From contig BFEA01000025.1 in assembly GCA_003427395.1 (NCBI GenBank), forward strand, positions 2,305,151 to 2,369,150: a stretch of 64,000 nt of DNA, read 5' to 3'. The notes below the pieces were generated by a model, which had not been told where the DNA came from, did not search any database, and saw only the letters and a program-made list of their open reading frames with translations. Shown here piece after piece: positions 1 to 64,000 of this stretch. The position numbers were made by a program, and so were the translations under genes. Positions within the stretch are counted from its first letter, which is position 1. Each line of letters begins with the position of its first letter. The DNA comes from Chara braunii. Its lineage: Eukaryota > Plantae > Charophyceae.

Positions 1-224
1 GAGGAAGGAAAGAGTAAGGGTGGGAAATTGCACTCACCTTGCACTTCAGAGGACCCAGTATCACCTGGCCGTCTTTCAAAATCCTTGCGCACCTTTGATA
101 TTCCAATTTTATGTTTCTCTTGCGCAGTTGCATTAATCGGACTCAAGTACTGTCAAAAAAAGAAACAAACATAGCACGCCTTCGTTAGACAGTCCATGTC
201 AATTCTCTCATATCCAGCAACTGA

Positions 225-286
225 CACACAAGCTTGTAGCCAACCAAACAATTCAAGCAACAGCACAGGAAAACAGCAGCAGCAAC

Positions 287-369
<83 letters not shown>

Positions 370-424
370 GCTTGCAGCCAATCAAACAATTCAAGCAACA
401 GCACAGGAAAACAGCAGCAGCAAC

Positions 425-488
<64 letters not shown>
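225..488 (+). repeat. Duplicated unit, each copy followed by (CT)n(CA)n microsatellites
   Basis: CACACAAGCTTG...CAGCAGCAGCAACCTCTC occurs twice. Confidence 0.95.
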
Positions 489-491
<3 letters not shown>

Positions 492-1149
492 GATCACTGT
501 GAGGTACTCACTGTCATTGCCCAGGTCAGCCTTAATGCAAAACCAAGTCAGTACCGTAGTTCCGGGCTGTTTGAAAACATCTGCAAGATGACTGATTGGC
601 AGTTGCAAGCAAAGGGGAGAGAGAGAGAGAGAGGCCAAAATAGAGGGGGAGTATGAAGTGAGTCCAGCACAGCGTGGTCTACCCTTTTACCCAGTTAACA
701 GCCCGGGAAAAACGGGACTTAATGAGATGAAGTGGATGCAGACGTTAATTTCAGACACCTCAGTGTCTTCAGTGGTCTTCATTACACAGCTGGCTAGCTG
801 GCTTGCAGATGACCCACCCCTTTGTGGCCAGAAAAGAGTCACAGACCCTTTAAAGGCCGGAAAACAACCCCGCCAGACCCTTCTCATTCTGGATATTTGT
901 TACACCTGGACTTCAAGGGCTTAACTAGAGTCACATTGAAAGCCACACATCACTCCCACCGATCAATTTTGAGCTGGTGGGACCAAGGCTTTGCCACTGT
1001 GCCCAACCAACCACTGTGCATCTGCTGCAGACTCTACCAACCCAATTCTGGTGCGGCGCCCATTCTGAGTCATTCTAAGAACGTCTGCACATCCGACTGG
1101 TCATTCTGATTTGACGGACAACTGGCAATCGATTGCAAGTCTCCCGATT

Positions 1150-1590
1150 CGCAGTCTCAATTGCAGGTCACAATTCCAGGTCCGTGTCATTCATTGTTCC
1201 CAATCCCAATCTCAGTCTCGGTCTTGATGCTGGTCTCGACTCCTGGCCTCAATTTTGGGTCTTGATTCTGTGTCTAGATTCCAGGCTCAATTCCCAGGCT
1301 CAATTCCCGGGCACAATTCCGGGTCTCGAGATCGGTCTCGGTCCGCAGGGAAGGCCAGATTCCGGGTCTCAATTCCTGGTCTCAATTCGGGGTCTCAATT
1401 CCTGGTCTCAATTCGGGGTCTCAAGTCCGGGTCTCGATTCCAGTTGTTGGTTCCATGTCTCAATTCTGGTCTCCATTTCGTCCCGATCTTCATTCCCGAT
1501 TCCGATCCCAGTCCCAATCCCAGTGTTAGTTCCAGTCCCAGTCTCAATACCCGGACTTGACTCCGGCTTCCGATTCCAGGTCTTGATCTG
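1150..1590 (+). repeat. Degenerate minisatellite (TCTCAATTCCNGGG-type, ~13-26 bp unit)
   Basis: Repeated GGTCTCAATTCCTGGTCTCAATTCGG. Confidence 0.85.
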
Positions 1591-2091
1591 CGGATGAAAG
1601 AGAGGGAAAACAAAAACCTCCTTCACATATTGAGACTTGCAATCCTACAAAAGTGCTGTGGAGCGTCAAAACTTAGCTATCCTTCCTTGCATGATAACGT
1701 GGAATCAAAGCTGACATGCAACCACAGAACCACTACATCGTCATGACCCCTCACCTGCTCCACCAAGGCGTCCTTGGGTGCTGCCGTGGCACCGAATCCC
1801 GCAAGCCTGTCATCTCCAATGGCCGCACTGAATCCGAACCGGGCAGCTGTTCATGATGTTCGCACAGCACAGGCAGACGGGCAAAACACGCAATCAATCA
1901 ACAAACAATCAATTTTGTAAGGCTAACCCAAATTTAAAAAAATAAAAAAATAAATAAATAATAATAAATAAAAAAAAACAGATATTGTGTACACTGGCGA
2001 CCAAGTACTGCAAAAGGACAAAAAAAACAGTGGGAAAAAGACAGAACAGGACAACTCAGTTGGGAGCTAAGGAACTCCCCGCTTCCCATGC

Positions 2092-2355
2092 GCACCTGGT
2101 CATACAGCATGACCTAATTTTGAGCCAGCTGTGACCTTTCCGTGTCATTTTCCCGTTTGGGAAACATTCCATGTGGTCCGCTTGCTTTGGCGGGACGAGG
2201 AGCCAGGCGGGACGAGGGCTCCAATCTTGGCGACCAAGATTGGAGCCCTCGTCCCGCCAAAGCAAGCGGACCGCATGGAATGTTTCCCAAACGGGAAAAT
2301 GACACAGAAAGGTCACAGCTGGCTCAAAATTAGGCCATGGTGTATGACCAGGTGC
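2092..2355. repeat. Near-perfect long palindrome (~122-bp stem, 3-nt loop CGA at 2231-2233)
   Basis: Arms are reverse complements with few mismatches; the left arm has an ~18-nt duplication (GGCGGGACGAGG twice). Confidence 0.95.
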
Positions 2356-2795
2356 ATGGCCAGTGGCTGTCTGTTTAGGGCAAGTACATTTTGAAGCGGC
2401 CTATGGCGAGCACATGACTCCGTTTAGCGAGGTCAGTACATTTCGAGCGGCCTATTCTGCTACATGAAGGGTGGGTTGACGCAGGCTTTGAACTCGTGAC
2501 TTCGCGGATATTTGTAGTTAGTTAGGACGTGCCTTGTGAAGTGATTCGAGCTCGCGATTTCTTGGTGAGGATTGATGGACGCGATTTGAATATGTAGTTC
2601 GCTGGTTTTCCTTTTTTCGAGGGGCTGTGTACTTGACGGGTTTTTGGACTTCCCTACGGGGATAGGTACCTGACTATTTTTTGGACCAGATCAGTAGAGG
2701 TGATATCAACCAGCGTTCTAGTATCTTCTAGGCGTAGTTTTTCTGACTTTCTATATCGGCAGTTCGTGTGAAACTTCCAACACCGACTTTCAAAA

Positions 2796-2842
2796 GACCC
2801 CTGATGAGTCGTGGTGGGCGGCCACGCGAAACCGGTCGGGTC
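2796..2842 (+). ncRNA. Minimal type I hammerhead ribozyme
   Basis: GACCC-CUGAUGA-G(U)CGUGG-UGGGCGG-CCACG-C-GAAA-CCGG-UC-GGGUC. Helix I GACCC/GGGUC, both core boxes intact, helix II with a U bulge, helix III reduced to the palindrome ACCGGU. Predicted cleavage after C2837 (GUC). Confidence 0.88.
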
Positions 2843-3106
2843 CTACGCCAAGCGGCTTCGGTCGCAAGTGTGATCCAAGCTTTTTCTTAATATCAAGTCG
2901 CGTTCGGGTTTCGTTGTACGACTGCTTTTTGCGTCTCCTACCTCCTTTCCTCATTGTCTTTCCTCTCCCTTCCTTCTCCTGCTGATTGATTGAGTTCGTC
3001 AGGATTGGTCCGTTCATTCTTCGTTTCGTGAATGCTGTAATCTGACTTTCACGCACGAGGTAACCGACGTAGAAGTAGTACTATCGTTGAGTGGCCTCGA
3101 GTTACT

Positions 3107-3393
3107 ATGGCGACGAACGGCAACAATTGTCGACAATCGGTCTTGCTATAACTGTGGTCAGAATGGTCACATTTCTCGCTATTGCCCCCTCCCTGATAGG
3201 CATACTAATCTCCCTCCCTCCTCCAGTACTGCGATAGTCCCGGCTCAACCTTTGCTGTCCTATCCTGCTGGTAGCTCTACCGGTGCGAACTCAAGCGGTA
3301 ATTTCACCGGGCAACAGTCTGGGCAGTACTCTGATCGTGGATGGCTGCGCAACCGGGTCGCTCGAAGGGATTGTTACAAAGATCAAAGAACAA
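3107..3393 (+). pseudogene. Frameshifted, truncated retroelement ORF with CCHC zinc knuckle (gag/nucleocapsid-like)
   Basis: ATG 3107 MATNGNN, frameshift, VDNRS-CYNCGQNGHISRYC (3144-3185, CX2CX4HX4C), low-complexity linker, then LEGIVTKIKEQ in another frame; cut off by a MITE at 3394. Confidence 0.75.
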
Positions 3394-3684
3394 CAGCCGG
3401 GCCGCCCGGGTCACCCTATTTTCCCGGGCGGCCCGGCCGTGCAGGGACCAGGGAAGGTCCCAGCCAAAAAAGCAAAAATAACAAAACAATCCAAAAATCC
3501 GAAAAAAAAACTATGTTATGCAGAAAAATCAACTGAACAACTTGTGCCTCAGGGTCACATCGCAATTCTTTACGAATTTTTTTAAAATAACAATGTAAAT
3601 TAAAAAATAGTTTTTATTTTTTTCATTTTTAGTATCTTTTTGGTCCGGCCGGGCAAGTGGACCCGGGCCACTCTGGTAGCCTAG
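3394..3684. mobile_element. CTAG-MITE copy, one end clipped
   Basis: Shares GC-rich subtermini and internal core with the other copies; ends CTGGTAGC-CTAG. Confidence 0.8.
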
Positions 3685-3904
3685 ATAATAACATCATAAT
3701 AATAACAATATTATTAATTAATAATAAATAAAGTCATGAGTCAGTCTGAACTTGTCGACAAAGTGGGCCCGAATGTGATAACATTGCCTGTGGATAACGA
3801 CAAGACAGTTTGCAACGAACACCAATCATTAGGTCGCCCTCATGATTGCATTAATTAACTTCAGATGACAGCTCACTGCCGCAGCCACGACGAAGGCCTC
3901 CGTT

Positions 3905-4260
3905 GTGGATTGTCATCCATCCACGTCATCATCTTCGTCGTGGAAGGCCTTCGTTATGGACGTCCTGCCTCATGGAAAATGACGTGGCTTGCTGATATGG
4001 TTAATCATCCAGCCACGTCATACATCCATTCATGATCTGGCTTGTCATCCATCCACGTCATCATCTTCGTCGTGGATGATGACGTGGATGACACGCCAAA
4101 TCATGGTTTGGCTTGTCATCCACGTCACCATCCACGTTATCTTTTTTTTTGGACCAAGTCACATCATTATCCACGTCATCATCCACGTCATCATAGACAT
4201 CAACATAGACATCAACATCTACGCCATCAGATACATCATCATCAACATCCATATCATCTC
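3905..4260 (+). repeat. CATCCACGTCAT-type low-complexity repeat
   Basis: Multiple ATCCACGTCATCAT copies. Confidence 0.8.
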
Positions 4261-4457
4261 CATTGCCGACGCATGCAGGCGCTACGATTGATTACCCTAC
4301 CGCCACGAAGGATGATGACAGGGCCCAATACATACATCATCCACGATTAACTTCCCTCCCTACCGCAAACGCATACATGCACCATCCATAGCTACTGTAG
4401 AAAACAGTGCACGGTGACAAATTGGTGAATCGGTAAATTGATAAATTGATAAACTGG

Positions 4458-4754
4458 CTAGGCTACCAAGTGGCCCGGGTCCACTTGCCCGGCCGGGCCA
4501 AAAATATATAAAAAAATAAAAATAAAAATAAAAAATATTTCTCCATTTAAATGTTTATTTTAAATTTGGTAAAGAATTTCGATTTGACCCTAAGGCAAAA
4601 GTTGTTCAGTTTTTTTTTCTGCATAACATTATTTTTTTTTCCGATTTTTTGGATTTTTTTTTTTTTTTTTTTTGGCCGGGACCTTCCCTGGTCCTTGCCC
4701 GGCCGGGCCGCCCGGGAAAATAGGGCGACCCGGGCGGCCCGGCTGGTAGCCTAG
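4458..4754. mobile_element. CTAG-MITE complete copy, inserted in an AAATTGGT repeat tract
   Basis: CTAG-GCTACCA ... TGGTAGC-CTAG terminal inverted repeats. Confidence 0.88.
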
Positions 4755-6164
4755 TAAACTGGTAAATTGGTAAAATTGGCAAATTGGTAAAATTGGTAAA
4801 ATTGGTAAAATTGGTAAATTTTGTAAATTGCACGCGGTGATGATGATCGACGAGCCTTTTTCAGGTTCGTTCTGTTTTTTTAGCTTTGAGAGATTAATGT
4901 TTGGTGGATCTTGTTTGCTTTGTGCGGCTTTGAGGCTGGAAATTACCCGGGGTTTCCCGCCACTGTCTAATTTCCCGCCACTTTCTAGAAATGGGTGGAA
5001 ATTGTTTTTTTTAAGGGTTTTGGACAGTCCGGACAGCGACCCTGAGTGGGTATTTTTGATCATTTCTGTTCCTGTGACTTCAATTCCCAATTCCCAACAC
5101 CTGCACCAATACTGGGTAATGATACCAGCACTCTTCTTCCGGGTTGTATGCGAGGGATTGCCGGCCGGCCCCAATTTGTTATTGGCATAATGGAAGAGCC
5201 CACTGGACCAGTTTAACAAAACAAAAAAAAAAAAGAAAAAGACAGACGAGCGCGCATTGGCAGGCCGTGAAGCTGCAAACAGTTCTTTCCTTTTTCTCTT
5301 CCTCTTCTTTTTTTTGGCAGATCGGGCTACGTCACTCGGGGCATCCGTTAGAATTGAAACGATTCAGAGAAGGGTCATACTAATTAGCGTGGTGTGGACG
5401 GTCTAATCAATCAGTGTGAGGAAAAGGACTGAGTTCTGCTCAGTTCATCGCCTCGTTCGTCACGTGGCCTTCGCTTCGCGTTGGCTGATTTTGTACGTGT
5501 TGTCACTGCGCAGAACCCAGTCCTTTTTCCACAGAAGGGTAATACTAATTAGTGTGGTGTGGAAGGTCTAATCAATCACTCAGTGTGAGGAAAAGTGATC
5601 ATTCTCTGAATTTGGAACGATATTTAAAATATGTACATTCATTACTGATCATAAATCCCGCAGTTCATTCCTAATCTTCCGCCACTTTTTTCTAGTGTGA
5701 ATGTCGCTTCTAGTGTTGGCCGCACAGATAGCTCTAATTACTAGTAATGACGTTTTGTTTTGTCCTTTTCGGAACTGTCTTCTAATTTCCCGCCACTTTC
5801 TAGTGTAAATGCCCATTTCTAATTTCACGCCACTTTCTAGTGTGAATGCCCACATTTCTAACGTCTTATTCCCGCTGTTTCACCAAAAACTTGTTGGTCG
5901 GCCAGACAGCTGTCAGTTTCTTATTTCCCGCCAATATTCTAGTGTGAATGTCGTTTCTAGTGTTGGCAGCACAGATAGCAGTACGTAATTACGTTTTTTG
6001 TCCTTATCGGAGCTGTCTAATTTCCCGCCACTCTCTGGTGATGGTAGGGCCGCCAACTGTACAATTAATTAAGCTCTCTTTTTTTCTGGCACGTGTTCCA
6101 GTGTCCTTTCTAGAGATGGAAGGCTTAACTAAATTAATCTGTTTTTTATTTCCCGGCACCTAGC

Positions 6165-6201
6165 AAGATTAGCATGGCCGCTGCCCAAGGATGACACGCA
6201 T
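6165..6201 (+). pseudogene. U6: U6 snRNA internal fragment (AGC triad and ISL region)
   Basis: AAGATTAGCATGGCCgCTGCcCAAGGATGACACGCAT differs from the conserved U6 segment at about 2 of 37 positions; AAATCGA reappears after an A-rich expansion near 6233; no ACAGAG box or 5' stem. Confidence 0.8.
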
Positions 6202-6759
6202 TAAAAAAAATAAACAAATTAAATAAAAATAAAAATCGAAACGAGTTTTATTCTTTACAGGAGTTTTCTCTCTTAATCGATTGTTTATAAGTATTTTCCT
6301 CATGTCAACTTCTCTACGCCACTTTTTTTTTTCAATTCGTGGATTTAAAAAAAAAAAAAAAATTCCGGTTACTTAAGCCGCCGTTTCTCTTGCGCTCGCG
6401 CGGCAGTAGGTGAATGCGATGGACTTGGTCATTCTGGGAGTGGTATTCCTTACGACATCCCCTCCCTATGATTTATTTGGCTGAATTTGGCCGCTATTGC
6501 GCTCAGATACATCCAAGAAATGCCTTGTCTGAGCTTGCCATCGGTTTTTCTTTCTTCTACGTCCTCAACGGTCACAGGATGTCGCGTGTTTGAGGGCGTG
6601 AATTGCGGTCAGATACATCCAGGCAATTCCTACAGTAGTCTAAATTGCGGGGGATTCTCTTGTAGAGACGAACGGCGGCGTACACTTTTTTTCTTTTTTT
6701 TTTTCGGCGTATACTATTGGACGTCCTCTTTTTCCTTTTTTCTTTTTTATCTTCCTTTT

Positions 6760-6963
6760 CTAGGCTACCAGAGTGGCCCGGAGTCACTTGCCCGGCCGGG
6801 CCAAAAAAAAGAAAGTAATAAAAATAATCAAAAATATTTTTAATTTTTTTTAATTTTTAATTTGGCAAAGAATTTCGATGTGACCCTCAGGCCAAAGTTG
6901 TTCAGTTTATTTTTCTGCATAACATAGCCTCCCGGGACCCGGGCGGCCCGGCTGGTAGCCTAG
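6760..6963. mobile_element. CTAG-MITE, internally deleted copy
   Basis: CTAG-GCTACCAG ... CTGGTAGC-CTAG. Confidence 0.85.
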
Positions 6964-8219
6964 TTCCTTTTCGTTTATTTCTGTTATCCTTCTTTTCAAT
7001 TAAAAAAAAGGTAGCCATCCTCCACAGTGCCCAGGATACTATTGGACGTCTCTTTTTCCTTTCTTCTTTTTTTTTCCCTTTTCGTTTTTCTTTTTTGCCT
7101 TTTTTTTTTCTTCAGAAAAGTGGCCATCCTCTCCCCAGCACCCCAAATACTTTTCGACGTTCTCCTTTTCTTTTTTCTTTTCCACTGTCCCCAGCACATT
7201 AGATACTTTTGGACGTCCTCTTCATTGTTTTTCCTTTATTTTGGAGTGTGCACTTATTGGGGGGGGGGGGGGTCTCGCCCAAGGCTCGAGTCGCAGAAAA
7301 AAAAAGAGGAGGAAATAAAAGTGAAAAAAAAGGCGCCAAGGTCTCAACTGGCTTGTTCAGAAAAGCTAACAATCACGATTTAGCTTCTAAAGACGGCTCC
7401 GTTCCCTTAAGAGGGGGGGGGGGGGAAAGAGGAGGGGAAGGGAAGCCTCAGTTTTGCGAAACCAGAGATTGCCGCCAAGCAGCACAGTTATTGATACGGG
7501 GTGGGGGGGGAGGAGGGGTAGGGGGGGAAAGGGGGGAGGAGGGGTAGGGGGGGGAAGGGGGGAGAGGGCAAGGGAGGGAGGGGGGAGGGGCAACTCCCAA
7601 AAACGACAACCATCAAAGCGGGTTCCTGTTTTCCCGCGTTTTCCCGTTGCCCGTTCAGAACAAGAAGTCCTTGGCTTTAATGTCCTTTTTTGTTTTTTGC
7701 AAACCCTTTCTCCCGCCTTTTTGTTGCCCTCCCCTCAGAAGAACAATGACCTATGGGAGAAGCTTCCCAAACAAAAAGACAAATGGCGGGAGTGACCAGA
7801 AAATGTCCTTTCACGTGTTTCCGGTCACTCCCGCCATTTTTCTGAGAGGCTCGTCAGCTCCGATTAATTAAGCTCGTTAATTAAGGTGGCGGGAAAAGAA
7901 AAAAAAAAGAGGTTAAATTAAGCCTCTCATCCCTAGAAAGGCTATTTACACTAGAATGGCCGGAAACTACAAAATGAACGGAGACACGTGCCAGAGAAAA
8001 GACAGCTTACTATAATTAATTAGTGACAGCTGGCGGCTCTCCTAGCACTAGAAAGGACATTCACACTAGAACGGCGGGAAATTACACAGTGCCGAAAAGA
8101 ACAAGCGTAATTACTACTTAAGAGCTATCTGTCCTGCCAGCTCTAGAAACGACATTTCCAATAGGAAAATGGCGGGAAATTAGAAACCGCTGACAGCTGA
8201 CTGGCCTACCAACAAATTT

Positions 8220-8308
8220 TGGAAATGAATGTACATCTTCTAGACATCGTTCCAAGTTCAACGTTGGAAATGAATGTACATCTTCTAGATATCGTTCCAA
8301 GTTCAACG
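8220..8308. repeat. 45-bp tandem duplication
   Basis: TGGAAATGAATGTACATCTTCTAGAYATCGTTCCAAGTTCAACG twice. Confidence 0.95.
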
Positions 8309-9539
8309 AATGAGCTTGCCAGTGACATCATTCATGTACAAAATCACAAACACGAAGCGACGGCTCCCTTGGCGAACGACGCGACGTACTGTGCGACCCA
8401 ATCCTATTCCTCACTCATTAAATTAATATGATCTCCACACCACTCCTCCAGGGATGGGGGGAAGGGGGGGGGGGAGGGAGGTGGAAATTCAGGCCTGCAG
8501 AAGGTATATGTCAGGGGATGAACCATTAACGCAAGGGAGGGAGGGAGGGAGGGAGGGAGGGTGGGAGGGAGCTCCTTCTATCCGACGATGGAGGTGAGGA
8601 GGTACAGACAACAAAAAGTGGATAGAATACGTACCATTGGGCAGTTTTCCTTGGCGGGAAAATACGCTCGCGCTTCCAGAAGCACCATCGCCGCTTGCAG
8701 TGGCGAAGCCTCTCGACCTCGCCGAAACAGCGATGGCGGCGGCAGCGGACAGAGAAGAGGAAGAAGACACAGCGAGTGACGCAGTCGCCGCCGCCATCTT
8801 CGAAGCTCCTCGAACGACAGCTATGGCGTTAGTGGATATTTGTTGCGCGTTTTTCGCTAACGACAACATGTGAAAGATGCACCGCACGCCACGTTAAACT
8901 TCCTCCAGTCACGCCTAAGGGCGGTTCCCGCTCGCTCTCAGGCTGGCACTCAGCCCAGCTGGCTTACCCGCCTAACCCCTTAGTTCTCCGCCTCTCGCTT
9001 TCTCTCGACTGGATAGAGGGAGAGGACGAGAGAGAGAGGGAGAGAGCGAAGGGAGGTACGCAGAGACAACGAAGACGTGCTATCGCTGGGGTTCTCAACT
9101 ACGTAGGTACGCAAAGGGCCTCTTCGAGCAAAAGTACACAGGACGTACGTACAAATGGAAGGGCCGGTCTGAAACGGAGGAAGGGATGCCAGAGCGGTCC
9201 GATTAGCGACACGTGTCTCGATCCCATGGATTGCATCATCGCCACGAGGGCGGGCATCAAGATTATCTGATCGTGCTTGCGTTCTTCCCAGGCCATCCTG
9301 GAACCCAGGTGGCTGCAGCCTCAGAATATGGCCAAGAGACCAGATGGATTGCTCCCCCAACTCGTACGGAAAAGATTAGTGCATTGTCCAGACTCTGGAC
9401 AAGCATTGGAGAATGCCCTCACAGTTCCGGAAAATCACAACTTTGTCCTCCAAGAAGCACCGGTGCTTCCACTTTTGGCACTGGCAGGTCATGATGCCAT
9501 GCACAGGCCAGCGAAATGACACCACGTATTAGTGACAGG

Positions 9540-9628
9540 TTTGTGTTAGCAATAGGCACCACTCACCCATGTCGGGACGACACCGATTTGTGTTAGCAAT
9601 AGGCACCACTCGCCCATGTCGAGACGAC
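9540..9628. repeat. 47-bp tandem duplication
   Basis: TTTGTGTTAGCAATAGGCACCACTCRCCCATGTCGRGACGAC twice. Confidence 0.9.
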
Positions 9629-12370
9629 TTGGAGCTACAATAGGCTCGGCTGGCTCGCATGATGCAAACGGCTTCTGGCATGAAAATATGGCAGAAGGCA
9701 AGTGGACATGCCTTCGGCCCTTCTTTTCAAAGACGCTCATACTCAGCCTCAAAAACTCCACTATGCTTTCGCGTGCTATGGTGATGGAGTCGTGCAAAGG
9801 TTGTTGATATTGTCAAACAGAATCAGGACATCATGCAGGTAAGGAAGTGTTCCTCACTATTACACTTATCGAGGCTTTGTATATACACACGCTATATAAT
9901 AAGGATGTTCCAGCAGCGGAATTGAGGGAAACAGAAAATTAAATAAGCAAAGATTAAAGACAGTTGTCGAATGTACTTGATAACAAACAGGAAATACTAA
10001 TTAGGTTGTTGTTTTGTCCTTTACATAAATGATTTTTTCCCTAAAAATCTTAATTTTTTGCACGCTTAAGTTTGAAAAATGAGTTGGTGATATTCAAGGT
10101 GGATCAATTACGATATTCATTCATAATATAGTAGTAAATAAAACCTATCCTTACTGTTATATTTGGAAAAAAAAAGGTTATAGAGTTTTATGATTTGCAT
10201 AGGATTTACTTGCCTTGTATTTTAAATAAGGTCATGTCAACAATAAAAACAAAAAGGTTGTATTATTTATAACTGATGTAAAAAATGGTTCAATCGTGTG
10301 ATCAAAAGAACATGCCATCTTTATAATGTTTAAGAAAATATATGGTACAACTAACTAAAAATATAAGACAAAGTTGGTAAGAATATATTAAGCTTTATGG
10401 TTACCATATAATTCAATTAACCCTTTTTGTATAAAAAATGACAACAAACAAATAATGATTTATGTAACTAATGAAAAATAAGTTATTAATTATATGTAGA
10501 CAACGGGTTATAGATAAATTGTTCAGAATCAAAATACAACTTTTAAATATGTACTAATATACAATGGTCAAAAAAATGTATCATCATTCATTGTATTTAA
10601 GAAATACTAAAGGACTCGATAAGGAATATTACAAGAAATTGTCACCACATTTAAAGTGTCACACATTGTACAAAAGATACATTGGACTCATATTTAAAAC
10701 AACATCATGCTTTAAATTAAATTGAAATAGTAGCGTAACACAAAATCAGTATGAGGGCAGCTAAAAATTATACGTAGAATATGAGTCACAGCAATAATAT
10801 CAAATTTTATTATCGAGTTAAAATTTGATAAAAATGATTTATTTTTTTTACAATTTAAGGTTTTTTACTCTTTTATGTTACAATTCACATAAAGCTTATG
10901 GTGAAATAATTAATAGACGATATTCTCAAGTTTTTACTTGTGATGATATTGAGTCCTTATTTCATTTTTTACTAATCATTGTCGATAATACAAATCAATA
11001 AAAAAAATAATATTAATATTAAATGTTAAAATTATTAACTTTTGGCCTATGTTACCAGAGTGGCTTGGGACCCCTTGCCGAACCAGGCAAAACAATTATT
11101 AAAAATAATAATAATAACTAGCTTTTCCGAGGTACCCGGTCGGGCACGTCTCGCCCGGATAGGAACCTCACCTGGGGTACCCTGGGCATGAAAAAAGTCC
11201 ACCAATTTTTTTTATTTTTTTTTTATCTGTGGGGTCTTGCTCGCTCTCCCAATAGTCCCAAAATTTGGCCTCATTTTTTTTTCAGGCATATAGGTTTCAG
11301 TGCGTCAAGGAGGGGTGAGGGTTAGGGGGAAGGGGAGGGGTTGCAAAAGCGGGGTAGATTAGCGGTTGCCCACTTCGCAGGAGGGGGACGGACACTATGG
11401 AGGAGGAGGAGGGAGGAAGACTAATAAGAAGGATGGGGGGAGAGAGAGACTATGGCAGAGGAATGAAGACTACTATAGAGGAAAAGAGAGGGAGTTGCAG
11501 TGGAGGAAAAAGAAAGGTAGACTACGTGGAGGGAGGTTAACTGGTGGAGGATGGAGGCGAGAGGGAGACTGTGAATGGAGAAAGGAGAAACGGAGAGCAT
11601 ATGGAGGGAGGAAGGAGAAAGGGAACCCCTATGGCGGATCCAGGAGGTGAAAGAAGAATCGCTATGGCAGAGGATGATGAAAAAAATGATGAAGAAAAAG
11701 TAAAAGAAGAAAAAGAATAGAAAAAGGCAAAAAAAAAATGAAAATAAGAAAACGAAGAACCGAAACGAGGAAGACGAGGAAGAAGAAGGAGATAATGATG
11801 GCGTGGATGGAGGGCCACAATGATCACATGGCTGGAAGGCAATGACGATGGCGCGGCAGGAGTGCAGCAGGGCAACGACCACGATGGCAAGGACGACCAC
11901 GACATGACCACGATGGCAAGGACAACATCAGCAAGGCAATGACAAACTAGCGCGGGCAATAGTCCGACGGAGGGCGCAGAGCCGCGCGCAAAGCCCCGAG
12001 ATTCGAATTCAAAATTTCGGGACTTCAGCGGCGTCGATCAATGCAGATCAACAGCTTAGGCAAAAAAAAAAAGACATAAAACAAGACCTACCTGACCCCG
12101 AAAATTTTTGTGTCTATTGAAAAAAAAAAAAAAAAAAAAAAAAATGAGTGGCCATCCTCGACGATTTTTTATTTTTGTTGGGTTTGGAAACACAACTTCC
12201 AAATGTATATGTATGCAGGGTAACTGGCCTTCGGGACGGGCCGAACGCCCGAACCCGAACCCTCGAACGTACGGTACACCTTGGGGATGCTTACGGTCGT
12301 TCGAGCCGAACGTGGACCAAAAAAAACATAATAATAAAAATAAAATATTTTAAAATTTTTTTAAAAAAAT

Positions 12371-12677
12371 TAGGCTACCAGAGTGGCCTGAGGCCACTTG
12401 CCCGGTCGGGGCAAAAAAATTAAAAAAAAAATAAAAGGATAAAAATAAATTTAAATTTTCTTAGCAAAAACTAAATATTTTTTATTTAAAATATGGTAAA
12501 ACATTTCGATGTGACCCTGAGGCAAAAGTTGTTCAGTTTATTTTTCGGCATAACATAGTTTGTTTTTGGATTTGTTTGAATTTTTTTTTTTTTTTTTTTT
12601 TGTAGGACCTTCCTTAGTCCTTGCACAGTCGGGCCGTCCGGGAAAATAGGGTAACCCGGGAGGCTCGGCAGGTAGCC
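12371..12677. mobile_element. CTAG-MITE copy nested in a larger TIR-family fragment (about 12218-12850)
   Basis: TAGGCTACCAGAGTGGCC ... CAGGTAGCC; same internal core. Confidence 0.8.
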
Positions 12678-13222
12678 CAAAAACAAACGATATAATATGA
12701 AGAAAAATAAACTAAATAACATTAATATGAGCATTACATCTAAATTCCTTATAAATTTTAAAATAAAAATAAAATACATAAAATAAAACTAATTATAAAA
12801 ATAAGAAAAAAATGAGTCAATGAGCACGTTTTCGACACCGCTGTCGGAGCAGAAACCCTTACAAGGGTATCTGCTCGGGTTTTTCAATGTCGGACGCCGT
12901 TCGACTTTTTCGTTAAATCAAGGAACTTGATGAGATTGATGTCTGCCAGAAGTTTATTCATACTTAGCCTACGAACGAGAAACTATAACTTTTATGAACT
13001 AGATGCTTGTGACGTCCGGGAATAATGGCGGTAATCCGCAGTGTGACCAGTCGTATGCGGTTTCTAGTAGGGCCGCGAAGGCACACAGTCGAGGCTAAGA
13101 CCCATCCTACCTAAAATAATGACGCGTGGCTGCTAAGCCGCGCGACGAGCTTAAAAGGGCCAAAAAGGTTGACCACGTTATGCCACAACACAAAAGTCGA
13201 GATTCAGACCTAATATTTTTAA

Positions 13223-13292
13223 GGGTTCCCTTACCGGGATTCGAACCAACAGCGGTATGCCGAGGGGGGGCATGCGTCCTACCCTACGGAGA
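13223..13292 (-). pseudogene. Degenerate tRNA-derived sequence (tRNA-Glu/Asp-like 3' half; possible SINE head)
   Basis: Minus strand: ...GTAGGGTAGGACGC-ATGCC-CCCCCTC-GGCAT-ACCGCTG-TTGGTTCGAATCCCGGTAAGGGAACC; B-box and a 5-bp/7-nt anticodon-like arm; acceptor and T stems are poor. Confidence 0.45.
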
Positions 13293-16200
13293 TGGGTGCA
13301 TGTTTGTCTCAGGCAGTCGGAAGGGGCAGGCAAAGGTCTGATGGCTGTGTGCCGTCTATTCCCACTTGGCATAGCCCTTCCTATCGAAGGGCTGCTCCTA
13401 TTTGGTGTGAAATATGAGCTAGCCCAGTAAGATAGCATGCCAGGATCTCACCCGACGGATACTGGAATCGAACCGGACGATGCATCAGAGTGGGCATGAG
13501 GAGCGACAAATTTCGGTCGTGAGATCGCCAGATCTCACGACCAGATATGGCTGCTCGGCTATTGCATGGCCCCTGAGGAAGGATAACATGCATAAATTGA
13601 GAAATTGTCCATAATTGTTCGATTCCATAAGGGGAATCAAACACGGGTTCAATAGGCGTTTTAACCCTGCGTCCCGAATTTCTTCCTAGAGCGAGAGAGC
13701 CCTCAGACTCAGAATCAGAACGACTACCTTGGACCTCTACATGAAGGAACAACTTAAACGAATTAGGAATGCAGATGAGGAAGGAGTCAAAGTCGAGACT
13801 TGTTCGGACAAGAAATAGGTCGAGAGAGTCATTCGGGATAGAAAGGAAACATCGGGGATAACTAAGTTTATTATCTCTCGTTCTTTTATATTCCGCTTCT
13901 TTTTCGACCTCGGTTACTTTTCCCATTCATAATCCGGTTGTGCCCTATCAGACAGGTGAAAACATCACAAAGAAAACATTCAACATTTTCACTATTTCAA
14001 TCAGTAAAACTTGAATTTCTCTTCCCAGTACTTTTCCCCTTTCACACACCTGCATGCAGAGCAAAGTCAACATTCAACGAGTTCAACCACAAAAGCATCA
14101 TCCGAGTCAAACCCAGAGTCCCACACAAGCGTGCCTCTCACACCTTCCTTCCTTTAAACCTTTCCCTGAGCACCCAAAACAAAAAGAGAAGGGTCATACA
14201 ACGTGTGGGTGCACACAGGTGTGAGGGATCCATGCCAACCACTTACCTTGAGTAGCGTAAGTTACTAGTCCCAGTCGACAACCAACTCACTAGTATTTTT
14301 TGCGGCAATTTCAGATGCAAAGGCGACAAGTCCCACTTAGCTCCAAGCAGTCCCACGTCTGCGCCAAATAGTTTTAAGTGGTCTACGTTGGTACCAACTG
14401 GTACCGAGTGGTTCGCAGCGATACCCACTACTCTAAAGTAATCCCAGGTGGTCCCACGTCCTCCTTTCTCACTTCCAGATGATGTCGTTTGTCAAAACAG
14501 CCTCTCCTGGTTCTCACAAAAATTAAAGGACCATCTAACTCACTCACGTGCCCCACCGGTCCCACTGGTCCCACCTAGACAATGCACGATGTCCCGCCTT
14601 CTGTTGACGTCGAGGAAAAAATAAAATGTCCCCTCCCACTAGTTTTCACTAAATAGCGGTATTTTATGACGTCGCTATCGACAACCAATACTTTCCTTCC
14701 ACTTAGTTTGACCTGACGGCCTTGAATTTCGGCAGCATAACACTGCCAAAATTATCACTGTTTGCGTCAGAAATTTTCGGCAACACTTTCCCACAGTAGC
14801 GGGGGAAATAGCTTGTCGTTATTTTGTTGACCCTGGTGCCGCCGCTAATAACTTTGTCATCCGCCTCTTACTGCCGTAAAAATTCGGCACGCAGGTGAAA
14901 AAACAGCTTGTCGTAGACTTGGTCTACGGTACCGCCGTCAACAACTTTGCCGCCTCTTACCCGCCGTGGTAAAATTTTGGCAGCCTCTAAAGTGGGAAAA
15001 ATGGCTGGCCAAAATTAGTAAAATTTGGGGCATAGGCCCAAATTACACTCTGCCACACCATCGTAGTCCCACAGCATCCCTGGGTCAGAACCGTGGGACC
15101 AGCACCAGCCAGAGGGGAGGGGTGCAGAGTGTTTCCTGCCTTGGCTATGGCTACCCAACTCCTTTCCTCGCGCTCCTCTGCAGATCTATAGCCTCCCCCC
15201 ACGTTGCCTTAGGCAGCACCTCCAGCAGCCAGCAACACTCAAGTGTGCTCGTCACACACTGGCATCACGAGTGCTTTGTGTAGTAGCTGGGGGACAGTTG
15301 CCTGTTCTATAGTGGCTGAGGAGGGCTGGACGTCACTCCAGCCCCAGGCAAAATCGCGTGCTCACAGTGAGCCCTTGATCTGGCCAAGATTCAGGGCTAA
15401 CTGCGGCCACACCTCAGCCACGGCCTTAGTGAGGGCAGTTTCTTTAACTGCCCTCATTTTCTTTTTCTTTTCTTTTGCCCAGTTATCTCGGAATTTCACG
15501 AGGTAGCTGGCCTTTTGTCATTTCCAAAAGTGTTTTTCTTTTATTTTTCTGATAAGGGGTTGAAGAGATACAACCTCTTTCAGTTTGATGTATCTGGACC
15601 CTTTTTCCATGGCAAATACATCGCGGAGAAGGTTGTACTTAGCCTTTTCCTTTTATGACCCCTCAATTTTCAGGCTCCCTCTAAAAACGGGAGCCTGACA
15701 GTTAACTCTGGTAGCTTCTGCCAGAGGTAGCACCACCTGAGGACAAGTGTCCTCACACGAAATAAAGAAAAACAATCGGAAAGAAAAATAAAAATAAAGC
15801 TAATTCTAACTATACTGCACATGACCCTTACCTCAACCAAGTGCATGATCTTGCATGCAACGGCCCTCCCACCTTTTGCTTTGCCCTCCCCTGAAAACAG
15901 GGAGGGTGGTTGTCAGTTTGGGAGGAGTAGGACCTCCCCCTCCCATCTCTCACGTTCCTCCTCTCTTCCCAACCCCTTCAATCCGTCCTTTACGGGGGTA
16001 CTGTGGGCCGCGAGATTCAATATCTTACGACCACAGTAAGTCTTCCCAAAACGAAATGGGAGCATTTGTGCTCCCACATAGTCTAAAAGACTGTTCTTCT
16101 TTCTTTTGTTCTCACGAGGTTGTTGCCTCGTTCATTTTTCTTTTTATTTTTTATTATTTTTTTTTATACAGTTTTAGCTTGTTTCATCCCTTTCCGTTTT

Positions 16201-16370
16201 CTTTTGCTGGTTGTGTCCCAATGATTGCGAACTGGGAGGAAGAAAACGAAAAAAAAAAAAAAAAAAAAACTTGCATGCGAATGATGTGCTAACGCCCTAA
16301 AAAACGGGCGTCTGCACACCCCCACAACTTGGGGGTAGATTCATTCAATTTTTTTCATCCTTAGTTGTAG

Positions 16371-16372
16371 GG

Positions 16373-16413
<41 letters not shown>
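16371..16413. repeat. (GTT)n microsatellite
   Basis: Direct reading. Confidence 0.95.
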
Positions 16414-16414
<1 letters not shown>

Positions 16415-16544
16415 CTGTCGCAGGTTGGGAGTTTTCGCCTGTTCGTTGAGAACGAACGGGTACATCAAATGAGAAAAGGAGGACGAGGGGAAAATAAGAA
16501 TCTAAAAAAAAAAAATCTAAGAAAATCTAAAAAAAAATAAAGAA

Positions 16545-16582
<38 letters not shown>

Positions 16583-16619
16583 GGCGCATAAAAAAAAAAT
16601 ACTATAAGTCTCTTTTTTT

Positions 16620-16662
<43 letters not shown>

Positions 16663-17592
16663 ATGATGTCGTTGGCATAAGCCAACGGCCACAGTAACCT
16701 CCGCCAGCCTTGCTGGCATTTCCCCCCCCACTTGCCTTCCGATATGTAGACCCAGGTACGATTCCTATCGGGGAATCAAAAAATTTGGACCATTTGCTCG
16801 ATTTACGGGTGCCATCCTCGTGTAGGGGCTGTGCTATAGTCGCGCGGCCGTTCTCAGCCGCGAGATCAGGAAATGACCACGCTTCAATCACGGGAGCTAG
16901 TCTCGTCGCCCTTCTACTTGAAGGGTAACAACCCAGCAGGTCGCCGGGTTCAGGCCAACGGGCAACTCTAAAAAGGAGCTACCCCGGTAGGTCATCGTCA
17001 AATTTGATCCCAGTGTCAATTGGGTGGAAGTTCTGTGCGATACCTACTGGGCTAGCTCCTATCGCGAAAGTTATCCCTGCCGCTCTTCTATTTGAAGAGC
17101 TGCGGCCCAGTAGGCCGCTTATTCCCTGGCGCAGGCCGGCGCAATAATGCCTTCCTCTTTTCTGCGCAGATGCATTCTGCCTACCTCGTTTAAAGTCAGT
17201 CGCCCTGCCACCGGATCACCCGGTTTTGGTCCAGTAGGCCTGGCAATCCACCTCTCTTCCTCGTGGTTTGCCTTGGACCCCTGACGTTCATCTTTCTAGA
17301 AATAACACGACAGTCTAGCCGCGTTAGCTCTTCTCATTGTCGCCATACCCCTCACGGGGCTATATTTTTCGTTTTTTTAGTCATGAATTGCGTGGTTATC
17401 AAAGTTATATTTATTTTAGTATTTTCTCAATCATTTTATCTCTTTCCGACCTTATTTCAGTGTAAGAGTGCCCGGTTGAGTCGAAATACAGTTCAACAGC
17501 GTTTTCATTTCATCAAACCAAATCTTTTCAAAACAAACTTACTTCAGTGTTTGGACATCGTCCGACATTGAAAAAATACATGGCAGATACCC

Positions 17593-19704
17593 TTGTCAGG
17601 GTTTCTGTCCCGACACCACGTACTCAAAGATTGTAAAACATGGTTCAAGTGCGGGGGATCGCTTGTAATCCAGTATATCGTCTCATGGAAACCCAAGTGT
17701 CATTTTCAGAAATGCCTGTTGATCTCCCTCCTGAAAAATTCACGTGTCATCGAAAGAATTGTGAAGTGGGACATGCGCTCTATACTTCGATTATATAATG
17801 TTATCAAAGACTTCTCGAACAGGTCAACGAGGAAGTATCTTTGTAGGTTGATCTCTCAAATTGTTTTGAATAAGTTTGGTCTTAGTCTGAGTGTTGTCTT
17901 GCTAATCAGAGTCAAATTTGATGACAGAATTAGCATTTGTGAATTACGTAAGGTAACTAATGACATTTTTATCAGTTATGACTTACCCTCTTTCTTCTTA
18001 CGTAGGGCTCGAAGGAAGACTCCGATCGTCGGGAAGAAAAATCGAATGGTTGGCGAGTTGTTGTACAATCACAGGGAATTGAGTACTTGTAATGTGTCGA
18101 CCTATCGCTTTACAGAACTCCCCTTGGCACGTATGGATAGGCACGTGCACTTTCATTTGAAGAAGGCTTTCGTGGATCACCATCTGTTAACCAATGCTAA
18201 TAACATTGCAATTGCACATAAGTCTGACGGAGTGTTGGCTTTGAGCTCGGACGTTGAAAAAGGTTTTGGGAGTTGGAGAAACGTTCAGGTAAGCTATCTC
18301 GCATATCGATTAATGTGTAGTCATCTTGTATGATCTCATATAGTGATGCAGGATGCTCTCGATTCTATACTCGTGATGTCATGAAGTTGAAACAACAATT
18401 TGATGGGTTGGTTCTTACTCCCCTCGATCGTGTAACCGGGGGCAGTTGTTGTGATGTGCCCAAACATCTATTACGAGGTGATGATGAATACGTTCGTCAG
18501 AAACCCGAGGTACACGATTGTTTCTGTTATGGAATCTGGGGTACTGCGTGAAGTAAGGGAGAACATGATGCCGGTTGGGCTGCAGAAGTTCGTCCGTTGG
18601 GACAACTCTGGATCGGTGGGCTCAACCTATGTTATGCCTAAAGATAAGGATCTGACAAGGTATCGCCCTATCTGCCCTTCCTATAATGAACCCATGGTTC
18701 GCATTGGGAGGGTTGTTGCTACGGGACTGAATTTCCTTTTGTCAAGAATGCCTACCAATTGTCATTTCAACTTTCCGGTTGTCTCGCAGCTGACGACGAA
18801 ATTGAACCATGCTAGTTCTAGGGTATACTGACTTGGACGTCCGACTAGTCTCACTGCAGATTGCTATGATATTAAGAATATGTTTAGCAGATTACCCCAT
18901 GCTGATATCGTGAATGTGGCACGATGGTTACTAGACCCTCATTCGAGGAAGGGCCAACATTTTGTCAGAGTCAACACGAGAGGTCGTGGTGCTTCTTTCG
19001 GTAGCACTTCTGGAGCCGATCATTGGAGGATAATAGAGTTTGGTGACCTGCTAAAGTTGCAGCACACCTACACTTACACCACGACTGTTTTGCTCAGACA
19101 GGATGTTGGGATACCTATTGGAAAGAGTACTAGCCCTCCGTTGACATGTATTTTGTGCGCTTATGCGGAGTGTATATTCTTGAATAGTCTGGGACGTTAT
19201 GCCCGTTATGAGTTTGGCATCCAGCTGGTTGATGATTTAACGTTTGTAATTGCATCCCTCTCCGGAGAAACTTTGGAATGGGTGCTGCAATGTTTTTCGA
19301 AGTGCTACCCGCCGAATCTCACCTTGAAACAAACTGATGCGGGGGATAGTAATTTGTACTTCCTGGGCTGTGAGGTTAGGTGCTCCAACACCTACATTCG
19401 GAATGTTCAACTTTCGCGTAACGAGACTAGCTTGTGGACACTGGACAATCAAGAATTCTAAACGGGGCAGTCCTTCTCATGGGGTACTAAGCAGCAAAAA
19501 AGTGCAGCGATTGGTAGATACCTCCACCGGATCGATCAGAACACCGCAATTCGAAGTGATATTATTGGGCGAGCGCTGTCATTAAGACTCGAACTAAGAA
19601 GGAAGGACGTCCCGGCTAGCTTTTTCGAGAGAAGTCCGCAAACATTTGCGTTTCGGCGAGGCTTGATTTGGAAGCAGACTATGAAACTAGTGACGGGTTG
19701 GTGA
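17593..19704 (+). mobile_element. Decayed Penelope-like retroelement RT ORF (5'-truncated, frameshifts and stops)
   Basis: RT motifs in order: VMPKDKDLTRYRPI, CYDIKNMFSRLPH, LLRQDVGIPIGKSTSPPL, IQLVDDL, YFLGC, then a thumb-like region ending in TGA at 19702-19704 with no downstream GIY-YIG. Confidence 0.8.
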
Positions 19705-19987
19705 GCATTTAGACAGGGTTTTGTCACTTCCACCTAGTATCGTAGTGTGGTTTTTCGAGTGAAGTCGTCGCATATAGTTGGCACTACTGTAATTTTGTCC
19801 TTTGGTTGAGATTTGCCTTTGTACCCTCGGACGAGTGGACTTTTCGACTACGTCGCTTCATGAGGGACTAGTTCATGACTCTTCAGGCGGTCCTGGGCTT
19901 TACTCTGAGTCTGATTGTTTTAACAAATAGAACCTTTGTTTTTTTTTTTAACGTAGGACATCTGGACCGGGGCGGTACGAGGCCCGG

Positions 19988-20509
19988 TAGTGGGTAGCAT
20001 ATTTTGGACACAACACCATGCATACCTATACTATATAGTGTGTGATTACGACTGTCTCAATCTCTTACGATGCACTCACTGCCATCCGCGGCGATGATCG
20101 TTGGGTACGTGGATAAATGGTTGTTGAATGTAAAAAATATAGGTTGTTTAAAATCGATAGTCGTCTTGCCAAAAATATTCAATTGTTGTTTGAATGGTGT
20201 AGTCAAATAGTTGAAAAACAAAAACACAATTCTCAGCTAAAAAATTGAGGCCTTTGGTCGGTGGCGTTATCTCATTGGAGTATAGCCAAGTGGAAAGGCA
20301 TCGGTTTTTGATACCGACATGCAAAGGTTTGAATCCTTTTAGTCGAGCGATTAATTCCAATTCAGTTATTATTTTGAAAGCTGACGTATTATAGTGGGTA
20401 GCATATTTTGGACACAACACCATGCATACACATACTATATAGTGTATGATTACGACTGTCTCAATCTCTTACAATACACTCACCCGCGATGATGATCGTT
20501 GGGTACGTG
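19988..20509. repeat. ~120-bp direct repeats (19988-20110 and 20392-20509) around a ~280-bp spacer
   Basis: TAGTGGGTAGCATATTTTGGACACAACACCATGCATAC...GATCGTTGGGTACGTG twice. Confidence 0.9.
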
Positions 20510-20776
20510 AAATGTTTCGGTGGTCCTTAGGGAAGTGCAATGTTAAAAGGTTGTAACGAGGTTCTTTCTTACGCACTATACTGTTTAGTCACCCGCTTCC
20601 GTGTGTGTTGACTTGACTCCCTTATATGTACTTGAAATGTGATATGATGATATGATGACGCCCGTGCTATCCGGGCGCGAGCAAAAAAACAAACTTTTTT
20701 TTTTTTTTTGCCTTTCTGCACTCTCCTAGAAGGCCCCAAATCCGGGTTCGTTTCCTTTTTTGAGAGTTGGCTATCA

Positions 20777-20962
<186 letters not shown>

Positions 20963-21823
20963 TTAAACGGGCTACGAATGGTTAAAGAGAATCCTTTCGT
21001 GTGGCTTTGTTTTTTTTTATCTCCGATTCGGAGAGGAATTCCGATTTGACCCTGAGCCAAAAGTTGTTTGTATTGCAATTCTACACAACATATTTATTTT
21101 CTGGAATTTTTAAACTTTTATTTTTATTTATTATTATTATTATTTTGCCCGGCCGGACACCCAAGCGTTTATCCGACAGAGCACAAGTTAGGTACCCGGG
21201 CTCCCAAAAAAACAACCTAGAACTGGACTACTTTACCTCACATTAAACTTCTTTATAAAAATTAAAATAAAAAATAAAACAAAAATATATTAATAATCTC
21301 TCACTGTTACCGACTCATATATACATACAGTGAGACTCAAACGAAACAATTTGTCAAAACCCCTCGTTTGTTGTCCTCATCTGCCCTCTCTGCTGACAAT
21401 TTAATGTACAATGTTGTTTCATAATACATATATGTATAGATATACACGTTTACCAGCCCATACGTACAAAGGTCCCCAGGCCGACCTCCGTACGTACGTG
21501 CGTTCGCGGTCCCGTTTGGGGTCCGAACACGAAGACGTTCGGTCCTGACCAAAAATCCTTTCAAGGCGTAAAAATAAATATTTTTTTCTGCATTGTTTTC
21601 TTTAGGTTCTCTATGATGTGAGGTAAATTTTGAAGTTATTTGTTTAGCCAACAAAAAAACACAAATCGCCAAAGATGCCGGTGTCAAAACGTTTTTCAAT
21701 TTTTACTTTTTTTTCACTTTACTTCAAGCCTAAAATAATTTATTATTATTATTAAATAAATTTAATCATTTTCGTATTATGTGAAGGACACATCTATAAT
21801 TTTTCAAAGCATATGGTTCTACC

Positions 21824-23588
21824 CACGGTTGCCAGGCAACGTACTCTGGCCCCTAAGCTGACCCTCCACTGTTCGGGCGTTCCGGTCCCCGTACAAAGCC
21901 CGAACCTGAAGGGGTTCGGATCCCCCCACAATTATTTTGGCACCTAAATATTCTTATTTTTTCCTGAAACTTTTTATGTAGGTTCTTTGTGACAAAAGGT
22001 ATTTCCCTCTTGATTTTGAAGCCATTCTGTTGAGCCCCCCCCACAAAAAAAAAAATCGGCGAAGATCGTCGTGTTGAAACTTTGCTTGCCCAATCACAAA
22101 TTTGACTTTTTTTTCTTTTCACTTTTTGTTTTTCCTTTATTTCGGGGCATGTAAAAAACTATTATTTTTTCAAACTTTTTGTATATTATCTTCTATTATG
22201 TAAGATACGCATACATAAATTTTCATGGCATTTGTCACTGACAAAATAAAATAAAAAATCACCAAAGATGGCGGCGTCAAAAACATGCTCGCGTACTCAA
22301 TATTTTCAATCTTGTTTTTTTTTTTTTAATTTTCATTACGATTATTTATTTTTAGTATTCAATTTTTATTCCAAATTTGGTAAAGAATTTGGATGTAACG
22401 TTGAGGCAAATGTTGTTTAGTTTATCCAGCCTGCAAATCCGGTTTCGTCCGGGCAACATTATCCAGCTTACAAATCCGAATAAATAAAAGAGTGTTTGGA
22501 TATTCGGATGTGCTACTTAACTAAATTTATTTCTCGTTTCATTTTTTCTTATTTCTATTATCAATATTTATTTTTCATATTTTATTTTCGTTTCACACTT
22601 GGCAAGGCATCTGGATGTAATGCTCATACAAATGTTGTTTATTTTAGTATTCTTCATAACATATCCTCACGTACTCCCGTACGATCTGGCATTCGGGTTC
22701 AAGCATTCGGCCTGTCCCAAATGCCAGTTAGGGTTACCAGTGTTCGGGTTTCGCAAAACTCTTGATCCCGAACCTGCCGAACGTTCGGCCCCATTTGGGA
22801 ATGCGTCTGCCCGCCCGTGCCAAATGCGAACTAAAAAAAAAAAAAAAAAAAAAAAAAAGTATGCAAAAAAATAAACCGAACAATACCTTTCTCGGCCTTT
22901 TGGCTAAGATCAAGTGTAGTATCTGTTCTGATCAGTTCAATATATGATCCGTGGTCCATTGGGCCACTACGATATTAAATTTATTTTTCTGGGCTGCGAA
23001 GGGGTCATATGGGTAGGCTTGCCTGCTCAACCCCTTCAGCGTTGGCACTGTATTACACTGCAGCAGAGTGTAATACAAATTCCTTGTCGAATGTGAAATA
23101 CAAATAAAATAAGAAAAAATAATAATAAGTTAATAACAAGAAAAACAATTGATAAAAAAATAAGTTAGCGAATGGGCGAGCCCGTTTTCGACACAACCAT
23201 CTTTGCCAATTTCTCATTTCTTCTTGGGCTAAATCTCATAGTTTTTTTTTTTTTTTCAATAATAAAATATTTGAGGTACCAAACTAAAATCAGAACAAAA
23301 TGTCAAAAGTGAAAAACAAAACAAATCAGTGGCCGCACAAGTTTTGACACCGCCAACTTTGCCGATTTTCATTTTTTTCTGGTTTGACAAAATGCCTTCA
23401 GAATGTTTCTGCATGTAGCAAATATCATAGAGAAACAAATTCAACAAAAAAAAGAATGATTTTTCAAACCCTAAATATTTTTTAGTGGGGGCTGATCCCC
23501 TTCAGGGTCGGACCCCAAAAAGGACACCAAACAGCCGAACCTTCATGGGAGACCCACAGGCCCCCCAACGCTCCGCCTGGTAACCATG
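21824..23588. mobile_element. Head-to-head pair of related non-autonomous TIR elements (21824-~22730 reversed; ~22730-23588 carrying U2)
   Basis: Ends CACGGTTGCCAG / CTGGTAACCATG and internal TAGGGTTACCAG; homologous blocks mirror each other and match 12218-12850 and 47060-47400. Confidence 0.6.
22883..23076 (+). ncRNA. U2: Full-length U2 snRNA copy, probably a pseudogene, embedded in a TIR element
   Basis: ATACCTTTCTCGGCCTTTTGGCTAAGATCAAGTGTAGTATCTGTTC (plant U2 5' end and branch-point recognition sequence), stem IIb, Sm-like AUUUAUUUUU, well-paired stem III, stem IV region; 194 nt. Mismatch in stem IIa, loop IV reads AUUACAC, no USE/TATA upstream. Confidence 0.9.
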
Positions 23589-23674
23589 TATATATTTATA
23601 TACATATATCCTCACAAACATATATATATAAAAGGGCCTTTACCCTATTCAGGCCTTGTAAAAGTAAAGCTGCG

Positions 23675-24740
23675 TGAAGGGGTATCTCACCAGGACCCAG
23701 GAAACGTGAAAACAGATCAAAGGTCAAGTTCTCTGGTCAAAGGGCACATCTAAACTAAAGCAAGAACTCATTGCCAAAGGTCATTGCCGGAGGTCATACA
23801 TGTTCGCCAGGGGACACACATGTCATGTCTGTTTCAGATAGGGTTGTGTCTGTACGTGCAGCCAGTGTGTCTGTTCGTGCAGAAAGAGATTGTCTATTCA
23901 CACAATATAGATGTCTGTTCAGGCAGTAAGTGTGTCTGTTCGTCCAAAGTTGTGCCTGTTCAAAAGTAAGTCAATAAACAGAGTTCCAGTTCTGATCTAA
24001 GTCTAGGAGACCGTCCAGATCCAGACGTCCAAGTCCAAAATCCAGGACGAAGGGCCTCAGCAGCAGTAGACCTCATTGGGACAGTACCGGGACATATGCA
24101 ATGCAGGGTAAGGGACAAAGGAAGGCCTGAATGAGCCAATGCAGACCCAGCGTGAGGAGGCCAGCACTATAAAGGAAGCAGCCAGCCTCATTCAACGCCA
24201 GATCTCTACTGGCATTCTGTGCGTGTCGAAGCACTTGTGCGCCAGCGAGAAGGAGCAGCGCTGGAGGATGAAGATGCGCTAGGAGAGGGAAGAAGACTGG
24301 GCGCTGGGAAGAGAAGCAGCCATAGCTGCCCAGCGAGTTAGTATTAGTCTTAAGATGGTTAGTAGTAGTCTTCTATGAGTAGCATTCAGAGTAGACACTT
24401 GAGAGAAAAGAGTTTGCATGCGTAGTAGGAAGGAGAAACTGAGACAGAGAGTGTGCAAGCAAGGGTCGGCTATGGTGAATACTTACCTGAGTTGGATATG
24501 ATCTGCAAAGGTGGCACTAATGTGTAGAAGCCACATTGATAATTTGGATGAGACATTTGTATTGCGCTGTTAAGCGCCTGAACTCAAAGAACTATGACAC
24601 TCTATGTAATCATAGTTTTGATAATATAAGCTGCGCAACTTGGTTCTCTTCTTACCTCTTTGTCAAGTGTGTGAAGTTTTCCATTCATTGTGTATGGCGA
24701 TGGTGCCTGCTGTGAACACTCTTGCGTGAGTTGGTCTTCA
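23675..24740 (+). mobile_element. Possible solo LTR
   Basis: TGAAG...CTTCA termini, TATA-like CACTATAAAGG near 24166, set between (TA)n tracts; no matching TSD seen. Confidence 0.4.
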
Positions 24741-27275
24741 GGACCCATGCATATATATATAGCATGTATATATATACATAAATATATATAGATGGTCGTC
24801 AACGCATGAAACGAAACATGCCGCTTCTCAATTTATCACACCTATACATATTGCACACTGTTGAGCTTAACAGTACACATTGATGCTAAACAGCAGTCGA
24901 GGTTCACGTGGATTATCACTTAACAATAAAATCAGTTAGGTGATTTTCCACACTGTTGAGGGTTCAGCCTCGCCGAAACAGTTTGTTACAACCCCTTCTT
25001 TCTCGTCCTCTTCTCCCTCTCTGCCTATCGTTGAGTCAGCGAGACTCCGACGAAATAGTTTCTGAAAGCCCCTCGTTCCTTGTTTTCTTTCTCCTATGTG
25101 ACTACGAATTGCCAGACAGTTATATTTGACAATATATATATAGTAACCACGGGCCCGGACACTGGACACTTGCCGATTGTCTTCCAGACTATGCCCGGTC
25201 TTTTCAGTGATCAGGACACCACCAGACACCCGAACACCCTGACATCACGGACCCGGACAGTCCAGACCAATGTCAAGAGGTACAAAATGTCCAGACTGGT
25301 AAAAAAAACAAAAGAGAACAGAAAGGGGGCATTGGGTGGATGGGTGGGGGTGCTGGCATGCACTCCAATGATTTGCACTTTATAGTTTCGGCAACAGAGC
25401 ACCTTTCTTGCTGCAAATGAACAAGCACATACAACTAGCAGAAATGCAAAGTCGCAAACAGTGCAAACCAGGCATAATACTTTGAATTGTCATCAAAACA
25501 CTCAGTAAGAAACAGAGAAAACAAATTTGAAAATAATATGATCAACTAATTTAACTTTGAATTAGGTGATTTAACCTCATAACTTCGTATAAATCACAAG
25601 TTCGAACTTTACACGTCAATTTAGAACGTCAGAGTCTTCGTACTGGCACCACTGTCAGTACTCTCTCTCTCTCTCNCTCTCCCTCTCTAGAGCGGACAGC
25701 AGCGGTGGGCGGCATGTCAAAACAGCCGCCTTGCAATTGCCTGTGTGAAGCCCGCCACACCAAAAACCTGCAGTGTCTTGTGTCCATACCTCTAGGCCCT
25801 GCCGGGGGGGTGAAATGCCCAGGACCCGAACGACATCCCGGTCACCAATTTTGTTTCTCCGATTTTTCCCCTTAGTGCCTCCATCCAGAGATCAATTCAC
25901 CAGACCTGGACACGTTCTTCCGAACTTTCTGGAACCTGGTCAGACGTCCCGGGTCGATTACCATGAGAAATATGTATATAGCGTCAACGGGCTAAGACTC
26001 TTTACACAGTGCCCAAGGAGTCTCTCATGGTTGCAGTTCAATTCACAATAGGCTAAGACTCGGTACCATTCCCCTTGCTAATGATAGGATGCGAAAAAAA
26101 ACACGGTCCTGTGAGTGTACCTGAAATGAGTGGCCCTTGTTTTCTCCCAAATGTTTTTTCTCGCCCATATGAAAAACAGGCTGCCTTACTTTGCTAACAA
26201 TCCACCAAGCTGTTTGACCATCGGAACGAAATTCGACCAAAAACAGCTTTCGTGTTAGCATGGAACATTTTTCTTCACGACCCTACACACAAACCGTTCT
26301 GCCAACCATGGCAGGAGGAGCCTCGAACATACCACATCGTAGTGTTAAGGCCCCAAGAAGGTCGAGAGACGGATGGAAGTATTATTAATAGCACTAACGT
26401 ACAAAGGGGACTATGGTTTTCGAAATAATAAGGGCAAGGCGCTCTGCAGGAAACCAGGAGATTAAAGAAGGGGGGGGGGGGGGGGGAGCTTTAGGACAAC
26501 CTAGACAATAGCATATATAAAGGAGATTTTGACGGGCACATCGTAACAGATAGGACTTTGTCCTTGCTCGGTGGAAAATGTACGTTCCGGGTAAGTACGG
26601 GGAGCACATCGTTCGCCCGCTCGTCGGGGACCCTTGCCTCATTAGTGCAATCTGCAGGCACAAATACCTTCTTACAATTAGGACCGTTCCCTGGTGTAGC
26701 AATGGGGTAATGATGAGAAAAATAAAGGTTGGATAACCTGAAAAACAGCAAAACCGGGAAATTCAAGGAGAAAACGAAGAACGAGGAGAACATAGAGAAT
26801 CAATGATGCTGGAAACTTTACTCGAACGAAAGAAAATGAAAAAGAATTAATAGGGGGGACAGAGGGAGGGATGGGCCGATAGGTCCATAATGACTGGGTA
26901 CTACCTAAAAAATTATTAGAGGAAGAACGCAAGGAAGAACGAGCACAAAGCGAAGTTAAGCCAACAGTACCTCGCTCAGCGTTCGGCCGCAGGCCTTCCC
27001 GTATACGCGCCCCAGCCTCAGGCTGGTCGGCCAAGGGAAGGCCCGGTCGTAGCGCCAAGGCCGGGCCCTGCTTCTGTAAGAACGACACACGATCAAAAAG
27101 AAAGAAGGAAAAAAAAATGAAATACACACACAAAACAAAACCGGGAAAACAGTTAAGTCGTGAGAGAGAGGAAGAGAGAGAGAGAGAGAGTCTATTCTCG
27201 AAAAACGAAACGGGAATGCATCTTCCCGCTATCGCGGGAAAATGCATTCCCGCTCCCTTTCTCGAACGAGCTAGA

Positions 27276-27663
27276 GAGAGAGAGGGGCGGCGAGCTCGCC
27301 ACAACCCTCCGTGCAGGTCGCCGCCACTCTCTCTCTCTCTCTCGCGCGCGTCGCGGCTGGGCTCATGGTACTACGCCCTCCATAGGATGAGCAAAATCGA
27401 ATGAATTTGGCGCTATAGCGTGGGAATATACATTGGGGACTGAATCTGGCGCTATAGCGTGGGAATATACATTGCTTTGTTTTTGTGTGTGTGTGTGTGT
27501 GAGAGAGAAAGAGAGGGGCAGCGAGTTCGCCGCGACCCTCCGAGCAGGTCACCACCTCTCTCTCTCTCTCTCTCTCTCTTCGCGGTTGGCCTCATGATGT
27601 ACTGCACTCTCCATACGATGAGCAAAATCGAATGAATGTGGCGCTAGAGTGTGGGAATATACA
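27276..27663. repeat. Diverged ~160-bp duplication with GA/CT/GT microsatellites
   Basis: GAGGGGCRGCGAG...GATGAGCAAAATCGAATGAAT...GTGGGAATATACA twice. Confidence 0.85.
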
Positions 27664-28440
27664 GTGCCTTACTTTTTTTTTTTCGTTTTTTTTTTTCCCG
27701 TTTTATTCATTCTTTCACTCCGACGTTCGGAATGCCTGCGCCAAGTACGCCGAGCCTCGGCACGGACCGGCGTACCAGTCGGCCCAGGCTCGGACTCGAT
27801 AGCTGGGCCAGGTACTGGTGGTTTAAGGGAGAACACGACCACCGCAGATTCATAAATCCAGTCGAAATTTTGCCGACGCCCTATGCTCCACAAGTGCATT
27901 GCATACATTGCATTTGCTATATGTGAATTGAAACAATAAACGTTGGATGAGCGATTTAAGACTAACGTGAAAAAAAAGGGTAGCAAGACTGAGCAGTGAA
28001 ATCAAGTTGCGAACTTCAAAGCATTCTTACCACGACACATGTCATAATGCTTTATACAACTTTTATTATTTATAAAACAGAATAGTATTTTTTTCTCATT
28101 CAAGAATTACAAATCTTAACGACGCAATCAAGTGAACTTGAGGACAAGGAGAGATGAATCCTGGCACGTCGTGGTACGTACACCTGAAATAAAAAAGGAA
28201 AATTGGAGATGAATTCATTTTTGGAGTGAAAAATGTACAAGCGTTGCACTCAAACCTCCAATACCTCTCCCACCCAGAAACAAATTCCCCGTCGATTAAC
28301 ATTAAGTGGCCCCACGCAAGCGAGCCAACCAGAGTTTTATGCCACGCAGGGCCCCCTACCGAAGAATGGAAAAGCTACTGGCAAGTGGCAGCACTCGGTG
28401 AAAGTGTAAGAGTCAAAAGGCAATCACGTTATTCAACAGG

Positions 28441-28540
28441 AAACCTGCTCGGCCTTTTGCCTAAGCTCAAATTGCAATGTACCTGTTCTGATCATCAGTT
28501 TGATATCTGATTCGTGGTCCATCGGACAACACGATATTAA
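28441..28540 (+). pseudogene. U2: Degenerate 3'-truncated U2 snRNA pseudogene
   Basis: CTCGGCCTTTTGCCTAAGCTCAA...CTGTTCTGATCATCAGTTTGATATCTGAT-TCGTGGTCCATCGGACAACACGATATTAA then an A-run; branch-recognition GTAGTA destroyed; stops before the Sm site. Confidence 0.8.
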
Positions 28541-31240
28541 AAAAATATCGTCAAATCAGAGAAAACGAAACCTGCAACGAATGGTCACACATAAAACATA
28601 TGAACGAGCTGTGGCTCTTGTTTCATACATTGAACGAGACCACTTAAGCTAGGTTGCTGCATGGAGGTTGGAGACCAAAACGACTTGCTGATTATTGCAA
28701 CCCACGAGTTCACACTCAAGCACGACCTGCACAAGCACTTGCAGAAGATGGCAGAGATCATTCATTCTCTACCCAATATGAGATGACCCGTACAAGCCAG
28801 TAAGCAAACTACAACCATGAACATCCCTCATAAGGTGCTACCAATGCATAGGCTTCTATAATGCGCTGAAGTCCAAATGGTTTCAGCTTCTTACAGTGTG
28901 ACGTCTTCAAACCACAATGAGATATTCTGAAGGCACCAAATTGCCAGAAAACTCTGAGCCTCGATAAATATCGGCATCGGGATGAAATGTTTGCACCGGC
29001 ATCAAGACTATCGCGAACATACTATCTGTGATAGTCTGACGAAGTGCATTCGCGAAAAGGAACATAGACGCCCCTTGCAGCGATGACGTGTGGGTATTTC
29101 CTTTCTCACAGAGCAATTGACATCTTCGTTTCTAACACTTACATTCTCCTGTGCGGTCACACGCGACAGCTCTGGGCTTGAAGGGCCTCTAATATGCAAC
29201 AAGTGCGTCTTTAATTGCGAATGTCGGCCCCACGCGAGCATGTCTGGAGAGACATGTCGCACGGGAGCTCAAAGTGTTCTTCATTACAAATGTGCGCCGC
29301 ACAGGAGACCTATTCGGTACCCGGATTATACCCTATACAATAGAAAGAATCTACTAATGGGCAACAGGTGCGTTTTTCATTGCCAACGTAGGCCTCTCAC
29401 GGGAGAGCACCGATCTGCAGCCGGGTCACCCTATTCAGCATTGGCGAATGCCCAAGCCAATGACTACCATTCACGTTCTGCGCACTTCGTTGCTGAGATT
29501 TCTAACGAATGCCCTTGTCGGGTCGTTGAACGTACATCTCTCACATCGTATATTAAATTGCAACCAGTCCAACAGCCATCACACACTTTCCTGAACCTCC
29601 CTCCACTACTACTCACCAAGTGTACCAATCCGAGAACGCAATCTCCAACAAAAACATCAGTAAACTCCATCGCTAAATCTTTCATCGCTCATCTTCTTCG
29701 CTGTTTAATCCGCCTAGTACCTTTACCTTCTTGAAATGTCCAACAGACATGGGTAATTGACTTAGGGGCGCACGGGTGCGCAGCCCGTAGGAGACATTAT
29801 TGGTGACGTTTACTAGGGTGACCGTTGCATGAGAAAAAGGAGTACTTGTGTGTACGTGTCAAGATTAGTGTGTATGTGTTTGTGTGAAACTTCGTGTTTG
29901 TCACACCTGTTATTGTTGGAATGCGTGGGATTTAGGTAATTTGTATGGTATTAAGATATGAGAGACATTTGGCATACCTTGAGTCATAGTTGGTGTCAAG
30001 ATTGGTGGCCGTTGAACCTTGGTGACGAGGCCGGTCGCATGTGTTCGAGTGTTTGTTGTAAGTTTCTTATTTTATTAACTGAAATGTGTCTGACTCAATC
30101 CGGCGCTGAACGTGCGTTTCCGGCGGTGTTTGCACTTACAAATGCAATGCAGGTGGGTCATTTCAACCTGCGGCCCAGGCCGCGCCCTGTCCGATTCAGA
30201 CTTTTCCATTTTACCACGCTGACGCTGCTTTGCCACCGTTTCGACAAAAACTAGGCGCGGGATCCCACAGGCAGCTACCGGTCCCCGCATTTTTCAAAGA
30301 AACTGCCCCCCCCCCCCCAAAGTGGCGTCCCTGCACCTGCCTGCATTTCAACGACAGGCATAACAAACGACAGCGAAAATGTATCGGGGCTAAATGTCTC
30401 AGGAGGGGGAAACGCACCGTGAGGGCTGCGAACACGGGGAGGTCAGGGTCCCCAATTGACAAACGCCGGAATCGTGCATATCAGAAAAACAAAACAAAAG
30501 AAAACAAATGATACACGAAATTCAAATAAGATCAAAAACGAAAAGACAGCCACATCCTCGCAAAAGCGGAGGGAGTGGAAAAGAGCGTGTGCTTCTTTCT
30601 CGTTTTTGGCAGACATTCATTCCCAAATTCGTACCACGCAAGCAACGAGCCCACACCCGCAAGAGCAGGAGACAGAGTACCTCGTCCAAGATGAGAAAAT
30701 GTGCTACTCTTTCCGTCTCTCGTGCCCACACGCACGCACGTTCATGCGCGCAGAATGTGTGCAGATTCCTTTCCTCTCCACATCACCAAACACGACAAGG
30801 GACGGAGAGAGAGAGAGAAAGCGGCCCGTAAGTTGCCTTTCCGTTCTGCACGTAAAAGAACGCGCAGCGAGAGAGTCGGAGAGAGAATACATACGTTCGC
30901 ATCGCAGTGCGGAACAACTGCACGCTAAACACCGAGATTATATCCCTCTCCCCGTCCCCTTTCCCGACCCCTTCCTCCATCAATTTGAACTCTTCGTTTT
31001 TCCTCTTCCGTTTTTCATCAGTCGAAACCATTGTCTTCTTTTATTTATTTTTCCTTTCTAGAGAGAACATCAATCCCGCCACCTGGTCGCTCTAGGCTCG
31101 GCATAGCGGTACCAGGAGTCTCCTATTTGATAGCTGAGAAGGGTGCTGACGGCCGTGACTTTTGGGGCTCGGCCAGGGGAACGCCCGGTAGCTAACCGCA
31201 CGACTTTCTTTTCCCAAGAAAAAAAAAACAAAAAAAAAAG

Positions 31241-31535
31241 CTGAGCTCCCAGAGTGGCCTGGAGCCACTTGCCAGTCCGGGTCAAAAACAATTATAAACG
31301 AATAAATAAATAATTTTAACTTTGATTGGTCAAAAACAATTACAAACAAATAAATAAATAATTTTAACTTCGATTGTTTATTTTAACTACGATCGAAATT
31401 TCGATGTTAGCCTGCGACAATAGGCTAGTTCTTTTTCGAATTTTTTCATTTCCTTCTTTCTGTTTTGCTAGGACCTTCTCTGGTCCTTGCACGGCCGGAA
31501 ATAGGCTGACCCTGCCGGCCCGGCTGGGAGCCTAG
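31241..31535. mobile_element. Diverged CTAG-MITE copy
   Basis: GCTCCCAGAGTGGCC ... CCGGCTGGGAGC-CTAG. Confidence 0.7.
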
Positions 31536-34500
31536 GAAAGAAGGCACCCAAAAAAATAAAAAAGAAGTCTTACCTTCTCTAAGACAGAGAAAAAGCAAAT
31601 CAAATAAGAGATTGAGAGCGAGCAAGAGAGAGGGTGCACTCGGGGACACCTGAACGTTCAAAACAAAAATGAATCTGACAGCCATTTGGATGAAGATCCA
31701 TTCCGTTTTGCACATTCGTTGACTCCGCCATTATGCCGAGGCAGTCCTTACAGCTCGCCGGTTCTCCCTGATAGAGAAGGGCGCAGCATTCGCTTTACCA
31801 CCTCAGAAAACGCACCCAATTCTCTCTCTCGCTGCCTCTCTCCCTCATCTCTCTCTCTTCCCCGCACTTCGTGACACAGAACGCACTATATTTTTCTTCA
31901 ACTGTTGAATTGTTTTTGTTTTCTTTTTGGAAGTAGTCTTTTGTTCAAAAGGAAGAATAAAGAAGAAAGCACCACCACCGGTACCTCTAGTCTTGGCACG
32001 GGTCACAACCAGTAGTTCGAGGGCCGGACTTAATAGCTGCGCGAGGTACTGGTGGTTAAGTATGGGGCTTCGCCTCACTACTTCAGCAAACTCGTTGCTT
32101 GGCGAGGTACGCTTCACAGAAGAGGATCCCACCAAAAACTTTATTTCCAGAAAACTGGGTTGGCAAGGGTCACCGAATACGCCCGACTTCCCTGCTTGCA
32201 ACTCTTTTTGGTGGGACCCTTGGGCAACCCTTATGCATGGTGCGGTTGGGACCAGTCTGGAACGCCCGCCATTCTGGACAGGCTGGCCGTTCAGTGTTCA
32301 CCGAGCTCATCATAGAGTTCATTCGCATCTGGACAACATCACGACTTCCCACATCCGCCCGATGACTTCTCTTGGCCGCACCACAATCGCCAAACGTGGA
32401 TCATCTGGAGGCGATTTAGTGCCCAGTTAACATACGATCAAGCTGTGAGGTGAGGGCTCAGATTGCTGAGTTTTCGAAACCCTTTTTCTGATGCTGAGAA
32501 CTCGCCACAGCATCACGTGGTGAGCAGTAGTCTTATACGGCGAGCAGTGCGGCGAGCACCGTCGTCTTTTTCACTTCTGGTACTTTCGGCGAACGGTGCG
32601 CCGAGGTCCCCTCTTGTGGAATTGATAAAGCTGACCTTCCCAGATAGTCCGTGGATCTCGTGCAAGCGGACAAGAGCCTCACCATCCACCGCGAGTTTGA
32701 TTTCTCCGTGAAAATGGAGTATCCTCGGCCAAATACACAAGGAGGTGACACTCACACCAATTTCATATACGTATCGCATGGCAGCTATATCGAGAACCCA
32801 ATCGATCTCATTGTAATCAGGACAACTGCAGAGTCCAGAAACCCTTGCGAGGTACATGACCTTGAGAGGGTCATTTAAAACACCAAATATGCCAAACGAG
32901 AATAAACCTGCCGCTACGACATGGAAAGAAACCGAAATATTGTTGTCTTTCGTACAAGACGCGCTGCGTAGCGAAGAGACACACGCCAGCCGCTTCACAA
33001 AATTACCTCCGCTACCGCCGAACTTTCTTTTTTTTCTTCCTAATTACAACACACTACACCTGATCTTAGCGAAAAGGATTCCGCCCAAGCCTGGCGTAAA
33101 GGCGGGTTTCTTTTTTGTCTCCCTGATTAGAAGACACACCACCTGATCTTCGCGAAAAGGCTGCCGCCCATTCGTAACAGTAAGTGTAGATCACGTCGGG
33201 ACGCAAGAATCGTGATCGAGACTTCAGCTTCCGCCCAAGCTTCGGAAGTCCGGAACGATTGGGCTACCGATCTGCCATGTCGCGAGAGATTTCCGACGAG
33301 TACTTCACCACTTTGCGCGGCTCCTTGTTCGTTAATCAGAAGAGGGATTTCCAATGGTTGCGTCGGCCAGTGGCAGTTTGGGTTTGAAGGAGAACAGAGG
33401 GAAGAGGTTTCTTAACACGGGACAAAATTAACGACTACCTACCCCTTCGGCACGCAGGAGGTTGGAGCTGAAGACCTGATATCCGACATAGGCAATGCAG
33501 AGGACAAAAACAAAACTGGCATCTTTTGTTGCGTAAGATGTACAAATACAACAGCATGCTCGCACACACAGAACAAGCCTCAAGAACACCGGCAGACCTC
33601 TCATGTGGAAGGCTTGCCATTTAACGACTACATACGTGAAATTATTTGTCTATCCATTCCAACATTAGCGCAACCAACCACGTTCGGTGGCAGGTCTGTT
33701 CCTGCAAGCAATCCGGGCATATATCAAAAAGCTTTTAGCAAGTTGGCGGCGAATAGACGTACTACTGCATATACGGCGCAAAGAAGGAATGCGAAATATG
33801 TGATATTGAAGACACCAAGCCGTTCACGGAGGAGATAGACCTAACCTAGTAAACCAAGTAATGGCACTTGAACAGAATTTACGCACAACGAAACTGAGAT
33901 CGATGACTATACTTTAAGTCGGAACGGAGGACCCAACATACAGGCATCAATATCTGGTTGTATACTACAAGGCGAAAACATCCACTATAGAGTTAAGCAG
34001 AGAATGGCGGAGCGTCGGAAAGTCTGTTTCGCATTTTTCTCGTAGAATTTAGAAGAGAAAAATGCTTTGCAACCGACGGCGCAAAAGTGGACCAGGTGCA
34101 GATAAAGGAAACAGAAATGCAGAGATTGAGAGAAAAAGAACAGAACCAGGGTGAGCCGATCGTGAGCAAAAGGTTACCAGAAGAGATAAAAGGAGAAATA
34201 GCTAAAAAAATTTAAAAAAAGTAAAAGGCAGGTCAGTTGAAGGGAAACCGGAAGCGTGGGTGAGCAGTACCCTACGTACCACAATGTCGACTTCCGAGGT
34301 ATATCATTACAATCAGGCAAAACCCTCCATCAGCCTCCCAGGATACGGTATATCAGCAGACCATGCGCAACTCGACATGAATTTCATGCGCCAGCCAGCC
34401 GGCACTCTACCGCCTCTTCCCTTCCTTCTCTTACTACTAGTGCTGATTTGTCTCTTTTCCCCCACCCTCCTCCGTAGACAATTTAACCAACGTCGCCGTC

Positions 34501-34867
34501 CTGACCGAATGAAACCCGAGGTTTCAGCACCGCTGAACATACATACTTGACCACGGCGCGTACCAGACTTGGTTACCAGTGACCTATGCGACTGAATGAA
34601 CAACTGACCTGGTAAGCACAGCATAAAAAGAGCTGGCAGCTAAATGCCGATGCAGGCTTAGACAGATAACGAACTACATTGGGAGTGACGGCACTCCTGC
34701 TCTAGTCATAGCGGGAGAGAGCGAGGATTCAGTTCCGGTTGTGACGCTTACTACCCTAGATGTGTCGCGTGATAACCACGAGGAGAACACCAAAAAAGAA
34801 ACAGCGAAAGAACTGAAAGCTTAAACAGGCTAACAAAAGTTAAAAAGTTTCGCCGAATCCATCAGTT

Positions 34868-35078
34868 TCACGGCTGCATTGCTTCCGCGTGGTACGAGTC
34901 GAGCTCCGCATCGAGTTCCTCCGCAGTCTTCGTCGGCCCATTGTCGCCGCGCCCCCTTCCGCGCCCCCCACGTCCGCGACCCCTTCCCGCTACACCGCCA
35001 GCTCCTACCCTACCGCCTCGTCCCCTGCCGCCGCTGACCCTTCCAGCACCAATACCCCTTCCACGGAACGCACCTCCC
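34868..35078 (-). CDS. ALY: ALY exon 5 (RGG region and C-terminal UAP56-binding motif)
   Basis: ggcag|G GGA phase-2 junction; ends AEELDAELDSYHAEAMQP TGA. Confidence 0.93.
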
Positions 35079-38000
35079 CTGCCATGGAAAACAACGCGGA
35101 AGCGAAGGACAACCACCACAAGTCCTCACGCGTCAGAAGCAAAGTCAAAACTGTAAATGATACACAATCAAGAACGAAAACCGAAGACGCACAGACTAGA
35201 GAGACAAAGATAACACAACCAGAATTGCATGATTTCCATTAGCCAACTCTTTTGAGTCCACAAACGGAAAGCATTTATCACCCAAAAAAACAAAACGGTA
35301 AAACCCAATGTCAATCACGCAAGCATGACTGTCTACAACGTAAGTGGCACACACGCACACACACACACAGACCAACAAACACAGGCACAGAACAAAGAGC
35401 AACAAACACACACGCACACACAGGGCAGCAACACATTCTTGTCCAACGCTAGGCAAAGTTTCGGAGATCTGTTTTGATAGGACCGACTTTGACTCGTAAG
35501 CCCTGCAAGGGGATAACTCAACTCAGAAGAGAAACCCAACCCAGCAGAAAAACAGAAAAGGTAAGCCGCCCGAAAGGGACACGAAAACAGAACCGTCTAC
35601 GTTGCCGATCGCTTGCACACGCACATATTTCCATTCATTTTCTTGCGCCCAAGGGTTGACTAGCACCCACGACCTGAGCGCACATGTTTCCATTCATACA
35701 CACACGAAGAATCATGCATTATCTTCGGGAACAGCACGCAAGTTGTACAAAACGGCACGCTAATATCCAACCGCAAATATCCAATCGGGCGTGCACTCCA
35801 ATAGATAGGCCGACGTCGGATGCGTATTTCCATCAGTTGACAGAATAGAGTCATCGAAGGATCCACAAAATCGCCACGATAAACCTTGCAACAAAGAGCG
35901 GCAAACAGTACAATTTCACGATGTCCTTTGACAATGTCTGAGGGATGCATGCTACCGTTGTTATAACTTGACGCTTGTATTCATTTGAAGAGGCGACGCA
36001 TGTCATCACACAAAGCCACTCCCCTTTCACACGGGGACAACATTCGTTGCCGATTTAAATTCGCCGTCCACAACTGGACCTTACGTGGGGTCCGCGGCCT
36101 GCTGGTTGAGCGGCGATATTCGGGAAATTCAAGCGTACGTTCTTTCCACGGTCTTTCGACGAATGTTCCACGGGCTATCGACGAATGCTCGACAAATTTC
36201 AGGGTAATCGACAACGTTCCAAGCACTTTCATCCTATTCAACCAACTTCTCAATCAAAAGAAGTGAAGCTTAGCTTTTTTGACCGGATGAGAAACACTTA
36301 CGAGACGACAACTGCCCGTGTTGCTCCGACGCCTCGTCCGCGACCTACTCCCACCGTTGGAACGTTCGTTCCAATGATATCTATCTTCATCGGCTTCCCG
36401 TCGAGGAGGACATTATTATAACGCTTAACGGCGGTCAAAGCATCATTTCTCCGAGCGAAGACGACTTCCGCACTTCCCTGCAACATGAACCGGAACAAAT
36501 TGAGCCATCCAAGGCCGCATCATTGGAGGATAATTGTCAGCAATTAAACGTTAAGCAAGAACGGACCATCCATCAGTTCATCCTTTGGCCCCCATATAAC
36601 GCCAAGGAAAACACAAGTTCGGTAGCCAAACAAGACACATAGGGCAGTTAGGAACTACAGCCCACTTCATTCCACTTCATAGTACTTGATTTGCAATTTT
36701 CTAATACGACAGCCCCTCCATCATCATGATAAAAAGTGCCGATGACATTTCACTCGGAGAAACTTCGATAGCACATGTCCATCATCGATAACCCAGACTT
36801 AACAATACAAAACACTTCGGACTGAACTCCTCAAACCCAATGATATACACCCCGACACCGGTCATTCATAGAGCAAATCAATTATACTCTGTGGACATCA
36901 AAGAAAGGAAGGAATGTCAGTTACACGTGTATTCAAACATTCTCTTTCGGTAGTAGGGGAAACGATGCTGAAGCTGGCGATGATAACGAAGCCAACAAAA
37001 AATCTTTCCGGTTTCATAGTCAGAAAAATTTAGAACGATGTCGTGGACAAATCAAATTACCGTTTTGACCCGAATAGAACGCCCTGTCAATGTTTCTGTA
37101 TTTAGGGCAAGCTATAATGACCAGAAACAGCGACAATGACCAACCGTCCTATTCCAGTGAAAACGGTAGGGCAAGCTATTGAGGTAACCGGTGTTCAGTT
37201 AACAGGTACAAACAAGATACACGTATCCACGGAATTTAAGCAATTTACGTTGCAACACGGAGGCCCAGTAGTATCTGTGGGGCGTTCCCACTTCGTCAAT
37301 CTTCATCACCACATCCTCTCTCACATGAACAACCCATGATCGTCAATCACAGCCACAAAGAATGCTACACTCTCGTCCTAACAAATAACGATAGTAATAT
37401 GGACTCAAAAAAATAACCCAAACAACAAGAGATAATAGACACTTTCTTTCAACCCAAACACCTGCGCTTTCGTCCACGCCTTTGAACAAAAGGCAACAAC
37501 GTTTCACAAGATGCAATAGACCACCCTTTAACTCAAAAATCTCAATCGGTGTGCAACGAGCGAATTAGCAAGAAGTCCACCCAGTTCACAAGTGAGCCAG
37601 ATGTTCACTTTCCGCTTGAAAAAACATACAGAAACTCGTCGCTATATGCACAGAGGAATGATATGCCGTTACCAGTACATGCGGTTTTATATAATGTCGA
37701 TGGTGAAATGGACGATATAGCACGTTACGTAGGGCTGGTAGCAACAACGTGGGAGTTAACAAGAAATCCACCCAGTTATATATGTCAGGCAGATAGATTT
37801 CCATTTGAGGAACAGACAAACCTACCGTTATTTGCACAAAGAACTGGTATGTTGTTACTAGTACATTCCCAGAGTTATGCAATGTCGATGGGATGCTTAA
37901 ATGAACTGCATAACATGTTACGGAGGACTGGTGACGAGACGTTATTCGGAGATTAGCATCAAATAATCACCAACAGCCGAACAAGAAATCCACCCAGTTT

Positions 38001-41000
38001 GTATGTCAGGCAGATAGATTTCCATTTGAGGAATAGACAAACCTACCGTTATTTGCACAAAGAACTGGTATGTTGTTACTAGTACATTCCCAGAGTTATG
38101 CAATGTCGATGGGATGCTTAAATGAATTGCATAACATGTTACGGAGGACTGGTGACGAGACGTTATTCGGAGATGAGCATCAAATAATCACCAACAGCCG
38201 AAACGTTATTAAGGAGATTAGCAACAAATAGTCACAACTCGTCATCAGGTCATATGCTCAAACTAGACACTTTTTTCGACCAAGCTCTGAGCGTAATTGC
38301 AGTCAGATGCATCATAGAGACCGGGCGTAAATGCAGTCAGATACATCATAGGAAAGGTCTAATGTGAGCATGCCCTGTCACAAGCAGTACCTCGACACTT
38401 AAATTCCATTCGCGTGAAACGCAAGAAAACGTACCTTCGAACGGCCACTTCTGTCAAAGTGGACCGAGCAGCGCTTCAAGTCGCCCACCTCCGAGAAGAG
38501 CTCCTGTCATTCCACAGCACAGGATTACATTCGTCAGATTACATGACTACTAAGCCATTATACAAACAAGCAGGCCGCAACAAATAACAGCCTACACCTT
38601 CACACGATCAGGGGCCTCGTTCACCAAGAGCCCTGCCGCATGCATTTAGCAACCATTTCCCGAGGAACAAACTGTGTTACAAACCTTACGGGGTTTTGCT
38701 TGCCCCACCTTCCTTTCGGTCGCAAGACTTAATCACAAAAGCTCGCAGATGTGATATGGACCGACAACGGTCATATAAGATCCAGCCAGAAAGGTGTTCA
38801 GAGCCTCACAACGGAGCTCAATCGCACGGCCAGGAGCCACAGTAAGAAAGCCAGTACGCTGAAACAGACGGATTCGTTGCCACGAACCGATCACACCATT
38901 GGAGGCCCTCCCCCGCCCAAACACAGCCCGTAAGAATCCCAACTATCTACAAATAATATACTGCAAAGCAATCTGCGGACGACCGACGAAATCGCCTCGG
39001 AAACGCCGCAGTATACCCCGAAGCTTCCCGACAACACTGATGGAATCGGTGGGAATCAGTGAGCAGGAATCCCATCACTATCACATTGGAAAGCAAACGC
39101 AGGATAACATGGCAAGAAATCTCATGAGCTGTCACGCACAAGCAGTTGAAAAGTCTCAATGCGAAGCAGTTGCTTCGAGACGATCAGATGAATAACCGGA
39201 CGATCATAACCTCTGTGTGACAAGACGATGCCACTGCGCCTTGCCTAAGGCCCATAGCAGAGCCGGCAAACACCACCCAAGTACATCACGAACGTCGCCA
39301 TAACTGCACCCGCACCTTAGTCGAATCCAATCACTCTTTTGAAAGGAAAGAATAACTACCCCAGTACTATAATTGTAACGTTCCAGAAGGTTGTTACCTA
39401 TTACCCACATCCGCTTACAAACCACACACCCGTGATCACACCTGCAACCGCTCAAGAGACCGAGCCCGTAACCGCACCCAGAAACGCGTCTGTGCAATTA
39501 TGACGCGTCAGCTGGCATAGCCGACGTCTCTTCACAACTTGGGCGCATCGACAGACACCCGCAAACAATCATAACATGGGCTGAGAGGAATGAATAGAAA
39601 CCTGCCAACTGCAACGAAGGAAGACCTGAATACAGGGGCACACAAGAACAGTCTTGAAACCCTAAAATCCGTCCAAGGCTTTGGAATTCATCCACGACTA
39701 AATCATGCGTCGAGCGCGTATAGATCGATCCAATAAATCATGCGACGAGCGCTTACAGATCTATCCAATAAATCATGTGTCGAACGCGTATAGATCTATC
39801 CAATAAATCATGCGTAGAGCGCGTATAGACTATGGAACGGTTTACGATAGACACGTATAGATTTATCCAGTAACAACAACCACACGGAATCCTAATGTCC
39901 AGACACGCCTCCAACGTCACAACAACCACTCGAGGATTACAGATACAGCCATCTAACCCTAAAGAGTTCGTTGAAGACAGCCGCCAACGTCGTCACAACA
40001 ACAGCCCGGAGATGCTCATGCACAGATACACCCCGTCATTACTTCGAATCAAGACCCGTGAAATGACCACACATCCGAATCACCAACAACATCCACCAGT
40101 CCGTGCACCTGCATTCCCATTCATCAGTTTTGAAGAAGATGATCAGTTTTAAAGAAGAGCATGTAACCACACCGCTGAACCGTACCAAGGGACAAAAGGT
40201 ACCCAAAAACCTAAACGCTTATTCCTGAGAAAACGATTATTCCTGAGACACCCTTCCACCCACCGCATCTCATATGTGACATAGAAGGTGCTAGCATCGT
40301 CAGCCGTAAGGAACTGAGATTCAGTGAAAACTAACAACCAACAAAAAACGCTAACGACTCAGCATGTCAAAGGTTACAAAAACGATTCTGAGCAACAAGA
40401 ATACCTCCCTCTGGACAGTATGTCGAATGTGCTGTCGACCAAAGAAAGACTGCTAACTTTACTTGACCCGACAAACTCCCTATTACCATGAGAGCAAAAT
40501 AGCCTTCGCCTGAATATTAACACGATAATAGATAGTTATGCTCCGGGTAACCCCAAGTACAAACAAACATAATGAGGAAACAGAAATCCAGCTTACCTTG
40601 ATGTCATCATTTGAGACATTGAAGTCGAGGTTGGAGATGTACAGTTTCGTTCCCGTTTGGAGCTCTACCGTTCTAACGACCGCTCCTTGAACTTTCGACA
40701 CACCTCTGAGAAGATCATTCTGCACACGACCAATCAATTAGCGGCCAGAGGTCAGCTCGTCTGTTCTTTTCGTCCCTAAGGGAAAAACATTATTGCAAAC
40801 CTGCAGAACCGGTTGGCCGATGAACATAATCAACCATAATATCAGAGTCGCTATCGAACCGGGTTTCCCCCTTCCCGTTTTCCTTATTTCGTCACAGAGA
40901 TGACGACGTAGCAATTTGTTGCTGACAAACGAGCCTGAAAAAAATGACCGACAGAACAACAGAGCTAAACATAACATGAGGAGAAACTGAGGTAGGGAAC

Positions 41001-41462
41001 GTCGCACCAGAGAGAAGACCGAACGTCACGATCTCACCCGGGACTAAGAAACATTGCCTACGTGTGCCAAACGAGAGCTAAGCTACGTTCCTACAGTGTG
41101 AACGACGATTTCCACTGACCATTAGGAACATCAGGAAAGGGAGAAGCGGGATGGGGAGGTGCAAGAACAACTAGATCGAAGTTACCCATTTCTTCGTCTC
41201 TCGAAAATTAACACACCTTCACTGCCGAGTAGGGAGCAGCTCGCAGAAGACCTCTCTGCGTGCCGACACGGCGAATCGGTCCAGCGGCTCCTAGATTACC
41301 ACCACGGGCGAAACCACGGCCGGCTCTCCGAAAGACTCCGCGCCCGCGCCCGCCAAGAGCACCCCTCCCAGCTCCCCTGCCGCCACCCCTCCCCGCTCCT
41401 CTGCCTGCAGTCTTACTCGACTTAATGAGGTCATCCAGGGACATATCCAAGGCACTACCCAT
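34868..41462 (-). CDS. ALY: ALY/REF mRNA export adaptor (THO complex subunit 4), 5 coding exons: 41217-41462, 40597-40719, 38435-38503, 36302-36477, 34868-35078 (825 nt, 274 aa)
   Basis: N-terminal motif MGSALDMSLDDLIK, RGG-rich linker, RRM (TGTKLYISNLDFNVSNDDIK|ELFSEVGDLKRCSVHFDRSGRSK|GSAEVVFARRNDALTAVKRYNNVLLDGKPMKI), second RGG region, C-terminal KTAEELDAELDSYHAEAMQP*. All four introns are GT-AG and join in frame (phases 0,0,0,2). The exon 2 acceptor is the least certain boundary. Confidence 0.95.
36302..36477 (-). CDS. ALY: ALY exon 4 (GSAEVVFARRNDALTAVKRYNNVLLDGKPMKIDII...)
   Basis: ttgcag|GGA ... TC|gtaagt; C-terminal half of the RRM. Confidence 0.95.
37758..38202. repeat. Recent ~221-bp tandem duplication in ALY intron 3, with an older degenerate copy from about 37567
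   Basis: ACAAGAAATCCACCCAGTT...CACCAACAGCCGAA twice, near-identical. Confidence 0.95.
38435..38503 (-). CDS. ALY: ALY exon 3 (ELFSEVGDLKRCSVHFDRSGRSK), too short for the ORF track
   Basis: gacag|GAG...AAG|gtacgt; 23 codons matching the conserved ALY RRM segment. Confidence 0.95.
39699..39829. repeat. 35-bp minisatellite, about 3.7 copies, in ALY intron 2
   Basis: TAAATCATGCGTCGAGCGCGTATAGATCTATCCAA. Confidence 0.95.
40597..40719 (-). CDS. ALY: ALY exon 2 (NDLL...TGTKLYISNLDFNVSNDDIK)
   Basis: Acceptor gtgcag|AAT, donor AAG|GTAAGC; contains RNP2 LYISNL. Confidence 0.88.
41217..41462 (-). CDS. ALY: ALY exon 1 (MGSALDMSLDDLIK...AAPYSAVK)
   Basis: ATG at 41462; donor AAG|GTGTGT; 82 codons. 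Confidence 0.92.
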
Positions 41463-41769
41463 CCTTGTAGATGGCACCTCCTTCCTCACAGCCAAGTCTC
41501 CTCAGCACAGTCAAACTCTCCTGGCTAATCCGACCCCTAGCGATGGCCGCCAGCACGCCGGAAGTTCTTCCAGAGGAGGAGCGCTGAGGGGCGGTGCTAC
41601 GCGGCGCGGGAAGGGTCTGCGCTGCGCAGAGTTTCCAGGGAATAGGCTGCTGAGTGAACGCGACGCCACCACATACGACGAACCACGTAAAGAGCAAGTG
41701 GCGAAGAAGAAGATGGGTGCCCGGTTCAACGACAGCAAAAACCAACAGGAACGGAAATTAGGGCAAAGA

Positions 41770-41778
41770 GGCGGGAAA
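41770..41778 (-). promoter_or_regulatory. Possible E2F site (TTTCCCGCC) about 310 bp upstream of the ALY ATG
   Basis: Exact consensus match only. Confidence 0.25.
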
Positions 41779-42652
41779 AGAACAACGACGGGGGCACGGA
41801 TCCGCTCGCCGACTTCAAACCCGCCGCCTCCCGTGCCGCACGACGGTTCTCTGATTACAGATTAAACCCAGGCAAAAAAGCCGTGACACGATTCCCGAGG
41901 GCCGTTGGTGGCCGCTCTGGTGACTTACTTGCTGGAATGAAGTGCAGGGCTCTGCGGCGCTCCGAGCGATACGCACCCAGAGGCCGAAGTCCCACCACTA
42001 CCGGTAACCGCTCGATCGAGTAGTTTTTGAGCCTTGGCGACGCTGCAACGTCCGATCTCATTGCCGGTAACATCTCATGGCCTCACTGTGGCCATATCAA
42101 AAAATGTACCCCAAAAAAACTACTCGATCGAGCTGCCACAGCCGTGGGGGGATAGCCCCCCACTCAAGAGGTGTTGGGACTTCTCAGCCTTTCAGCCTTT
42201 TAGCCTCTCGCCGAACGTGGAGGGAAAGGGCTGGAGTCTCCAGCTACGAGGGGCCCGAAAGAAGACAACGCGGCCGGAATTCCGTGAACGTTCCTTGCGT
42301 GTGACTGAGCCGTTCTCCCTGTATGGTTGCTGGCGTGAGGAAGCAAATGCAAGCAGAGCAAGCCGCTGATCTGTGGGCCTCGCTGCACTTCTCTCCACAT
42401 GCGCAAAAGACAAAAACGATGGCAATGTATCTTTCCATGTTCTACAGGTGGATTCGGTCTCATTTTGCACATTTGGAGAGTAGTGCGGCGAGGGCCTCTA
42501 TGTAGATACCAACTGGCCTACAGTCCCCCGAACAAAACGCACGTATGTACTATTCAACTTCCCCTGGAACTCTATTTTTAGAAGTAACTCCTGAAAATCC
42601 GAATAGTAGGCACGTTCAAATAGTACACGCGTACGTACTATTCGAATAGTAC

Positions 42653-42656
<4 letters not shown>

Positions 42657-42728
<72 letters not shown>

Positions 42729-43133
42729 NNNNNNNNNNNNNNNNNNNNNNNNNNNNNNNNNNNNNNNNNNNNNNNNNNNNNNNNNNNNNNNNNNNNNNNN
42801 NNNNNNNNNNNNNNNNNNNNNNNNNNNNNNNNNNNNNNNNNNNNNNNNNNNNNNNNNNNNNNNNNNNNNNNNNNNNNNNNNNNNNNNNNNNNNNNNNNNN
42901 NNNNNNNNNNNNNNNNNNNNNNNNNNNNNNNNNNNNNNNNNNNNNNNNNNNNNNNNNNNNNNNNNNNNNNNNNNNNNNNNNNNNNNNNNNNNNNNNNNNN
43001 NNNNNNNNNNNNNNNNNNNNNNNNNNNNNNNNNNNNNNNNNNNNNNNNNNNNNNNNNNNNNNNNNNNNNNNNNNNNNNNNNNNNNNNNNNNNNNNNNNNN
43101 NNNNNNNNNNNNNNNNNNNNNNNNNNNNNNNNN

Positions 43134-43200
<67 letters not shown>
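42657..43200. other. (CT)n microsatellite containing an assembly gap (N 42729-43133)
   Basis: Direct reading. Confidence 0.99.
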
Positions 43201-43205
<5 letters not shown>

Positions 43206-45882
43206 CCTCCCTCTCTCCCTCCCTCTCTTCCTCCGTCCCTCCCTCTTCCCATATCTGGCCACAATCGCGACAGAAAATGGGATTACCGCGCACTCCAATA
43301 AATGACTAGCTAAAAACACAACTCAAAGTATTTCGGGAAAAAAATGGGATAACCACGCGCTCCAAGAAACGACAGGCCAAACTACTCTCTCTCTCTCTCT
43401 CTGGCTTCCTTATCGCCTCTGACATGGAGGTTTTATTGTCTACGTACACTCTCGCTCCACTCCTCTACACATGCAGGATGTATACTTTCGTTTTCTAGGG
43501 GAAGATTCATCATGGAGACTTTTTTTTTTTTTTTTTTTTGTAATGAGGAGTAGTTCTCAGTTTATGTGTGTCGCTCCAACTGCGGCGGATGCCCGAAGGA
43601 CAGGCCCGTAGCTACAAAGGGTGTATACCGATTTTTTTTTTTTAGGCCGTATTTTGAAGATGGTGCCTAAAACCCATAATAGCATAACGCATGTGCGTTA
43701 TATACGAATACAGCGCACATCATGCGTTGTATTCATATACAACACACGTGCGTTTTGTTCGAGGGAAGACTATAGCTCATGACATACTCACACTGGCACG
43801 TACAATCGCAAATTTTATGTGAGTCGATTTGCAATAATACATCATTTTCCAGTCACACATCACACCCATCACAAAACAGAAAGGACACAATTTAAACCTA
43901 CTCTAGGAATGCGATTGTACGGGTTGAGGGGTTACACAACACGATGCATAAAAATTCATCCCTCTTTCCTTTTTTTAAAAAAAAAAATCTTACGAGAGTT
44001 GTCCACCAAACGTCGAATTCTTTTTTTTTTTTAAGAAAGAAACAAATTTGAAAAAATATGCAATTGCAATTGCGTGGACGTCCGGAGGTTCCCGCAAAGT
44101 ACGTAACCCTGTGGTTGTCCAAACCGTTGATATTTACGTGCCCATTTGTGTGGAAACATAAAATACACACCCCTTGTGACAAAAGAAAACTCCTACGATT
44201 TACGACTTTATGAAAATACGTGTTCGTGTGAGTTTTCTCTTAATTGGTACACTCGTGAACTGTTGCAACACCTATCGAAGTTCGAGTTTAAATGTCGATC
44301 AAATAAGTGAGAACAACTATGAATTAAGGGTTTGTCATACCATTGTTGAATAGAGAAACCTCAACGGTTTGTAATGGTATTTAAACAGTTTGTAATGGTC
44401 TCTAGACAGTTTGTAATGGTCTCCTGACATTTTGTAATTGTCTTTTTACGGTTTGTAATGGTCATACAGACTGTCGCGATTCAAAAAATATTGTCTCACA
44501 CCACTTTCGAAACAACCCTATACATCTACCTACATCATCCAAAGGTTTGGGAACCCTCTCATGACTCTCGAAAAACATGTTCAGGATGGTGGCACAAAAA
44601 TTACGATTGACTAAAAACAAAATTGTCATCCATTAAATGCACACACTGCAGCTCAAAAATCACCACTCTATACAATGTTGTGTGGTGAAGAGGGGGGGTA
44701 ACCGTCGAAACAGGAATTGTCGAGAAATCTCTAACAAACGTAGAAAGATACTCAGATTTAAGAAGCGTATCGGCAGACCTTCAAGGAAAATAATTTTAAA
44801 TCGAACGGGGTATTACGCCTTTATAGTCGAGTTCATTTACAGTAGATAAATTAAGGAAAATAATTTTGAATCGAACGGGGTAAGTAATTCCTATAACATA
44901 TTCATACTACCATTTTCTTAAACATGTTTTATGATAATTACGGTTATACATGTATGTGCCCGACCCTAATCACGTAAAAAATTCACTTCAAAATATCATA
45001 ACATGATCATGAGCAAATTTAACAAGGTGAAGGATGTGGATATGATATTTTTCATATGTTAAAATGAGGAGTCAGAATATAAGATAAAGACGAAAAAGAT
45101 AGAGAGAGGGAAAAAGAGACAGATAGATGTGAGAAGAGGTTGAGAGGGGGGAAGGGGGAAGGGGGAGAGGGGGGGGGAGACGATAGTCCATAAATTTTTA
45201 AATCGAGGACAATTAAAATCTTTATATTAAGAGCACGAGTTGTAGTTTAAGATTATTCTTAATTATTTTTGTCTTCGGGCGATAATGACAAAAACATATT
45301 TTTATGTCATTAAGTGTATTCCTCAGACATGATAGCATCAGTGGTGATATGCAACTGTCATGGAGTATACTTTATTTTTATACAAGCAATGAAAATATAT
45401 ATGCAATGCGAATGAAAATATAACATGATTACAACAATATGGCAATGACAGTCTTACTCTTCGTGCAAATGTGGACAATCGCATGCGCACATACATTACT
45501 TTGTAATGGTGAACATATTTGTGATTGAGTGAAGATAGGAAGAGCGAACGCAAGCGCGTTGCCGAAGCTTAAAAACACATAATCATCCCCGAGTGCAAAG
45601 CACAACACACTGGTAGAGCCTTCATAGCCTGAAGCCCAAACGAGGGGTCAAGTTCTCGAAAATTTTAAACAATACAGATCATACTTCGATCGTGTCTCAT
45701 GCCATCGTATCCTGATAATCGTCAATATCCTAACCCTAACCCATCACTTCCCCGACGTGACCGACACACTAGCGAATTCCCCTACGCTGTGTTTTTATTG
45801 TCGCCAACGACGTTCTCAGGTGGAAGGCGACCCTCTTGATGGAAGTCGAGCCACAGTCAACCATTAAATACGGTTGATGTAC

Positions 45883-46980
45883 TCATAGTTTTAGTCTATT
45901 CAACCTATTCCCCGATACCTTTCCCACTTTGGGTGTTCGTCGCTCGATAAAACGTCCCAAAGTATTGTTGAACATTTCCCTCGCGTAACCCAACAGTCTG
46001 AGCTCTCTACTAAGCGTCAGCAGGGACAATTCAACCGGTTCCACAGTAGTCGTACACGCATGAATCCTTAATAATGCACTAGTTATTACCGCCTTCTTTT
46101 GTTTTTTGTCAGAGTAGGACCCAAAACTTTGCATCGACTTATAACGAAATTCCTCACTCCAAACGTTGTCCTTCCCACACAAACATCGACATATCATCAA
46201 CCAATTTTATCCATTGGGCCAGGTTCCTATCCTTACCCAAAGAGCCCATGAAACAAGCCTCATTGAACATGCACAACGGCAGGCTAACGAGGGGGTACTG
46301 CTTTTTCCTATCGACACCCCCATTACTTGCTTGATAATTTTTTATGCGGTCACCGGATACATATTATCCAACTCATACGACACGTACCTAACCACCTGCT
46401 TTGTACTAATGAAACCCACTTTCCTCCCTCTCTGTTTCACAAAGGACACTCCTTTCCCTCTCCTCTTAATGAACACCCTATGCCTCTCTTTCTTACCTAG
46501 TTCATCCGCCAGCCGGATTAACGCTCGCTTAATAGAAGAATGCGGGAGTTCATTAAACATTTCCTTAATATCGAACGACAACTCCTTCACACATCCTCCT
46601 TTCCCTTTAGATTGTGGCCACATTTAGACTTTTTCCATCTTACTTTTTAACTCCCCCGTCGACCTCCTGTTAATAAAAAAAATCATATGTAAAACACAGG
46701 CCACGTTGGCGAAGATTTCACAACGGCCTGTCGAGTAATAAAAGTCTCCAAAGTTCACTTGCATTTAACTAATTGGAGCTTATTTATCCTCAAATTGAAG
46801 TGGCACGAAGGAGGCAGCAGTAGCATCATACCATTCAGTGCTTTAGATATTCTTAGGTGGCTAGATGGCTCAAAAGTAGGAAGGGGTAATAGGGCGGAAT
46901 CTGCAAACATCCTTGTTCTTAGGGATAATGAACGCGTGGTCCAATCTCCCTTTTCCATCTCATTTCCCCAACTTCTCAAA
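45883..46980 (-). mobile_element. Second decayed Penelope-like RT fragment of the same group, internally deleted
   Basis: IIPKNKDVCRFRPITPSY, SFDIKEMFNELPH, IIKQVMGVSIGKSSTPSLA, IKLVDDM, QKKAVITSALLRI; colinear with the 17.6-19.7 kb copy. Confidence 0.78.
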
Positions 46981-47059
46981 TCCCACTTTCAATTTGTGAT
47001 TATTCAATTGGTATGCTATCTTCATGCGACGCGCTGCAATATCGTCTTACCTAGTATTA

Positions 47060-47400
47060 CCGACGTTCGGGACGGGTCGAGCGCCCGAACGTACGTGATT
47101 CCTTAGGGATGCGTTCGGCCGTTCGGGCTGAACGTGGAAAAAAATAATCATAATAATAAATGAATAATTCAAAAAAATATGAAAAAATAAATAAAAATGA
47201 AGACAAAGAAAATAAACAACATTTGTATGAGAATTATATTCAAAATTTTTACCAAATTTCAAATAGAAATAAAATACAGAAAATAAAAAAAATAAATAAA
47301 TAAAAAATAAATAAAAAGAGAATTAAAATTAGTGAGTGAGCGAGCATGTTTTCGACAACGTCGTCTTTGACGATTTTTCATTTTTGTTCGGCACAACCAA
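47060..47400 (+). mobile_element. Fragment of the same larger TIR family, lacking U2
   Basis: TTCGGGACGGGTCGAGCGCCCGAACGTACG ... GAGCATGTTTTCGAC matches the 12.2-12.85 kb and 22.7-23.2 kb segments. Confidence 0.6.
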
Positions 47401-49028
47401 ATTCGCAAAAAATTTACAGATGTGTACTTCACATAATACAAAACTTATTAAAAAGGTTTCAAAAACTAATGAAGTTTTTTAGGCCCCGCAAAGGTACAGC
47501 AACTTCTACGCAATTGATTTTGGGACCAAGACTAGTCAGCAGTAGCAAAGAAGAGAAACTTTATCAAAAGGATTGAGGCGTTGAGGCTATGCAGGGTTAT
47601 TCCCATCGGTTTTGCTTTACGTCTCGGTCATCGGATTCGTCGATGAAACCAAGAGGTACCATTTTTTTTTTTTTTTTTTTTTTTCATCTGTGATTATAGT
47701 GGTACTGACACAACGGGCCACTACCAATCTTAGACTAAAGTTATAAAGATATGAGAGCTGGACAATCGAAGGTTTTTTCATAATTGAGTAGGATTACGGG
47801 GCGTGTTTTTAACGAAGTAAATCATAAGATTCATGATGGACCTAACGTAAAAAAAAAAAGACAATGAGAGCGAAGGTGGACATGACAACGGAGGAGATGA
47901 GCTGGACGAAGGGAAAACAGAATAACCCATATAGGAGATAGGGGTTTTGCAACATGGCGAATCAGTTTGTGGTGTCGACTATCGGCTTGGATGAGTAGTT
48001 TAGCTGGTGCAAGGTGTGAAGGCTGCGTGCAGGGTGATACGTTTCGTACGGGAGACTTGTGTCACGGGTAGGTTATGCAACTTGAACCACTTCAGTCTGG
48101 GCGACTTTTGCTTGTGGGGTGTCTACCACAGGTGTGCATGATGGTTGGATAAGAGAGACAGATGTTTGAGTGTGGCTGGTGACATATTGTCTCATTTTCT
48201 ATCAGAAGATTTATTCTCATTTTGCATATTCAGTTAGTAGTGGACCATGACCTATCTAGGTTGGGCGCAACTTGTAATCGCCCTGATCATTGTGGTATCA
48301 AAGGTGATTGTTATTGTACTGTTCATAGTTTCGGTATCACTCTCATTGCGCATGGTCGGCCTCATGATGCTCGTAATGACGCTTCTTCTAGTGACTCTCA
48401 CCTTGTCTGTGATGTCTGTTATCGTGGTAGTCGCCATCGTTGTGGTATTCCTATTCGTCTTCATCGTTATGCTTTCTTGTTGTGCGTGTATCCCAATGGT
48501 TGACTCTGAAGTGGTTATTAGTCAGGGCTTCGAAGTTGTTGAAGCCATCATCCCCATTAGCAAGGGCACTCCCTGGTTTCGTGGCTTTTTTTGGGCACGT
48601 TGCGGTCGTACTGGCATCATGCACCTGGTCATAATTTGGACCAAGATGAAGTGGGCTTCTCTGTTATTGAAAAAGGAGGCAAAATGGGTTTAAGGGAGAC
48701 CACGAAGTAGAATGGGGAATGGCAGCAAGAGGGAAATGGTAGAAATCGCGTGTGGGAGGAGAACGGGCGAGAAGATAGAGGCGACGTACGAGCGGAAAGG
48801 CTGACTAGAATTAGGTACTGAAGCGAATAGTAGGGAAAACGACGTACCAATTCATATTCTAGTGCTAAATTCATTCTCACTTTGCACATTTGGTGAGTTG
48901 TAGAGCGAGGTTGCGGAGGTCGTTGTGACCGTTTGCTTGGGATGTGCATCCACCACTTGGCTAGCCCCGCTTGTCATCCCGTTGAGAGAAGGTTAACAAT
49001 AGTCGTATTTTTCATCACCACTTCATGA

Positions 49029-49410
49029 CACCCTTCACCACTTGAGGATGCAGCCTGCCTAAACAGGTGGTTTTCAGGGTCTTCAGAACTTTCACCACTT
49101 CATGACCATTCAGGTCTGAAAATCATGAATGGTCCTGAAGTGGTGAAAGCTTCGAAGACCCTGAAAACCACTTGTTTAGGCAGGCTGCATCCTCAAGTGG
49201 TGAAGGGTGGTTTTCATGGTCTTCGGACCTTTCACCACTTCAGGACCATTCAGGACTTTCAGACTGCCAAAAACTCTCACTTGACCACTTCATGACACCT
49301 TTCACCACTTCAGGATGCAACCTGCCCAAACAGGTGGTTTTCAGGGTCTTAGGACCTTTCACCACTTCAGGACCATTCGAGATTTTCAGACTGCCCAAAA
49401 CTCTCACGTC
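49029..49410. repeat. ~83-bp-stem hairpin (49029-49209) followed by tandem copies of the same unit
   Basis: CACCCTTCACCACTTGAGGATGCAGCCTGCCTAAACA...CCATTCA / TGAATGG...TGTTTAGGCAGGCTGCATCCTCAAGTGGTGAAGGGTG. Confidence 0.9.
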
Positions 49411-52400
49411 ATAATTTTCATTCCTGAATTTTCAGCTACCCGATAACGGTTTGTGATCCCGTCGTGATTCCGATTCTCATCGTTGTGTTTATGGCCGCCA
49501 TTACCTTAATTCCCCATGGTCATCGTTATCAGCAAGGCTGAAGTTGCACATGTATTTGGTTGCAGTGCTCGAGTTTGTGAATTTGGTCGTGATGCTTGAA
49601 TCTGTTCGTGATCGAAATTGAGTTCGCATAGGTAGCAAGGCCAGACGCATCAAATAGTGTTATCCCATTTCCATTTGGACAATAGTTAGGAGTAGTGGAG
49701 AGCGAGACAGGAGGGAAGTGTACGAACTTGGACAAAGGGGCTTGCTATATACATGGAAAAAAAATAGAACTAATAAAAAATAATGATGTATCTTCCACGT
49801 TCTAGCGGATTCATTAATTTTTTGTGTTGTTTTTTCATGTATTTTTCCATTTACAGCGAAAAATTCATTATCTTGTTAGTACAAGCATATGCACGCTCCT
49901 TGCAGCCAATGTGAACGTCATTGCCTTGAAGGCGCTCGCTACCACCGCTACTTCGTGGTCGTCCTCCTCGATTTTATATTCACACTAACAGTTATGGCTA
50001 GAGTGATGTTCGAGATGTTGTCTGCTACTGCTCGAGGACATGGTCTTTATGACTGAACCCATGAGAGAGGGGAAAGACCAAGTAGAGAAGCAGGGAAACA
50101 ATGAGAAAAATCGTTAAAAGAGGAGGAAGGCGTTGACAGTGGAGGAAAAAATGGTGATTGTCATCCTCCCCAGTAGCAGTTAATCCTCGTTTTTGTGCTT
50201 TTCACGACGATTTTTCTTATATTGTTTCTTGTGCATGTGATCTTTCTGCCAAATCATGATCCTCCGCCCACTTGTGTTATACATCCCACTCACAATCATC
50301 CTCCTGTTCATATTGCCTGTTTTGTTCACAGTCGTACCTCGCACTGACATAGAGTGAGTTGAGGGGCGGTTAAGTCGAGTTAGTAGAAAAACATTAGAAC
50401 GGAGGTAAAGAAGGTGAGTGAAGTAGGGAAGGAGTGTGATCGTGTTCGTTATCTTTCTGTAATCGTGCACACAACTTTTCAATTTTCTCTGAAATCACGA
50501 TCACAGACGTCCTTGTGACCCGATGTTGCTGCCATAACCACCTTTGTCATCTCCTCCACATCGAGCTCATCTTCAATAATTTTTTTGTCGTGACTCACAT
50601 ATTTTTTTGCTGATGGAATTGACATACCTATCGTGCACGCTGAGAGGACGGGTGGTGAGGCAAGAGCTAAGTGAAAGGGGAACCGAGGGGGGCAAGATTG
50701 CCAGACAAGGGTGAAGACCATTGAGAATCACAACCATTATCATTGCAACCAACTTTTGCTAAAAGTGTTATCGATCACAGTAATTATTATCGAGGTCGTT
50801 TTCTTCATCGATTGCACATATACAAGACATTCGATTGCTGAAGTCGACCGGGCTAATAAGTAGGCTTCCCTTATATTTTCGGCCCCTACTCCGTCCGAAA
50901 GTGTTTAATAGTAATAAGACGTGTGTATCTTCCCATGTTATAACGCGAAATTCATTCTCATTTTTCACATTTGGTGGGTAGTAAAGGTCGGGGCCACTTG
51001 GAGTTGCTGCCTACGTCGTGCACAAGCGAGTTCCCATCGTCTTCGGAGTTTGTGCACCTTCAGTCATTCCGTTGGCGCATATGTGATCAACACCTCGTTC
51101 CCCCCCCCCCCCGCCCCCCCCCATAATCGAGCTTTATTGCACCCCGAAAAACAGCATGGTGTCTGCCTCGCAGCTTCATCCATCCTCCTCTATTATTGGG
51201 TCGTCTTTTGCAGCGCCGCCTACGACGTTATTGCTTTTATGCTCGCACTTAAAGTATTGAGGGAAAACTATACAAAGGGGTTAAGAAAGGAAGGGGAGTG
51301 GCGGAAAACAAGGCGAAGCGACGATAACGAAAAGGGGAGTGAAATGGCTGGGAGAGAGATGGCAAAGTGGATAGCGTGACCTACCTGAGTGTGCACATTG
51401 GACGATGTTGCTTGCCTTTCCTGAAGTTGCATTAATTTGATAGCTATATCAACCAGGTATGTCGGGGTGGAGCCTAATGGCCACAAGTAGTTAACAAGGA
51501 CTCCCATTTTTCGGGTCCAGGTTAACACCCAACATGAAAGTGCATTTGGGGATTTTTTTTAAGTTTTTTCTTTAATGCCCTGTTTTATTTTTGGTCAAGG
51601 TATGTGTATGCCAAGTTTTGTGTTTGTTGGGGCTTTGGAGATGACTTTTTTGGCTAGCCCTGGAAATCCTGAAAAACTAAAAAGAGCGACTTTCGCATGA
51701 AAACACACCTTTCCCTTATGGTTTTATAACCTTTTTTCTCTACCTTTTTACTTTTTTTTGTTGGTTTATCTCGTGTCCGTGGTATGGACTGGTGATAAGT
51801 CTGGCTTGAAAGGTGTGTGGCGTTTGTTATAATGACCCTATCAAACCCTGGAAATTTAGGGTTATGCTAACCTCGTTTCCTAAAGGCAAAGCGGGAGTTC
51901 AGATTGACACACATGTGCATTCACAACAAGTATTATTCCTCTCGCTGTTGTTAGTGTACCCATTCCTCTTTCGAAGTTCCATGCTTCCTTCACGTTTAAA
52001 ATTCAGATATGTATTGACCTTGGAAGTTGCCAACCTATGAGTTGCAGGTATGTTGCTTATGAATTTGCCCACTATACCTGCACGAGTCGGGTCGGGAGTC
52101 TAACTAGGTACAAGTGATGAAAAGTTATAATCAATCATAAAGGAAACACAAGAGCGAAAAAAAAAAGATTGTGGAAGGAAAAAGAGTAGGAGGAAGACAA
52201 GAGGAAAGTTAACGATGGGTTGAAGAGAAGGGGGTTGACTGTTGACTGTAGTAGGAAACTTTTAGCAGCTGTAGCTGACTTCTGCTCGGGGAAGTTGACT
52301 TCTAGCCCTTCAACGAGTGTCTAGCAACTGCAAGGTTTATTCCTAACCGCTTCTCTTGTGCTATCCCGTTACATAGGAATGATTGGCAATGTCTTCTCAC

Positions 52401-52779
52401 CTTGCTTAGACCATTGATTAAACTAATCTTCAACTTCGTGGGACCTCGTGCCACCGACGCGATTGCGAGGAGCTGTGGGAGTCTTTCAAGTTGAGGGGCT
52501 CTGCAGGTAGGAAACGGTGATGTACGTCACTACTCTCCTCCGTTATTGATATATATTTTTTAACTTTATACGAACTAGGATTTATAAACGAACTAACTTG
52601 CAGAAAAATAAGTCTAATAGGGATTTTGATTTAAAGAGAGGTATGAAATGAGTGGTTAGTTGAATTCATTTTGAAAATTGGATTGTTTGTTATTATTATT
52701 GTTTATATGAAAGTTATTACTGTTGTTACTATTGTTTTTACCATTATTATTGATTTTTTTTTTTCATCGTTCGAGTACT

Positions 52780-55425
52780 AACCCACTCTATCGTTCTTGT
52801 CGCAAGGGCGATGGTTCAACAAGATGATTTATTTACTATAAGAGTACTAAGCCGCTTGGCCATTCACGTCGTGAGGGCGATTGAATCCGCCGACTGTTTT
52901 GCCTATCATTTTGATACTAACTCACCCGGTCATTCTCGTCACAAGGGCGATGGTTCGACCGAGTATTTTTGCTTATTATTTTGGTATTAAACGACTTAGT
53001 CGCTCTCCTCTTAAGGTCGATGGTCTGACCGCCTGTTTGTGAATGTGGAAAAAAAAATCAACCCTTCGCCTATTCTCGTCGCAAGGGTGATGGTTTGGCC
53101 GACCACTCTATCACGCTTTTTTTTTTTTTTCCCTTCTTATTCACGACAATAATTGCATATTCATCATGTTGAATTGACTGTATATTTATTTTATTTATCA
53201 ATTATTTTAGACTTATAATACAGAGATTATAAATAAAAGAACAAGTAATACCAATATATGCACACATACCTAGGTTACCAGCCGGGCCGCCCGAGTCACC
53301 CTATTTTTCCCGGGCGGCCCGACCGTGCAAGGACTAGGGAAGGTCCCAACAAAAAAATAAAAATAAAAATAAAATCCATAAATTCTAAAAAAATCCTATG
53401 TTATGCAGAAAACTAAACTGAACAACATTTGCCTCAAGGTCACATCGAAATTCTATAAAAATTTTAAAATACAAATTTAAATAAAAAACTAAGCCACCAG
53501 AGTGGCCTAGGATCATTTGCCCCGCTGGGCCAAAGAGATAAAGAAAAATAAAAATGAAAAAAATATTTTAAACTTCTATTTAAATTTTAAAATTTGGTCA
53601 AAAATTTTGATATGACCATGAGACAAATGCTGTTCAGGTTATTTTTTTGCATAACATAGTTTTTTTTTCGGATTTTTTTATATATTTTTTTCTTTTTGTT
53701 GGGACCTTCCCTTGTCCTAGCACGGGCTGGCCACCCGAGACCCTGGCGGCCCGGCTGGTAGCCTAGTTAAAAAAAATATATTTTTTATTTTTTATTTTTT
53801 ATTTTTTATTTGATTTTTAGCCCAGTCGGGCAAGTGGACCGAGATCACTTTTGTAGCCTAGATAAATGTATAGATATATACATATATATACATATATATC
53901 TCATTAATCTGTTTATTATAATATAATTATATATTAATTTAATTATATAATTTTTATATTGGAATATTGTTACATTTTTCATTCAGCAACACGACTCACG
54001 TCGCAAGGGTGATGGTTCCGTCTTACGAATGGTTGCGTTGACCATCTCCGAAAGGATTGCATGTGTTTCATTTACGTTGCAAGAACGATGGTTTGACTGT
54101 CCGTCCGTACATTTGAGGAAAAGGTTAACCTTTCAACTATTTTCATCACAAGGGTGATGGTTTGGTCAACCACTTTATCATGTGATTTTATTCCAAGAGG
54201 ATTGCATGGGACCCATTCACGTCCCAAGGGCAATGGTCTGGCTGCCTATCTATCCATTTCGGGGAAAGGTCAACTTTTCAGTTATTCTCGTCGCAAGGGT
54301 GATAGTTTGGTTGACCACTTCACCACTCTAATTTTGCTTATATCTCTCACGACAATCATTCGTACGACGATTCACATGACAAGGGTAATGGTCTTGCCTG
54401 ACGAATGGCTGTGTTGACCATTTCTGAAATGATTGGATTAATTTTATTCACATACAATGACGATGGCATGACTTCTTATACGTCCGTTTGAAAAAACTCA
54501 ACGTTTCGATAATTTTCGTCACAAGCAAGACAATTTGACCGAATACTTTATCAGTTTTATTTTACTTATCTCTCTCACTGCAATCATTCGTGCAACAATT
54601 CACATGGAAAGAGCGACGGTCTTACCGCACAAACGATTGTATTGACCATTTCCGAAAGGATTGGATGGGTTTTATTTATACAATGACGATGGTATGACCG
54701 CCTATACGTCCGTTTGGTAATAGGGCGATGGTTTGTCCGACTACTTAGCCATTTTTATTTATTTATATATCTCACGACAATCATTCGTACGACGATTCAC
54801 GTGGCAAAGGCAATAGTTTTGCTGTATAATTAATTGCGTTGACGATTTCTAAGAGGATTGAATGAGTTTCATTCACGTCACAAGGGCGATGAGCTGACCT
54901 TCGATCCATCCGTTTGAAAAATGATTAATTTTTCGACCATTATCACTGCAAGGGCGATGGTTTCGTCGAGCACTTTACCACTTTAATTTTATTTATATCT
55001 TTCAGGTGAATGTTCATTTGACGATTCATGTCGCAAGGGTGATGGTCTTGCCACACGAATAGCTACGTTGACCATTTTCGAGAGGATTGCATGGGTTTCA
55101 TTCACGTCGCAAGAGGGATGGTCTGACTACCTATCCGTCCATTTGAAAAACGGTTAACTTTTCTATTATTCACGATTCAAGGACGATAATTTGGCGGGCC
55201 ACTTTTATTATTTTTATTTTTATTTATGTCTTAAAAGGTAACCGTTTGTGCAAAGATTCACGTCACGATGACAAATATCTTGTTGTATGAGTGGTTGCAT
55301 TGACCTTTTCTAAGAGAGTTGGACGAGCTCCATTCGGGTGACGAGGCCGATGGTGTGACCGCATATCCGTCCATTTGGAAAAATGTCGATCTTTTTGGTC
55401 GATCTCGTCATAAGATCGATGGTTC
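52780..55425 (+). repeat. Degenerate array of the motif CGTCGCAAGGGCGATGGT with a longer higher-order period; interrupted by nested MITEs
   Basis: Motif variants recur every ~60-120 bp across 2.6 kb. Confidence 0.8.
53270..53861. mobile_element. Two CTAG-MITEs: an inner copy (53489-53766) inserted inverted within an outer copy
   Basis: Outer CTAGGTTACCAGCC...GTAGCCTAG is interrupted by inner CTAAGCCACCAGAGTGG...CTGGTAGCCTAG. Confidence 0.85.
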
Positions 55426-57599
55426 ATGCAAACACTTAATCACGTGCCCATCACTGCCATAAGTTTCATCTGAATGGCTAACTCATGATTGTGCTTGTTC
55501 TCAAAGGAGATAGATTAACCTCGTATGTGCTTTACTATGTCACTGAGAATGACTTGAGATTGCTACTCGGACCTTGGGGGGGTTGTTCCGATGAGACTTC
55601 GACTTGATGTGAGTACATGCGTACATATATGCGAATATGATAGAATAACAACAATAATAAATAGTATATTAAAATATTGTTTCCCGAATCCTGTTACTAT
55701 TATAAAACTAGAGCTACAGGTAGATAGGATGAGGATAAGGAATGAACTAAAGAGGAAGCTTCGGGTAGAAGTCTAGCTAGATCAAGGTCCCGAAAGGGTG
55801 CCCGACGAAAATAACGTCCGACTGGGATGCTAATGGGTACAAATTGTCTAGTCGAGAGCTTAGGGTAGGTATAAAAGAACTAAGGTACCTATCTGCGAGT
55901 ATAGTTTGACAAATGGGATTGAAGGACTATTCCTCATGAAGAGGGGATAAATCGTAAAGGTTAGTAACATAGTGGAGTCAATCTTAAAAAAAGTGGGTAT
56001 TTGAAACTTACAGAAATCCAAAACTTTGGATTGGTCTCGTACTAATCGCAAAGTTGCTCCTTCTAACAGATGATGCTACAAAAGGTTTTACGCCTGTTCA
56101 TATTTAGTTAGAAGAGGAGTGGAGAAGGGGTTTAAAAAGAGATTGAAATTAGTTAATAGGCCAGGTTGCCCACTTGCCTGTTTAGCCAACAATGCTTCGG
56201 ACTTCGACTTGGTGTATGCTATGAAGGTCGCAGTACACTCGAGGAGGTCGTGAGAATACTCTGACTACCTCGTAAGGATCTATTTTTATTTTACAATTTG
56301 ATAATATGTCAGTTTCGGCTCGACCTTTGACTCGATTATGAAACCGCACCTAAAAGATTTGAACCCTGTAGGCGAATGGCGTTTCCTCAAGTTTCCATTT
56401 TGACTAACTTGAATGGTTGTTCGAGGGGCTGAGGAAAATGGACGAGTTGGGTAATGACTAAGTTGAAAGTGGTTTGGACAAGGGTGTGAGTCACAGGATT
56501 GGGTATCTAAGGGTTGACCACCTTTTTTACACTCGATATGTGTGAATCTGTTTTTGAAGAATGTGCAGGTAACAACTGGGATCTTCGCTTTTGTAACTTG
56601 GAAAATCCTTGAAAGCATGTGAATATTGTGCGCATTGGTCTGTAAGTCATCAGATGCTTGTGAGAATGACAACTTTGTGCCAACACAACCCCTCAAGCTC
56701 AACTAAACCCTTTGTCCATCACCCCAACCAGACTCACACTTAACGTTTGCTAAGGTCCGTGAGAAAGGAAAGTAAGAAAACTGAGATATTAAAGACATGG
56801 GATAACTGTCCATCTGCTTTATAGTCAGTTTATGTCTGCGGTTGGCGTTTTAAAACCCCTTGACTACCTTTTTAGGGGTACCCCAAAGAAATTTAAAACC
56901 CTTCGTCACATGAAAGAGCGACCCTCGCTACAAGTGATCGTGTCGCCCGCAATGCCTTGTGAGCGAGCCATATACTCGTGATTAAGAAGGTGAAGTCAGA
57001 TCAGACGGCTATTGGTTGGTGGGGTGTCACATTTTTTAGTTATCGGTCGGACGTCTAGCCCATCACCAGAAGAATCGATCTTTTGGGTGACCCATAAGAA
57101 AACCTGGAAAAAAAGGTGTTTCTTGAGACTTGTAGTCATCGCCACCTGCATAACTCAAACGATGATGAACATTTAAACATGATGGGAAACTCCGCCGTTA
57201 TGCATCCCAGTTAACACTTAAGGGTCGCACTTTGCCTTAAGGGCCATGTTTGGTTCCAGATGAAACAAGCGCCGTAAGGCGCCTCGATAAATAATTTCAT
57301 TGCGAATATTTGCTTGATCCAATAATTCAAAGATTGTTTATAGTGTCTCATGACACTGTCCAACCACTAGTACAATTATAGATCAATGACTCGACGGACT
57401 GAACATACGGGACACTCTGTATTGGGTAGTCTCAGTGTATATGTGTTCGCTCCCCACCACACGATTTTGGGCATACAACAAGATTGTGAGGCATTAAATG
57501 TCAAAAGTGAGTTGCGGTTTGGATATCGAAGAGGAACTAGGCAGACGAGAATTGATTGATGAACTACGTCGATAAAAATTAAGTCATGTTGTTCGTTTT

Positions 57600-58730
57600 G
57601 GTGTCCTAGTTGACCGATTTAGGATCGTACTCGAGAGATCAGCGCCTTAGGCGACGACTCGAACTCAGATCCGATTCCAGCATTAACCGCGGGTCCCCCC
57701 TATGCTGCAACATACAAAACGCTGTCCGTTGACCCAACTTTGTGACTCCGAGTAAAACTTGTTGTACGTGGATTGGTGGCTCGGAAGGGATATGCCCACC
57801 TAGGGATGGTGATAACTCTTATGGGTCGAGGTAAGTTATTCCTTGCGGGACGTTTCCTATCTTAGGAGCCTATGAGAGGTATATGTGGCGTTGTCGAGCG
57901 CATCGACTCCCGCATTTTTCACAAAGTGCGGGAATCCTCTCGGCCATGTCACGCAGAAGTTAAACAAAATAATCAAAATCAGAGACAACTTGGGGACGGT
58001 GCATAAATAATCCCGCGGACCCCTTAGACGATCGTGGTTGCATCGTCCCTTCGCTGCTCTAGCCGGGTGCGCCAGCTGTACATTTTGCGGTCCCCTACGA
58101 CAAGATAGGTTCCCGCGGGGCACAACTTGCTTCCCTAAGGGGCTGTCACCACCCTTAGGGGCGTATCCCTGTCGAGCTACTGACCCACATAGGAAAGCTT
58201 TTGAATGCAATCACAGAGGTAGGTCAGCCGAGGGCGTTTGCTCGTTCGCTGTAGTATAGATACACTTGGTTATCGCCCAGCGAACCCAAACATCGTCCGT
58301 TCCTGGGGCGCTGATCTCCTAGGCACGGAGCAAACGTCGGTCGACTAAGACGTTAACCAAGCGTATTTATGTTACAGCGAATGAGCAAACACCCTCGGCT
58401 GACCTACCTCTGCGATTGCATTTAAAGACTTTCGCATGTGGGTCAGTAGCTCGGTAGGGATACGCCCCTACAGGTGGTGACAGCCCCTTAGGGAAGCAAG
58501 TTGTGCCCCGCGGTAACCTATCCTGTCGTAAGGGACTGCGGGATGTACCGTTGGCGCACCCGGTTAAAACGGGGAAGGGACGATTAAACCTCGACCGTCT
58601 TGGCGGTCCTCGAGATTATTTATGCATCGTCCCCAAGTTGTCTCTGATTTTGTTTAACTCCTGCGTGACATGGCCGGGAGGGCTCCCACACTTTGCAAAA
58701 AATGAGGGAGCTGATGCACTCGACAGGTGG
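57600..58730. repeat. Three diverged copies of a GC-rich unit up to ~460 bp in -,+,- orientation; copies 2 and 3 form a ~350-bp-arm inverted repeat
   Basis: GGGCGTATCCCTGTCGAGCTACTGACCCACAT (58160) versus ATGTGGGTCAGTAGCTCGGTAGGGATACGCCC (58436) and GCTCGGAAGGGATATGCCC (57779). Confidence 0.85.
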
Positions 58731-59061
58731 CGCCGTTGCCGGGGATAACAACAAGCTACCGTTGTCCCTAACGGAACGACACTCAGGTATTTTATTGAAT
58801 TATTTTGATTTCAAAGTAACATCTTTTTGAAAATAAGCCTGATGACGTACCGTTATCAAACCTATTTTTAAAAGATAGTTAGATCCATTTCCTTTTATCA
58901 ATACTACATCCTTAGAAGACAAGGTATGAATTGATCTTACCTCGACGAATAGTAGTAAATACCGATATTATTTGTATGCTAACAAGTGAGGGACTTCACG
59001 AGTTATTTCGGCTTGTTACCTTTATGCCTTATCGCTTGCAGGTTAATATTCTCGTAGCGAG

Positions 59062-60086
59062 ATGACGGAAGGTAGCAAGCCGGATGACGGTTCTTGGGAT
59101 AAAATGGAGAAGTTGATTAAACATTCAGAGAGATGATCGAACGGGTGGTAAATGCTACAAAGGTCGATGTTCCAATTTTTTATGGAAATACTGTAGTGAA
59201 ATTTATTTTGTCGTTTGAGCAATTGGCTGCTACTCATGAGTGGGATGAGCAGACGATGCTGAAAAGAGTGGTGTCATGGGTGCATAAAGACATTCGTCGG
59301 GAGGTAGCGAGGCTAGTTTCAATAACCTGAAGTTGAAATGATTTCGATCAAACGATGTTCGACATGTTCCAGCTTGGGAACTGAACTCTGACTCGTGATG
59401 ACCTCCGAAATGTTTATCGTGACAAATATCATAGCTTCGGAAAGTTCCTTTCTGTGTTTGAGCGAGTAGCCCGTCTTGTTCCGGACCTTCCAGAAATTGA
59501 TAAGAGTAGGATGTTCCTCGCAAACGTTTCTGAGGTAAAATCATGAGTTTTATTGAAAGGTGTCAGATCTTCTTTTGTTTGATAGAAGATCCGTGAGAAT
59601 ACTTTGAATGATGATTTTGATTAGGTTCTACATTTGGATTTGAAAAACATGCGTCAACATTTAGTCTCTAATAACAATGCATACCAGTATGATGATCGTA
59701 TTTTGAGAGAACTTTCTTAGGTGAAAGAGTATTTGAAAGTCACGAGAGAAAATTTTTTTGAGCTGACAACCATTATCGGCTTGTCGAAGGAATGTAATAA
59801 TGAGAAGCAGAATGATACAGTCTACTCTGTTGTCAGAAATGTAAGGCATAGACGAGAGGAGGTTCAACCTCGACCTCGGGATGTACTGAAAGTCGTTAAT
59901 ATTCAGTATGCGGTTAAGGACAATCCTGACCATCTTTGCTCTCGACGAGCAGGGAATTGGTGGAAGAAAGTGAGGTGTCACTCTTGTGGTTTGATAGGGC
60001 ATACTCCACGTTATTGTCCGTCTCATCAAAGAGATGATGTGAATATTGTAATAAGTAAGACCCATCAAAGTAGAAAGCAAGGATAG
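59062..60086 (+). pseudogene. Decayed retrotransposon gag-like ORF with CCHC zinc knuckle
   Basis: KVDVPIFYGNTVVKFILSFEQLA (capsid-like start) and CHSCGLIGHTPRYC (59976-60017); multiple stops and frameshifts. Confidence 0.65.
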
Positions 60087-60229
60087 GTTGTTTTGTGAGA
60101 TTTGTAAGCAAATCATTGGTTTGCTGAAATGAACGGATATCCAATGCTGATTGTAGTGAATTTGATATTACTTATAGCAGCGTCTTTTTTTTTTTAGTTG
60201 TCATTTCTCAAACATTGACTGCATGTATA

Positions 60230-60840
60230 ACAGACAAATGTATATTTCTCAGTTATGATTGAACGTAGAGTTGTCCATTCCCTGACTGAAGTTGAATGTA
60301 TGATAGGGCCTATGTGTTTATTTCCCAGTTATCTGGATGTATGAATTTCATGTTAAACTCACATTTCTCAACAAAGGTCTGATGTATGGTGAATGCTCGA
60401 GTTGTCCATTCCCTGACCTGAGTTGAATGTATGGAGGGGCCTATGTATCTATTTCCCAGCTCGTCTCAATGTATGGATTTTAGGCTAATCCCTTATTTTT
60501 CGATACAAGTCGGCTGTATGGTGCACACTTGGGTTGTTCATTCCCTTATTTGAATTGGATGTATGGTGTTCGACCTGTGTATCTATTTCTCAATTTGTAT
60601 TGGATGTATGGATTTCATGGGTGCTTTCCATTTTTCAGCTAAAGTCGGATGTATGGTATACAACCCTTCATTTCGTGGCGATGCTTAGATGTATGAAATT
60701 CAATGTGAATGTTTATTTCCCAGTTTCGACTAGATGTATAATTCTCAGATTGGACTTTCGTTCCCTAAGCTAACCAGATGTATGATATTTAAATATGTCA
60801 GTAACATATTTCTATTTCTCAGCTTAAGTCCGGATATATG
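60230..60840 (+). repeat. Degenerate ~40-bp-period tandem array (GATGTATG core)
   Basis: Recurring TTTC(C/T)CAG...GATGTATG. Confidence 0.7.
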
Positions 60841-61734
60841 GAATCTGTCAGACCTTTTAGAGGAAAATGTTGCTTGAGGTGACACTGAGAATAAATACGA
60901 GTTCATATTGTGGGTATATGACAAAACAAGGATAAAAAATTTTGAAAGAATGATTTTTCTCTAAATGGTTCGTTCAGACTATGGCTGAACAACTTCAAAA
61001 AGTTGATACATTTAGAAGACCTGTCAGGGGTTATTCTTGACTCACAACGCAAGTATCGAATGAATGAATTTCGTTTTGGATCTAGTCGAAGGACTTTCGG
61101 TACCATTTAGAGTGACAAAAATGTTTTAGTGGCCGCCAGTGGGATGATGCTGGGATCATTATGAAAAAGTTCCCTTAAGTTGATGGCTTCAAGGGGATAG
61201 ACCTGAGTCTAAGTTTTGATGTATAATGATGTGAATTAATTTTGTTTCGTTGATGAAAACTTCGGTTTGATTCCGAACGAATGTTTGGTCTGTTGAGTAT
61301 TGTAAATCTTGGTCTCACAAAGATATTTTATAAGAGTTTTAGTTTTGATGGTGAATGACGGGATGTCGTGCAATGGGGTCCGGGAATGCTGCAGGGCAAA
61401 TACCCTGACAAGGGGGTATTCGCCGGGGATTTTTAATGTCGGACGCTGTCCGACTTTTTCGTTGAAGTGAAGATCTTGATGAGACTGACGGTTGCCAAAA
61501 AGTTTATTCATACCTGACATATAATTGAGAGATTAAACGTTTCAAATCATAGTCTGCACCCTTCTGGTGTCCGAGAATAACGTCAATTTCTAGCAGGACT
61601 GCAGAGAAAGCGTGGACATGGAAATGCTAAAGTTAAACCTATTCTACCTAAAATAATGTCGCGCGATTCCGGGCCTAGGTAGGCTAAACAGAGGGATGCG
61701 CCAGAAATGGGGCCGCAGCGTGGGAGAAATATGA

Positions 61735-61765
<31 letters not shown>

Positions 61766-61769
61766 NTGA

Positions 61770-62175
61770 GCCGCGCGGTGTCGAGCGCATCGGTCAGGCA
61801 CGGGGATCTTCCCGGCCGCGTCATATAGGATTTGGCAGGACTTTATCGTGGAGAGCGTTTGCTTCTCCAGCCGATTGCGCCAGCCGTACCTCTTGCGAGC
61901 CCCTACGACAGGACAGGGTCACGCGAGGCACCGCTTACCTCCACCTCGGGAGTTGTCACCATCCCTTAGGTGGGCGTATCCCCGCCGAGCTACTGAACCA
62001 CATGCGAAAACTTTTCGTATGCAATTGCAGAGGTGGCCCAGTCGAGGGCGTTTCTCGTTCGCTGTAGCATAGGGGGTACGCGCGGTCGAATGCTCAAAAT
62101 CGAACCCGCACGTGAATCGACGCACTGGGGGGCTGAAGTCCCAAGCACGACCCAGCGTCGGTCGACTAGGACGCA
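61770..62175 (+). repeat. Fourth copy of the GC-rich unit
   Basis: GGGCGTATCCCCGCCGAGCTACTGAACCACATGCGAAA...CGTCGGTCGACTAGGAC, colinear with 57890-58352. Confidence 0.8.
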
Positions 62176-64000
62176 CCCTACACACCACGCATTACGCCAC
62201 AACACTCACACTTACCACGCATAACACATGGACACACACAAAACAACCACTACAAACAACACCACGACACAACAATACTCATAGTCCCTTCAGTATCCGA
62301 CCCATAACTCTATGCAGCAAGAATCAGATAGGTATCGCGCGCTGGATTTCCTTATAAGTACCGAGCGAGCGCATGACCTCCTCATATCAACCAGTCATGC
62401 GGGCATACGCAAGCACTCGCGCTGATGGGGTACTATGTAGTACTCGTAGCCTCACGACCCTTGATAATCTCGAGGGTCGCGTTCGACGCTCAAGTGTCGG
62501 CTGACAGGCGCTTTGAGGGGTAATCTCTCGACGCCAGACAACNGCCATGTGCGGTTGAAGACCACACCCTCTTGTGCACCCTGTGCAGAGGGGTTGAGTA
62601 GACAACTCCAAGTTGTCGTGGCGGTCAAATATCAAGGGGTTTGACTTTGACGCCTGCCACGGACTACAACGTCCAACCATAACAACTCTAAGAAGCAAAA
62701 GGTCAAAGGGGACCTTTTTTCTCTCAGTGCAACACCTACTTAATCAGTATGCGCGGCCTCAATGGGTCGTGCGAACACAAGGAAATATGATATAAAAGTT
62801 ATGAGGTAGGAGACGATCAGTCTCACAATCACAGTGTGACTTCCTTCAAACATATATACATATGATCATAAGCAAAACCAAGTCTGGAAGTCAATTCACA
62901 GAACATACCTGCAATCACATCAAAGATTCACATCGACAGAGCACACACTACACGGGGTCAACTTCAACCATTCTCTGCACTCACACCCCTTTGCCTTATC
63001 CACACAAAACCCAAACCTTTGTCCAACTTTCCAAAGTAAAACACTCAGTCCTTTTTAAATGACTATTCAATAAAGTACGGGTAAAAACCCAAAAGAAATA
63101 TTTCAATCCACAGGGGTTGAGGCCTTTAGGTTGAGTAACGAGAATAAATTAGAGTTGAGCCGGAAACCGACCTATTATCAAAGGATAACAGAAGGTGATT
63201 CTTGTAGGATCAATTTGAAGATAGTCAAGACTTGAATCAATATGAATAAAAGTGACCTGCAATGCAGCACAGGCCAATACCCAAGTCATGCTTGAGTCAC
63301 CAGATATAATTCTACCTTCTTAACTAACCTCTGATGTTTATCTAAAAATGTAAGAAATTTCGGTAGTATATCCCCTAAACAGGATGGATTGCCAGACTTC
63401 TCCTAACAGAGAATATTGTAACTTCTTAATTTTTGCAAAATTTCGGCAGCGCTTCCCGTAGGAAAAGTGTCTTCCCAGAATTTCTACGAGTCCAAAAATG
63501 ACTAACTCTTTCAGATTTGTAAAAATTTCGGCAACGCTTCCCGTAGGAAAAGGAGACTGTCAAGATTTATACAAAGGTGAAAACAGAAAGACAAAATGAA
63601 GCTATTCTTGGGACTAACTCCTGACACTTACTTTGAAGGTAGAATCAACGACAATATGTACAACCTCTTGATGACGTTGTGCGATAACACTGATCCTCAC
63701 TCCTAGTAGAGTCAGTCCTATCTTATCCCAAACTTTCCCTCCAATCATCCATCCTACCTGCCTATAGCTCTAGCACTCGGCGAGCACCTAAAGCAACTAA
63801 ACTATCAAAGAGATGCCCCAGAGCGGGCGCCCATAAGCATGCATAACCAAACATATCTCACAATCCCACATTAATTTAGTCAAAGTAGTTCGTTGAATCG
63901 CTCAGACTGTTCCTTGCCTTTTACATCCCCCTTTCCTATGGCATACGGTCAGACAAGGCCCTAACCCTAGGGTATGCCTGACCTGCCTAGGTACTCATTC

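Follow-up and report, generated by a model that had tools for sequence, protein, structure and literature searches.

Three types of Chlamys element have been described in the streptophyte alga Chara braunii (Craig et al., 2021, PMC8557442), and one of them, Chlamys-2_cBra, is reported to combine a canonical 3' hammerhead ribozyme with an upstream gag-like ORF of the zf-CCHC type. Elements of this clade of Penelope-like elements (PLEs) carry an N-terminal GIY-YIG EN, a CxC linker and pseudo-LTRs (pLTRs), and according to the same source most Chlamys and Naiad elements proliferate without hammerheads, which may simply parasitize PLEs, and insertion normally truncates the 5' end of a PLE and not its 3' end (PMC8557442). 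The hammerheads located in the flanking repeats of PLEs are described as having a palindromic helix III and acting as dimers (Cervera and de la Pena, 2014, PMC4209133); these minimal ribozymes cleave poorly in vitro and were found with a dedicated relaxed descriptor (PMC4209133). The element type considered here has been known since 2021 (Craig et al., PMC8557442), and the stretch of C. braunii DNA that we analyzed (64,000 nucleotides of contig BFEA01000025.1, hereafter the window) adds one decayed copy of it.

The hammerhead and the ORF1 remnant in the window

The region of the window between about 2484 and 3393 is very probably a decayed fragment of a Chlamys-clade PLE, with an N-terminal EN, of the Chlamys-2_cBra type. 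The assignment was matched on the published description of the architecture in the same host, and the membership of the window copy is read from about 600 nt and about 80 codons of homology, the features of ORF2 being read in related loci. The fragment and its immediate right neighbor consist of the following features.

2484-3040, plus strand: putative pseudo-LTR, recognized by homology to the repeats of related loci as the 3' end region of a tandem copy that lies upstream and is truncated at its 5' end
2796-2842, plus strand: minimal type I hammerhead, read from the sequence, with the predicted cut at 2837/2838
3041-3106, plus strand: putative 5' UTR, a conserved leader before the start codon of the downstream unit, which was once full-length
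3107-3393, plus strand: gag-like ORF1 remnant, recognized by Pfam zf-CCHC and by homology to the C. braunii protein P0005
3394-3688, no strand assigned: MITE-like TIR repeat of a multi-copy family, a breakpoint marker and not part of the element

The hammerhead reads GACCC / CUGAUGA / G(U)CGUGG-UGGGCGG-CCACGC / GAAA / CCGGUC / GGGUC on the plus strand, with a helix I of 5 bp, a complete core of CUGAUGA and GAAA, and a helix II in which the G10.1-C11.1 pair is followed by a bulged U and then by 5 bp. At the position of helix III lies ACCGGU, a 6-nt palindrome that is loop-less and unable to close on itself, and the cleavage site is GUC. A loose custom descriptor matched once in the window (128 kb when both strands are counted), at this very motif, against about 0.01 matches expected by chance; in 400 simulated windows of preserved dinucleotide content it matched four times, and in none of the four did helix II reach at least 5 bp. 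The original prediction had proposed a search with Infernal (Hammerhead_1); cmscan of the window with the Rfam models reported no hammerhead family either at the gathering score or at E ≤ 10. This miss is probably due to a helix III without a hairpin, and we take the silence of Rfam to reflect the reach of its models and do not count it against the motif. A covariance model built from 13 hammerhead copies, the window copy included, scores the window motif at 74.2 bits (E 2e-15, the motif being among the model's own 13) and finds no second hammerhead in the window. Folding was uninformative in both forms: the 47-nt GC-rich monomer has an MFE z-score of 0.19, and cofolding of two motifs gave an extended duplex, the nested model being unable to score a crossing dimeric hammerhead. 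The motif is confirmed as a genuine, core-intact hammerhead, and the claim of a complete minimal type I ribozyme with a GUC site holds.

Downstream of the predicted cut, a leader of 269 nt (2838-3106) extends to an ATG, close to the roughly 265 nt that had been estimated. The comparison was made with ten C. braunii loci (L001-L010) on different scaffolds, which were fetched via ORF1 homology alone. In the closest locus, L003, window positions 2484-2800 align with the terminal repeats on both sides (9420-9645 and 14522-14740), and positions 2781-2912 align with both repeats in L001, L004, L005 and L007. The pLTR has an uncertain 5' limit (2356 to 2576) and an approximate 3' limit. Positions 3045-3100 are conserved throughout the loci, even in the three that lack a pLTR (L006, L008 and L010). 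Homology between window and loci is unbroken across the whole interval of hammerhead, leader, ATG and knuckle. Directly upstream of the presumed pLTR there is a palindromic repeat (2092-2355), whose arms (2092-2147 and 2300-2355) are about 95% complementary and which may be another MITE.

The ATG at 3107 is the homologous start codon, since it opens MATNGNN in the window where P0005 has MATNDNN, and it aligns with the starts in L001 and L002. With 28.5 bits for Pfam zf-CCHC (cutoff 20.8), the knuckle at 3144-3185, CYNCGQNGHISRYC, was the only match to Pfam among 20 long ORFs of the window. The original prediction of an ATG followed by a knuckle on the same strand stands in these respects and fails in one, as ATG and knuckle lie in different frames in the window copy, separated by a frameshift at about 3125-3128. 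A second frameshift lies near 3360, and the reading ...LEGIVTKIKEQQ carries on in another frame. Amino-acid identity between the window ORF1 and P0005 is 84% over 77 residues (54-66% with other homologues), and nucleotide identity of the window fragment to L003 is 83.7% over about 600 nt.

The remnant stops at 3393, and at 3394 a MITE-like repeat begins without the first ~10 nt of its left TIR: in the alignment this copy starts with AGCC, the family consensus with TAGGYTACCAGCC. The right flank of the MITE is unrelated to the element, and no continuation of the element was found beyond the MITE or upstream of 2484. Because the tip of the left TIR is missing and the right flank is unrelated, the junction at 3394 is a deletion breakpoint and not a simple insertion, which replaces the earlier view that a MITE had truncated the ORF. 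The window copy is dead, with two frameshifts, about 4.3 kb deleted, everything past codon ~95 gone and ORF2 absent. Copies of the MITE-like family measure about 290 bp, are A/T-rich in the middle and are bounded by the TIRs TAGGYTACCAGCC...CTGGTAGCCTAG. The C. braunii loci L003 and L007 contain the family too, at similar divergence, and about four to five copies besides that at 3394-3688 occur in the window.

4458-4745, minus strand: MITE-like copy
12371-12669, minus strand: MITE-like copy
53279-53491, no strand assigned: MITE-like copy
53489-53757, minus strand: MITE-like copy

Placement and conservation of the hammerhead in related loci

The covariance model finds the same hammerhead in seven of the ten loci (L001, L002, L003, L004, L005, L007 and L009), which together hold 12 copies besides that of the window. 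In L001, L003, L004, L005 and L007 the distance from the cut site to the ORF1 ATG downstream of it is 258-499 nt, and in L001, L002, L004, L005, L007 and L009 a hammerhead follows about 4.7-5.0 kb past the ATG. The hammerheads at the two ends are situated in direct repeats of 873, ~820, 515, 338 and 271 bp, which have variable 5' starts and a constant 3' end, situated 55-65 nt before the ORF1 ATG in loci with a pLTR. The repeats bear the signature of the partial tandems of PLEs, the 5'-truncated upstream copy supplying the pseudo-LTR. In L006, L008 and L010, mutual homology begins about 70 nt before the ATG, and the unit's own 5' end lies about 55-70 nt (some 65 nt) before the ATG of ORF1. Measured from the 3' end of the unit, the predicted cut lies about 200-240 nt inward. 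The hammerhead is a 3' feature of the unit, set in front of the next unit by the tandem arrangement. The term "ribozyme-headed", used in the original prediction, has to be given up, since the hammerhead is part of the 3' region of a truncated copy lying upstream, the pLTR; the linkage of hammerhead and knuckle ORF in other copies, which it had also expected, is borne out by the five loci with a spacing of 258-499 nt.

Individual loci deviate from this arrangement. The upstream repeat of L002 is cut off within the hammerhead and keeps only its 3' part, and in L009 an inverted copy is present. In the upstream pLTR of L003 (9641-9727) two hammerhead cores stand in direct tandem, 40 nt apart, and a deletion of about 228 bp has removed the hammerhead from the 3' pLTR of the same element. 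In L006, L008 and L010 (ORF1 at 10001 in each) the covariance model finds no hammerhead, and neither an upstream pLTR nor a recognizable 3' end is seen; this subfamily may have lost the ribozyme.

The core is invariant in all 13 hammerhead copies, and three of the six pairs of helix II have changed on both sides (the copies being related, and not 13 independent events). The variants are CGUGG/CCACG, CGCGG/CCGCG, GCUGG/CCAGC and CCUGG/CCAGG, to which L002 adds CCUAG/CUAGG. Pairing is retained in 95.5% of the helix II cells, against 21-40% in controls with slid partners, calculated over the whole structure. Helix I is invariant and the ACCGGU palindrome nearly so, and no covariation signal can be drawn from them either way. 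The expectation that other copies would keep the core and covary in helices I and II is met by the core and by helix II, with helix I left silent. A conserved core together with compensatory change in helix II is the pattern expected of a constrained ribozyme fold. It is unlikely, in our judgment, that the motif has been conserved for a reason other than cleavage, such as protein binding or a promoter function within the pLTR, or that it is carried along as a selfish passenger. Such a reading can draw on the weak in vitro activity of PLE minimal hammerheads (PMC4209133), on the report that most Chlamys and Naiad elements thrive without them (PMC8557442), and on the invariance of helices I and III, which leaves helix II alone as structural evidence; it does not readily account for a catalytic core retained by every one of the 13 copies alongside compensatory change in helix II.

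Coding capacity of the related units

ORF2, whole or in pieces, lies downstream of ORF1 and in the same orientation in each of the ten loci. Homologues of ORF1 were found in C. braunii only (30 proteins, with P0005 the closest at the 84% given above). An intact ORF1 has about 400-430 aa and consists of the CCHC knuckle, a disordered Gly/Ser-rich linker and three long helices, which the AlphaFold model of P0005 places with confidence at 81-183, 195-246 and 284-345. No capsid-domain family and no RRM was detected in ORF1, either by Pfam matches or in the AlphaFold model. Since the fetched ORF1 proteins are just 36-64% identical to P0005, several subfamilies exist.

The N terminus of ORF2 in the related loci shows a GIY-YIG signature, GPxVY..HxYVGST.RDLH.RW.EH...RNE...ALN, joined through a CxC linker to an RT with the motifs SFDIKEMFSNLPH, GIPMGKSSSP and LVDD. 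The GIY-YIG domain exceeds the Pfam cutoff of 22.6 in the gene models P0038 and P0094 (23.6 and 28.6 bits), where the domain order is CCHC, GIY-YIG, RT; RVT_1 stays below the Pfam threshold at 16.7-20.2 bits, and the pieces of ORF2 match Pfam weakly. Compared with the ORF2 of L002, the ORF2s linked to the knuckle ORF show 51-65% identity. Searches of PDB sequences with the RT piece and with an RT profile returned no TERT or RT chains, and a search for protein homologues with the N-terminal piece of ORF2 gave no match, low-complexity words having probably swamped the candidates. Ten relatives looked up from a library of 1.84 billion were eight C. braunii proteins and two metagenome proteins. 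P0038, P0046 and P0094 are gene models of 1131-1344 aa that hold the RT region and are named CCHC-type domain-containing in their source. Many hypothetical proteins in the C. braunii annotation are suggested to be ORFs of Chlamys elements.

Comparison of the related loci shows an intact unit of about 5.1-5.3 kb, composed of a short 5' UTR, ORF1, ORF2 and a 3' region with the hammerhead. The position of EN, N-terminal to RT, is the permuted order of Chlamys and Naiad, unlike the canonical RT-EN. The original prediction had seen in the window the 5' part of a PLE lineage with a hammerhead and a nucleocapsid-like CCHC ORF, and had asked whether a GIY-YIG/LVDD-type RT follows, with a DIRS or Ty3 pol counting against it; precisely this architecture was found in the related C. 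braunii loci, where the sequence downstream of the knuckle ORF codes for GIY-YIG and RT.

The window copy has no ORF2, many gene models of C. braunii consist of ORF1 only, and retrozymes of animals have been proposed to be pLTR derivatives of PLEs, all of which would suit a non-autonomous derivative, composed of a pLTR and ORF1 or similar to a retrozyme and mobilized in trans by an autonomous Chlamys element. We hold this to be highly improbable, because ORF2 remnants lie downstream in 10 of the 10 ORF1 loci, because the copy ends inside ORF1 at a MITE with a truncated TIR and an unrelated right flank, as fits a secondary deletion, and because PLE insertion is described as normally truncating the 5' end and not the 3' end (PMC8557442). 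A chance juxtaposition of a hammerhead repeat (a retrozyme or a solo pLTR) with an unrelated gag fragment from an LTR, DIRS or LINE element, which the single copy of each feature in the window and the repeat mosaic of the region might suggest, is hardly conceivable given that the order of hammerhead, leader, ATG and knuckle recurs with a spacing of 258-499 nt in five independent loci, that a sixth, L002, retains the 3' part of the upstream hammerhead, that homology is continuous across the interval, and that the downstream ORFs encode GIY-YIG and RT and not PR/RH/IN or YR.

Three other identities were considered and rejected. A retrozyme does not fit, as related copies are coding (ORF1 and ORF2) and the window holds a single hammerhead. 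The gag of an LTR retrotransposon, a retrovirus or a DIRS element does not fit a protein without capsid that is followed by no PR/RH/IN or YR, in units whose repeats vary in length. A domesticated host CCHC gene does not fit a frameshifted window copy whose relatives all lie in an element context.

Two stretches of the window hold remnants of RTs of the PLE type.

17572-19701, plus strand: PLE-type RT remnant with motifs FDIKNMFSRLPH, GIPIGKSTSP and LVDDL
46157-46977, minus strand: PLE-type RT remnant with motifs FDIKNMFSRLPH, GIPIGKSTSP and LVDDL

Both are 25-48% identical to the ORF2s linked to the knuckle ORF, and that on the plus strand is nearer (39-59%) to a second, different element in L007 (~17990-21368). 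The covariance model finds no hammerhead near either of them. The suggestion that they belong to the same group as the hammerhead fragment is not upheld; they represent another Chlamys lineage and not the missing part of the window copy.

The remainder of the window offers several separate observations. A tRNA-Gln (UUG) gene (20276-20348) lies about 600 nt downstream of an RT remnant, and a full-length U2 snRNA gene (22883-23083, 136.6 bits) is found 5.5 kb from a truncated U2-like pseudogene (28441-28575, 50 bits); the U2 snRNA gene and the tRNA indicate a eukaryotic nuclear context. A second CX2CX4HX4C knuckle, CHSCGLIGHTPRYC, occurs in an ORF of 121 aa (59721-60086, plus strand), for which tblastn detected no homology to the Chlamys ORF1 family. 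Long (CA)n/(GA)n microsatellite blocks occupy window positions 196-591; Chlamys elements are reported to target (CA)n, and no element end was seen to abut these blocks.

Relation to known systems and possible function

The family to which the window copy and the loci belong shares with Chlamys-2_cBra the host, the order of N-terminal GIY-YIG EN, CxC and RT, the 3' hammerhead, the zf-CCHC ORF and the pLTRs formed by partial tandems. No difference in kind was found, the window copy being a frameshifted and 3'-deleted fragment. The hammerheads of metazoan PLEs (PMC4209133) resemble that of the window in being minimal and of type I, in occurring in both flanking repeats, in the G10.1-C11.1 pair and in the palindromic positions 15.2-16.2, which imply dimeric action; their long helix II, with one base bulged out at the 5' end, recurs in the subfamily of the window, L003 and L004 and in L002. 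Unlike in metazoan PLEs, the host element here has a permuted EN-RT order and an additional ORF1, and the hammerhead differs in its loop-less 6-nt ACCGGU helix III and in its streptophyte algal host. Retrozymes likewise have type I hammerheads in their repeats and a proposed link to the pLTRs of PLEs. Unlike them, the Chara family is coding and autonomous in design, and the window has no tandem array of short hammerhead units.

LINE ORF1 proteins and the nucleocapsids of retroviruses and LTR elements combine a CX2CX4HX4C knuckle with a helical multimerization region upstream of an RT ORF. The Chara ORF1 shares both the knuckle and the helical region, a likeness that suggests a role as an RNA-binding chaperone in packaging. 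It is unlike LINE and LTR elements in that no capsid-like or RRM domain was detected and in that ORF2 consists of GIY-YIG and a PLE-type RT. Other PLEs also have an extra ORF1, labeled as coiled-coil in Fig. 1 of Craig et al. (2021), with which the long helices modeled for P0005 would fit. Unlike the ORF1 of that figure, the Chara ORF1 begins with a CCHC knuckle of the retroviral type, the comparison being one with the figure label alone.

From what is known of PLEs and hammerheads, a sequence of events can be proposed. Transcripts that read through two repeats would be cleaved at GUC|G by hammerheads that pair as dimers through their ACCGGU palindromes, such pairing being needed because helix III is a loop-less palindrome. 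The cut would yield a unit-length RNA, bound and packaged by ORF1p through its knuckle and helical multimerization region, and ORF2p would nick the target and carry out target-primed reverse transcription. As the cut lies about 200-240 nt inside the 3' end, the cut RNA would be a circular permutation of the DNA unit, which, speculatively, fits the tandem habit. A further step, at which hammerhead and ORF1p cooperate, so that dimeric hammerheads excise the permuted RNA, ORF1p acts as chaperone to a weak ribozyme and the cut, possibly circularized RNA serves as template, is decidedly doubtful, its one supporting observation being the offset between the cleavage site and the end of the repeat. 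If true, it would explain how tandems and pLTRs are regenerated. The ribozyme may also be dispensable or selfish, because most Chlamys and Naiad elements are described as doing well without hammerheads (PMC8557442).

The comparison of loci adds to the anatomy of these elements the 5' end of the unit, the position of the cut, the compensation in helix II and the duplication of the core in L003. As was pointed out in 2021, the occurrence in a streptophyte alga of PLEs that combine a gag-like ORF with a hammerhead bears on the association between ribozymes and retroelements and on how the PLE clade, related to telomerase, spread into the green lineage in ancient times.
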